Assembly: GCA_002104905.1 (NCBI GenBank)
Contig: MCFE01000156.1
Span: forward strand, 1-64,000
DNA: 64,000 nt
Reading direction: 5' to 3'
Source of the DNA: Basidiobolus meristosporus CBS 931.73
Lineage: Eukaryota > Fungi > Basidiobolomycota
The first letter of the stretch is position 1, and each line of letters opens with the position of its first letter. The notes under the pieces are model-generated. The model searched no databases, had not been told where the DNA came from, and saw only the letters and a program-made list of their open reading frames with translations. Shown in pieces: positions 1 to 64,000 of this stretch. The position numbers and the translations under genes were made by a program.

Positions 1-435
1 GTGCGACTGTTTCTCTACCTGATCTAAGAAGTGATGCAATTGACTATCACGTAATTTATCAATCTCTGCCTGATTCTTCTTCATATGCTTATAATCCAAA
101 TAAGCCACTTGGAGTACTTTATAGTGAGGCAAAGAAGAACTAAGCTGAAGTTTGTTTTGGAACTTCTCAATTGCATTGGTTTGTTTTCTCCTCAGGACAA
201 CCGAGTCATCTGCCAATTTTTTCCCAGTTTTCTCCAGGTATTTGGGACTTCCAAAGGTACCAATACCAGAACTGGTAATTGTACTGCTCTTCTTGCCGCA
301 ATCTTTGTCTATAATAGACTCTTGGTCTTCCTTTGGAGCGCAAGGACTGCTATGGTAGAGGCAGCTTCCTCTTTTGGTCTTGATCCCCAAGTAGCGGTCC
401 TTAAGCTTTCCCCTCATGACTTGTTTATTGTCCAT
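1..435 (-). CDS. Partial ORF running off the window edge (145 codons, MDNKQVMRGK...), unknown product, possibly TE-derived
   Basis: Stop-free frame from ATG at 435 to position 1; no recognisable motif; CpG-poor TE context. Confidence 0.2.
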   Translation of the reverse strand, partial: MDNKQVMRGKLKDRYLGIKTKRGSCLYHSSPCAPKEDQESIIDKDCGKKSSTITSSGIGTFGSPKYLEKTGKKLADDSVVLRRKQTNAIEKFQNKLQLSSSLPHYKVLQVAYLDYKHMKKNQAEIDKLRDSQLHHFLDQVEKQSH

Positions 436-876
436 GTTGGTGCTCTACTTGGTGGAGTGTCAGTGAGTGCTGTTTAACTACTAGTTGTTCTCTTCTGTCC
501 TGTAGATTTATATTACTTTCATATACACTTACTTCATCACATTTCACTTTTGCCTCTCTTGTGACTGTACTCTGGTTTCATTCCTCAACGGCTAGACAAA
601 ACCAAGGCCACCGCATATTGGGTGCGGTGGTTTAGTGATCAAAGAGCAAGCTATTGATGCTAATATTGATTTTGAGCATATTGTCTAGGAATATCTTGGA
701 ACCAACTAGAGTAAATAGTTACTCAATAATTTGCATAGTACCACTATTTGCACATCAATACTTGCTAACAACAAAGCAATGCTTTTCAATGATGTTCCAT
801 TCCCACGCAGCTGTTTGTTGATAGTCCGTACAATACACAAGTGAGCGTTTAAAATAAGCATCCACACTACTTTCTG

Positions 877-2818
877 GGGGTATGGTTACCGCGCACTATA
901 AAAGTGCGTTAGGGACTCATGTAAAACTATCATGATGAAAAATAAAAGCACTTTATTACCGCACGGCTGATGATTGATAACTCCTGCTAGACACAAGTAA
1001 ATGTAGCAAGTGGGTATCCTTAAAACCTGTTGGGGTATGGTTACCGCGCACTATGAAAGTGCGTTAGGGACTCATGTAAAACTATCATGATGAAAAATAA
1101 AAGCACTTTATTACCACACGGCTGATGATTGATAACTCCCGCTAGACACAAGTAAACGTAGCAAGTGGGTATCCTTAAAACCTGTTGGGGTATGGTTACT
1201 GCGCACTATGAAAGTGCGTTAAGGACTCATGTAAAACTATAATGATGAAAAATAAAAGCACTTTATTACCGTGTGGCTGATGATTGATAACTCCCACTAG
1301 ACACAAGTAAACGTAGCAAGTGGGTATCCTTTAAACCTGTTGGGGTATGGTTACCGCGCACTATAAAAGTGTGTTAGGGACTCATGTAAAACTATCATGA
1401 TGAAAAATAAAAGCACTTTATTACCACGTGGCTGATGATTGATGACTCCCGCTAGACACAAGTAAACATAGCAAGTGGGTATCCTTAAAACCTGTTGGGG
1501 TATGGTTACCGCTGTGGTGGTGTATAGGTCCAAGGGAGAGATACGTCCAACACTTCTCAAGTGTTTTGTGTGTGGGGTGCTCACTGGGTGCAATAACCTC
1601 TGGCAAAAGCTTGCTAGGAATACTTGGGTTCTGTCTCTAATCTAATGTGAAGGGGAATAAAGCCACAAGCTTGTCAAGGGAAAACTATTGAGCTACAATC
1701 CCCAACTTAGTTGGCGTCTTAACAAAAGTATGTGCTGGGTTCAGCGTCCTTTGAGATGACAATGTACTAAAGCTTCCAAAGTCAAAACAACTGTAAACTC
1801 CACCAGCAGGGACTTGATAAGAATGCAGCTGTAGTCAATAGTTACAAAGACAGAAAAGTATCTTTGCCTGTACAAGAACAAACTTGGGAAAGAATCAAAT
1901 ATAATAAAAGATACCTACTCTGAGTATTCCTCACAAGTAGTGCCTCCAAGGTCAGTTGGCTGTCAGCACGGTTTCCTGGGAGTTTCCTGTGGTCTGTGGT
2001 TGGAAGTTCAGGTAGCAGCAGGTAGCAGTGATCAAACTAATCAACAAGTCGGTATATTGATAAAAGGGATGATGATTTATTGTTGAGGGATAGCCTACCT
2101 TATATACTTTTCTTACTGGCTAAGTGATTACTAATCATGGTGTTCCAGAAGCTTCCGGATATCAATAGAAATCTGAATGACATCAGAATGACCTAAGAAT
2201 GTTCTAAGTAGGTGCTGGAAGTTTCTAAGAGGCACAGCACATCCAACCAATCAGGAATCAGAATTCTGAAACCTGTGTAACATGGGGATACCATATATGG
2301 TATGGAAATGGTAGGGATGGTGACACGGGCTGATCATGTGTCACGGGTACTGGCGCAGGTACTTGCCTAATATAGAAGTAGTTATAGCTAGTAATCTTAC
2401 ATAAGGTGAGGGGTAACTTATGCAATAAGGTAAGCAGGTGTGATAGTCAACCGGCATATGGAATAGTACTGATTGGGTAAGGCAAATGGGATAAAACTAA
2501 AATAAGTGTAGTAGAGATATAGGGAAGTAGAAAATAAGGGAATGAGCACATCTGTCAGTGGGTGTCACTGTCACCCCACTACACCACGCGCTATGAAAGT
2601 GCGTTAGGGATTCATACAAAACTAGCATGATGAAAAATAAAAGCATTTCAGTATTGCACGGCTGATGATTGATGGCTCCCACTAGACACAAGTAGATGTA
2701 GCTAGTGGACATCCTTAACACCTGTTGGGGTATGGCTACTGTGTACTTTCAAAGTGCGTTAGGAACTCATGTAAAACTATCATGATGAAAAATAAAAGCA
2801 CTTTTGTACCACGTGGCT
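877..2818. repeat. 155-bp tandem repeat (satellite): 4 full units, then a solo LTR insertion, then about 1.6 diverged units
   Basis: Unit start GGGGTATGG at 877, 1032, 1187, 1342, 1497 (period 155); the array resumes at 2584, with a further unit start at 2727. Confidence 0.95.
1513..2583. mobile_element. Solo LTR, family B (about 1.07 kb)
   Basis: Ends TGTGGTGG...CCACTACA; 4-bp TSD CCGC (1509-1512) / CCAC (2584-2587); satellite unit continues across it; homologous copy at 62642-63702. Confidence 0.9.
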
Positions 2819-3333
2819 AAGTTTTACAATTCCCGCAGGATACATGTGCACATAGAACATAAGTAGTAGTTGCAATGGTATCAAATAAAGTTTCTATTAT
2901 AGCCATAATATATATTGAACTTTGGGATACACTTTATATTTGGTAAAAGCAATTGGGTTACATAAAATTTGTATTGGCCATGAATTTTTTATCATATTAG
3001 GGCCGCGCAATTTATGGTGCCCAAAGCTTATCAAAATATGGAATTGTGGCCAGATTGGGATGAATCCCATTAATTATTAGATATACATTAAAAGTAACAA
3101 TTTATTAATTAAATAGTCATCAAGACTTATACAGAGCACATGGACATTATAGGGAGACAAATATTGGCTCAGACATGCCCACTATATGAGCAGACAATGT
3201 GCCAATTGTAGGGTAAAAATATTTATGGTTAGGGTGATAAGGGTTAGGAGGAGGAATTCTAACCCTAAGGGACCAGAACCAAGAATGAGAGAAAAGTAAT
3301 CCAACGGGAATTTAAAGAGTATGGGAGCAGTAT

Positions 3334-3403
3334 GGGGGATTGCATCCCCCAAACCCCCTGCTTTTTTATTCTCTAGGGGACTGCATCCCCCAGACCCCCT
3401 GCT
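3334..3403. other. Tandem pair of GC-rich hairpin motifs
   Basis: GGGGGATTGCATCCCCCAAACCCCCTGCT (3334-3362) and GGGGACTGCATCCCCCAGACCCCCTGCT (3376-3403). Confidence 0.8.
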
Positions 3404-3436
3404 CTTCTAACCTCTTCCTAGCCCTTACTATAACAC

Positions 3437-4426
3437 CTACACCCTAGAATGATAGCATTCTCCATGAAGCTCACAGTGCTTGGTAGCGGTTGACTGCTTC
3501 TTGGTCACATGACTGGTCTCTTTTCCAGCTGTTGTGGGATCTTGGGTTGAGTTGCCTGAAGTCTGGCTAACAGCTGCAGTCAAGGTGATTGCCAGTGTAC
3601 ATATCTCTGAGATCTGGACATAGGTACGTGCAGGTTTGCATGCTTTGACAATAGCAATATTGCTCTGTAGCTGGTGTGAAAAGTTTGAAAGAAAATGAGC
3701 AGTAAGCAATGGATTATCATCACTAACTCCAGCTAATCTCATTTGTCTTTGGAATCTATCACAGAAGTGTTGCACAGATTCACCTTTTTGCATTTTAGTT
3801 TTCCATAAGTCGCAGTTCAGATGTGCTTTCTTGAGAGGATCTTCAAAATGGCTGCAAAAGAGGTTTTGGGCAATTTTCCACATACTACTGGAAGGAATGT
3901 TCACTTCAACCCAGTCAGCATCTTGCATTGTGAGACAGAGAGGCAGAAGTCTAGCCCAGTTGGTGTCAGGGTCTAGCTGGTGTGCAGCTAAGACATGACT
4001 AAACTTGTAAAGAAACTCAGTTGGATTCTTAATGGCATTGGTGCCTTCAGCATAAACAGGCAAGGATCTTGGGACAACCACCGGGGCAGGTCTAGAAGGA
4101 GATGCAGATCTAGAGGATTCAAAGGCATGACTTCTTGGTGGCTGATGCAGAGCAAGGCTTGGCGGATTTTCAATGCTGTCAATTACAATGGCAATATTCT
4201 CCAGTGCTTCCTTAATTATTCCAATTTCATCTTGGTAACCGGATATAACTTCAAGGAGTTCATCTCTACGGTGATTATCAGATCTTGTTTTGGCAAGCTT
4301 TGAGTGCTCAAGCATCATGGTATTTCTTTCAAGCATGATGTTTTCAAGCTGTTCAGTAAGTTCTTCCTGATTTCTTCTGGCTTCTTCCAACATGGAAAGG
4401 TTTGGATTGCTTGCTGCTGAGGACAT
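3437..4426 (-). CDS. Ty3/Gypsy-type Gag (coiled coil, retrotransposon gag domain, truncated C-x2-H-x4-H knuckle); no pol follows
   Basis: 329-aa ORF with EFLYKF..W...LPLCL, W......F..HF, MQKGESVQHFCDRF and terminal HCELHGECYH. Confidence 0.7.
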   Translation of the reverse strand: MSSAASNPNLSMLEEARRNQEELTEQLENIMLERNTMMLEHSKLAKTRSDNHRRDELLEVISGYQDEIGIIKEALENIAIVIDSIENPPSLALHQPPRSHAFESSRSASPSRPAPVVVPRSLPVYAEGTNAIKNPTEFLYKFSHVLAAHQLDPDTNWARLLPLCLTMQDADWVEVNIPSSSMWKIAQNLFCSHFEDPLKKAHLNCDLWKTKMQKGESVQHFCDRFQRQMRLAGVSDDNPLLTAHFLSNFSHQLQSNIAIVKACKPARTYVQISEICTLAITLTAAVSQTSGNSTQDPTTAGKETSHVTKKQSTATKHCELHGECYHSRV

Positions 4427-5096
4427 CTTCTAATTGGCTGAATGTAATGGAATTCAATGAAAAAAATGTTGTATCCAAGAGAAAGTGTAATAGAACTCTT
4501 GAATAATTTAACTGAACCAAAGGGACAATTAAGTGCAGAATCTTAGAATTGTCAGAGAGTGGCGGAAATATTAGCAGAAAGATTCTGATCTAATATTGGT
4601 CTTGGATATAGCTGGGTTGGCTATAAAGACAATGATATTTGTTTGCTAGGCAGGCTAGGCTTGGTGTTCTTTGGAGTGCTAGATGTACTAGGCTTGGATA
4701 GAAACTAGAACGGAATTGTTGGATTCTTATTTTTGCTGAGACAGAATCTTAATTTTGTTGAGACACACACTAAACCAAAAGGTTCAGTAAACTTTATTTA
4801 TACTTTTCTGATCAAGTTGAATTAGTAAGCACCAAGGGAATCATCAATCACCTGATGTCTTGGCAACTGCACAGTGGTTGGATAGATCTCAGATGACTAA
4901 TCACCTGGGAAGGCTTGGCAGATAGGTTGATAACGTGATGACCATTTGAAAATAGATCAGGTTTGATAGCTAAAAATAGATTCTGAGGTGGGATAAAATA
5001 AACTGTAACTGGGATTTGTTATGTTTGGGTTAGGGAAAATCAGTTAGGGTACTAGATTTTCAAGTGGAGTAAAATTGGCTAAGTTTTAAATGTTGA

Positions 5097-5299
5097 TGCA
5101 CAACATTGATCCAAAAAAAAGGTCAAAAAATGGATTTTCTCCAACACAATGGGTGAAACACAGGGGCTGCTTTGCATGAAGATGAAGAGCTATGTTTCAC
5201 ACTCTGTGGCCAAGTTTAGGCTCACATGGCCTCCCTGGCACACTATGGCATCATTTGGCACTCATGGCTCAATGTGGCACTATCCAACGGAACAAGTCT
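5097..5299 (+). mobile_element. Terminal fragment of the AGACTT foldback DNA element
   Basis: Near-identical to the outer arm at about 48180-48385; ends CAAGTCT followed by ATT of Copia RNase H sequence. Confidence 0.85.
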
Positions 5300-5821
5300 A
5301 TTAGACATCATTTCATAGGTGAAGCTATAGAGAATGACTTAGATAGCTTAGTTTACTGTCCTTCAGATGAAATGATTGCAGACATATTAACCAAACCATT
5401 AGCTAGAGACAAGTGTGAATATCTTAGGTCAAAATTAGGACTAGTCAGTATAAACATTTAGCTGAGTGGGAGTGTTTTAAAGATTTGTAATTCCACCTAA
5501 ATATTCACCTAACTTAGTCACTTAAATCATCACGTTCAAATTCTCGAGAATACTGACCAAATTTCTTGTTGGGGTTTACTTAAAATATTTTCACCAGAAT
5601 ACCAGGCACTTAGAACATGAAAATTCTCAAAGTTGTCCAAACAGCCCCAAACTTCGCACACATGTTCTTGGAATCTTTCTTAACCTATTGTTAGTGCCTG
5701 TTGTGCTAAGACCATGTAAAAGTATAGATACTACTTTTACATTCAATAAATCATCAAGTGAAAGCCACATAATCTATTTGTTCTCCCAATCACTTCCAAT
5801 ATCTCCAAGACTCTTGCAACA
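5300..5821 (+). mobile_element. Ty1/Copia 3' fragment: end of RNase H, PPT and 3' LTR (5473-5821)
   Basis: IRHHFI.EAIEN...ADILTKPLARDK; PPT TGAGTGGGAG; LTR TGTTTT...GCAACA. Confidence 0.9.
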
Positions 5822-5954
5822 TCCCTCCCCCCTAACATTGGATTAACTTGCCTTCTTCAGATACTTGTCATAAGTAAATAGAGATTTTACTGCTTGGTGA
5901 CTTTTCTCCCCCCCAAACCCTAACTTAATGTTATATTGAATCTGAAAGTATGCT

Positions 5955-6555
5955 TATACTTCTACTTGGTTTTGGCATTATGAGCATGTAGAAAATGCTA
6001 AGAAAGATCACAAAAGCATGTGTGCAAGGTTTGGGACTGTTTGGACAACTTTGAGAGTTTTTGTGTTCTGGTCACTAATGTTTTGGTGAGAATATTCCAA
6101 GTAAATCCCAACAAGGATATTTGTTAGGATTCTCTAAGATTTGTAAGTAATAATCTAAGTGACCAAGTTAGGTGAATATTTAGATGAAATTACAAGGCTT
6201 TACAACACATAGTACATCACTTTAGAGTTTTCTAGCCATATTCCTTTTTGGGATTTGCTTGGAATGTTTCACCAAATTTTATGCACCCAGGACATTGCTG
6301 TAAAAATTTGTATTTCCACCTATATATTCACCTAACTTAGTCACTTAGATCATCACCTTCAAATCCTAGAGAATACTGACCAAATTCCTTGTCGGGATTT
6401 ACTTAGAATATTTACCCAGAACATGAAAATTTGATAAGTTGTCCAAACAGCCCCAAACTTTGCACACATGTTCTTGGGACCTTCCATAGCCTATTCTACG
6501 TGTTTGTAATGCCAAGATCAGGTAAAAGTATAAATACTACTTTTACATTCAGTAA
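5955..6555. repeat. Truncated Copia LTR fragments (reverse about 5955-6207; forward about 6296-6555)
   Basis: Direct similarity to LTRs 6556-6904 and 10892-11223. Confidence 0.85.
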
Positions 6556-6904
6556 TGTTGTAAAATTCGTAATTTCCACCTAAATATTAACCTAACTTAG
6601 TTACTTAGATCATTACCCTCAAATCCTAGAGAATACTGACCAAATTCCTTGTCGGGATTTACTTAGAATATTTTCACCAAAATGCCAGTTACCCAGAACA
6701 TGAAAATTCTCAAAGTTGTCCAAACAGCCCCAAACTTTGCACACATGTTCTTGGGACCTTCCTTAACCTATTCTACGTGTTTGTAATGCCAAGACCAGGT
6801 AAAAGTATAAATACCACTTTTACATTCAATAAATCATTAAGTGAAAACCAAATAATCTACTTGTTCTCCCAATCACTTCCAATATCTCCAAGACTCTTAC
6901 AACA

Positions 6905-6916
6905 GGTTATGAGCCC
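6905..6916 (+). promoter_or_regulatory. Primer-binding site GGTTATGAGCCC (copia/Ty5 type, half-tRNA iMet priming)
   Basis: Immediately after the 5' LTR; also at 39364-39375 and, reversed, next to 48736; resembles the Drosophila copia / yeast Ty5 PBS. Confidence 0.8.
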
Positions 6917-9900
6917 CAAGCTGTCACTCTCTGCAATGTCTACTACTGCTATTACTGGAATTTTTCCCTCTGCTGAAAAGTTGGATGGATCTAACTACCA
7001 AGTGTGGAAGGTGAAGATGAAGATGCTGCTGCAAGAAAGAGGCCTTTGGGATATTGTCATGGGAGAAGAATGCCCTCCTAAAAACGTGGGAGAGGAAGCC
7101 TTAAAGTACCAGAAGAAAGAACAAAGTGCCTTTAACTGCATTTGCCTTAATGTCAAGGACAAATTGCTAATTCAATGCTCAAGAGCAAAAACGGCAAAGA
7201 ATGCCTGGAAGGCATTAGAAGACACCTACCAGTCATGTTCAGCTGCCAAGAAAATGTATCTGAGAAGAAAATTCTTTACTACAAAGATGCTGCCAGGAGA
7301 AGAAATGAAAAATCTAATTAACAGAATTACCCTGCTGGTAGATGAGATGGAATCTGTGGGTGTACCAACTACTGATGAGGATGTGATAGTTACCATCCTG
7401 AATAGCCTGACAGACAAGTTTCAGGGCCTTGTATCAGCCCTAGAGTCCAGAACTGAAGATTTGACCTTAAATTACGTATATGGAAGGCTCCTGGATGAAG
7501 AATTAAGAGAATCAAGCGCCAATAAGAAGGAAGAAGAAAATGCTTTAATAAGCAATGATAACCAACAAAGGAGGTACCCAAGACCCTACAAAGGCAACAG
7601 CAACCTATTTTGCAACTACTGCAAAAGGAAAGGACACACATCAGACCGGTGTTTCAAAAAGAGAGATTATCAGCAAAAGAAGCCTGAATATGGAAATGCT
7701 GCAACAACTGAAGATAGACTATTCATATCTGCAATAAATATGACCACAAACAAGGATTCTCAGACATGGTATATTGACTCTGGAGCTTCTCAACACTTTA
7801 CACACCAAAAAGAACTTTTTACCTAATATCAAGAAATTCCAATTAAGAAGGTTTTCATGGGTGACGATAGAACACTTGATGCAGTGGGAGAAGGAACTAT
7901 CCAAGTAAACCTTAGAAGCAGTGAAGGAAGCCATACACTGACCTTTAAAGAAGTACTCTATGTACCAGAAATAGCCAAGAACCTACTCTCTGTAAGCAAG
8001 GCCACAGCAGAAGGACTCAGTTTCAGTTTTGACAATTCTGGATGCAGGATCACTGATCAAAATGGTGCTCATATTGCTTTGGGCATCAGAGATCAGAATC
8101 TATACAAGCTGACTTATATTCCATCATATTTGGAAGCCAATATAAGTAACTTAAATGAAGAAACACCAATGCTTTGGCACAGGAGATTTGGACACATCAA
8201 TTTTGATTATTTGAGCAAAATGATCAAAGATCAGCTAATTTCTGGAGTGAAAATTGATCCCCCAACTAATTTGGAGCACTGTGAAGCCTGCATATATGGG
8301 AAACAAGCCAGACAACTGTTCAAGAGCTCTGGGTTAATCAAAACTAAGAAAAAATTAGATCTAATTCACTCAGATCTGTGTGGACCTATGCAAAATTTAT
8401 CCTTAGGCGGGATGAAGTATTTAATCACTTTTATTGATGATTATACAAGATACACATGGGTCTACTTCATGGAGAGAAAGGAAGAAGCTCTGTCTAAGTT
8501 CAGGGAGTTTAAAGCCATGGTGGAGAGAGAAACTGGTGAAAAAATCAAGAAAATACGCTCTGACAATGGTGGAGAATATACCTCAAAACTCTTCATCCAC
8601 TTCTGCAAAATTCATGGGATAAAGCAAGAGACTACTGTACCATACTCCCCACAGCAAAATGGAGTAGCAGAACAAGCTAACAGATCAATAATTGATATGG
8701 CAAGATCTATGATCCATGATCAAAAATTATCCTATGATTTTTGGGCGAAATCAGTTGCCACTGCTGTATACCTTAAAAATAGGAGTTATAACAGAATACT
8801 TCGTGATTCTACTCCATTTGAAGCATGGTATGGATACAGACCAAGTGCAGAACATCTAAGAATATTTGGGTGCACAGCATATGCCAAAAAACTGGCCGGA
8901 AATTAGTCAAAATTTGAGCCAAAAAGTGTAAAATGCATATTTTTGGGCTACTGCAATGAGAGTAAGGCATACAGACTCTACAATACCAAAGCAAAGAAGC
9001 TGATCAAGTCCAGGGATGTGTTGTTTGATGAAAATTCAAAATTTTCACAAAAAATGACATCAGATGATGACAAAAATTTGATCTCAAGTCCACCAATTGT
9101 CAGGATTGAATCAGAGCAAAACAATGAAAATTTTTTCACTCCAGAGGACTCTACAACCGTGGTTCAGCCAGAATCAGTGCCCAGGAATATCCCAGAAGGG
9201 ATCATTCCAGTATTAAATGCCCAGAGATCCAATCGGACAAGAAATAGCCCAAATTACTATATCAATGAGGGTACAAACTTAGCCTATGCCTATTCAGTCC
9301 ATATTGATGAACCCCAGACTGTAAAAGAGGCCCTAAATAGCCCTCAGACAAAGTTTTGGAGATCTGCAATGACTAAGGAGTATCAGGCCCTGATGGAAAA
9401 TCAAACTTGGGACTTAGTCAAATTACCAATCAACCAAAAATCAATTGGATGCAGAAGGGTCTTTAAGACAAAATACAAGGCTGATGGTACAATTGAAAGA
9501 TACAAAGCAAGACTTGTAGCCAAAGGATACTCTCAAACAAAAGGACTTGACTATACTGAGACCTTTGCACTGGTAGCCAAGTTTAATTCCATCAGATTAA
9601 TATTGGCTATTGCAGCCAAATATAAGTTTTTTATTCATCAAATGGATGTAAAAACTGCATTTTTGAATGGAGAACTTGATGAGGACGTGTATATGGACCA
9701 GCCTGATGGGTTTGTTGACCAAAATAACCCCCATTTGGTCTGCAAGCTTAAAAAGTCACTATATGGTCTCAAACAATCACCAAGAGCCTGGAATTGCAAG
9801 ATAGATTCTTATTTGGAATCTTTGAGTTTCAAAAGGAGTAATGCTGACTATAGTATATACTATAAGCCAGATAGAGCAAATCCAGTTCTATTAGCTCTAT

Positions 9901-10880
9901 ATGTGGATGATCTTATTATAGCCGCCAATAACCTAGAAACATTGGAAGAGACTAAATCCAGCCTATCTAAGGAGTTCAAGATGTCCGATCTAGGAGAACT
10001 TAGTTACAACTTAGGGATTAAGTTCTCCATAGACAGAAGTACCCAGACTATTACCCTAAGCCAATCCAAGTATATTCAAGATATACTAAAGAAGTACAAA
10101 ATGGAAGACTGTAAACCGGCAGCTACCCCAATGGAGACAAACCTTAACTTGGTCAAAACTCAACCAAATCAAGAGAGCTTGGTGCCATCTGAAAGCCCTG
10201 ACTTTCCTTATCAATCTATGGTCGGCAGTCTGATGTATATCATGCTTGGAACACGTCCAGATATCTCATATTCAGTGGGAGTTGTCAGCCAACATAATCA
10301 GAGCTATGGATCTGATCATATTGCAGCAGTTAAGCGGATTTTTAGATACCTAAAAGGAACTGCTGATATCTGCTTAAGATACACTTATAAGGACTCAGAA
10401 CAAGATCTTGTGGGATACTCTGATGCAGATTGGGGACGAAATTTAGAAAACAGAAGATCCACCACAGGATACACCTTTCTTTACTGTCAAGGAGCAATTT
10501 CATGGAATTCAAGAAAGCAACCAACCGTAGCACTTTCTACCACAGAGGCAGAGTATATGGCAGCCTGTGAAGCTACAAAAGAAGCAATGTGGTTAAGAAA
10601 GCTCTTTACAGATTTAGGCCTATGTCAAAAAACGCCTATTACTTTATTTCAAGATAATCAAGGATGTATACAATTAGGTAGAAATCCAACTTTTCATGCT
10701 AGAACCAAGCACATAGATATTAGACATCATTTCATACGTGAAGCTATAGAGAATAACTTAGTTAGCTTAGTTTACTGTCCTACAGATGAAATGATTGCAG
10801 ACATATTTACCAAACCATTAGCTAGAGACAAGTTTGAATATCTTAGGTCAAAATTAGGACTAGTCAGTATGAACATTTAG
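6909..10880 (+). pseudogene. Copia gag-pol polyprotein in one frame, broken by two in-frame stops (TAA 7824-7826, TAG 8904-8906)
   Basis: CNYCKRKGHTSDRC knuckle; WYIDSGAS protease; HRRFGH/CEAC and IHSDLCGP..SDNGGEY..QQNGVAE integrase; QMDVKTAFLNG and LYVDDL RT; YSDADWG and TKHIDIRHHF RNase H; ORFs 6777, 7857 and 8943 share a frame. Confidence 0.95.
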
Positions 10881-11223
10881 CTGAGTGGGAGTGTTGTAAA
10901 ATTTGTAATTTCCACCTAAATATTCACCTAACTTAGTCACTTAGATCATTACCCTCAAATCCTAGAGAATACTGACCAAATTCCTTGTTGGGATTTACTT
11001 AGAATATTTACCCAGAACATGAAAATTAGATAAGTTGTCCAAACAGCCCCAAACTTTGCACACATGTTCTTGGGACCTTCCTTAACCTATTCCATGTGTT
11101 TGTAATGCCAAGACCAGATAAAAGTATAAATACCACTTTTACATTCAATAAATCATTAAGTGAAAACCACATAATCTACTTGTTGTCCAAATCACTTCCA
11201 ATATCTCCAAGACTCTTACAACA

Positions 11224-12140
11224 GACATAAAAGTCAATAAGTTGTCCAAAGATAGCCCAATTAGGCACACATGTTCTTGGACCTTCTTGATCATATTCTG
11301 TTGTAGAAATTTGTAATTCCATCCAAATATTCACCTAACTTAGTCACTTAAATTATTACCTTCAAATCCTAGAGTACACTGACCAAATACCTTGTTAGGA
11401 TTTACTTAGAGTATTTTCACCACAATATTGTTGTAAGAATCTTGCAGATATTAGAAGTTATTGGGAGAACAAGTAGATTATGTGGTTTTCACTTAATGAT
11501 TTATTGAATGTAAAGGTAGTATTTATACTTTTAAATGGTCTTGGCATAAAAAAACACGTAGAATAGGCTTAGGAAGGTTCCAAGAACATGTGTGCAAAGT
11601 TTGGGGCTGCTTGAACAACTTGTCTAATTTTCATGCCCTGGGTACCTGATATTTGTTGTAAAGATTTGGATTTCCACGTAAATATTCACCTAACTTAGTC
11701 ACTTAGATTATTACCTTCAAATCCTAGAGAATACTGACCAAAATCCATGTCGGGATTTACTTGAAATATTTACCTCAACATGAAAATTCTCAAAGTTGTC
11801 CAAACAGCCCCAAACTTTGAACACATGTTCTTGGGACCTTCCTAAGCCTATTCTACGTGTTTGTTATGCCAAGACCAGGTAAAAGTATAAATACTACTTT
11901 TACATTCAATAAATCATTAAGTGAAAACCACATAATCTACTTGTTCTCCCAATCACTTCCAATATCTCCAAGACTCTTACAACATATTGTACATGATTTT
12001 TTACTAAGACCAGGTAAAAGTATAAAAATCATTTTTACATTCAATAAATTGTCAGGTGGGAACTACATAATGTACTTGTTCGCGAAATCACTTACTTGCT
12101 CTCCAAAACTCTTAAAACACCAAGCACTTTCAATATCTCT
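11224..12140. repeat. Cluster of nested Copia LTR pieces (forward 11299-11428, reverse 11429-11653, complete forward 11654-11984, degraded remnants)
   Basis: Repeated TGTTGTA starts and LTR-internal sequence in both orientations. Confidence 0.85.
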
Positions 12141-13295
12141 TTAGTTTTTGAATTATATTATAGGCTTCATACTTGGGTGATTGCAAAATGACTAGTGCAA
12201 ATTAAATATTTATATACATGTTAATCAAAGGCTGCGATTCCTTTCGACAATCAGAAATTCATCAAACTATAACAAATTGCTTCCGAGTTCGAACAGGTTG
12301 GTTACCTGTATATGTGCAGTTTTAGCACTTCCCAGATAATTAGCATTTCCGCAATTCATTCCTTGGCGGATTAGTGGAATGCGATTTGGATTTGGAGTAA
12401 GTTGCCTCAACTTAATTGGCCGAGGCTTACTTCCTCACTGTATATAGATATATATTCATCGTATGACAAAATATGCGAGAATCTGAGAACCCTAAGAGAT
12501 CCAACTTTTCAGGTAAAAATGCAGGGACTTTATCAGATGAGCGTCGCATATCCTAATAATAGACATCTCAAGTATAGGTATCAGCACCTGTATCGGAGTA
12601 TATAAGTAAATAGTATTGGAGAGGTATCAGAGGGTAGTGCACATGTATTAGCACAAATGCACTTTATCATCATGTCTCGATGATACGACGGGTAAAAACA
12701 CAACTCTTCGTAGGCAGTCATACAAACATATCGATCATCCATTACACTGCTTTGATAGTACACCTCGCAACGACACAGTATGCACACCATACTGTACTGC
12801 GGAGTACTTATAAAGGCAAGAATCCCAATGTGCAGCCCCCCCATTCCAACCAGATACCTCCTCTCACGCTCGATTGGGTATCATCTTGGCATTTTGTATG
12901 ATCCAACCGTATCTAACCGTATCATCAGTCCTGCTACCGGCTCGTAAGTCGCCCAAGTCTGGTCAGATTGGAAGAGGCTACCCATGAGATGATAATCTAT
13001 GGAGGATACCCAGTCTCCAAGTATGTGTCTAGCTCGTCGGATATTTTTAACTAGGCGATTCAGAGCCGAAAAATGTTTTTATCCAATTGATTTGCATTAT
13101 CCTTATGAAGGCCCTAAGAAGTACATATATATTTGTTTGTTGTATTATTCTGGATCTCTTATGAAAACAACTCGACGCTATCGGGGAAGATGACGTCACT
13201 GCCATTCCAGTCTTCAATCGGGTTAGGTGAGCGGAATTTTGCTCCAATATATAACGATGCTGGTCTTCCACTTTGTAAAGGACCATTAGGAACCT

Positions 13296-14510
13296 ATGGA
13301 AAAACAAGCGAGAATAACAAAAATCGTCAACGCTCGGGCGATACGTGCTGGCCAAATAATTGTTGGTGAGGATTTCTACGTCCAAGAGGGCAAGTTTGTG
13401 AATCCCAAGAGTGTATATCTAGAGGACCCTTCCCAGCCTGTAGACGTTATCGATGCAAAGAATGCCCTCATGTCTCCTGGATATATTGATGTCCAGGTAA
13501 ATGGTGGACTTGGTATAGATTTCACGAGTGTTAGGAGCAACATCTCCCAAGGGCTTGACAAGGTCGCCAAGTTTCTTCTCAAATGCGGTTGCACTTCGTT
13601 TTGTCCTACAGTTGTCAGTTCTAACTCCGAGTTCTATACTGAAACACTAAGTCAGTATGCCCCTCGTCCAGGAAGCATTCACCACGGCGCCGAGGTTCTT
13701 GGTCTACATCTAGAAGGGCCTTTTATCTCCCCTCAAAGACTTGGTGCTCATGACAAGACCACTGTTCGCCAAGCCCCTAATGGAATAGAGGATTTTAAGC
13801 AGTGCTACAACTTGAATGCAAAGAATACGCAATACATATCGCTGATTACTGTTGCACCGGAGGTTGAAGGTGTGTTGGATACCATCCCACATCTCGTCAA
13901 AGAAAACTTTGTCGTCAGCGTGGGCCACTCCGATGCAACCAACGCCCAGGCGGAGAAGGCCATCGAGAATGGAGCCACCATGGTCACACATATGTTTAAT
14001 GCTATGCGTCCCTTCCACCACAGAGATCCTGGAATCATTGGCCTCTTAGCTGGTGAATCTAAACCGAGACCCTACTATGGGATTATATGTGATGGTGTTC
14101 ATTGCCATCCAAGTGCGGTTAAGCTCGCTCACTACTCTCATCCTAAGGGAGCGGTGCTGGTTTCGGACTGCGCCAGCGTAACTGGATTACCGCCCGGTCA
14201 ATATACCCACGGAACCAACCACATTTTAGTCGACAAAACTGAAGAGCGGGTGTTTGTGGCGGGGACCGAAACGCTAGCCGGCTCCGTCATGACCATCGAC
14301 AAGTGTGTCAAGAACTACCGCCAGTTCACTGGATGCTCCATTGTCGAAGCTATCGAGGCTGCCACTTTGCACCCCGCGCAGGTTTTGAATATTACCGCTG
14401 CAAAAGGTAGCTTAGAGGTAGGTGTAGATGCGGACTTCCTATTTTTGGATGATGAGTTGAACGTCATGCGAGTCTTTGTTGGTGGTGAGGAAGTAGATAT
14501 ACAAGCATAG
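13296..14510 (+). CDS. nagA: N-acetylglucosamine-6-phosphate deacetylase (fungal DAC1/NAG2, AMDHD2 family)
   Basis: 404-aa intronless ORF with PGYIDVQVNG, LGLHLEGPFI, GHSDA, THMFNAM, DGVHCHP, VSDC and TLAGS amidohydrolase motifs. Confidence 0.96.
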   Translation: MEKQARITKIVNARAIRAGQIIVGEDFYVQEGKFVNPKSVYLEDPSQPVDVIDAKNALMSPGYIDVQVNGGLGIDFTSVRSNISQGLDKVAKFLLKCGCTSFCPTVVSSNSEFYTETLSQYAPRPGSIHHGAEVLGLHLEGPFISPQRLGAHDKTTVRQAPNGIEDFKQCYNLNAKNTQYISLITVAPEVEGVLDTIPHLVKENFVVSVGHSDATNAQAEKAIENGATMVTHMFNAMRPFHHRDPGIIGLLAGESKPRPYYGIICDGVHCHPSAVKLAHYSHPKGAVLVSDCASVTGLPPGQYTHGTNHILVDKTEERVFVAGTETLAGSVMTIDKCVKNYRQFTGCSIVEAIEAATLHPAQVLNITAAKGSLEVGVDADFLFLDDELNVMRVFVGGEEVDIQA

Positions 14511-14639
14511 ACACTTCATCTACTGCTCCAATATAGTGCACACATCCCAGACATAATAAAGAAGCCTCTCCATCCTTAGTGCCATGAAGTGGTCATTAAT
14601 TGCTGGTGTGCGAGGAGCTAGTCTTCCTAATTCGCTAAG

Positions 14640-16500
14640 CAATGCACCATTGCGCTAGTTGCACTAGATTAGGAGTAGATCGTACCATAGCATCTTGTGC
14701 ACTTTTAGCCCGGCGGAAAGATCGGCAAATAGCAACTGGCAGGTGGGACCTGCGTTTGCGTTCCTATAGAACGGCCGAAGATCTCCGACGTATCGGCGGG
14801 CTTCCTGATGAGTGAAGGGCCTACGAGTTTGAGACTGGTTGCTTGCTGAGGGCATCCAGGGGAACGATACTACGATCTATGTATACGAAATTAGATTCAT
14901 CTACCTGCAGAACCATGAGGAGCATGTTTCACAAACCCCTGATGATGCAGAGACTGGTGGATGTATGTGATATTGGACATCCACCGATACACAGCGTTCG
15001 AAGGATCAGATGAGCCCCAGGATAATCACCCAGAGGATGGACTTGGGACAAATGCAACGAATGGCAGCATGAGCAAGGTTTGTTTTTGCTGATATCGACA
15101 TCGGCCTTGCATAGCGGCCCACATGCAAGAAACACACGATAACTGAAGCTTCTGTAACGGCTCCTAACGCTCTCCAGCCCAGAACACCCCGCTGCTTCAA
15201 GCAAACCCTGATGGAATAGATTAAATGCAACCAGACACCGAGGATGTTTAAAGAGCCGGTAGTAACGTGCTTTGATATATCTGCGGCTTTCCTAGCTGTC
15301 GGGGAGATATATTCTCCTCGCTCCTTCCCCTACCTTGCTGGAAATCGCTCGAGGTCGCATTGAGTGTAAGACACACATCGCTGGCGTTCACAATGCTCAG
15401 AGCATCGAGCCAGAGCCGGTGGCCCCGTAGAACACTCTATGCATGACTTTCCCTTCCTGTTCCGGGTTTATGGCTGGAGCCATCTTCAGGCCGGCAGCTT
15501 GGCGGTCTGCAACGCAGTCTGGAAACATCGGAAAAACCTGATGTCCCATGCACCCCTGGGTTCAAATCGCCCTTAGCATGGCGGCAATTTCGATTGCATC
15601 AATCTCGCACATAGACCCTACGCGTCATGATCTCCTGTTATAACATTTGTTTCGTTCAGCTTGTTGAGCCTTAGGCAGACCGTTTTAGAGCATGCAAGTA
15701 CTAACACTAATACTACTTACTCGGCGAATCCACGACTGGTTTGGCAGATGTTGACCTATGCACATAGATTGACGCGGCCTTCATCAGCCCGGGTCATCTG
15801 ATTTACTGCAACCCAATATCGGTGGTACGGAGAGCACTTCCCGTCACTCTTGTCTGGACATCAATGCAGCATCTGGATTCGTGGTGTGAGTAGCATTGAT
15901 CTCGGATAATTCAGATTATCCATGATGTTTGATACGCTCCTCCACGGCCTGAACAATCCGGTCCAAATGCACTTGCATTCTATAATGCCATCGCCCAGTG
16001 TCGATTATCCGCTCCCCCCAGTGTACGACATGATTGGCTGGCTCCTGTTCAGAGCGATGTGGAAAAAAGCGCGCTTTGCGAGACTCATATTTGTGAGACA
16101 TCCCGGCCTCTGCATCCAATAACCTGTTTGGGCAATCATCGCTTTTATGTCCCTAGGTTACAAGTGATTTGGGGGAGATATCATCGTATTAATTACTCGG
16201 ACAATCATGAAATCAACCTGTCCTTAGGTTTTCTTCACTCTCCTGGATCAAACCTGATTGAAGAGGCCTATTTGGGAAAGGATATTGTCAGCCGTATCAA
16301 CTCTTTCCAAGAAAAAGGATACTCCTTCAGCTCATCACCTGCCGATTACTTGAGAAGGGAAACCCACTACAGGCCTTTTGCATGCAATTCCTAGGCCTCT
16401 GACAGCATTTGATCGATATCTGATCAAGAATTGGATGAGCCTTTTCTTTTCCCTGGCACAACTGACCTCCCCGAACTGCTTGAGGAGAATCTGACCTTGG
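14640..16500 (-). pseudogene. Old fossil of a probable DIRS-type (tyrosine-recombinase) retrotransposon, RT-RH-MT region
   Basis: Ordered motif-like remnants in stop-riddled frames: VRGGQL (~16470), IKAMIAQTGYWM and LAKRAFFHI (~16150-16055), GLFRPW..SNIMD, KTNLAHAAIR (~15070), LDAL and SPP..AVL (~14850-14760); recognised by eye only. Confidence 0.4.
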
Positions 16501-16935
16501 GAATAATCCTTTCAAACCTCGATTGCATAACTCCTTAGCAATTGCAGTTTTTCCCTCGTTGTATTTTTGTGGTCAATTAACCCAGCGGCATCCCCTTGTA
16601 CAGCATCTTGTCATTTCTCTGCCCAGTTTCTACGGAGAACAAGTAGTAGTGAATAGACACTCACGCTTCGTATATTTCCATTTTAAAGCAAGCCAGCGGA
16701 CAACTTCACTTCCATAGGGCTGGTGTAGGTTTGCTGTATCATATTTTTGGAGACTCCGTTTTCGTTTACTGTGGTTGTTTCTAGTCTCCAACAAAACCAG
16801 TCAAAGAAGAGGTAAAAAAGCCCCTCTTGCCAAAACCCTTGTTGAGTGCCTTCATTACTCCACACGAGAACAATATAGAGTTTTTTGAGTACTTGTGGTT
16901 CCCCTATTTAGACTCGTTCATTTTAATCGTACAAT

Positions 16936-17682
16936 ATGGAGCTCAACGACTGGCTATTTACCCAAGAAGACCTGGCGCACTCCCCTACCATATGTGATGG
17001 ATTAAGCTGGGAGAAAGAGCAGCGGTTGAGACAAAAAGGAATAGACTTCATTGTCAAAATCGGGCAATCGCTGCAACTATTTCCCACCACAACATACATA
17101 GCTGGGTTATATTTTCATCGGTTCTACACGCGACAAAGCTTCCGGACGTATCATCACTATGATCTGGCTGGAGCCTGCTTGTATGTAGCAATCAAAGCAG
17201 AAGAGGATTTCAGAGAACACTGTCCGGAGGAGATAGCGAAACAAACTTGTCGATTATTTCAGGAATGTACCATGGTATCACTCAAAACAAGGGAACATCC
17301 GAAAAACGATAGTTTAGACCAAGATGTAATACGTTGGCAGGAGACAATTTATTATCACGAAGAAATCCTTTTAGAAACCCTATGTTTTGATTTACACCTA
17401 GATTTACCCTACAAATATCTCTTTGAGGCCTTGAAACGATGCGGCGCTTCACAAAAGCATACGCTCTTGGCTACTAGGATTGCGAGCGACTTCATACGTA
17501 CGCCGCTCTGCTTACTCTATTCATCCAAGGTCCTAGCCGGGGTCGCTATATCGCAAAGCTGCCAGCTGCTCCAAAATCCGTTGATCGACCAACAAACGCT
17601 GAAGCCTTGGCGAGAGGTACTTGGTCTAGAGCCAACGCTAATCAAAGAAGCCACTGAGACGTCTAATCAAGTCACCTTGTGA
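16936..17682 (+). CDS. Transcriptional cyclin (cyclin K/T, Pch1/Ctk2/Bur2-like)
   Basis: 248 aa; W.FT..DL..SPT..DG, E...R.KG..FI, A..YFHRFY, AGACLYVAIKAEE, EEILLETLCFDL..DLPY. Confidence 0.9.
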   Translation: MELNDWLFTQEDLAHSPTICDGLSWEKEQRLRQKGIDFIVKIGQSLQLFPTTTYIAGLYFHRFYTRQSFRTYHHYDLAGACLYVAIKAEEDFREHCPEEIAKQTCRLFQECTMVSLKTREHPKNDSLDQDVIRWQETIYYHEEILLETLCFDLHLDLPYKYLFEALKRCGASQKHTLLATRIASDFIRTPLCLLYSSKVLAGVAISQSCQLLQNPLIDQQTLKPWREVLGLEPTLIKEATETSNQVTL

Positions 17683-17691
17683 AACCCTTGG

Positions 17692-17717
17692 TATATATAT
17701 ATATATATATATATATA
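17692..17717. repeat. (TA)13 microsatellite
   Basis: Direct reading, 10 bp after the cyclin stop codon. Confidence 0.95.
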
Positions 17718-19099
17718 CATTTCTTTTTGAGCAGATGAAATAGTCTCCACAGGCCATAAGAATCAATCCAGACCCAACACAACTCCCACATACGAATTTT
17801 CTATGCCAGCCCCTCTGCCATAGTCATATTTTGTTGATTCCCTGCCACCACCAGCCTCTGGGATCCAGTGGCGAAGGCAAAAAATTCAATCATTTCCTGG
17901 GAATACGAATCACTCTCCCTAGCGTGTAACCTCCGTTCCTTCTTGTTGAAGTTTACACCGAGGAGCGACGTTTTTGCATGTAACATGAACGTAATTCTAC
18001 ATTTACCACGGCAAATGCATCCCTCGTTTGCAGATATTAATATATATATATGTATATATAAACGCATATGTGTACCTATACGCAATGGACTCTTTATACA
18101 ATGCATCCATGTAGTTCTGAAACGCTGCTAAGTTCTGATCAATCTCCAGATAACAAATGAGCCTCACCACATCAGCCAATCACCTGAAAATGAGCCAGTT
18201 TCTCGGACGAATGCTGGTACGATCTCAAACATCATCTAAAATCATGCAAATCAGCGCTGGCCCGTCATTGGCCGGATTAATTCCTGAGGTTGACCCGCGA
18301 GGACCAACGGTGCCCCTGAGTGATCCCGTGTTTAAGCCTACTCAATGAGAAACGAGGCCTAATTGGAGGCTTTGGAAGGCTTGCGTTTCTCTCTCGCCCT
18401 TCCACCAAGGTGTCTTGCAGCCCTTGGGTCCCATCAAACCTATGTCATTGTGTTTGACGCTGGAAGCATTAGCAGTGGTTGGTTTGGCTCTGGTGGTACA
18501 TTGAATACTGCCTAATATCGTTTTTGATATGAGGGCAATTTCTGGGGGCTAAGTGGGATTGGTGTAGCGGTGATCGATAGGCTGGCATAGCCGCTCGCTT
18601 ACCCATATCTGTTCGACTCATTACAGCCAGGCTGTGAAGTCCCATCACCCCCCCCCCCCAAATACTGCTAACTGGATCGATGAATTCATACCTACGTCAG
18701 GAAGCTTCAAGTCTAGACAAATCGCTCGATCGATCGAGCTGGATGCGGATGAAATCTCCGATGTCGAGACACAGTTACTATATACAAAATCGATCAGAAG
18801 TAATCCCCATTTTTGAGTTGACAAAGGCGAGACCCGAATCTCACTTCCCAGCAATTTGCCCCCAACCTCGCGGCCAAGAGCGACTACTACCGCGGCGAAG
18901 GGATCGATTATCACACATGATCTCGTGGGGATGATTGGGAAGCGAAAGGAACGGTGTGGATTGGTGCGAGGATGAATCATTTATTTACAATTATTTCGTA
19001 TCGATATGTCCAGAGATTAGTTTTGGCAAGTAGTAAAAGCGCTAGCAGCATTAGTGTATATTTGGTTGCCGGAGTGGATGGTATGTACAGATGATGGGT

Positions 19100-19243
19100 C
19101 TAGCATTCCTGGGCCTGCTTGAGCATAAGGTGCAGAACGATGTAGCGGTAGCGTAGGGCTAGTTCTTGGTGGTAGAGGACGCATTCATCATTGGAGGACG
19201 AGTTGTTGGGGAGGCTCTCAACAGGGCGGGTTGATTGCGACAT
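19100..19243 (-). CDS. Small protein 1 of the YHQ-RYRYI family (47 aa, MSQSTRPVES...YHQELALRYRYIVLHLMLKQAQEC)
   Basis: Motif shared with 26919-27095 and 27772-27960, with synonymous codon differences; TATATAAG on the minus strand at 19377-19384. Confidence 0.65.
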   Translation of the reverse strand: MSQSTRPVESLPNNSSSNDECVLYHQELALRYRYIVLHLMLKQAQEC

Positions 19244-19949
19244 GACTGCCAGTTGTTTGAATACTGTCGAGATATGGTAAGGTAGTGTAAGGCAAAGATG
19301 GCAAGGATGGTAACGCTTGTGTTTGTGCCACGAGTGTCTATTGTGTAGGTTGTCCACCAGTTGGCCAAGCGCCCTGCTTATATATGCCCACAAGTCTCCA
19401 TGGAATCCTTCGATTACTGAGAAATCTGGGTCGCAGATGACATCATAAAAGAAATTCCTAAGTGCATTCAGACCCGATTGGTGTAACGGAATTTTGTGTT
19501 GGCCCATCCTGAAACCCAAATCGGATCCCACTCAATCGATTTGGTCAGGGCTATACCAATTTCCCAAATCCCCTCAACTACCCAACTTTCCAGAGGCTTC
19601 AAAACATCTTAAGGTTCAATGGGATTGCCATATTGATCTAGACGAGTCAACCCAATGGATTTCATTCAATCAGCATGAGACTTGTCCTGCCACATTTAAT
19701 CAAACCCACTGCCATTCCTTAGGATGGGCCGATTTTTAGGATGCTGGATATGTATTAATAACATGCGCTTCCGCATCAGAGACATGACATCATAGCGAGG
19801 TGAATCTAGCCTAGTTAGGAGGGAGACCAGTTTGCAAACTGCCTAGACCACTGCTCGTCGTCCGGATAAGGTTAGGCTTACCACATCTGAGTATCATGCG
19901 GTTTCTAAGATTTGACGGTTTTTTCTTAATAAAGGCAAGAAGAATAGCT

Positions 19950-20450
19950 CGTCCAAGCTGGCGCATCGAGTGGGCTGACGATGATCTCGCTCACATGTTC
20001 AAATTCCACAGGAAGGGAATCATTGGAAACGATTCAAATTCCGGCCCTCGTTCCATTAGGTTCTTTTGGGCTCCAAAGGGTTGCGAGCTGAGGAGATGCC
20101 GTTTCCAAGCTTGGGATGATCTTGACGTAAAGCTGAAAAGAACCGCGACTTGATTGGGGATATGGCTGAGTTGGCTGCAGGTTGTGTGAGCACGGTCAGT
20201 CACTTGTGGAGTGGCAGGGTAACCAGAGCCCATCACTTCAACTGTGGTAATAGGCGCTCAGTACGTGTCATTCCAAACACTAGGATTCGGTCTGAGTGAT
20301 GATCCGCCCATTATTCGAATTCTTAGCTGTTGTTCTAGCGTATGCGGATCTGGACTCTTGGTGACCCGCCCAATTTTTCCGACCGTTCTATGGGACTTGC
20401 TGATTAGGAATGGTAACTCACGAAACATCGTGGTGGGCTTTGGGTCAATG
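19950..20450 (-). pseudogene. Old Ty3/Gypsy integrase-like fossil
   Basis: FGAQKNLMERGPEFES resembles the FG.P..I.SD.G.EF.S integrase core; preceded by LRPNPSVW; weak, by-eye match. Confidence 0.35.
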
Positions 20451-21700
20451 CTTTCCGTATTTGTCAAGTTGCTAAAACGTAAGATGGTTGATTGATGTGG
20501 TAATCTGTTCGTGTTTTGGTGAGCTGTGAAGACTGGATCATGATCATCCAGCATGCGATCCTTCCATGATCCTGTGGCCGGTCGATTTTACCCCGGATGA
20601 TTCTTCCATAAACCGCGATTTCTCCGAGGACGAAGGGTTGAAAATGTGCTGAATCACTCTTCGAGATTCTTGAATGGACTCCATTAGTGTCTGGCGATGA
20701 TGCAAGGGGGTCCTACCCGCTGCAATGAGGTGACATATCCGCAAGTCTGATGTGTGCAGATGAGGTGAAACGGGTGCACCTATATGGGAGCCGAGGGCCA
20801 TCAATGTGCTGTAGCATCGTTCACGACAAGACAGCAAAATGGCCAGGTATGCTCGACATGGTGTTATGCACAGTTAAAGATGCGTAGATTTGTCACATGA
20901 GGTACCCTGGATGATCCCCAAGTAATGTAGTGGGGATCTCCGGGAATCCATTTCGTAGTCCCCCATTTGCTCCGTCGACGTGCAGTATTGCTCCAGAAAA
21001 GAGATCAATCCTTTTCCCATCCCACCCTCTCCCCCTTTGCCACTCAGCTAACCCCAACTCTAACCCTATCCCATCCCCGACTCTGACCCCAAGCTAATTG
21101 TGACCACTTTGGAACGCACATGAGTACGAGCCAGTTGGCATCATCTTGCACAAATAACTGATATCATGCTGTTGCGCCATGCGAAACCGCTCGATTCGAT
21201 TCGCTACGGACTGCGAGAATCCCTGTACTGCTTAGCACACCAAAGCATATGCGACAGCCCATCCTGCAATACGAGTCCTGGTCGACTAAACAGCGGGGAC
21301 AATTCGCTTCTGCCTAATCACCAGTTCCCCTGGGGTGTGGAACCTTGCATATGGAATGATCTATGTGAAGTTTCCGATTGATGGGGAGATTCCACCCGAT
21401 TACCAAGCGATCGTATAGCAGCTGTCGCAGGATACTCCTCGGCGGAAGTTTCGTCCAGACGATCGTTGCGGTGGATAAGCATTAGAAAGGGTTCACAGTT
21501 CTGATTTGTGGAAGGGGGGTTCCAATTTATTTTCCATCATATCTCAATTTCAAAGAACAAAATTCATCGTTGGCCGAAAAAATGGTCGTCCATCCCCCCC
21601 TGAAACTCCTGGCACTTGGAGAATCCTCGGGGATTTCAATGTAAGATTGAAGCGTTATTGAAAGTGGGGGGGGGGTGGGCCTGCTTGGTTAGGGTGGTTA

Positions 21701-22990
21701 TTACTCCTTATCCGGCCAGTCGCAGATGATGCTATCGCCGTGGGCCTTGCAAATGGTTCCATCCCCACAGGATGCTTCAGTCCACTTGCCGTGGACACAC
21801 CACTGGAACTTCTGTTGATTCTTGCCGATACACTTGTAGGATCCTTCCTGGCATTTGCCGGAGTTAGTAGGGGTAGAGGCGGGGGCAGTGGAGGTATCCT
21901 TGCTCTTCGTGGTGAGTTTGGAGGAGTGTGTTTGGGATTGGCTGGTGTGGTCGGGTTTCGAGGTGGATCCACTGGCGGTGGTGGTCTTGGTGGCGGAAAC
22001 AGTGTCTTTGGTTACGGAGGTGGAAGTTACTTTGGCAGTAGTGGTGGACACATCGGTGCTGGTTTCGACGGTGGTGGACGCCTCGACAGTGGACGAGGTT
22101 TCGGTGGAGGTCACCGTTTCTGTGACGGTAAGGGTCTCGGAATCAGTGGGTTCCACGGTCTCGCTTCCAGTAACTGAAGCAGTAGGGACAACGGCAGTCT
22201 CGGTGGCGGCACCAGTACTGGTAGGGGTGGCTGATTCTGTAGGCTCTCCGGTAGGCTCTGTAGTGGCAGTCGCGGTTGAATCAGATTGGATCACGGTTTC
22301 GGTGATGGTCAAAATATCCGAGTCGGCAGGGGGGTTTGTTGCACTTGGATCTGTCGAGGTTACCGACACATATACAGTGGAGTCAGCAGCAGTGGACTCA
22401 GGTGGCACCGTCTCAGTTGCTGATGGATCTGTGGGTGAGGGATCAACAACTGGGACTGAAGGGTCGGCGGTGGGGGTCTGGGTCGCGGAGGGATCGGTGG
22501 AATCGGTGGGAGCGGAGCTAGTAGAAGTTAAAATTACAGTGGAATCAGCAGAGGAGTTATTGTCAGTAGGGGAGGGCGTTTCGGGAGGAGGTACAATTGG
22601 AGTAGCGGAAGGGTCGCTGGGGGATGCGGTTTCAGTGGCGGTAACAGATTCGGTGGCGGTGGCAGTCTCAGTGGATGTAGCAGTGTCAGAGCTGACAGTG
22701 GATACCGTCTCAGTAGATATGATAGTGTCAGTGGGAGGAGTTGCAGAGCTGGTTTCGGTGGCGGTTACAGTTACATATACCGTACTGTCCACAGTATCAG
22801 TTGGCTCATCAGTGGTAGTAGGATCATCTGGCATGGTGATAACGCTTGTATAGGTTGCATCCGCAGGCTGGCTAGATTCAGTTGGCTCATCTGGTAAGGT
22901 AACCACGCTAGTGTAAGTGACATCCTGGGAAACGGCTTGCTGGGAATAGTAGGCCAAAAGAGCCAACAGGGTAGTGAACTGCACCTTCAT
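21701..22990 (-). CDS. Secreted Ser/Thr/Pro-rich mucin-like protein with a C-terminal CBM19-like (chitin-binding) domain, 429 aa
   Basis: Signal peptide MKVQFTTLLALLAYYSQQAVS; long S/T/P tract; C-terminal CQEGSYKC...FQWCVHGKW..ASCGDGTIC...ICDWP. Confidence 0.85.
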   Translation of the reverse strand: MKVQFTTLLALLAYYSQQAVSQDVTYTSVVTLPDEPTESSQPADATYTSVITMPDDPTTTDEPTDTVDSTVYVTVTATETSSATPPTDTIISTETVSTVSSDTATSTETATATESVTATETASPSDPSATPIVPPPETPSPTDNNSSADSTVILTSTSSAPTDSTDPSATQTPTADPSVPVVDPSPTDPSATETVPPESTAADSTVYVSVTSTDPSATNPPADSDILTITETVIQSDSTATATTEPTGEPTESATPTSTGAATETAVVPTASVTGSETVEPTDSETLTVTETVTSTETSSTVEASTTVETSTDVSTTTAKVTSTSVTKDTVSATKTTTASGSTSKPDHTSQSQTHSSKLTTKSKDTSTAPASTPTNSGKCQEGSYKCIGKNQQKFQWCVHGKWTEASCGDGTICKAHGDSIICDWPDKE

Positions 22991-25022
22991 GATGATTTTT
23001 CTGAGATTGTTGAATATGTTTGTTAGACGGAATCGAGCTGTTTTATTTATATGAGAAGAAGTAACGCCAAACTCCAAGGTTTGGTGCTCACATCAGCGAC
23101 TGCTACATGACATAATGAATATTTAGAGATTCCCATATTCACTCCGCCGATAGTGTAATCTCCTAAAGAAATACCCAACACTATGATGATACTCTCTTCA
23201 CCATGATGTTAGAGGCGGGTGACTCGATGATGGCTTGGCTATTGGAATACCGCCACCTTACATCAATGCCATTATGTCAGCATGGTTGTAATTCTACAGG
23301 CCATCCAATGAGCAACCGAGCTAAAAATAGAGTAGTTGCTATGGACGGGTGCTATGCCGAGCCGAAAAGTAATAGTGAGCAGAAATCCCCAGGTATGTCA
23401 TTATGTGTGTGTAAGCACTCAGGCTATCTATACGGGAGAATTCCAGCCACCTAGCCGTAGGGAATGGGCCAGGAAAGCAGCTGTATTTCTGAAGGTCTTC
23501 AATAATCTACAATCGCTACCGCCTTCTGATGAGAATGAAATTCTGGGTACATCGTTCTCGTTTACCCATGCAGAGAACGCAGAGTGTATAGTTGGTTTCC
23601 ATTTTCGAAGACCCCTCTAAACATGGTAAAGAGCTGATGTGATAGCGCAATTAATGAATGAGACCTGGTGGGACGGTGATTACACCATGACCCAATATGG
23701 GAGTGACCATGGATATGTATGAACCAATCGGGCCGGCTTCAGATCGACCTTGGAAGAGGAGATTGGCGGAGAGGGGACGGATCACATATTAAGGAAAGTG
23801 GTAACATTATCATATATTGAAATTATATTAAAACCATCGTAACGGCAGGTGGCCACTTGATTTGCCAACGATTATCGTGGGTCTCTGGAGCATGGTAAGG
23901 AAGCAATCGTTGGTCTGCTATTCCCACATCTTGTCGATCGATGTCATCCTAGTACATTGTACCCACGCAACCAAGAAACTAGAGAAGTGCACCACCTCAC
24001 GACTTTCATTGGGCTTTCCCTATACGTAAGTCCATACAGACGACAGCATTGCAATGTCGGTGGGTTCCAAAGGGCATGCCACTCCGCATACATAGCAATA
24101 ATCACCTGTGTAATGTTTCGGATGAAAAAAATCTAGACTCTACTGTAGCTGTATTGTCACCAACTCTAGGCCATGACGCTCTCTTGTAATAAAAAGAATC
24201 GTGCATAGTCATACGGCATTTCCGAACGTCCATAAAAGTCCAAGGCCAGGAAGTCGTGCTTCTACCATACCAGCCATCCCTTTTGCTCCCTCACCCTAGA
24301 CCATACTCCATTGCGATTCAGATGGAACCCTCCTTATGATAGCATATACGGCCAGTCTGAGGCACCGCTCGATACCGGAGGAGGGCGTGCCTTCGTTCTC
24401 TAGAAATATTATGAGCATTGGATGGCCGTGGGGTTACACGCATTTTCTAGTGACAAACATGGAAGCCATCGCCAAACTGTAGCTCCAACAAGATTTATTG
24501 TTTAGCAAGAGAGGGTGGGGAACTTGTGGCAATTCCAACTGCAGCATCTACCCCATACTGCCGCTCATGTGTGCTTGGCAGGTCTATGTGGCACAATTGG
24601 AAAATTGGCTCAAGAGGGTGTTGACTGAATAAAGCCATCATGCACATGTCGCTAATTGAATATAGTCCATGCGTAGGTCTGGATGATGAATAGCCAGGAT
24701 TAACTGACACTCAACCAGCTTTGAACTTAATTCGTGTAACTCGAGGTGTAGAGTTGACGTTGAATCTGGATGATTATCTGATGGAACGTCGCGTACTCTG
24801 TTCCTCCCCAAAAAAGTTAAATTAAGCAATTTCATGCTGCACAAGAAAGCCATGACTTGGTAGTAGTTCAGGCTGATGGGTACATATACCGCTCTTGCGC
24901 GCTGATGCCTCCCTTTTATTTGATCTTTGCCATCGCTCCAGTAGGTACACTCGTTGGAGGCATCCCTGGCTCCCCTACTTTCTGTCTCGCGTGAATACCC
25001 GAGGAGGAACATCCGTTGAAAT

Positions 25023-26099
25023 ATGACGTGGAACGAAGGCGTAGTTATAGGCTATCTGAGTAACATAGCCAACGCCTTGTCGTTAGTTGGATGTACATTT
25101 GTCATTGCGAATTACCATCTTATATACCGCCGCTTTCTCATCAATGCCTCCGAGTCCATCAAGACTCACCACATCTCCCTACTGCTTCTGTCAATTAACA
25201 ATGTCTTTCTAAACGCCGGCGGACTGGTATACTCCCTGTTGAACTGGAGGGAGAAGAAATCAATCTGCCTTTTGCAAGGCCTGCATATCACTTACTTCAA
25301 TGTTTCGAGCTGGCTATGGGGGGTATGTATATGTTTTAATGTGTAAGTGGTTTGATTCGATCTCTGATAATCGGGAGGCGTCTAATCCATCGATCCGTAG
25401 TTATCTAATCCTACTTCCATCAAAGAAGTTACTGAGAATTCGCCACAACATAGCCTTCAAGTTCGCATGGTTCTCCTTTGGCATCCCAACCATATTACTG
25501 ATCACGCTGGTCGCTCAATTGGACTCCATTGGAAACGTTGGGCCATGGTAAGCAAGTCCAACCCCTTCCCCTTCTGCTCATTAGCACGAGGCTAACCAGT
25601 ACACAGGTGTTGGATTAGGCCTCAATTCATGGGACTGCGGATGGGTGCATTTTACGGCTGGCTGCTCTTCGCCTTTACCATGTGTCTGTTGTTGCTGAGC
25701 GTTATTGCGGTGCATCTCCTCAAGATAAGAAGCTCGGTTTCCTATTGTGACCGGGGGTTCCATCATCCCTATGAAAAAATGGTTGGCCGTTACGTACTGT
25801 ATGTGGGTACGTTCTTCATCTGCTGGGGCCCTGGGGTGGTGAACCGTATCCTGCAAATCTCTGATCCACCATTCTACAACTTCCCACTCATGGCCATCCA
25901 CACGTTTCTCAGTATCTCCGTGTCATTCTGGCTGAGCCTGGTGTGGGGGTTTACGACCAGTTTGCCCGAGGTCTATTGGATCATCTGGAAGTACGGCTGG
26001 AGCAACATACCCCCTGTCCAGCAGTTTGGCTCCTTTAGCTCGGCCTTCACCGGGTTGAAAAGGCTAGAAGTGCCTAGAGTACAGAACCAAGAAGGATGA
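25023..26099 (+). CDS. cAMP-receptor-like GPCR (CAR/Git3/GCR1-like 7TM); exons 25023-25342, 25401-25547, 25607-26099; 319 aa
   Basis: Introns GTAAGT..CTAAT..TAG and GTAAGC..GCTAAC..CAG; spliced CDS of 960 nt stays in frame; CLLQG....F..SSWLW, GNVGPWCWI and YV..FFICWGPG.VNR motifs; multiple hydrophobic helices. Confidence 0.88.
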
Positions 26100-26918
26100 T
26101 CCACCGATGTTCATGGTCACATGTCCGTTCGAAACTTCTTTTGGATCACAGCTAGGGTTTCGAGGATGCTGCTCTCCTCCGTCACTCTATCCACACAGCC
26201 CCGCATGGCATCAACCTGTGCTACACTGACCAAACCCAACCTTCTGCTCATGTTACAATAAAGCGCGCAACCCTGTATGATACACCACCCATTTTCTGCT
26301 TCATAGAACCCAGGAGTCTGTGCTAGCGGGGTGGTCGCAAGTGAGCAATCTGTGAGTGGACGCACGACAGGGCCTCAACATGGCGATCAAACCAATTCCC
26401 GCCCTCAGAATATTGTTCGCCCAGAGAAACATAAAAGTCTATTCGACTTTAGAGTTACGAAATCCAGCATCACCAGATGCCCTTGATGGCCGGCGGATGT
26501 CGTAGGTTACCAACCCCACTCCCCGTTCGGATGGATGATTCCTGCGATTCTGATCAGCTCCCTATTCGCTCGCCAGTCGCCAATCGCATCGAGTCTCCCG
26601 CTTTGGATTACGCCTGTTGGAACATCCTGTTCAACCAAACTACTGTATTCGCTTGCTTCCTCTCATTGACGGCTAGAGTGGATTGTTCATTGCGCTCTAT
26701 TAGCTGCCCAATGCAACCCCTAAGAAGGCTAGCGGATTCAGCGGCATTGGCGCATCTTGATGTAATGCTGAAGCCGATTCTCTAGAAAATGATATCATCG
26801 AGAATCCATGGGTCTGACAAAGAGGTCCCAGCATAGCCAATATTGTGGGATCCATGGCCGAACTCACATATAAATGATGGCAACATCTCAGTGAGCCTCC
26901 CTCATTCGATCCACGACC

Positions 26919-27095
26919 ATGCCCGAAATGATTCGCTCAAACCCTGCACAAACCACGATGAACTACGACACCAAGCCTACCCAGGCTCGACTAAGTAGCA
27001 GTAGTGTACTCAGGATGCGCTACCACCAAGCCCTTTCGGTTCGCTATCGATACATCCTGTTACAGTCGATGGTCGATCAACAACGTAGCAACTAA
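26919..27095 (+). CDS. Small protein 2 of the YHQ-RYRYI family (58 aa, ...YHQALSVRYRYILLQSMVDQQRSN); below the ORF-track cutoff
   Basis: ATG at 26919 (alternative 26928), TAA ends 27095; TATAAA at 26869-26874. Confidence 0.65.
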   Translation: MPEMIRSNPAQTTMNYDTKPTQARLSSSSVLRMRYHQALSVRYRYILLQSMVDQQRSN

Positions 27096-27771
27096 AGCTG
27101 ATCCTCTGGTATGGATCCAGACCAAACCATGTATTTGTATATGTATCTGTATCAACCTTCCGTGTAACCCAACAGATCTTCATGCTGGCGTTGATGCTTG
27201 GAAAGCGCTAGAAACCAGAATTCACAATCCATTGTAAATATCAATAAAACCCATGAAAATCCATCAATAGCTTGTTCCCGTTTGTCCATAAATGCTCAAG
27301 GGAAATCATCGCTGTTGCGCGTATGGTGGATGGCCCATCATAGGGTCAATGATTCCTCATGAATCCTGAGACACCCATGGAACAATGCTTCAACTCGCTG
27401 TGTGGCCAATGCAGTCTGCTCTAGCTCACTTACCATCAGCATCCCATGAGCGCCTAGATTAATTTAGATGGTTTTGTGGGATATGGGTTGGCCAATTCTC
27501 AAGATGCTAATGCCAAGTGTGACAAATCTCCAGATCTCGTTAGTATTGCTTCTAGATTAGGCTAGAGTGGACATTCAGGGCGATACATACGTCATGATGA
27601 GCTCGATGAAGTCAATTTATGTCATTTTACGGACCCAACGTGTAAAACGGTCTCGTCCAGTTTTGAGCATGCATGGGACAACCCGGCTTCAGTATAAATA
27701 CCAACGTCGCTCCTTACTTTCTCGCCACCGAAAATTCCTCCTCACGGCTACTACCACTCAAATCGCCACAT

Positions 27772-27960
27772 ATGTTTGAAGTCTCCAAACTTCCTCTGAT
27801 CACTTCGGTGAATCACCACGAAACTGCCGTTCCTTCTCCCTCGATGCCGATGTTGGACCATCAGAAGCAGGTGAACGCGAAGCGCCAATACCACCAAGCC
27901 ATGGTACTGAGATATCGTTACATTCTACTTCGCTTTATGCTTGAGCAGTGCTCCCAATGA
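27772..27960 (+). CDS. Small protein 3 of the YHQ-RYRYI family (62 aa, MFEVSKLP...YHQAMVLRYRYILLRFMLEQCSQ)
   Basis: Start chosen as the first ATG after TATAAATA (27693-27700); shared motif. Confidence 0.65.
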   Translation: MFEVSKLPLITSVNHHETAVPSPSMPMLDHQKQVNAKRQYHQAMVLRYRYILLRFMLEQCSQ

Positions 27961-28949
27961 AACCTTTCGAAATCCCGCTGGCCCGAAATGGATTGCTATG
28001 TAATTGTAGATTTGTTGTAAATAGCCAGTTGAACTGCCTGAGCCTGCACACCCACTTCAGAATGTAAATAAGTCGTAACAAAACAAAATCACTTCGAGGC
28101 GCGACCCTCGTTAATAAATCCCAAGTTTACCTACATTCGCTCGACCGGATCGGCACATTAGAAATCCAATCCCCACCGATCTGTTAGGACGCAACGGCCA
28201 AGATACACAGGTGTCTGAAGATCCAACCCGTCCGCCTCAATAGTTGCCTTACTTGACGTGTACTAGGCTGGATCTCGGATCCACCGATATGACTGGCTGT
28301 GAACCATCTAAAGTGGCTTACCCACTGCAACCAAATCGTGTCAGAATCCCCGGTGCTTATTCCACCATCATGAGACACAAGAGTGCCGGGAATGTGAATA
28401 TCACGGGCATCAAGATCGACGAATGAGCCCACTCTCTCTTGACTCATAGCCCACATACCCCATCGTTATGAGGATGACCTCACTACTGGGGGGTGTAACA
28501 GAAAGGATTGGATCTTGAGATGCTTGCCAATGGTCACGCCACTAAGGAATCGATGCTCCTCAGGTTACGTTACAATAAACCGCAATATCCTACTGTCCAG
28601 TCAGCTGACGTTACTCCACTGATTGTTCTGAAACCCGAAGTTTTTCTCGTTTAACCATTTAATATGATTGTCCAGAGATCGGTGACCTATCACCAACGGG
28701 TCCCTCCGCCAATCATCGCCTAACAGATAAACCTTAGGAAAATCATCAAGGGCTCACTGGACCAGCCCATAGAGGCCACCTATCTCCCCCATGGGGGCGG
28801 TGGATCTTCATCTTTGGGAATCGTCATTGTTAATTCAAATTTCCATATACTTCGCGAAGTTCTCGATTTCCAAGACACATGGTGGAAGGGGGGGGCAGCT
28901 GAATCTTCCTTTCCCTACCACCGTCCCGATCTACAGCCGATTCCCACAG

Positions 28950-30250
28950 GTACGTGGCCAGTTTGAAATTCATCTCATTCGTGTCTTGCTGTTCATGTGC
29001 TACCTACTCCAGCACGATGCTTCCAGAAAGAGTCGCTGCCCCCGGACCCTTGATACCAAATGGCTTGGTGACAATTGGGAAGTGCCACCCGTTCACCTTG
29101 ACTACCCAGCCCAAGGGGTCCCCCCCTTTCCCTTAAGGATCGATTTTCTACCCAATCGCCCCACTCCCCCATTTGGCCAAGCAAATGATCACACATAGAT
29201 AAGGTTAACATTGTGTAGCGGGGCTTGATTTGGCGAAGGGCGGGGGGTCTGAGTGATGAGGTATTCTTTAATCCTGGGCGGTTGGTGACTTGGCGGGTGA
29301 AACAAAGTCCCTGGTCACCACGTATGCGTATGTGGTGCAAAGCTGGGGGCATCGTGTAGGGTTGAAGGTCCGAGGCACCCCCCCCAGTGCAGGTATGTTT
29401 GCCTTCGCGGCAGCACGCTAGGCTCATCACGTTGCAGGAGCACTCGAACCAGCTTGCCAGTTGTTGCAAAGTCCGCTTTGACGCGGTGATTCGTTCCCAC
29501 CGCCCGCCCAGTTCCAATAGGAAGATGGTCGGGCCACCTGCTCAACCCAATGAGATGCTCACAATCGGTCACCATACACTTGCCTTCGCCATATAGCATC
29601 CGCTCAAGATGATTTGAAGAGCACCAGTTCCAAGCGCCAGATCCGGTGATTTCTCGTCCACGTTCATCGGTTGTCACATGGACCTAGCTGTCCTCGAGCC
29701 TCCTGTGCAATCCCCCGGGAACTTCCATCATCTTAGCTCATCATTGGCTCGGAAAGAGTGACCCATTCCCATTCCCATTCCCATTCGTACCCCCTGCCGT
29801 ATGGGATCCCGCTGTCGAAGGTTGAAGTTTTTTACATTTCCTGGATGGGGACTAAATCCGATTCTCTCGCAAGCCCATCGAGCCGTGCCCAGTCCCAAGA
29901 TTCTTCCCCCACCGGATATGATAGTGTGCCTGGAAGACTTGGCATATCAAGGGGACCATCGAATAGATCCTCTCGGCGACCTTCACGATGGAACTGTGGC
30001 TAGGAGGGTATCCACATCAGTACCCGTTAGTACCATCAGTCGCTTCGTCTCTCAATGACAGATTTGAAACTCTACTCGGCCGAACCAAATAGTGGTGCTC
30101 GCCATAGATTCCAAGGAGACCTTGGCCATGAAATCGGCCATGCGGTGTAACGTAGTGCGTTTCTGGTGAGTGGAAATTGGGAATTGGTTGATGGGTGATG
30201 GCCATGGGGTGTAACAACCGCTACGTGGCTGTTTCCATCGGTACACGGGA
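28950..30250 (-). pseudogene. Old Ty3/Gypsy pol fossil (RT-RNase H-integrase)
   Basis: Remnants in Gypsy order: VTPHGRF, DVDTLL, RILG, GFSPHPGNV, LYGEGKCMVTDCEHL, SRWPDHL..N..KAD, LHDAP; many stops and frameshifts. Confidence 0.5.
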
Positions 30251-32191
30251 ATCACCAGCTGGTCCCCGTGAATGTGTCGGTCTCACCAATCACCACAGGC
30301 CATCCCCAATATCTTGATCTCCAAATCTGTGTGGCATGGTGGCAGTTGCTTTCATGGGAGATAGGTAGATCATCCGATCGTAGCTTCACCGTCAGCATCA
30401 AGAGGATCTCCAAAGTCGTCCTAAACACTCCACTCGAACCCTGCTCACCCCACCCCACCCTACCAGAACCATGAACCTTTCAAGCCCACAGCTGGACCAC
30501 CTCTAGGTGACTTCGGAATATGCTGTGTCACCGCTGAGTTTCCGGCCACCAGTTACCCATACATACTCGCCTGGAAGAAAGGAAGCACAGTTTCCCTGAG
30601 AAGCCCACATCTCATTCTATCGAAGAAACCGGGCCACGAGCCAGGTCATCAACCAGTGACATTGTTGCGGTGAAGGAATCCCGGACAACATCCATCACAC
30701 CTCAGGAGGACGTAGTTGACGGGGAGTTTCCAATGATGCACCCTAACTGTCCTCGACATTTCGCAGTGTAGTCGGGTGGGTTGCGCAGAGGGAGTCTGGG
30801 AGGTCTTTGGTGACCACTCTTCCCACCTTACCTCATACTTCCAAGAGACTAATGCCGAAGCTTACTGTGTCTCCCGCCTACTGAGGTAAAGGGGCTACCG
30901 AAAACCCGAAAATTCTTGGGGAATGGCCATCTGAAAGATCGAACGACCCGGAATTGTCCCTCGCCTAAGGGTGGAGGCGTGGATGGATGGCGTGACAGTG
31001 TAGCAAAGGCGGCCCCAAAAACAAGACCCAGAAGTGGTCGGCAATCATTCGTGACCCAGGAAATCGTCCTGGCTTGTTAGACCTAGTGGTAGGCGATGGA
31101 ACTCACACCCACCCTACCCTTCATCTCCGAGGCCTATTGGAAACTCCACACCCAGCCAAAAATCCCTGGCGATAACCTCCATTTCTTTGTTACCGCCTAG
31201 TGGTTCGTTTTGCTTTTGTCTTGGTGTACATACCTCATCTACGCTCCATTCTCAACCGTCAGGGATCACCATCTGCTCCTTACTTCTTGGTGGACCTATC
31301 AAGTCCCCGGATTCCCGTTGCACCCATGGCATCAACAGAGATATCCCCACGAAGGCCACTGCCCGATAAACTCGAGCGCCTTGGGCGTAATACGGAAGCA
31401 CGAAGAGCCCGGAAAGAACGACCGTGGAGTGCTAAATGTTTCTACATACTTGGGAACATGTGGGCCCCAGGAGTCGACGACCTTTCAAGCCAGAGGCACC
31501 TACGGATCATTTTTCCCGGGGCAACCAAGGCGACTCTATCAAACACCATGACAAGAACCGGCTCGGAGTCCGAACTTTCTCCTCGCTTTAGGCAGTTTCC
31601 TCTTTCGCCAAGGCTACGCGAGGGTGTCTGCCGTCATAGCCTCGGCTGGGCAATGAAGTGGAGCCGTGTGGCTTGGCTCCCATGCTCCTACCGAAAATGG
31701 ATGCCCACCATTTACGCCCCTACTGCTGCTGGCCATCATTGGTGGGATTCCATGATGATTCCCAATGGTTGTGATGAGTTGGCCTAGGCATCTAAATCAC
31801 TCCACGGTTGTGATTAGAACAGCAAAGGTCACCCTTTGGTGGGAAGATTGCACAGGTGGGGATTTAAAGTTCGTTTCCATGGTCCTAAGAAGTTATGGAT
31901 CTCACGATAGCAGCATGCCAATGCAAACCTGCTTCAACATCGCCGCAAACAAGGTGAATGAATGACCCGGAAAGTCCGGTGGCTACGAGATGGTGGGATA
32001 TTTCAATACCACCGGTGTAGCTATGGGAGATGTGAGAAAAGACAGAGGACAAACCGAAAGCAACTTGGGCTTCACTAAGGTGGGAGATTGTGGTCCTGTT
32101 TTTTGAGAATTCCCGTGTCAATTATTTTCCAATAGCACTTGGAAAGTGGCCTAGCAGCATCAGCGCCACTTATTCTCAGGGTCCCAGTATT

Positions 32192-33690
32192 TGTAGTAAG
32201 AGTTTCGGAGATGTTGGAAGTGATGTGGGGGAGCAAGTAGATTATGTGGTTTTCGCTTGATGATTTATTCAATGTGAAAGTAGTGTCTACACTCTCGCGT
32301 GTTATCGAAAAACGAACACGTTGAATACGTTTGGGAAGATCCCAAGAGCATGGGTGCAAAGTCTGGGGCTGCTTGGACGGCTTTGAGAAATTTCATGATC
32401 TAGATGCTTGATCCTTTGGTGAAAAGACTCTGAGTAGACCCCAACAAGGAATCTGGTCAGAATTCTCTAAGACTCAAAGACTATGATCCAAGTGGCTAAG
32501 CTAGGTGGATATTTGGGTGTAATGAAAAAGTTTACAACACTCTCACTGAGCTAAATTCTTATATCAACAATTCTTGACATCATCTAAGATAGTCATATTT
32601 GTCTCTAGCCAATGGCTTGGTCCATATATCTGCATTCATTTCATCTGCGGGACAGCAAACTAGGTTAACTAAGCTACTCTCTGTAGCTTCCTCTATTAAA
32701 TCATGTGTAACATATATGTGCTTGGTTCTAGCTTGAAAAGTTGGATTTCTATCTAATTGCATACATCCTTGAAATAATGTAGTATGGGGTTTTTGACATT
32801 AGATCAAGTCTCCAAAGAACTCTCTCAGCCACATTGACTCTTTTGTAGCCTTGCAGGTTGCCAGATACTCTGCCTCTATGGTGGAAAGTACATTGGTTGA
32901 TGCTCTCTGGAGTTCCATGATATTGCTCCTTCATATGATAGAAAGGTGTATCCTGCGGTAGATCTTCTGTCTTCTAAATTTTATACCCAAGCAGTATCAG
33001 AATATCTGACTGGATCCAGTTTTGAATCTGTATAGGTGTACCTTAAGCAGATAACAGCAGTTCCATCTAAGTACTCAAAAATATGCTAAACTGCTGGTAT
33101 TTGATCAATTCCATGGTTCTGATTATGCCAGCTAACCACTCTTCCTGAATATAAGATATCTGATTATATTTTAGGAATGCTATTCAGGAAACTGCTGATC
33201 ATAGATTGGCAAAGAGAGTCTGGGCATTCAGATGGCTCCAAGCTTGCTTGATTTGGTTGAGTTTAACAAAGTTAAGGTTAGTCTCCATCAGGGTAGCTGC
33301 CAGTTAACAGTACACCCTTTGTCACTATTTACTTATATCATGAATACTCATGGACTAGCTTGAGGTGATAGTCTGTGTATTTCAATGTTTGGGGAATTGT
33401 ATCCCCAAGTTGTAACTGAAAATGTCCTAGATTGGATAGCTTGCACTCCTTCTATAGGCTGAATTTATTCTCTTCCAATGTTGTTTGGTTACTGGTGGCT
33501 ACAGTAAGATCATCCAAATATTTAGCTGACAAAACTAAGCTTGCTATATCTGGTGTATAGTAGATACTTTACTCAGAAGTACTTCTTTGGGAACTTGGGA
33601 TCCCAAGTAAATATCCATGTTGCTATTCCTGGCTCTGTGTGATTGTTTGAGACCACTTGGAGATTCTTTAAGCATTCAAACCAGATGGGG
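32192..33690 (-). mobile_element. Degraded Copia 3' portion (3' LTR 32192-32539, PPT, RNase H/RT remnants)
   Basis: ARTKHIY..HDLIEEA..ADIWTKPLARDK; LTR and PPT similarity. Confidence 0.85.
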
Positions 33691-33695
33691 GCTAT

Positions 33696-36600
33696 TATTG
33701 TAGAATTTGTAATTCCACCAAAATATTCACCAAACTTAGACACTTAGAGCATTACTTACAAATCTCAGAGAATACTGACCAAATTCCTTGCCAGGATTTA
33801 CTTCAATGATTATCACCAAGATATCAGGTACCCTCAACATGAAAATTCTCAAGGTTGTCCAAACAGCCCAGAACCTGGCACACATGGTCTTGAGATGTTC
33901 CTGAATGTATACTATTTGTTTTTTATGCCAAGACCATGTAAAAGTATAAATACTGATGAGATGGAATCTGTGGGCATACCAACTACTGATGAGGATATCA
34001 TAGTTACCATCCTGAATAGCCTGACAGACAGGTTGCAGGGCCTTGTATCAGTCTTAGAGTCCAGATTTGAAGTTTTGACCTTAAATTAAGAATATGGAAG
34101 GCTTCTGGATGAAGAATTAAGAAAATCAAGTGCCAACAAGATGGAAAGAGAAAATGATTTAATAAGCAAAAATAGCCAGCAAAGGAGGTACCCAAGACCA
34201 TTCAAAGGCAATAGCAACCAGTTTTGCAACTACTGCAAAGGAAAGGACCAACATCAGACTGGTGCCTCAAAAAGAGAGATAGTCAGCAGAAAAAGCCTGA
34301 ATATGGAAATGCTGCAACAACTGAAGATAAACTATTCATATCTGCACTGAAAATACCACAAGCAAGGATTCTCAGATGTGGTATATTGACACTGGGGCAT
34401 CTCATCATGTTACACACCAAATAGAACTTTTTACCTAATATCAAGATATTACCACTAAGAAGGTTTTTATGGGTGACAATGAAATACTTGATGCAGTGGG
34501 AGTAGGAACTATCCAAGTAAGCCTCAGAGGCAGTAAAGGAAGCCACACACTTGCCTTCAAAGATGTACTCTATGCAGCAGAAATAGCCAAGAACCTACTA
34601 TCTGTACACAAGGCCAAAGCAGTAGGACTCAGTTTAAGCTTTGATGAATCTGGATGCAGGATTATTGATCAAAATGGTGCCCATATCACTTTGGTTATTG
34701 GGACCAGAATCTATGTAAGCCGACTAATATTCCATCATATATTGAAGCCAACAGAGGTGAATTAAATGAAGACACCAATGCTATGGCACAGGAGATTTGG
34801 ACACATCAATTATGATTATTTGCACAAAATGATCAAAGATCAGCTAATTTGTGGAGTAAAAGTTGCTCCTTCAGCTAATTTGGAGCACTGAAAAGCCTGC
34901 AAATATGGGAAACAAGCCAGACAACTGTTGAAGAGCTCTGGGTGAATCAAAACTATGAAGAAACTTGATCTAATGCACTCAAATCTGTATTAACCTGTGC
35001 AAAATTTATCCTGAGGTGGAATGAAGTATTTATTCACTTTTTTTGATGATTGTGAAAGATACATGTGGGTTTACTTAATGGAAACTAAGAAAGAAGCTGT
35101 GTCTAAGCTCAGATAGTGTAAAGCCATGCTCAAGAGAGAAACAAGTGAGAAAATTAAGAAACTATGCTCTGCCAATGATGAAAAGTATTCCTCAAACTCT
35201 TCATCCACTTCTGCACAATTCTTGGGATAAAGCAAGAGACTACTGTACCTTACTCCCCACAAAAAAAGTGAGTGGAGAATCTGCAAACATATCAATAATT
35301 GATATGGCAAAATCTATGATCCATGATGAAAAATTATCTTATGATTTTGGGTGAAATCAGTTGCCACAGATGTGCATCTTAGAATAAGTGTTATATCAGA
35401 ATACTTTGTGATTCTACTCCATTTGAAGCATGGTATGGATTCACACAAAGCTCATAACATCTAAGAATATACAACTATTTTGCAAAAATTGACATCAGAT
35501 GATGTTAAAATTTGTACTCAAGTCCACCAACAGTCAGGATTGAGTCAGAACAATACAACAACAGTTTTTCCACTCCAGAAGACTCTACAACCATGGCTCA
35601 GACTGAATCAGTGCATAGAAGTATCCCAGAAGTGTTCATTCCAGTCTCACAAACCAGGAGATCCAACTGGCCCAGAAATAGCCCAAATTACTATATCAAT
35701 GAGGGAACAATCCTAGCCTGTGCCTATTCAGTCCATATTGATAAGCCACAGATTGTAAAAGAGGCCCTAAATAGCCCTCAGACAAAGTTTGGAGATCTGC
35801 AATGACTAAGGAGTATCAAGCCCTAATGGAAACACAAACTTGGGACTTGGTCAGATTACCAACCAACCAAAAATCAATTGGATGCATATGGGTCTTCAAT
35901 ACAAAATACAAGGCTGATGGTACAATTGAAAGATACAAAACAAGACTTGTAGCCAAAGGATACTCTCAAACAAAAGGACTTGACTATACTGAGACCTTTG
36001 CACTGGTAGCCAAGTTTAATTCCATCAGATTATTATTGGTTATTGCAGCCAAATATAAGTTTTTTATTCATCAAATGGATGTAAGAACTGCATTTTTGAA
36101 TGGAGAACTTGATGAGGACATGTATTTGGACCAGCCTGATGGGTTTGTTGACCAAAATAAACCCCATTTGGTCTGCAAGCTTAAAAAGTCACTATATGGT
36201 CTCAAACAATCACTGAGATCCTGGAATTGCAAGTTATATTCTTATTTGGAATCTTTGAGTTTCAAAAGGAGTAATGCTGACTATAGTATATACTATAAGC
36301 CAGATGGAGCAAATCCAGTACTTAGTCAAAGTACTAGTCAACTAAAAGTTAATTGAATGTAGATGGGTCTTTGGGATATAGTACTAGGCCAATGGTACAA
36401 CTGAGAGATACAAATGAAGAATTGTGGCCAAAGGATACTCTCAAACAAAAATATGGACTCAAATAATCTTCAAGTGCCTGAAATTGTAACATATATTCTT
36501 ATTTGGAATCATTGAGTTATTGGTGGAGTATTGCTGACTATATTATATACATTAAGCCAGATAGAGCAAATCCAGCTCTACTAGCTCCATATGTGGATGA

Positions 36601-36890
36601 GCTTATTGTAGCTGCCAATAACCTTGAAACATTGGAGCAGACTAAATCTAGCCTATCTAAGGAGTTTAAGATGTCTCATCTAGGAGAACTCAGTTACTAC
36701 TTTGGGATAAGTATCTGCATAGACAGAAGTAGGCTATCACCCTAAGCCAATCCAAGTATATTTAAGATATACTAAGGAAGTACCAAATGGAAAACTGTAA
36801 AGCAGGAGAAAAGCCTTAACTTTGTCAAAATTCAACCAAGTTAAGAGAGTTTGACGCCATCTGAAAGCCCTGACTTTGCTTATCAGTTGA
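33696..36890 (+). mobile_element. Internally deleted, degraded Copia (partial 5' LTR joined to mid-gag; PR, IN and RT remnants)
   Basis: Similarity to copy 1, with deletions near 33953 and 35415-35480. Confidence 0.85.
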
Positions 36891-36894
36891 TTGT

Positions 36895-39800
36895 TGATTT
36901 TTGGTTGATTGGTAATTTGAATAAATCCTAAGTTTGAGTTTCCATCAGGGCCTGATACTCCTCAGTTATTGCAGATCTCCCAAACTTTGTCAGAGGGCTA
37001 TTTAAGGCCTGTTGTACATTCTGGAGCTCATCAATATGGACTGAATAGGCATAGACCAAGCTTGTACCCTCATTAAATTGTAATTTGGGCTATTTCTGGT
37101 CAGGTAACATCTACTGGTGTGTGATACTGGAATGGCCACTTCTGTAATATTCCTGTGCACTGATGCAGGATAGGTGACAACTGCAGAGCCCTCTGGAATG
37201 AAAAGTTCTCATTGTTTTTTTCTGATTTGATCCTAGGTGTTGGTGGACTTGAGATCAGATTTTTGTCATCATCTGATGCCATTTTTTGCAAAAAAATTGA
37301 GTTCTCATCAAACTAGAAATCCCTTGACTTGATCAGCTTCTCTGCATTGGTACCGTAAGGTTTGTGTGTGTTACTCTCATTTCAGTTGCCCAAAAATATG
37401 CATTTAATACTTTTTGGCTTGAATTTTGACTGATTTCTGGGCAGTTGCTTGGCATATGCTATGCGCCCAAATATTCTTAGATGTTCTTCACTTGGTATGC
37501 ATGCATGCCATGTCTCAAGTGGGGTAGAATCACAAAGTATCCTTCTATAACTTCTTTTTTTGAGATATACAGCTGTAGCTACTGATTCCACCCCAAAGAT
37601 CATCCAATAATATTTGATCATGGATAATAGTTCTTGCCATATCAATTATTGATCTGTTTGCATGTTCTACTACTCCATTGTTGCTGTGGTGAGTATGGTA
37701 CATGAGTCCCTTGCTTTATCCCATGAGTTTTGCAGAAGTGAATGAAGAGTTTTGAGGTACATTTTCCACCATTGTGAGTGTGTATTTTCTTGATTTTTTA
37801 CCAGTTTCTCTGTCCAACATGGCTTTCAGCTCCCTTAACTCAGACGGGACTTCTCCCCTTCTGTCCATGAAGTAGAACCACATGAATCTACTATAATCAT
37901 TAATCAAAGTGATTGAATACTATATTCTGCCTAAAACTAAATCTTGCACAGGACCACACAGATCTGAGTGAACTTAATATAATTATTTCTTAGTCTTAAT
38001 TAGCCTGTAGCTTGTGAATGGCTGTCTGGCATGTTTCCCACATATACAGGCTTCAATGTGCCTCAAATTAGCTGGGGAGCAATTTTCACTCCAGAAATTA
38101 GTTGATCTTTGATCATTTTAGGCAAATAATCATAATTGATGTGTCCAAATCTCTTGTGCCAAAGCATTGGTGCTTCTTCATTTGAGTTCCTTATATTGAC
38201 TTACTGATATAATGGAATATAAACCAAGTACAATTGTGATCAGTGATCCTGCATCCAGAATTGTCAAAACTGAAGCTGAGTACTTCTGCTGTGGCCTTGC
38301 TTATAGAGAGTAAGTTCTTGGCTGTTTCTGATGCATAGAGTACATCTTTGAAGGTAGAGTGAGGCTTCCTTCACTGCTTCTGAGGTTCATTTGGATGGTT
38401 CCTTCTCCATTTGCATCAGGTGCTCTATTGTCATGCATGAAATCCTTCTTAATTATATTTCTTGATATTGGGCAAACAGTTCTTTTTTGTGTGCAAGATG
38501 TTGAGATGCTCCAGAGTCAGTGTACCATGTCTGAGAATCCTAGCTTGTGGTCATATTTAGTGCAGATATGAGTAGTCTATCTTCTGTTGTTGCAGCATTT
38601 CCATATTCAGGCTTCTTTTGCCAATTATCTCTCTTTTTGAAGCACTGGTCTAATATGTACGCTTCTTTTGCAGTAGGTTTGAAGCATGTTGCTATTGACT
38701 TAAATGGGTCTTGAGTACCTTTGTTGTTGGTAAACATTGCTTATTGAGTCATTTTTTTCTTCCTTCTTATTGGCACTTGAATTGCTTAATTCTTCATCAA
38801 GAAGCCTTCCATATACATAATTTAAGGTCAGATCTTCAGTTCTGGACTCTGGGCTGGTACATGGCCCTGAAGCCTCTCTGTTGGCTTATTCATGATGATA
38901 AATATCACATACTCATCAGTTGCTGGTATGCCCACAGATTCCATCTCATCTTCCAGCAGGGGAAATTGGCTAGTGAGGTCCTTCATTTCTTCTCCTGACA
39001 GCATCTTTGCAGTTAGCAATCTTTGTTTAAAATGTTGTAAAAGTTTGTAATTCCACCTAAATATTCACCTAACTTAGTCACTTAGATCATTGCTCTCAAA
39101 TCCTAGAGAATACTGACCAAATTCCTTGTCAGGATTTACTTAGAATATTTCCCAGAACATGAAAATTCTCAAAGTTGTCCAAACAGCCCCAAACTTTGCA
39201 CACATGTTCTTGGTACCTTCCTTGACCTATTATACATGTTTGTAATGCCAAGATTAGGTAAAAGTATAAATACTACTTTTACATTCAATAAATCATTAAG
39301 TGAAAACCTCATAATCTACTTGTTCTCCCAATCACTACCAATATCTCCAAGACTCCTACAGCAGGTTATGAGCCCCAAGCTGTCACTCTCTGCAATGTTT
39401 ATTACTGCTATTACTGGAATTTTTTCCTCTGCTGAAAAGTTGGATGGATCTAACTACCAAGTGTGGAAGGTGAAGATGAAGATGCTGCTACAAGAAAGAG
39501 GCATTTGGGATATTGTCATGGGAGAAGAATGCCCTCCTAAAACATGGGAGAGGAAGCCTTGAAGTACCAGAAGAAAGAACAAAGTGCCTTTAACTGCATT
39601 TGCCTTAATGTCAAAGACAAATTGCTAATTCAATTCTCAAGAGCAAAAACTGCAAAGAATGCCTGGAAGGCATTAGAAGACACCTAGCAGTCATGTTCAG
39701 CTGCTAAGAAAATGTATCTGAGACAAAAATTCTTTACTACAAAGATGTTGCCGGGAGAAGAAATGAAAAATCTAATTAACAGAATTACCCTGCTGGTAGA

Positions 39801-42800
39801 TGAGATGGAATCTGTGGGTGTACCAAGTACTGATGAGGATGTGATAGTTACCATCCTGAATAGCCTGACAGACAAGTTTCAGGGCCTTGTATCCCCCTAG
39901 AGTCCAGAACTGAAGATTTGACCTTAAATTACGTATATGAAGGCTCCTGGATGAAGAATTAAGAAAATCAAGTGCCAACAAGAAGGAAGAAGAAAATGCT
40001 TTAATAAGCAATGATAGCCAACAAAGGAGGTACCCAAGACCCTACAAAGGCAACAGCAACCTGTTTTGCAACTACTGCAAAAGGAAAGGACATACATCAG
40101 ACTGGTGACTCAAAAAGAGAGATTATCAGCAAAAGAAGCCTGAATATGGAAATGCTGCAACAACTGAAGATAGACTATTCATATCTGTACTAAATATGAC
40201 CACAAACAAGGATTCTCAGACGTGGTATATTAACTCTGGAGCTTCTCAACACTTTATGCACCAAAAAGAACTTTTTACCTGATATCAAGAAATTCCAATT
40301 AAGAAGGTTTTCATGGGTGACAATAGAACACTTGATGCAGTGGGAGAAGGAACTATCCAAGTAAACCTTAGAAGCAGTGAAGGAAGCCATACACTGACTT
40401 TTAAAGAAGTACTCTATGTACCAGAAATAGCCAAGAACCTACTCTCTGTAAGCAAGGCCACAGCAGAAGGACTCAGCTTCAGTTTTGACAATTTTGGATG
40501 CAGGATCACTGATCAAAATGGTGCCCATATTTCTTCAGGCATCAGATATCAGAATCTATACAAGTTGACGTATATTCCATTGTATCTAGAAGCCAATATA
40601 AGTAACTTAAGTGAAGAAACACCAATGCTTTGACACAGGAGATTTGGGCATATCAATTTTGATTATTTGCATAAAATGATCAAAGATCAGCTAATTTCTG
40701 GAGTGAAAATTGATCCCCCAGCTAATTTGGAGCACTGTGAAGCCTGCATATATGGGAAACAAGCCAGACAACTGTTCAAGAGCCCTGGGTTAATCAAAAC
40801 TAAGAAAAAATTAGATCTAACTCACTCAGATCTGTGTGGACCTATGCAAAATTTATCCTTAGGCAGGATGAAGTATATAATCACTTTTATTGATGATTAT
40901 ACAAGATACACATGGGTCTACTTCATGGAGAGAAAGGAAGAAGCTCTGTCTAAGTTCAGGGAGTTTAAAGCCATGGTGGAGAGAGAAACTGGTGAAAAAA
41001 TCAAGAAAATACGGTCTGACAATGGTGGTGAATATACCTCAAAACTCTTCTTCCACTTCTGCAAAATTAATGGGATAAAGCAAGAGACTACTATACCATA
41101 CTCCCCACAGCAAAATGGAGTAGCAGAATGTGCTAAAAGATCAATAATTTATATGGCAAGATCTATGATCCATGATCAAAAATTATCCCATGATTTTTGG
41201 GTGAAATCAGTTGCCACTGCTGAATACCTTAAAAATAGGAGTCATACCAGAATACTTTGTAATTATACTCCATTTGAAGCATGGTATGGTTATAGACCAA
41301 GTGCAGAACATCTAAGAATACTTGGGTGTACAGAATATGCCAAGAAGCTGTTCAGAAATCAGTCAAAATTTGAGCCAAAAAGTGTAAAATGCATATTTTT
41401 GGGCTACTGCAATGAGAGTAAGGCATACAGACTTTACAATACCAAAGCAATGAAGCTAATCAAGTCCAGGGATGTGTTGTTTGATGAAAATTCAAAATTT
41501 TCATAAAAAATGACATCAGATGATGACAAAATTTGATCTCAAGTCCACCAATTGTCAGGATTGAATCAGAGCAAAACAATGGAAGTTTTTTTACTCCAGA
41601 GGACACTACAACCATGGCTCAGCCAGAATCAGAGCCCAGGAACATTCCAGAAGTGATCATTCCAGTATTAAGTGCCTGGAGATCCAATCAGACAAGAAAT
41701 AGCCCATATTACTACATCAATGAGGGTACAAACTTAGGCTATACCTATTCAGTCCATATTGATGAGCCTCAGACTGTAAAAGAGGCCCTTAATAGCCCTC
41801 AGACAAAGTTTTGGAGATCTGCAATGACTGAGGAATATCAGGCCGGATGGAAAATCAAACTTGGGACTTGGTCAAATTACCAATCAACCAAAAATCAATT
41901 GGATGCAGATGAGTCTTTAAGACAAAATACAAAGCTGATGGTACAATTGAAAGATACAAAACAAGACTTGTGGCCAAAGAATACTCTCAAACAAAAGGAC
42001 TTGACTATACTGAGACCTTTGCACTGGTAGCCAAGTTTAATTCCATCAGATTAATATTGGCTATTGCAGCCAAATATAAGTTTTTTATTCATCAAATGGA
42101 TGTAAAAGCTGCATTTTTGAATACAGAACTTGAAGAGGATGTGTATATGGACCAGCCTGATGGGTGTGCTGACCAAGGTTACCCCCATTTGGTCTGCAAG
42201 CTTAAAAAGTCACTATATGGTCTCAAACAATCACCAGGAGCCTGGAATTACAAGATAGATTCTTATTTGGAATCTTTGAGCTTCAAAAGGAGTATGCTGA
42301 CTATAGTATATACTTTAAGCCAGATTGAGCAAATCCAGTTCTAATATCTCTATATGTGGATGATTTTATTATAGCCGCCAATAACCTAGAAATATTGGAA
42401 GAGACTAAATCCAGCCTATCTAAGGAGTTCAAGATGTCCAATCTAGGAGAACTTGGTTACTACTTAGGGATTAAGTTCTCCATAGACAGATGCACCCAGA
42501 CTATCACCCTAAGACAATCCAAGTATATACAAGATATACTAAAGAAGTACCAAATGGAAGACTGTAAACCAGCAGCTACCCCAATGGAGACAAACATTAA
42601 CCTGGTCAAAACTCAACCAATTCAAGAGAGCTTGGTGCCATCTGAAAGCCCTGACTTTCCTTATCAATCTATGAGCAGCAGATTGATGTATATCTTGCTT
42701 GGAACATGTCCAGATATCTCATATTCAGTGGGAGTTGTCAGCCAACATAATCAGAACTATGGATCTGATCATATTGCAGCAGTTAGGTGGATTTTTAGAA

Positions 42801-44126
42801 ACCTAAAAGGAGCTGCTGATATCTGCTTAAGATACACTTATAAGGATTCAGTACAGGATCTTGTGGGGTACTCTGATGCTGATTGCGGACAAAATTTAGA
42901 AGACAGAAGATCCACCACAGGATACACCTTTCTTTACTGTAAAGGATCAATTTCATGGAATTCAAAAAAGCAACCAACTGTAGCACTTTCCACCACAGAG
43001 GCAGAGTATATGGCAGCCTGTGAAGCTACAAACAAAGCAATGTGGTTAAGAAAACTTTTTACATATTTAGGCCTATGTCAAAAAACGCCTATTACTTTAT
43101 TTCAAGATAATCAAGGATATATACAGTTAGATAGAAATCCTACTTTTCATGTTAGAGCTAAGCACATAGATACTAGACATCATTTAATACATGAAGCTAT
43201 AGAGAATAACTTAGCTAGCTTAGTTTACTGTCCTACAGATGAAGTTATTGCAGACATATTTACCAAACCATTAGCTAGAGACAAGTTTGAATATCTTAGG
43301 TCAAAATTTGGACTAGTCAGTATGAACATTTAGCTGAGTGGGAGTGTTGTAAAAATTTGTAATTCCACCTAAATCTTCACCTAGCTTAGTCACTTAGATC
43401 ATTACCCTCAAATCCTAGAGAATACTAACCAAATTCCTTGTCAGGATTTACGTAGAATATTTACCCAGAACATGAAAATTCTTAAAGTTGTCCAAACAGC
43501 CCCAAACTTTGCACACATGTTCTTGGGACATTCCTTAATCTATTATACATGTTTATAACGCCAAGACCAGGTAAAAGTATAAATACTACTTTTACATTCA
43601 ATGAATCATTAAGTGAAAACCACATAATCTAATGGTTCTCCCAATCACTTCCAATATCTCCAAGACTCTTACAACATAGAATACACTTTCTTGATAGCTG
43701 AACATGATTGGTATGTATCTTCTAATACCTTTTAGGCAATTTTTTCCTGTTTTTACACATGAGCATTGATTTGGCAGTTTGCCTTTAACATTAAACCAAA
43801 TGCAGTTAAAGGCACTTTGTTTGTTATTCTAGTACTTTAAGGATTTTCCTCCCACATTTTTAGGAAGGCATTCTTCTCCCATATCAGCATCCTAATGGCC
43901 TCTTTCATATAGCAGTATCTTCATCTTCACCATTCACACTTGGCAGCTAGATCCATTTAACAGCAGCAGGATAATTCTAGTAATAGCAGTAGTGATATTG
44001 CAGAGAGTTACAGCTTGGGGCTCATAGTATGTTAAAGAGACTTGGAGATACTGGCAGCGATTGGGAGAACAAGTAGATTATGTGGTACTCACTTGGTGAC
44101 TTTTGAATGTGAAAGTGGCATTTATA
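36895..44126 (-). mobile_element. Degraded Copia, copy 4; gag split by copy 2 (39033-43676); 5' LTR cut at 44126 by a CCCTA element
   Basis: Gag sequence is continuous across 39032/43677; PBS remnant at about 44018-44029. Confidence 0.85.
39033..43676 (+). mobile_element. Full-length but disrupted Ty1/Copia, copy 2 (LTRs 39033-39363 and 43345-43676)
   Basis: Both LTRs, PBS, PPT; TSD TAAAA/TAGAA; many stops and frameshifts. Confidence 0.95.
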
Positions 44127-44162
44127 CCCCTAGGAGAAATTACTGTGATGATCCCTTCAAAA

Positions 44163-47100
44163 TGTTGTAAGAGTCTTGGAGATTAGGGAAGTAATCTGGA
44201 GAACAAGTAGATTATGCAGTTTTCACTTAATAATAAAAGGAATGTAAAAGTAGTATTTATACTTCTACATGGTTTTGGCATTACAAACACATAGAATGGA
44301 TTGAGAAAGGCCCCAAGAGCATGTGTGCAAAGTTTGAGGCTGTTTAGACAACCTTGAGTATTTTCATGTTCTGGGTACCTGATACTTTGGTGAAAATATT
44401 CTAAGTAAATCCCCACCAGAAATTTGGTCAGTATTCTCTAGTATATTAAGGTAATGATCTAAGTGACTAAGTTAGGTGAATGTTTAGGTGTAATTACAAT
44501 TTTTTACAACGCTCCCACTCAGCTAAATGTTCTTATTGACTAGTCCTAATTTTGACCCATGATATTCAAACTTGTCTCTAGCCAATGGTATGGTAAATAT
44601 GTCTGCAATAAATCTGAAGGACAGAACACTAAGCTAACTGAGTTATTTTCTATACCTGCAGGTATGAATTGATATCTAATATCTATGTGCTTAGTTCTAG
44701 CATGAAAAGTTGGATTTCTACCCAGTTGTACACATCCTTGGTTATCTTGAAATCCAGTAATAGGTGTTTTCTGACATAGGCCTAAGTCTATAAAAGGTTT
44801 TCTTAGCCACATTGCTTCTCTTGTAGCTTCACAAGCTGTTATATACTTGGCCTCTGTGGTGAAAGTGCTAGGGCTGATTGCTTTCTAGAATTCCATGAAA
44901 TTGCTCTATTGAAATGAAGAAAGGTGTACCCTGTGGTGGATCTTCTGTCTTCCAGGCTTTGTCCCCAATCAGCATCAGAGTATCCCACAAGATTCTGTTC
45001 TGAGCCCTTATAAGTGTATCTTATGCAGTTAGCAGCAGTTCCTTTTAGGTATCTTAAAACCAGCTTAACTGCTGCAATATGATCAGATCCATAGTTCTGA
45101 TTATGTTAGCTGACAGCTCCCACTGAATATGAGATATCTGGACATGTTCCAAGCAAGATATACATCACGCTGCTGATCACAGATTGATAAGGAAAGTCAG
45201 GGCTTTCAGATGGCATCAAACTCTCTTGATTTGGTTGAGTTTTGACCAAGTTAAGGTTGGTCTCCATTGGGGTAGCTGCTGGTTTATAGTCTTCCATTTG
45301 GTACTTCTTCAGTATATTTTGAATATACTTAAATTGACTTAGGGCTATAGTCTGGGTACTTCTGTCTATGGAGCACTTAATCCCTAAGTAGTAACCAAGT
45401 TCTCCTAGATTGGACATCTTGAATTCCTTTGATAGGCTAGATTTAGTCTCTTCCAATGCAGCTAGGTTATTAGCAGCTATAATAAGATCATCTGCATGTA
45501 TAGCTAAATGATCTAGGCTTGCTCCATCTGGCTTATAGTATATACTATGGTGAGCTTCACTCCTCTTGAAATGCACAGACTCCAAATAAGAATTTATCTT
45601 GCAGTTCCAGGCTCTGGGTGATTGTTTGAGAGCATTTAGAGATTTTTTAAGTTTGCAGATCAAATGGGGGTTATCTTAATCAACAAACCCATCAGGCTGG
45701 TCCATATATGCATCCTCATCAAGTTCACCATTCAAAAATGCAGTTTTTATATCCATTTGATAATTACAAAATTATATCTGGCTGCAATAGCTAATATCAA
45801 ACTGATGGAACTGAACTTGGCAATCAGTGCAATGGTCTCAGTAAAGTCAAGTCCTTTGGTTTGAGAATATCCTTTGGCCACAAGTCTTGCATTGCACTGT
45901 TCAACTGTATGATCAGCCCTATATTTTATCTTAAGGACCCATCTGCATCCATTTGCTTTTGGTTGATTGGTAATTTGACTATGTCCCAAGTTTGATTTCC
46001 CATCAGAGCCAGATATTCTTTAGTCATTGCAGATCTCCAAAACTTTGTCTGGGGGCTAATTAAGGCCTCTTTTGCAGTCTAGGGCTCATCAATATTAACT
46101 GAATAGGCATATGCTAAGTTTGTACCCTCATTAATACAATAATTTGAGCTTTTCTTGTCCAGTTGGATCTCTGGGTATTTAATACTGGAAAAATCTCTTC
46201 TGGGATACTCCAAGAGCCTGATGCAGGCTGGACCATGGTTGTAAAGTTCTCTGGGGTGAAAGATTTCTGTTGTTTTGCTCTGATTCAATTCTTTCAATTG
46301 GTGGACTTGAGATCAGATTTTTGCCAAAATCTGATGTCAATTTTTGTGAAAATTTTGAATTTATATCAAACAAAACATCCCTGGACTTAGTTAGCCTTGT
46401 TGCTTTAGTATTGTAGAGTCTGTATGCTTTACTCTCATTGCAGTTGCCCAAGTGTATGCATTTTACACTTTTTGGATCAAATTTTGACTAATATCCAGAC
46501 AGTTGCTTGTCATATGCTGTACACCCAAGTATTCTTCAATGTTCTGTACTTGGTATGTATCCATACCATGCTTCAAATGAAGAAGAATCACAAAGTATTT
46601 TACTATAACTCCTAATTTCAAGGTATACAGTAGTGGCAGCTTCTTCTGCCCCAAAATTATCCTGAAATTAGCTGATCTCTGATCATTTTATGCAAAAAAT
46701 CAAAATTGATGTGCCCAAATAACCAGTGCCAAAGCATTGGTGTTATTTCATTTAAGTTACTTCTATTGGCTTCCAGATATGATGGAGTATAAGTCAACTT
46801 GCATAAATTCTAATCTATGATACCCAAAGTAATATGGGTACCATTTTGATCTGTGATCCAACATCCAGAATTGTCAAAGCTGAGAATGAGTCCTTCTGCA
46901 GTGGCCTTGCTTACAGAAAGTAGGTTCTTGGCTATTTCTGGTACAAAGAATACTTCTTTAATGGTTGGTGGATAGCTTCCTTTGTTACTTCTAAGGTTTA
47001 CTTGGATAGCTCCTTCTCCCACTGCATCAAGTGTTCTATCATCACCCATGAAAACCTTCTTAATTGGAATTTCTTGATATTGGGTAAAAGTTCTTTTTGG

Positions 47101-49081
47101 TGTGTAAAGTGTTGAGATGCTCCAGAGTCAATATAGCACATCTGAGAATCCTTGTTTGTAGTCATATTTAGTGCAGATATGAATAGTCTATCTTCAGTTG
47201 TTGCGGCATTTCCATATTTAGGCTTCTTTTGCTGATTATCTTTCTTTTTGAGACACTGGTCTGATGTGTGTCCTTTCCTTTTGCAGTAGTTACAAAACAG
47301 GTTGCTGTTGCCTTTGTAGGACTTTGGGTACCTCCTTTGTTGGTTATCATTGCTTATTAAAGCATTTTCTTCTTACTTCTCATTTGCACTTGATTTTCTT
47401 AATTTTTCATCCAGGAGCCTTGCAAATACATAATTTGAGGTCAAGTCTTCAGTTTTAGATTCTAGGGCTGATACAAGGCCCTGAAGCTTGTCTGTCAGGC
47501 TATTCAGGATGGTAACTATCACATCCTCATCAGTAGTTTGAATGCTCACATATTCCATCTCATCTACCAGCAGGGTAACTATATTAATTAGATTTTTCAT
47601 TTCTACTCCTGGATGCATCTTTGTAGTAAAGAATTTTCATCTAAGATACATTAGACTTGCTCCGTTGGATAGTGCCACATTGAGCCATGAGTGCCAAATG
47701 ATGCCATAGTGTGCCAGGGAGGCCAAATGAGCCTATACTTGGCCACAGAGTGTGAAACAGAGCTTAGCATCTTCATGCAAAGCTGCCCCTGTGTTTCACC
47801 TATGATGTAGCAGAAAATCCATTTTTTGATGTTTTTTGTGGATCAATGTTGTGCAGGATGTGAAAGAGCACAGAAGAACTGAAGACATGCATCAGGTACG
47901 CAATACCCATGGCACTCTGAATCTAGCTCCTGTGGCTTATAGCAAGTCACAAAAATGCATGGCACTATCTTGGTCCACTGGTACTATCTGGCACTATAAT
48001 TGCTTTGTATAGATCTTACTTTAGGGCTAATAATTAAACAGAGTGCCAGATAGTACCAGTGGACCAAGATAGTGCCATGCATTTTTGTGACTTGCTATAA
48101 GCCACAGGAGCTAGATTCAGAGTGCCATGGGTATTGCGTACCTGATGCATGTCTTCAGTTCTTCTGTGCTCTTACACATCCTGCACTACATTCACCTAAA
48201 AAAAAAGGTCAAAAAATGGATTTTCTGCTACATCATGAGTGAAACACAGGGGCAGCTTTGCATGAAGATGCTGAGCTCTGTTTCACACTCAGTGGCCAAG
48301 TATAGGCTCATTTGGCCTCCCTGACACACTATGGCATCATTTGGCACTCATGGCTCAATGTGGCACCATCCAACGGAACAAGTCTATTTCCTTAGCGGCT
48401 GAACATGACTGATATATGTGTTTTGAGGACTTCCCAGCATTCTTTGCTGGTTTTTACTCTTGAGCATTGAATTAGCAATTTGTCTTTAACATTAAGGCAA
48501 ATGCAGTTAAAGGCACTTTGTTCTTTTTCTGGTGCTTTAGGGCTTCCTCTTCCATGTTTTTAGGAGAGCATTTGTCTCCCATGACATTATCCCAAAGGCC
48601 TCTTTCTTGTAGCTGCATCTTCATCTTCATCATTCACACTTGGTAATTAGATCCATTCAACTTTTCAACAGAGGCAAAACTCCAGTAATAGCAGTAATAA
48701 ACATTGCATAGAGTGACTGCTTGGGGCTCATAATCTGCAGTAAGAGTCTTGGAGATATTGGAAGTGATTTTGAGAACAAGTGGACCATGTGGTTTTCACT
48801 TAATGATCAATTGAGTGAAGTAGTATTTATACTCTTACATGGCCTTGGCATTACAAACATGTAGAATAGGTTACAGAAGGTCCCAAGAGCATGTGTTCAA
48901 AGTTTGGGGCTGCTTGGACAACTTTGAGAATATTCATGTACTGGGTTCCTGATACTTTGGTGAAAATAGTCTAAATAAATTGCAACAGGGAATTTGGTCA
49001 GTACTCCCTAGGATTTGAAGCTAATGATCTAAGTGACTAGGTTATGTGAGCATTTAGGTGGAGTTACAAGTTTTTACAACA
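44163..49081 (-). mobile_element. Degraded Ty1/Copia, copy 3 (3' LTR 44163-44511, 5' LTR 48736-49081)
   Basis: Perfect 5-bp TSD CAAAA (44158-44162 / 49082-49086); PBS and PPT in reverse orientation. Confidence 0.93.
47653..48385. mobile_element. Foldback, MITE-like DNA element (733 bp; arms about 343 bp; 46-bp spacer)
   Basis: Ends AGACTTG...CAAGTCT; ATT on both sides; arms 47653-47995 and 48042-48385 are inverted; inserted in Copia gag. Confidence 0.93.
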
Positions 49082-50179
49082 CAAAAGGCCATCACAAATT
49101 TAAAGACCCATGACTAAGTGGTATTAAACCCACCAGGACACCATACAAAGACTGTCAAAAAATAATTGCACCCCAGATTTCACAAAAAACTTGGCCAAAA
49201 ATTTTCAGCACAACGGTCCAAAAGTGTTTTTTGATTAGTTCTCTGCCAATCTTCTCACTTTCTGATCCCAGAGACTCTATCTCCTCCTACATTTGTGTAC
49301 ATTGATTGGCTATTACCTCTTTTTCATACACCTTACTTCCTAACTTACCCAATTCTCTTATTTTTGATACATACAAGTTGATTTATTACTGTTGAAACAC
49401 CAGTTGTACCGCAATTGCCAATTGTATTGACCTATTCAAGTCTTTATAACCTACACTGACAATAAGTTTAACCTGACATCCAACAAATAACTCCATAAAA
49501 AACCACCACTCAATAAGTATTTTTGCTGTAATGCTCTGCTTCCATGACTTTGGTGGGAGCCTTACAGCTTTATGCCACTGTTCATTCACTGGCTCCCATA
49601 TGTCCTGGTCTTCAGCCAGCACTGCAAGGTCTAGCACCTCATCTGCCAGTCTTTGCAACAAACCCTTACAATATTCAAGCGCATTGGCTTGAGCACTGCT
49701 CTTGAAGAAATGTTGCAACCTCTTTGTGTGCCCATCAATGTTCCAAAGTTCTATTGAAGGCATTGTGCTAACCTTTTGAGTTTTTAACACCCTATAAAAA
49801 ATTATTGGTATGATCCCATCAAAAGACCGCCACAAAGTTAAAGTCCCGTCACTAAGAGGTACTGATCCCATCAGGACACCATCCAGAGACCATTGCAAAA
49901 TAATTGTGCCCCAGATTTCACAAAAAATTTAGTCAAAATTTTTCATCACAACATTGTATAAGTGGCTTTTGATTGGTTCCCTGCCAATTTGCTCACTTTC
50001 TGATCCCAGACACTTGATTGCCTCCTATGTTTGTGTGCATTGATTGGCTATTACCTCTTTTTCATACTCCTTACCTCTTGACTCAACCATTGCTCTCACT
50101 TTTCATGCTCACAAATTAACTTATTTCCATTTAAGCTTTGGTTGTACCTCAATTGCCAATTTTATTGACCTATACATGC

Positions 50180-52166
50180 CCCTCTACCCTTCACCAACAT
50201 TAAGCCCACCCCCACACTTAAAAGGTAACTCCATTATAATCCACCACTCAATAGGTATTTCTGCTGTAACACTCTGGTTCCATGACTTTGGCAGGAACCC
50301 AACAGCTTTATGCCACTTTTCATTCACTGATTCTCACACAACCTGGTCTTCAGCTGGCTCTGCAAGGTTTAGCACCTCATCTGCCAGTCTTTGCAATAAA
50401 TCCTTGCAATATTCAAGTGCATCTTCTTGAGTACTGCTCTTGAAAAAGTGCTGCAACCTCTTGGTGTGCCTATTAATGTTCCAAGACTTCACTGAAGGCA
50501 TTGTGATAGTTTTTGAGCTCTTGACATTATAGCCTTGTCTGCTGGTGGGATCTCCACTCTGTCAACAATGGAGGATATGGAGGCTGTGGTAGACAAATTG
50601 CCTTTTTCAGCAAACTCATCTACCTTGCTGGAGTGTCTCAGCCAGCTGAGCTTCCAACTCTTGTGAAAACAGCTGTTTTCTTGTTGGTAATTCTTCTTGG
50701 CTATGATGGGATTCAGTCTGTTCCTGGCTTGCGGCATTAATTGGCAAGAACTGCAGTTCTTTTTTGCATGCCTCCCTGTCTCAGGCTTAGGTAGACATTT
50801 TCCCTTTACCTTTTCCTTTATCACTGCTAGGTCTTTCACTGCTACTTTATCTGAGTGCTTCACTGAAAGATCTACATTTTCCCCTGGATAAATTCTGCTT
50901 TGACACATCTATTTTGGCCTGCTTGTCCATTGCTGGCACTCTTCTGGCAACCTGACATTTCTTTCCTGCTTGTTTTGAGCTCTCAACTGTAGTTGTGATG
51001 GGCTCCTATAAAAGCTCCTGGCTTTTATCACTTCCAGGTCCTTCACTGCTACTTTGACTGGGTGCTTCTTGAGTGATACTGCATTTTTCCTTGATAAATG
51101 TGGTGCTGGTGCATCTGTGTCTGTATGCTTGTCCCTGATTAGCACTCATCCAGCTACCAGATGTCTTTTTGGTGCTTGTCTGCAGCTTTTGGCTCTGCTT
51201 GTAACAGACTCTTGAGGAAGCTGCTGGTTTTTAGCCATGGCACCCTTGTTCTTCTGCCTTTGATAGTTTCTGCTACTCTTAAGATACTTTCTTAGGATAC
51301 TAATGCTGGCCCAAAATCTGTTTGCCCAATTGAACCCAGGATAATGCTCATGCAACAAGTCAAGTGCATTCTGATTGGCCTTGAGTTCCTGATGGTCCCA
51401 TGGTATGCCAGCCTTAAGGTGATGGCATGCTAGACTTCTGACAGCCTCTTGTATATTAGCCCACTCTTCACTATTGCACCCTACAGCTTCACAGATCTTA
51501 GATGTCATTTGGTTTTTAGGCTTAGGTATAGATACCACATTGTCTCCCTCCCATGCTGTGATTGATTTTTCTGTGGACTTTTACTTTGGGCACTGTTGTT
51601 GTGCTTCAAAGATTGTAAGGTGCTCATCTGCTGTTACATTGTGAAATGGGTCAATTCTTGGCTATAACATTGAGCTGCTTGAGTTCCTTCTTTGCAGCAG
51701 AGATACTGCTTTCTCTACCTGGGAAACTGCTTGCTCTACATAAATTATCCACTCATCCTGTTCCTAGACTATTTCCTGATTTCTCTGGGCCATTGCATCT
51801 ATCCTATCAGCCACTGCATCTATTGCTTCATTAATGCTTTGGTATAAGCTGATAGCATACTTGCTAATATAGGTGGTAGTGATGTTATCAGGGCCACTTG
51901 CTGGTCTTCAACTGAGGGTACTGCCTTTGCTATATTCTCATCTGCCTAAGCATAACAATCAGCTTGTGGCTCCACAAGGTTCTCAATGGCCTACTTGACT
52001 GAGTGCCTGAGGAGTCCACCTTATTACTTTCAATGGGCAGACTGTCCACAGGGTTTTTTTTGCATGTAGCCTGCTTGTTGCACTTAGTGTAAAGCAAGCT
52101 GTTGTCCAACCGTTCTTCTGTTGCTGTCAGCAGTGGGGTTTGGTTGGGAACCAGATGACTTTGCAT
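50180..52166 (-). pseudogene. Accessory (TnpA-like) gene of element Y, fragmented
   Basis: ORF fragments 51146-51538, 50909-51145, 50489-50908; paralogs at 55500-57020 plus 49386-49789 and at about 62330-62641. Confidence 0.6.
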
Positions 52167-52404
52167 TATTTTTGGGCGGCATATATATGCAAGTGAGTCA
52201 AACCAAAGGGGAAATAGTGTTATATATACACATGTATGTGGCACCACAACTTTATTCATAATGGTTACTCTGGTGGATCATCATTGAATCTTACATTCAT
52301 GTAGGTGCAATGTCTCAAATACAAGACTGTCTTAAGTTCACATGAGTATTGACCAAAAAGTGATATAACAGCGTTACGTTGTTGAAGGTCAAACTGTTTG
52401 CCCC

Positions 52405-55039
52405 ATGGAAAAGACCACTTTGACTCAATGCTGTAAGAGAAGAGAAAAAAGACCACGTGGCTATTGCTGCAAGCCTCTCAGCCATGAAGCATGCATACAG
52501 CATAGGAAGTGTTACAAGTATCACAGCTAGTGTTTTGCCACCCAAGTCATATTTGACCACTTATTGGTCACTACTGTACCAACATTATCTTGCCAGCCAG
52601 TTGATACTTTTATATTGGCACCTGGCTGTCTTTGTCACCTTGCACAAGCTGAGTCAGGTGAGTTTGTGACGCCTTTTGGCTCACCTCAGCCTTCTGAATA
52701 TGGCAGCAGAGTGATAGCTATGACAAAAAAGATTTGCTGATGGATTTTGAGCCTATCATCGCTAATAACAGTACCATGTATGAGCCCAGTCAAATCCCTA
52801 TATGCAATGAGATAACACCTGTTGAAACAAATGCCAAGGATACTTAATGAAGCCAATTGAGCCCAGTAATCCATCTACTGACTGATGATGTAATGTTGTA
52901 GCTAGAGAAGTGGGGCATTTCCACTAATATCTGTAATGGGGGTTTTGAGGATTTATTACTACTACTTGCCAAAATCATGCCAGGATGCAACTTACCATAT
53001 ACATGGTACAAGTGGACAATCATCATGTGGCTGGCAACATATGATCCAGAAACTGTCCTGATTCCAGCATGTGTTAACAGTTGCATGGCATTCACATCCA
53101 AAAATGCAACCATTGCAATGTGTCCAAATTGTCAGGAAAATACTACCATGGGGGGAAAACATTGTTCACACTCCGGATACATTCCAGTCAGACCCTGTCT
53201 GAGGAAGCTGATGCAGTCCAACAAATATTGCAAAGCTATAGAGTACCACACTCAGTATCAATCAAGCACAAACATATCCAATATATTTGATGGCAAACAT
53301 TACAAACAGCTAAGAAGCAAGGGCTACTTTGAAGGTATGTATGACCATGCCATTGCCTTGGCACTTGATAAATTCTCATTCAACAAGTACTCTAACAGGA
53401 AATCCTGCTGGCCACTGATTCTCATCAAACTTAATTAGCCACTCAGCTTATGGCATCAGAGCAACAACATGGTGGTAGTCTCACTGGTATCTGGGCCTAA
53501 ATGACCATCCAACCTGGATAGCTACCTGTATCCATTGCTGGATGAATTTTGCATGCTCTCCAGTTGGATAACATTAAATGGCTTCCATGTAAAAGTGCTC
53601 ATTATTATCTGCATTGGAGATACCCCATCCATCAGCTCTTAGTACAGTGGTACTATCTGGCACAATTAGTATGTTGTACAGGTCTTACTTTAGGGCTAAT
53701 CTTTAAATATAGTGCCAGATAGTACCAGTGGACCAAGACAGTGCTATGCATTTTTGTGACATGATACAAGCTACAGGAGCTAGATTCAGAGTGCCATGGG
53801 AATTGAGTACCAGATGCATGTCTTCAGTCCTTCTGTGCTCATACACATCCTGCACAACATTGATCCAAAAAAAAGGTCAAAAAATGGATTTTCTCCAGCA
53901 CAATGAGTGAAACACAGAGGCTGCTTTGCACAAAGATGCAGAGCTATGTTTCACACTCTGTGGCCAAGTATAGGATCACTTGGCCTCCCTGGCACACTAT
54001 GGCATCATTTGGGACTCATGGCTCAATGTGGCACTATCCAACAGAACAAGTCTATTTATTCAAGTGATGTTCTGGAGCCATTCCTACCAAGAGTACATTA
54101 AGAGCATTGGGAGTCATATGTGGACATTGTAGGAGTATTTACCCAGAAGTGGATCACCAATGCCAACTTGACACATCTACAGCGGTAGTGTGAGGAGTTT
54201 GTGACAGGATTTGAGTAGCTATACTACAAACATAAAGCTGAATGCGTAGATCTCTGCTGCTACTGTATCCATTCTCTACTTCATCTTGCACAGTGTGTGG
54301 AGAATATATGGCCTTGCTTCACTGTTTGGGAGTTTCCTATGGAGCAGATGTGTAGGGCGATGGGAAGACAAGTCAAGTTGCAGGTACTACCATATCCCAA
54401 TCTTATCAAGAATACTACCTTCAAGTCTGTCATGGGTGCAATGAGTAGGCGCATGGAGGACAGTCAAAAACAGTTGGAAAATACTAAGGACAAATGTGCA
54501 TATGGAGACATCTATGCCTATGGCATTAAGAACCTAAGCAGCCCAAATGTGTGGGTAATAAGTTAAGTAATGAAAGTTGGGTTAGGTGCAACATGCAACT
54601 AATTTTATTAGTAAAACTCTACCAAGAAATGCCAGATTTATCATGGCCATAAGCCAAATTCTACACTATTTGATACGGAACTCACACAAACAAAAGCCAG
54701 AGTGCACCCATAAGGGGGACCAGAATCCATCAGGGAGAAGGAATATATTGGCTAAATACCAAGAAGTTCTTTGCAGATATTCAGGAGGTATTCATGGCAG
54801 AAGTGGCAACAACCAATCATATGTATGCAAGATGTATATGTTACCAGCAGCACACGGCATATGGCAGCCTTGCAAGTTTCACACCAAAAAGCCATAAAGT
54901 CAAGGTGATAGAAGTATGTCAATTGCAGCAAGTGCGCATGTTTGTAGAGGTTAGTAAGCAGGACACCATAGTTTCTTTTGAATTGAACTATATGTGGAAT
55001 ACCCAAGGTAGTAGTGGGTCAGCAAATAAAGAGGGGTAA
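52405..55039 (+). pseudogene. EnSpm/CACTA (Tnp2 / Transposase_21-like) transposase, disrupted
   Basis: N-terminal RGYCCK..C..H; ACVNSCMAF...CPNC; LALDKF..SCWPLILIKLN..GPK.P.NLDSYLYPLLDE..GDTP; IHSLLHL..W..WEFPMEQ. Confidence 0.85.
53637..54053 (+). mobile_element. Truncated AGACTT foldback element (spacer plus one full arm) inside transposase Y
   Basis: Matches about 47975-48385; ends CAAGTCT followed by ATT. Confidence 0.88.
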
Positions 55040-57020
55040 TTCTAGAGTGGAATATATGAGTTGCACAAGGGGAGGTAGAAAAGGAAATACCACTTGGTAA
55101 ATTGGTATGGTAGCTTTATACAGAACCAACAGTGAGCCAGCACACTGCCAATATAATAACATCAAAGTTTTGCTGTGAGGGCACAAAAATTCAATCAAGT
55201 TTTCTACCATATAAGGCAATTGGATGTCCTGGCCCACTGGATTCACTTAAAATAGTTATAGAGCATTAAAAGACCTCAACAGTACCATGCAAATATTGTC
55301 ACAACACCAATAAAACATTGTCAAGTTTTATCCCTTTATTTGGTTGTAAAATTAGCAAAATACCATCATGATCCCATCATAAGATTGTTAGAAGGGTCAC
55401 TAATTTCAAGCTGCTGGTATTATGACAGTCTCGAAACAGGAACTTGACAGCTGATATGGATTGGATCCACCTGCAGGACTAAATTATTTTTCATAGGGGA
55501 CATTATTAATTTGTCCGTGAGTGGGTTCTCCACTCTGTCAACAATGGAGGGTGAGGAGGCTGTGGTAGACAAATTACCTTTCTCTGCAAACTCATATACC
55601 TCACTGCAGTGTAGCTCAACTGCCTGTACTTCCAACTCTTGTGAAAACAGCTGTTTTATTGTTGATAATTCTTATTGTCTATGATGGGATTTAGTTTGTT
55701 TCAGGCCTACAGCATTCATTGGCAAGACCTGCAGCCTCTTTCTCAAGCTTCCCTGTCTCTGGCTTGGGTGGACTTGTTTCCCTTATCCTTTTCCCTTATC
55801 ACTGCCAGGTCTTTCACTACTACTTTGCCTTGGTGCCTCTTGTATTGAACTACATTTTCACTTTGATAAATGCTACTTTAATGTATCTGTTCTGGCCTGC
55901 CTGTCCCTTGCTGGCACTCTGCAGGCAACCTGGCACTTTTTCCACTTGCTTTGAGCTCTCAGCCCATGCTGCAATAGGCTCCCAGGTAGCTCCTTGATTT
56001 TTATCACTACCAGGTCCTTGACTGCTACTTTGACTGAGTGCTTCTTGAGTAAAACTACACTTTTTCCTCAGTGAATGTACTGTGGGTCCATCTGTGTCTG
56101 TCTGCTTTTCCCTTATTAGCACTCTTCCAGCTACCTCATGTCTCTTTGGTGCTTGTTTAGAGCTTTTGGCCCTGCTTGTAACAGGTTCTTGAGGAAGCCA
56201 CTGGTTTCTAGCCACTGTACCCTTGTACTTCTACATTTGCTGGTCTCTGCAATTCTTGAGATATTTTCTTAGCATACCAATGCTAGCCCAAAACCCATTT
56301 GCTTGATTAAGTCCACAACAATGCTCATGAAGTAAGTCAAGCACATTCTGCTTGGCTTTGAGTTCCTAATGGTCCCATGGTGTGCTTGCCTTAACATGTT
56401 GGAGTGCTGGACTTCTAATGACCACTTGGATATTAGCCCACTTTTCATCATTGCACTCAACAGCCTCATGGATCTTCAATGTTGTTTAATTTTTAGGATT
56501 TGGTGTAAGCACTACAATTTCTCCATCCCATACTGTGATAGGTATTGCTGTGGGCTTTAACTTTGGGCACTATTGTTCTACTTCAGAGACTGTATGGTGT
56601 TCCTCTGCTGTTACATTGGGAGATGGCATAATTCTTTGCTGTGACATCATGCAACTCAAATTCCTTCTTTGGAGCAAAGATACTGCTTTCCCCACCTGGG
56701 ATATTGCTTGCTCTACATCTTTTATCTGCACATCCTGTTTCTGAACTATTTCATCATTTATCTGGGCCATTGAAACTATCCTATCAGCCACTGCACCTAA
56801 GTACTTCATTAAAGATTTGATATTAGCTGACAGCATGCTTGCTACTGCAGGTGGTGGTGATGTTATGATGGCCACTTGCTGGTTTTCAACTAAAGTGCTA
56901 CTTTTGCTGCATTCTCATCTGCCTCAGCATTATGGTCAGCTTGTGGCTTCACATAGATTCCTAATTGCCTACTTGAGTGCAAGCCTGAGCAGTCCACATT
57001 ATTACCTTCTGTGGGCACCT

Positions 57021-57110
57021 AGACTTGTTCTGTTGGATAGTGCCATATTGTGCCAGCCTGTTTAAAATGCTGGATCAATCTGGCACTCTACAGCATTATC
57101 TGACACTCAT
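57021..57110. mobile_element. Related AGACTT terminus (different subfamily, or the other end of a parent element)
   Basis: AGACTTGTTCTGTTGGATAGTGCCATATTGTGCCA matches the foldback TIR for about 35 bp, then diverges; TGGCACT-like repeats follow. Confidence 0.7.
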
Positions 57111-57949
57111 ATTTCTAACATTATGCCAGTGGTTGAATACAGTTGCTTGTACTTTTACTTGAACTTACTTATGTTGCTCAGAGTAGTGCTTTTCTTGCCT
57201 TGTTACTCTTCAAGATGTTCCAGATATATTTTGCTCAGTGGATGTTTTCTTGTATGAATATATTGTGCATTAATAAGTAGCTTACCTTTTCTGATGTTGT
57301 CTCCTATATTTGACTTTCCTCTGTATTTACCTGATAATATGCTCAATCTTGTTGGATATCCAAATTGCTGGAAACCCCTTGCCTATCAACAGAGGCTATG
57401 GTCAAATGAGGTCCTATGTACTTGCTCAAGAAGAATCAAGTAAAAGCACCACAACATCAAATTTTATACAAATCCAAAAGACTGCCAAAATTCCAAGAAA
57501 TCAACATTATATACTCATATTATCAGACCCATCAGGGCAGGTCAAAGAATATCTACTGGGAAAAGAGGAAGTGGAAGAATTTAATTGCCTTATTGATAAG
57601 AGAAATATGTCTCTACAGAGAGCAATCCTAGAAAGGTGTGTACCAGCAATAGAAATCAGCCAGTTGTTGAAATACCAGTACACCCAGCAGCATCAAAAAT
57701 CTAAAAAGAACACTTGTAATCACAGTCTGAGTATTACTCTACTGCATCTACACAGAAAGTTATCAACAAATTCTGGAAATCTCCATTTCCACAATTTACA
57801 AATCAAGAAATTTTCACCGCTATCAAAAATCTCAGTCAACTAATACCAGAAACAGTTTAGCCTATGAAAAAAAATATCCTGAAGATTTATCAAGAACAGT
57901 TGTTAACAACATTATCAAGTGAACAACTACCATTTGAAGTGGAAAAGCC

Positions 57950-58745
57950 TTTCACTCTATTACAGCAGGAAGCTATGCTGCTACAACTAACAATGTGGAA
58001 GTGTAATGTGTTTTTGATTCTGGATCAGAAATCAATGCTTTCACTGCTATGACCTTTGAAAGAATCAAATTGCCATTGACAGAAGTTAACTGGAATATGA
58101 GAGTTGCTACAGGTGCAACAGAGAAGATGCTTGGACTTTGTCACTCTGTGCCAATTGAGATTGGAGGAATCAGGGTTACTTCTCCATCTTTCATTGTTGC
58201 CAATGGACCCACTTTTAAGGTATTGTTACAACAACCATATGAGAGAAAATCTCTTCTACAAGCAGATAACAGACCTAATGGAAGCTTATGGCATACAATC
58301 ACTTCTGATAATTGAACAAGAAGGGCAACCTTTTGTGCAGCAGAAGACAATAATCCAAGAAATGCAGACTCAGTTCTAGTGCAGAATATTCAGATTCATA
58401 AGTGTATTTTGTTTTGTGATCAACACTTCATTCCATCCACAACAAGTAAGACAAATACCAAGTATCAGCCAGTTGCATTGAAAGCAAAGCCAGTATCTAC
58501 TGGAATCTCATCATCAGCCCACAACAATCCTCAAATGGAGCCTTTGCACAAATATGACAAAATCAGACTCACAGAAGAGAAGCTTAAGTAGTTAGCTATT
58601 GGTATTACTCTTACCACTAAGGAGAAAAGTCTCTTTTTGACTATGCTACAATGCTATGACAATGTCTTTGCATTTAATGATGCACAAAGAGGATGCTTAT
58701 CCACAGAGCTATTTCCACCAGTTAAGATCCATACTGTTGAACATA
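57950..58745 (+). pseudogene. Ty3/Gypsy pol fragment (aspartic protease and pre-RT region)
   Basis: CVFDSGSEIN protease motif; VPIEIGG; YQPVALKAKPV; RLTEEKL..EK..VFAF..RGCL..PPVKIHTVEH. Confidence 0.8.
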
Positions 58746-59040
58746 TACTATTGCATTGGAGAAAATCCAACATTTGACCTTTTTCTGAGAAGAATTTTAT
58801 GCATGATGAGCAAGAGTGAAGAAGGATCAAACTCATACATTTTATACTCAATAACATTACACCCAGATTTTAGCTGCAGAGTCTTGTAGCATGTCAAAAA
58901 AATGCATGGCACTAATGTGTTCCTCTGGCACTATATGGCACTATATATAATTATTAGCCCTAAAGTAAAGCCTGTACCAAGCACCCATGGTGCCAGATAG
59001 TACCACTGTACCAAGATAGTGTTTTACATTTTTGTGACAT
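58745..59040. mobile_element. Degraded central part of the AGACTT foldback element
   Basis: Spacer TTAGCCCTAAAGTAA with GTGCCAGATAGTACC on one side and a degraded mirrored arm on the other. Confidence 0.75.
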
Positions 59041-62000
59041 GTTCTGTATAATGCTACTGTACCAATTTACCAGATTGTATTTTCTTTTTCTTCCTCCCCT
59101 TGCTCATTTTGTATATTCCACTGTAGAATCACCCTTGCATTTACTTACCCACTACTTCCTTGGGTATTCCACATATAGTCTGAATCAAAAAATACTATGG
59201 CCTCCTGCATACTAACCTCTACAAACATGCACACCTGCTGCAATTTACATACTTCTATGACATCAGCTTTAGGGCTTTCTAGTTTGATACTTACAGAGTT
59301 ACCATATACCTTGTACTACTGGTAACATATTCATCTTGCAAGCAAATGCTTTGTTGCAGCCACTTCTGTCACGAATACTTGAAAAGAACTTGTTAGTATT
59401 TAGCCAATATATTCCTTCTCCTTGCTGGATTCCAGTCCCCCAGACAGATGCAATTTGCCTCTTGTTTAAGTGAATTCCATATTGAATGGTGTAGAAGTTG
59501 GCTTGTGACCCAGAGAAATCTGGCATACCTAGGTAGAGTTTTCCTGATAAGAATTTACTTGCTTGTTACACCCAACTCAACTTTGCATTACTTAACTGAT
59601 TTCCCATACATTGAGACTGCTTAGCATATTGATGCTGTAGGCATTGGTTTCTTCACATGCACAACTGTCCTCAGTGTTTTTCAACTCTTCCTGGCTGTCC
59701 TCCATGTGCTAACTCATCACATTCTTGAGGGGCTTAAAGGTAATATTCTTGATGAGATTGGGATATGCTGATACATGCAACTTGACTTGTCTTCCTTTCT
59801 CTCCACACATTTGCTCCATAGGAAACTCCCAACAGGTGTGGCAAGGTTTGATATTCTCAAAACACAAAGCAAGATGGAGTAGCAAGTGGATACAGTATTG
59901 GCAGAGATCTATATGCTGAGCTTTATATTTGTAGTATAGCTGCTCATGTCCCATTACAAATTCTTTGCACTGATACTGTAGATGCGTCAGGTTGGCATTG
60001 GTGATCCACCTCTGGATAAATATTCCTATATTGTCCACATCTTACTCCCAATAATTTTAGTGTACTCTTGGTTAAATGGCAACCAAAGGCTACTCAAATA
60101 AGTGCATATCTAGTTCATCCAGTCCTTGTAGTAATGTTGTTGTATATGTATATGAATGTTGATTAGAACCTGTGTGAAGTACTAAGGGTAGCAAATACTC
60201 CGTAATATCTTGTTAATTCTTTCAAACTTCTCTAGTATCTCAAAGGGCTTATTTAGCTTGAAATGCCCCATGTACAACTTGGTTATCAGCATAGGGATAC
60301 TGTTGAGAAGTATATGCATTGCTCTCAGTGGAAAGCTTTTGCTCCAAGAGAACACCCTCTATCTTAAGTATCTGCAGTTTCCAATTGACTCCATATTTTG
60401 GCCAATGGCTTATAGCTTGCCAACTTTGCTATAATTGTACACTGACATCTGTGTTCTCTCTCTGCAAAAGATGATTGTCTTGGTGTTGGTGCTTGGGTAA
60501 TAATAATATGCGTGAGTTATCAAGTATGTCCCTGGATCTTACACATTTGGCAGCAATACCATATATAGTGCCCAGAAAAGCAGGATATCCTGCTGATAGC
60601 TGCAGTATCTACAATGCAGAGAATAGTATGCACTTTAACATGACAGCAATTTACTGTTATGCTGCTGGAAAGAATACAAGATCATCCAGTAATGGATGCA
60701 GGTAGCTATCCAGGTTGGAATGTGATTTAAGCCCAGAAATCAGTGAAACCACCGTCAGATTTCTGATCTGATACTGTAAGACAGGTGGCAGATTAAGTTG
60801 ATGACAATTAGTGGCCAGCAGGATTTCCTGTTAGAGTACTTGTTGAATGAGAATTTATCAAGTGCCAAGGCAATGGCATGGTCATACATACCTTCAAAGT
60901 GGCCCTTGCTTCTTAGCTGCTTGTATGTATTGCCATTAGATATATTGGATATGTTTGAGCTTGATTGATACTGAGTGTGGTACTTTATAGCTTCACAATA
61001 TTTGTTGGCTGCACAAGCTTCAAAGATAGGATATTACCAGAATATAGCTGGAGCGTGAACATTGTTTTCACCCAATATGTGTGGCTTCCTGATGAGTTGG
61101 ACACCTTGCAATGGTGGCATTTTCTGATAAGAATGCCATGCCACTGTTAACACATGCTGGCATCCAGACAGTCTCTGGGCCATATGCTGCCAGCCACCTG
61201 ACAGTTGTCCATTTATACCATGCATATGGTAAGCTGCATCCCAGGAAGATATTGGCAAGTAGGAGTAGTAAATCCCTAAAGCCCCTATTACTCATATTAG
61301 TGGAAATGCCCCACTACTCTAGCCAGAACATCACATCATCTACCAGTAGATAAATTACTGGGCTCACTTGACTTCATAAGGTATCCCTGACATTTTTTTC
61401 AAAGATTTTGTCTCATTGGATAATGGGATCTTGCTGGGATCATGCAGGGTACTGTTGTTAGGAAAGATAGGCTTGCAGTCCATCAGTGAACCTTCTGCTT
61501 CTGAGCTCTCACTTTGCGTGCCCTATTCAAAAGGCTGAGGGGAGCCTAAAGGTGTCACATATTCACCTGACTCAATTTGCGCGAGATGACAAAGATGGCC
61601 AGGTCCCAATACAGAAGAACCAACTGACCAGCAAGATAATATTGCTACAGTAGTGACCAATGAATGGTCAAATATGACTTGTGTGGTAAAACACTGGCTG
61701 TGATCCTTGTAATACTTCCTATGATGTCTGCATGCTTCATGGCTGAGAGGCTTGCTACAATAGCCACATGGTCTTTTTTCTCTTCTCTTACAGTGTTAAA
61801 TCCAAGTAGTCTTGTCCATGGGTCAAACAGTTTGACCTTCAACAATGTAATACTATTATATCACTTTTTGGTCAATACTGATGTGAATTTAAGAAAGTCT
61901 TGTATTTGAGACATTGCACCTACTTGAATGTAAGACTCAATGATGTGTTATGATCTGCCGCTTAAATAATTAAATTAGATCAGTTTTTAGTCAAATCAAT

Positions 62001-62641
62001 TAGTATATGTTTAGGTTATCAGTATATCAGTATTATCTATGAAATCAGTAGCATTAGTCAGCAAATGAATCAGCAGATCCTTATCAGACAGAAATAGATA
62101 TATTAAGTAGGATCTTATTGGGTGATGATGATGCAATCAAATGAGTCATCAGCCACAACCTACATTAGGAAATACAATTAGTCAGCAATTGAACTGGCAA
62201 AATGTATATAAGGAGCTGCTGGAACCTCAATAAAAATCAGTTCAAGTTTTAGTGAATACAATACTAGCTAAACTCCCTATTCCTCTACAACTCTTATACC
62301 AAGACTTGTAACAGATGACCCACCAGAGTAAGCATCATGAATAAAGTTGTGGTGTCACATACACATGTATATGTAACACTATTTCCCCTTTGGTATGACT
62401 TACTTCCATGTATATACTGCCACAAAATAAAGCAAGTTGTCAGGTTCCCAGCTAAGCTCCACCACCAACAGCAGCAAAAGAATGGTTAGAAACATCTTGC
62501 TGTGACAATTGGTGTAATAAACAAAGCTACATCCAAAAAAGGCCATGCTGACAGTGTGCCCACTGAAGGCAATAATGCAGACTCCTCAGGCTTTCAGTCA
62601 AGCAGGTAATTGAGAACCTCTAAAGAGCCACAATTGGGTGC
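59041..62641 (-). mobile_element. EnSpm/CACTA-like element Z (transposase pseudogene about 59140-61819 on the minus strand; start of accessory gene on the plus strand); ends missing
   Basis: Reverse-collinear with 51950-55110; CIHLLLHL..WEFPMEQMCG; PACVNSGMAF..CPTH. Confidence 0.85.
61946..62313. mobile_element. Solo LTR, family C (368 bp), in the bidirectional intergenic region of element Z
   Basis: TGTTA...TAACA ends; 4-bp TSD GATG; absent at the homologous site of element Y (about 52280). Confidence 0.88.
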
Positions 62642-63702
62642 TGTGGTAGTGTATAAGTACAAGGGAGGGATATGTCCAACACTTCTCAAGTGTTATGTGT
62701 TAGGTGTTCACTGAATGCAATAATCTCTGGCAAAAGCTTGCTAGGAATACTTGGGTTCTGTCTCTAATCTAATGTGATGGAGAACAAAGCCATAAGCTTT
62801 TCAAGGGAAAATTATTGAGCTACAATCCCTAACTTAATTGGCATCTTAACAAAAGTATGTTCTGGGTTCAGCGTCCTTTGAGATGGTAATATCCTTGGGC
62901 TTCCATAGTTGAATAACTGTAAACTCCACAAGCACGGACTTGATATGAATACAGCTATGGTCAATAGTTACAATGACAGAAAGTATCTTTGCCTGTACAA
63001 AAACAAACTTGGGAAAGAATCAAATATTATAAAAGATACCTACACTGAGTATTCCTCACAAGTAGTGCCTCCAAGGTCAGTTGGCTGTCAACATGGTTCC
63101 CTGGAAGTATCCTGTTGTGTGGATTGGAAGCTCAGGTAGCAGCAAGTAGCAGTGATCACACTGACAAACAAGTTGGCTTATTGAAAAAAGGGATGATGAT
63201 TTATTGTTCAGGGATTGCCTCCCTTACTTACTTTTCTCATTGGCAAAGTGATTACTAATCATGGAGTTCCAGAAGGTTCCAGATATCCATTGAAGTTATA
63301 TTGACATTAGAATGACCTGAGAATGTTTTAAGTATGTGCCAGAAGGATCCAAGAGGAACAGCACATGCCACCAATCAGGAATCAATTTATGTAACCTGTG
63401 TAACATAGGGATACCACCTATTGTATGAAATGGTAGGGGTGGTGACACATTTGGTCATGTGTAATGGGTACTGGCACAGGCACTTGCCTGATATAGATGT
63501 ATTTGCTTCTAGCAATCTTAGATAAAGTGAGGGATAACTTATGCAATAAGGTAAGCAGGCAGGATAGTAAAGCGGCTTATGTATAGTATTGATCAAGTAA
63601 GATAAATGTGATAAATCTAACATCAGGGTAGTAGTAAAAAAGGGAGGTAGAGGTATAGGAATGAGTACATATGTCAGTGGGTGTCACTATAAACCCACTA
63701 CA
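62642..63702. mobile_element. LTR, family B, second copy
   Basis: Collinear with 1513-2583; TGTGGTAG...CCACTACA; no TSD evident. Confidence 0.9.
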
Positions 63703-64000
63703 GCATGGCATTGCAGCTACCAGTAGGCAGGATTACTCTGGGGCAATCTTGCACTATGTGGGCTGATCTTGCACACTATTAAACAATCTTACATAATGAG
63801 GTTGTCACAGACAATTGAGACAACTTATAATATTTATATTACATGTACAATTGGATGCCATTATTGTGGTAGGTAAAATCCAGCACTTAGATATGTATTT
63901 TTAATGTAAATTGAAATAAATGTGTATCAAACTATAAATTACACTGATACTTACAATTTTGGTAACTACCACTCCAATTGAGCTTCATGTCAATGGCTGA

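Follow-up and report, generated by a model that had tools for sequence, protein, structure and literature searches.

The DNA analysed here (the window) comprises the first 64,000 nucleotides of contig MCFE01000156.1 of Basidiobolus meristosporus CBS 931.73. It carries three small open reading frames, smORF1, smORF2 and smORF3, which on translation give proteins of 58, 62 and 47 aa, respectively, with a shared C-terminal motif of 17–20 residues (Table 1). Six-frame scanning of the window with the pattern YHQxxxxRYRY[ILM]xLxxM returned three matches, and the sole sites fitting the shorter expression YHQ....RYRY were those at 19142-19174(-), 27021-27053(+) and 27889-27921(+). A degenerate back-translated version of the motif likewise matched three times, against 0.00 in 100 dinucleotide-preserving shuffles of the sequence. 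A motif HMM revealed no further copy in the rest of the window, which is rich in TEs, or in six-frame pieces of the paralogous NagA and cyclin regions of B. meristosporus (L004-L006) and B. ranarum (L003, L007, L008).

Table 1. Features of the smORF loci, with positions in the window.
Feature	Position	Strand	Basis or remarks
Cyclin-like gene	16936..17682	+	Synteny anchor, about 1.3-1.4 kb from smORF3 in both species
AATAAA polyadenylation-like signal	18980..18985	-	~115 nt downstream of smORF3 stop; consensus match only
smORF3, 47-aa microprotein CDS incl. stop	19100..19243	-	Translation, motif scans
smORF3 motif YHQELALRYRYIVLHLMLKQ	19115-19174	-	
Putative TATA box (TATATAA)	19378..19384	-	~141 nt upstream of smORF3 ATG; consensus match only, function inferred
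TGATGTCAT site		-	~200 nt upstream of smORF3
Dicty_CAR-type (cAMP-receptor-like) GPCR gene	25023..26099	+	Called, 319 aa; synteny anchor; smORF1 and smORF2 follow it directly in both species
smORF1 promoter and 5' leader	26696..26918	+	Blocks kept in B. ranarum; blastn, alignment
Conserved blocks in smORF1 promoter/leader: CCAAT block, TCTTGATGTAATGCT, GAAAATGATATCA, TGACAAAGAGGTCCCAGCA, TATAAA	TATAAA at 26869-26875	+	
smORF1, 58-aa microprotein CDS incl. stop	26919..27095	+	Translation, motif scans
smORF1 motif YHQALSVRYRYILLQSMVDQ	27021-27080	+	
AATAAA signal	27243..27248	+	~150 nt downstream of smORF1 stop; consensus match only
smORF2 upstream block	27487..27654	+	79% identity to B. ranarum; blastn, alignment
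TATA box (TATAAAT)	27693..27699	+	79 nt upstream of smORF2 ATG; kept in B. ranarum
smORF2, 62-aa microprotein CDS incl. stop	27772..27960	+	Translation, motif scans
smORF2 motif YHQAMVLRYRYILLRFMLEQ	27889-27948	+	
AATAAA signal	28113..28118	+	~150 nt downstream of smORF2 stop; consensus match only

In B. ranarum, all three copies have syntenic orthologs, each on the same strand. That of smORF1 (K7432_011448) is annotated as a single-exon gene for a 58-aa hypothetical protein and occupies the same place after the Dicty_CAR receptor gene. The smORF2 ortholog (L001:6058-6246(+)) is unannotated and encodes 62 aa with an identical ...QCSQ end, whereas that of smORF3 (L002:11533-11703(-)), also unannotated, is situated ∼1.3 kb beyond the cyclin gene, which matches the arrangement in the window. 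The first-pass annotation of this DNA had described three ORFs of 47–62 aa that share a C-terminal motif, one of which annotators would probably miss; the translations and the six-frame scan agree with this description, and no gene is called at any of the three sites, smORF3 included, in the B. meristosporus annotation. The same annotation took YHQxxxxRYRYIxLxxMxxQ to be strictly conserved. The core of that motif stands, since Y-H-Q-x4-R-Y-R-Y-x2-L-x2-M is invariant over the six genes of the two species, but the final Q does not, because one B. ranarum ortholog ends ...NIMAHSSSDS. The motif is found once in each of the six proteins, which terminate in QQRSN, QQRNS, QCSQ (twice), AQEC and SSSDS.

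Different codons specify the conserved residues, as had been noted from the window: over the six genes, AGA, CGC and CGT are used at one invariant Arg and AGG, CGA, CGC and CGT at another, while the invariant Leu is encoded by five codons. The DNA flanking the paralogs is without similarity, again as first described, such that the motif region alone can be aligned (68–76% identity, barely significant), and the motifs themselves share 55–67% nucleotide identity while 10–13 of 17 residues match.

The nature of the constraint was examined by comparison of the two species. Synonymous divergence (pS) is 0.68–0.98, and thus saturated, whereas motif pN values for smORF1, smORF2 and smORF3 are 0.05, 0.11 and 0.24, respectively, the value for smORF1 standing against a pS of 0.68. 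The N-terminal regions are more divergent, with pN values of 0.37, 0.31 and 0.63 in the same order. Differences at the first, second and third codon positions are distributed 82:30:162. The smORF1 and smORF2 pairs are of equal length (58/58 and 62/62 aa), and their ATG and stop codons align without any indel, whereas both flanks carry indels. The smORF3 pair is far less conserved, having the highest motif pN, a differing tail end and an unalignable promoter; indeed, blastn fails to detect the pair owing to DNA divergence, although the motif persists at the peptide level. Together, these comparisons make a clear case for three protein-coding genes under purifying selection on the protein. Selection of this kind, as opposed to DNA duplication, had been proposed for the family, with a search of related fungal genomes and a dN/dS calculation named as checks. 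The synteny, the saturated pS with low motif pN and the excess of third-position changes uphold the proposal, and an ortholog of each copy was duly found in B. ranarum. Conversely, if the conserved 50–60 nt were a DNA or RNA element in which the ORFs are incidental, it would be understandable that the latter are very short and uncalled in B. meristosporus. Such an element would not be expected to show the observed codon-position bias, invariant residues that are encoded by as many as five synonymous codons, paralogs that agree better in residues than in nucleotides, or six genes free of frame-breaking indels despite saturated synonymous divergence. Moreover, a search of Rfam with the 13-33 kb region gave one match, at chance level. 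A non-coding origin of the conservation is thus strongly disfavoured, and we regard it as scarcely credible.

Signals expected of individual genes surround the three ORFs. A TATA box is present 50–141 nt upstream of all six ATG codons in both species, and AATAAA is located 115–150 nt downstream of each smORF in the window. The blocks upstream of smORF1 and smORF2 are 79% conserved, compared with 69% for the coding sequence of the neighbouring receptor. The block upstream of smORF2 is probably a regulatory region; an ATG-started reading within it stops early in B. ranarum, and it contains no Rfam family. The TATA boxes, conserved upstream blocks and AATAAA signals fit standalone gene units. No 8-mer is common to the promoters of the three paralogs. 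A site of the ATGT[CA]AT type, which was chosen post hoc, is present in all six upstream regions, and the 12-mer GGCTAGAGTGGA occurs upstream of both smORF1 and smORF2, at a level expected by chance (E = 0.13).

These signals also bear on whether the motif is the terminal exon of larger spliced genes, with the short ORFs being artefacts of an intron-less reading. Introns are common in fungal genes, and the stop-to-stop frames in the window do run upstream of the ATG, to 95 aa for smORF2 and 143 aa for smORF3. However, in B. ranarum a stop closes the frame 13 codons before the start of both smORF2 and smORF3, and hence the extensions are not conserved, whereas the position of the ATG and the TATA box are; the smORF2 extension would, furthermore, begin upstream of its own TATA box. 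Considering also that the smORF1 ortholog is annotated with a single exon, and that no longer protein bearing the motif was found among 1.84 billion representatives (below), a terminal exon seems very unlikely.

Relatives of the family were sought at several levels. The three proteins matched no Pfam-A family (hmmscan, E up to 10), and neither a sequence profile search of the PDB nor a feature search of the ESM Atlas gave a relative. A profile search of 1.84 billion representative proteins of any length was similarly without a relative, the sole matches from outside the family being two TPR-repeat proteins with E-values of 4e-4 and 6e-4, summed over 5–6 repeats. The degenerate DNA pattern had no matches in JGI metagenome contigs, 185,579 prokaryote genomes or IMG/VR viral contigs, and searching the literature with the motif turned up only purine/pyrimidine 'RYRY' DNA motifs. 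The early impression that the motif is unlike that of any named family is therefore borne out with respect to Pfam, PDB sequences and TE proteins, and on these searches the microproteins appear, so far, to be a family of Basidiobolus only.

Several described classes of small protein were considered and rejected. LYR-motif proteins have three helices, are ∼80–120 aa long and carry an N-terminal L-Y-R/K motif; the proteins described here do not match Complex1_LYR (PF05347) at E up to 10, have a single predicted helix and contain the tripeptides L-Y-H or R-Y-R as opposed to L-Y-R. The amyloid signalling motifs of fungi (HET-s, sigma, PP) recur N-terminally in a partner NLR that is usually encoded next door, and no larger motif-bearing protein was found among the 1.84 billion representatives, nor NACHT or NB-ARC domains in the neighbouring ORFs. 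Transposon-encoded proteins, which would be expected within a repeated, multi-copy element and to resemble gag/pol or transposase, were dismissed in that the copia-type elements of the window lie outside the island containing the smORFs. The flanks of the latter occur in unique DNA that is collinear with that of B. ranarum. Finally, PIP box, IQ motif, LIR/AIM and PTS1 were dismissed by eye against their consensus patterns.

Structure prediction had been proposed as a further check, and AlphaFold2 models of two of the paralogs returned a disordered tail followed by one helix. In smORF2, residues 1–25 are predicted to be disordered and residues 26–61 helical (mean pLDDT of 97 over residues 41–60), and in smORF3 a disordered N-terminus precedes a predicted helix at residues 15–46 (pLDDT 94–98). 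The N-terminal tails comprise 23–39 residues, are rich in S, T, P, N and Q, evolve rapidly and have no hydrophobic run longer than 2–3 residues; neither a signal peptide nor a membrane segment is evident in the small proteins. The first-pass annotation had envisaged a basic/aromatic amphipathic helix that binds a protein or nucleic acid. The helix is retained as a prediction, and such binding as a proposal, but its amphipathic character is not, since the hydrophobic moment at 100 degrees is only 0.04–0.14 and invariant residues are found on every face. The moment peaks instead at 150–160 degrees (0.37–0.50), a strand-like periodicity that stems from the R-Y-R-Y-I alternation, and hence the bound state may not be helical; AlphaFold2, moreover, often defaults to helix for short peptides with shallow alignments. 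Within the predicted model, the low moment and the all-round distribution of invariant residues fit an enclosed helix better than one lying on a surface.

The abundance of Tyr in the motif raises the question of enzymatic modification. Dikaritin and ustiloxin precursors have a signal peptide and repeated cores between Kex2 (KR) sites, with UstYa/DUF3328 or other tailoring enzymes encoded nearby; a precursor of this type was rejected given the short hydrophobic runs, the single motif and the lack of a UstYa/DUF3328-like enzyme among the island ORFs. More broadly, the smORFs could be considered RiPP precursors in which a Tyr-rich core is cross-linked or otherwise tailored by enzymes, in view of the small genes, the composition of the motif and a genus in which secondary-metabolite genes are reported to be unusually abundant (PMC7466969). 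Yet there is neither a signal peptide nor a repeated core with flanking Kex2 sites, tailoring-enzyme domains are absent from all ORFs of the 13-32 kb island, and the three copies are at two separate places beside housekeeping-type genes. We consider a RiPP role highly improbable.

The interpretation that we favour, with a confidence that is slightly better than even, is that of three separately transcribed coding genes for a microprotein family, known to date from Basidiobolus alone, with a C-terminal docking helix. The helix would constitute the docking module and would be fully enclosed upon binding, either by a partner protein common to the three paralogs or within a homo- or hetero-oligomeric bundle, with specific contacts made by the side chains of its Tyr, Arg, His and Gln residues. 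The variable tail and the separate promoters, in turn, could provide each paralog with its own regulation.

Basidiobolus lives in association with the gut of amphibians and reptiles and occasionally infects humans, and, to our knowledge, its genus-specific biology is almost wholly obscure at the molecular level. The present family illustrates that taxonomically restricted microproteins are systematically overlooked, since the JGI annotation of B. meristosporus includes none of the three and that of B. ranarum only one. The support for coding is unusually good for evidence drawn from sequence alone, with three paralogs in each of two species, a motif that hardly varies and synonymous sites at saturation. 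The family would thus serve well as an unambiguous case on which to test the discovery of small ORFs in early-diverging fungi. The short motif also provides a defined handle for a partner search, although its practical use will stay limited for as long as the family lacks a function.

In both species, smORF1 and smORF2 follow a 7TM receptor gene at a distance of 0.8–1.7 kb, which invites comparison with the lipopeptide (a-factor-like) pheromone precursors of basidiomycete mating loci. The genes for these are tiny, often unannotated and present as several copies next to one encoding a 7TM receptor. By analogy, the smORFs may encode exported pheromone- or hormone-like precursors sensed by the adjacent receptor, the C-terminal 20-mer being the mature ligand and the N-terminus a discarded pro-region; the variable N-terminus, conserved C-terminal peptide and lack of a signal peptide all recall the basidiomycete precursors. 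However, the CAAX farnesylation box is absent from all six C-termini, none of which has Cys at position -4, and a precursor of the a-factor or Mfa/Phb type was rejected on this basis. Nor is there a signal peptide or a dibasic processing site conserved across the family. The receptor is of the Dicty_CAR type, with no STE3 model among the Pfam matches, and smORF3 is near no receptor. Since the two species are collinear throughout this region, adjacency to the GPCR carries little weight. An exported ligand is thus very improbable, and slightly more so the specific proposal that the 20-mer is a new fungal peptide signal, which would leave the cell with neither a signal peptide nor CAAX lipidation and act on the cAMP-receptor-like GPCR encoded next to it. 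If true, this would represent a genetically linked peptide–receptor pair in an early-diverging fungus, unlike the Ste2/Ste3 pheromone systems.

The proposed docking helix can also be compared with other proteins. TPR repeats are helix-turn-helix units of 34–42 residues, usually in tandem, and helix B of TPR_10/TPR_12 (consensus AE.LY.QAL.LR.R.LG..HPDT) resembles the motif in that xYHQALxLRYRY[ILM] aligns with LYRQALELRRRVL. Alignment of the family (A6) with 13 repeats of a TPR protein (P0002) by hhalign gave a probability of 42% over 19 columns, which is below any level that shows homology. In contrast to TPR proteins, the Basidiobolus proteins have one predicted helix in place of a helix-turn-helix repeat, lack the LG..HP loop and match no TPR model in Pfam even at E = 10; on the single helix and the absent Pfam match, they do not qualify as TPR repeat proteins, and the helix is at most a possible mimic of a TPR helix. 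The plant LITTLE ZIPPER and animal Id microProteins are also single-helix small proteins, thought to occupy the interface of a partner, but these derive recognisably from larger families, whereas no larger protein with the Basidiobolus motif is present among the 1.84 billion representatives. Sml1, Hug1 and Dif1, the ribonucleotide-reductase inhibitors of yeast, and Spd1 of fission yeast are small disordered regulators with one conserved binding helix. Although there is no sequence similarity to these regulators, and the Basidiobolus motif differs in being conserved on all helix faces, the likeness extends to a length of 50–100 aa, the lack of a signal peptide, a mostly disordered chain and one short conserved motif, which in these regulators docks on a partner. 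These regulators are also tightly regulated and, like the Basidiobolus family, lineage-restricted, paralogous and often overlooked by annotators.

Translation of the window confirmed the presence of three small ORFs, smORF1, smORF2 and smORF3, with the positions, strands and lengths described in the first-pass annotation, each carrying a shared C-terminal motif with the core Y-H-Q-x4-R-Y-R-Y-x2-L-x2-M. A six-frame regular-expression search of the 64 kb window with YHQ....RYRY matched at these ORFs only, as did a scan with the degenerate DNA back-translation of Y-H-Q-x4-R-Y-R-Y-h-x-L-x2-M, a pattern that gave no matches in 100 dinucleotide-preserving shuffles of the window. As had been claimed from inspection, blastn among the three smORFs found no DNA similarity between the flanks of the paralogs, aligning the motif region only (68-76% nucleotide identity).

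Features of the window
Feature	Position	Strand	Description
Copia-type LTR retrotransposons	3437-10880; 33-50 kb		gag, integrase, RVT_2, split into several ORFs; AT-rich island flanks
Copia-type gag/integrase/RT ORFs	6.8-10.9 kb
N-acetylglucosamine-6-phosphate deacetylase (NagA)	13296-14510		called gene of island
Cyclin-like gene	16936-17682		called, in island
smORF3	19100-19243	-	47 aa
Mucin-like gene	21701-22990	-	called, in island; secreted Ser/Thr-rich protein
Dicty_CAR-type GPCR	25023-26099		called, in island
smORF1	26919-27095	+	58 aa
Conserved block	27487-27654		non-coding, upstream of smORF2
smORF2	27772-27960	+	62 aa
GC-richest island part	28000-32000		GC 0.51-0.53; several 80-195-aa ORFs

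The window is eukaryotic genomic sequence, rich in TEs (GC ~0.38), with a GC-richer gene island (0.44-0.53) at 14-32 kb. Exact protein matching identifies the window as positions 1-64000 of contig MCFE01000156.1 in assembly GCA_002104905.1 (Basidiobolus meristosporus CBS 931.73). Since the cyclin, mucin-like protein and GPCR are the sole called genes between record positions 14701 and 29990, all three smORFs are unannotated in B. meristosporus (0/3 called), as the first-pass annotation had anticipated for one copy, and a word-indexed protein search returned none of the small proteins encoded by the window.

The sole database relative is P0001 (58 aa, 'hypothetical protein K7432_011448'), the Basidiobolus ranarum ortholog of smORF1. 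On its contig, L001, a Dicty_CAR gene lies directly upstream, matching the window order, and an unannotated 62-aa ORF ~0.7 kb downstream of P0001, ending ...YHQALALRYRYMLLRFMLDQCSQ, is the smORF2 ortholog. The B. ranarum contig with orthologous deacetylase and cyclin genes (L002), obtained via the cyclin of the window, contains an unannotated 56-aa ORF with ...YHQALCVRYRYLLLNIM..., ~1.3 kb past the cyclin and, like smORF3, on the minus strand. The presence of three orthologs in the same place and orientation shows that all three genes predate the split of the two species. The window cyclin has two 248-aa B. ranarum co-orthologs (79% and 75% identity) on separate contigs, L002 and L003, which suggests duplicated or homeologous regions, in which a duplicate set of smORF orthologs may reside; L003 stops 70 bp past the cyclin. 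No further motif copies were found in the paralogous regions of both Basidiobolus genomes.

Other features of the neighbourhood were also recorded. The 429-aa mucin-like product has a signal peptide, an extremely Ser/Thr/Pro-rich composition and a Cys-rich C-terminal module, without any Pfam match; its gene explains the pronounced GC skew (0.215) at 22-24 kb, and its 3' part is kept in B. ranarum (L001:228-745). NagA is multi-copy, with at least five copies in B. meristosporus (among them the window gene and those at L005 and L006) and at least three in B. ranarum (among them those at L007 and L008), often adjoining glucosamine-6-phosphate isomerase genes, at times in tandem, and the set looks like an expansion of GlcNAc/chitin catabolism genes. 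Since both B. ranarum contigs end in elements related to the copia-type retrotransposons (66-85% identity; L001:8372-9014 and L002:12399-12846), one such TE family appears to be active or recent in both species. The ORFs of the GC-richest part of the island have no Pfam match; this stretch has no called gene as far as record position 29990 and does not resemble the B. ranarum sequence downstream of the smORF2 ortholog.

Divergence of ortholog pairs between B. meristosporus and B. ranarum
Pair	pS, whole ORF	pS, 17-codon motif	pN, motif	pN, N-terminal tail
smORF1	0.73	0.68	0.05	0.37
smORF2	0.83	0.98	0.11	0.31
smORF3	0.78	0.93	0.24	0.63

The two species are far apart, as judged from the neighbouring cyclin (pS 0.75, pN 0.11), and in the smORF pairs synonymous sites are saturated and the motif protein sequence is nearly unchanged. 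Differences at codon positions 1:2:3 amount to 82:30:162 when the six motif sequences are compared in all 15 pairings, and in these sequences each invariant residue is encoded by two to five synonymous codons, bearing out the varied codon usage noted previously. The smORF1 and smORF2 pairs are of equal length (58/58 and 62/62 aa) with aligned start and stop codons, and pairwise alignments place indels immediately upstream and downstream of these ORFs and none within them; the orthologous DNA of smORF3 is undetectable by blastn, the peptide motif nonetheless being retained. This pattern bears the mark of translated, constrained sequence, neither a DNA or RNA element nor the product of recent duplication. 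The possibility that the motif represents a non-coding element is contradicted by the codon-position pattern. The earlier proposal of selection on the protein rather than DNA duplication is upheld by these values, pN being far below pS in the motif, and by the orthologs in place; smORF1-3 are very probably genuine genes that encode microproteins and evolve under purifying selection.

A TATA[AT]A[AT] box is located 50-141 nt upstream of the ATG in all six genes, and AATAAA 115-150 nt past the stop in all three window genes. The smORFs could be envisaged as terminal exons of larger genes, but the conserved ATG, conserved TATA box and upstream stops argue against this; the upstream extensions of the smORF2 and smORF3 frames, when read from stop to stop, are not kept in B. 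ranarum, and that of smORF2 would start upstream of the gene's own TATA box. Blocks upstream of smORF1 and smORF2 are strongly conserved between the species, and that upstream of smORF2 has 79% identity to B. ranarum versus 69% for the GPCR coding sequence, which points to tight transcriptional control. This block, whose identity exceeds that of any neighbouring coding sequence and which includes GTCATGATGAGCT and ATTTATGTCAT, has no Rfam family match, and an ATG-started reading within it is interrupted by a stop in B. ranarum; the block is probably regulatory, though it might instead be a small RNA. Beyond the TATA region the smORF3 promoter does not align between species, and no 8-mer common to all three promoters was found. 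An ATGT[CA]AT-like site, chosen after seeing the data and a lead only, occurs in six of six promoters.

AlphaFold2, supplied with the six-sequence alignment, predicted for two different paralogs a disordered tail followed by a helix: residues 1-25 and 26-61 in smORF2 (mean pLDDT 97 in blocks 41-50 and 51-60 each), and 1-14 and 15-46 in smORF3 (pLDDT 94-98). The helix envisaged previously was therefore recovered, but not its amphipathic character, the Eisenberg moment at 100 degrees being 0.04-0.14 and the invariant Y, H, Q, R, Y, R, Y, L and M falling on every side of a helical wheel counted by hand. Such all-round conservation suggests that the modelled segment would be fully enclosed, whether a partner or an oligomer surrounds it. 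The R-Y-R-Y-I alternation places the maximum of the hydrophobic moment (0.37-0.50) at 150-160 degrees, and hence a strand-like bound state may also be feasible. The tails comprise 38-57% S/T/P/N/Q, and their hydrophobic runs of at most three residues rule out a signal peptide or membrane anchor. The proteins might be supposed to act as peptide ligands of the adjacent GPCR, but they have neither a signal peptide nor a CAAX box, or to be RiPP precursors, but tailoring enzymes and a repeated core are absent; these two explanations, like the terminal-exon and non-coding ones, each fail at least one direct test. The preferred mechanism is that a C-terminal docking segment would be enclosed by a partner common to the paralogs or by self-association, that the tail ahead of it would be disposable, regulatory or a mere spacer, and that each gene would be under its own, tightly regulated TATA promoter. 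As a whole, this scheme is advanced tentatively, its prospects approaching even at best.

An exhaustive HMMER search of 1.84 billion representative proteins, irrespective of length, returned only P0001 and two TPR-repeat proteins, the E values of the latter (4e-4 and 6e-4) being summed from 5-6 weak repeat matches. Neither Pfam nor PDB sequences gave matches to the smORF proteins at E up to 10, a usable match was not found in the ESM Atlas, the degenerate DNA pattern had no matches in JGI metagenome contigs, 185,579 prokaryote genomes or IMG/VR, and no mention of the motif was found in the literature. The initial failure to recognise a named family is consistent with these searches, and the sequence comparisons indicate a genuine, previously undescribed, mostly unannotated and so far Basidiobolus-restricted family, the coding nature of which is well supported. 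Alignment with these TPR repeats by hhalign gave 42% probability over 19 columns (LYRQALELRRRVL versus QYHQALxLRYRYI), a likeness to TPR helix B as opposed to TPR membership. More broadly, the family adds to a recognised class, that of small proteins with a restricted taxonomic distribution.
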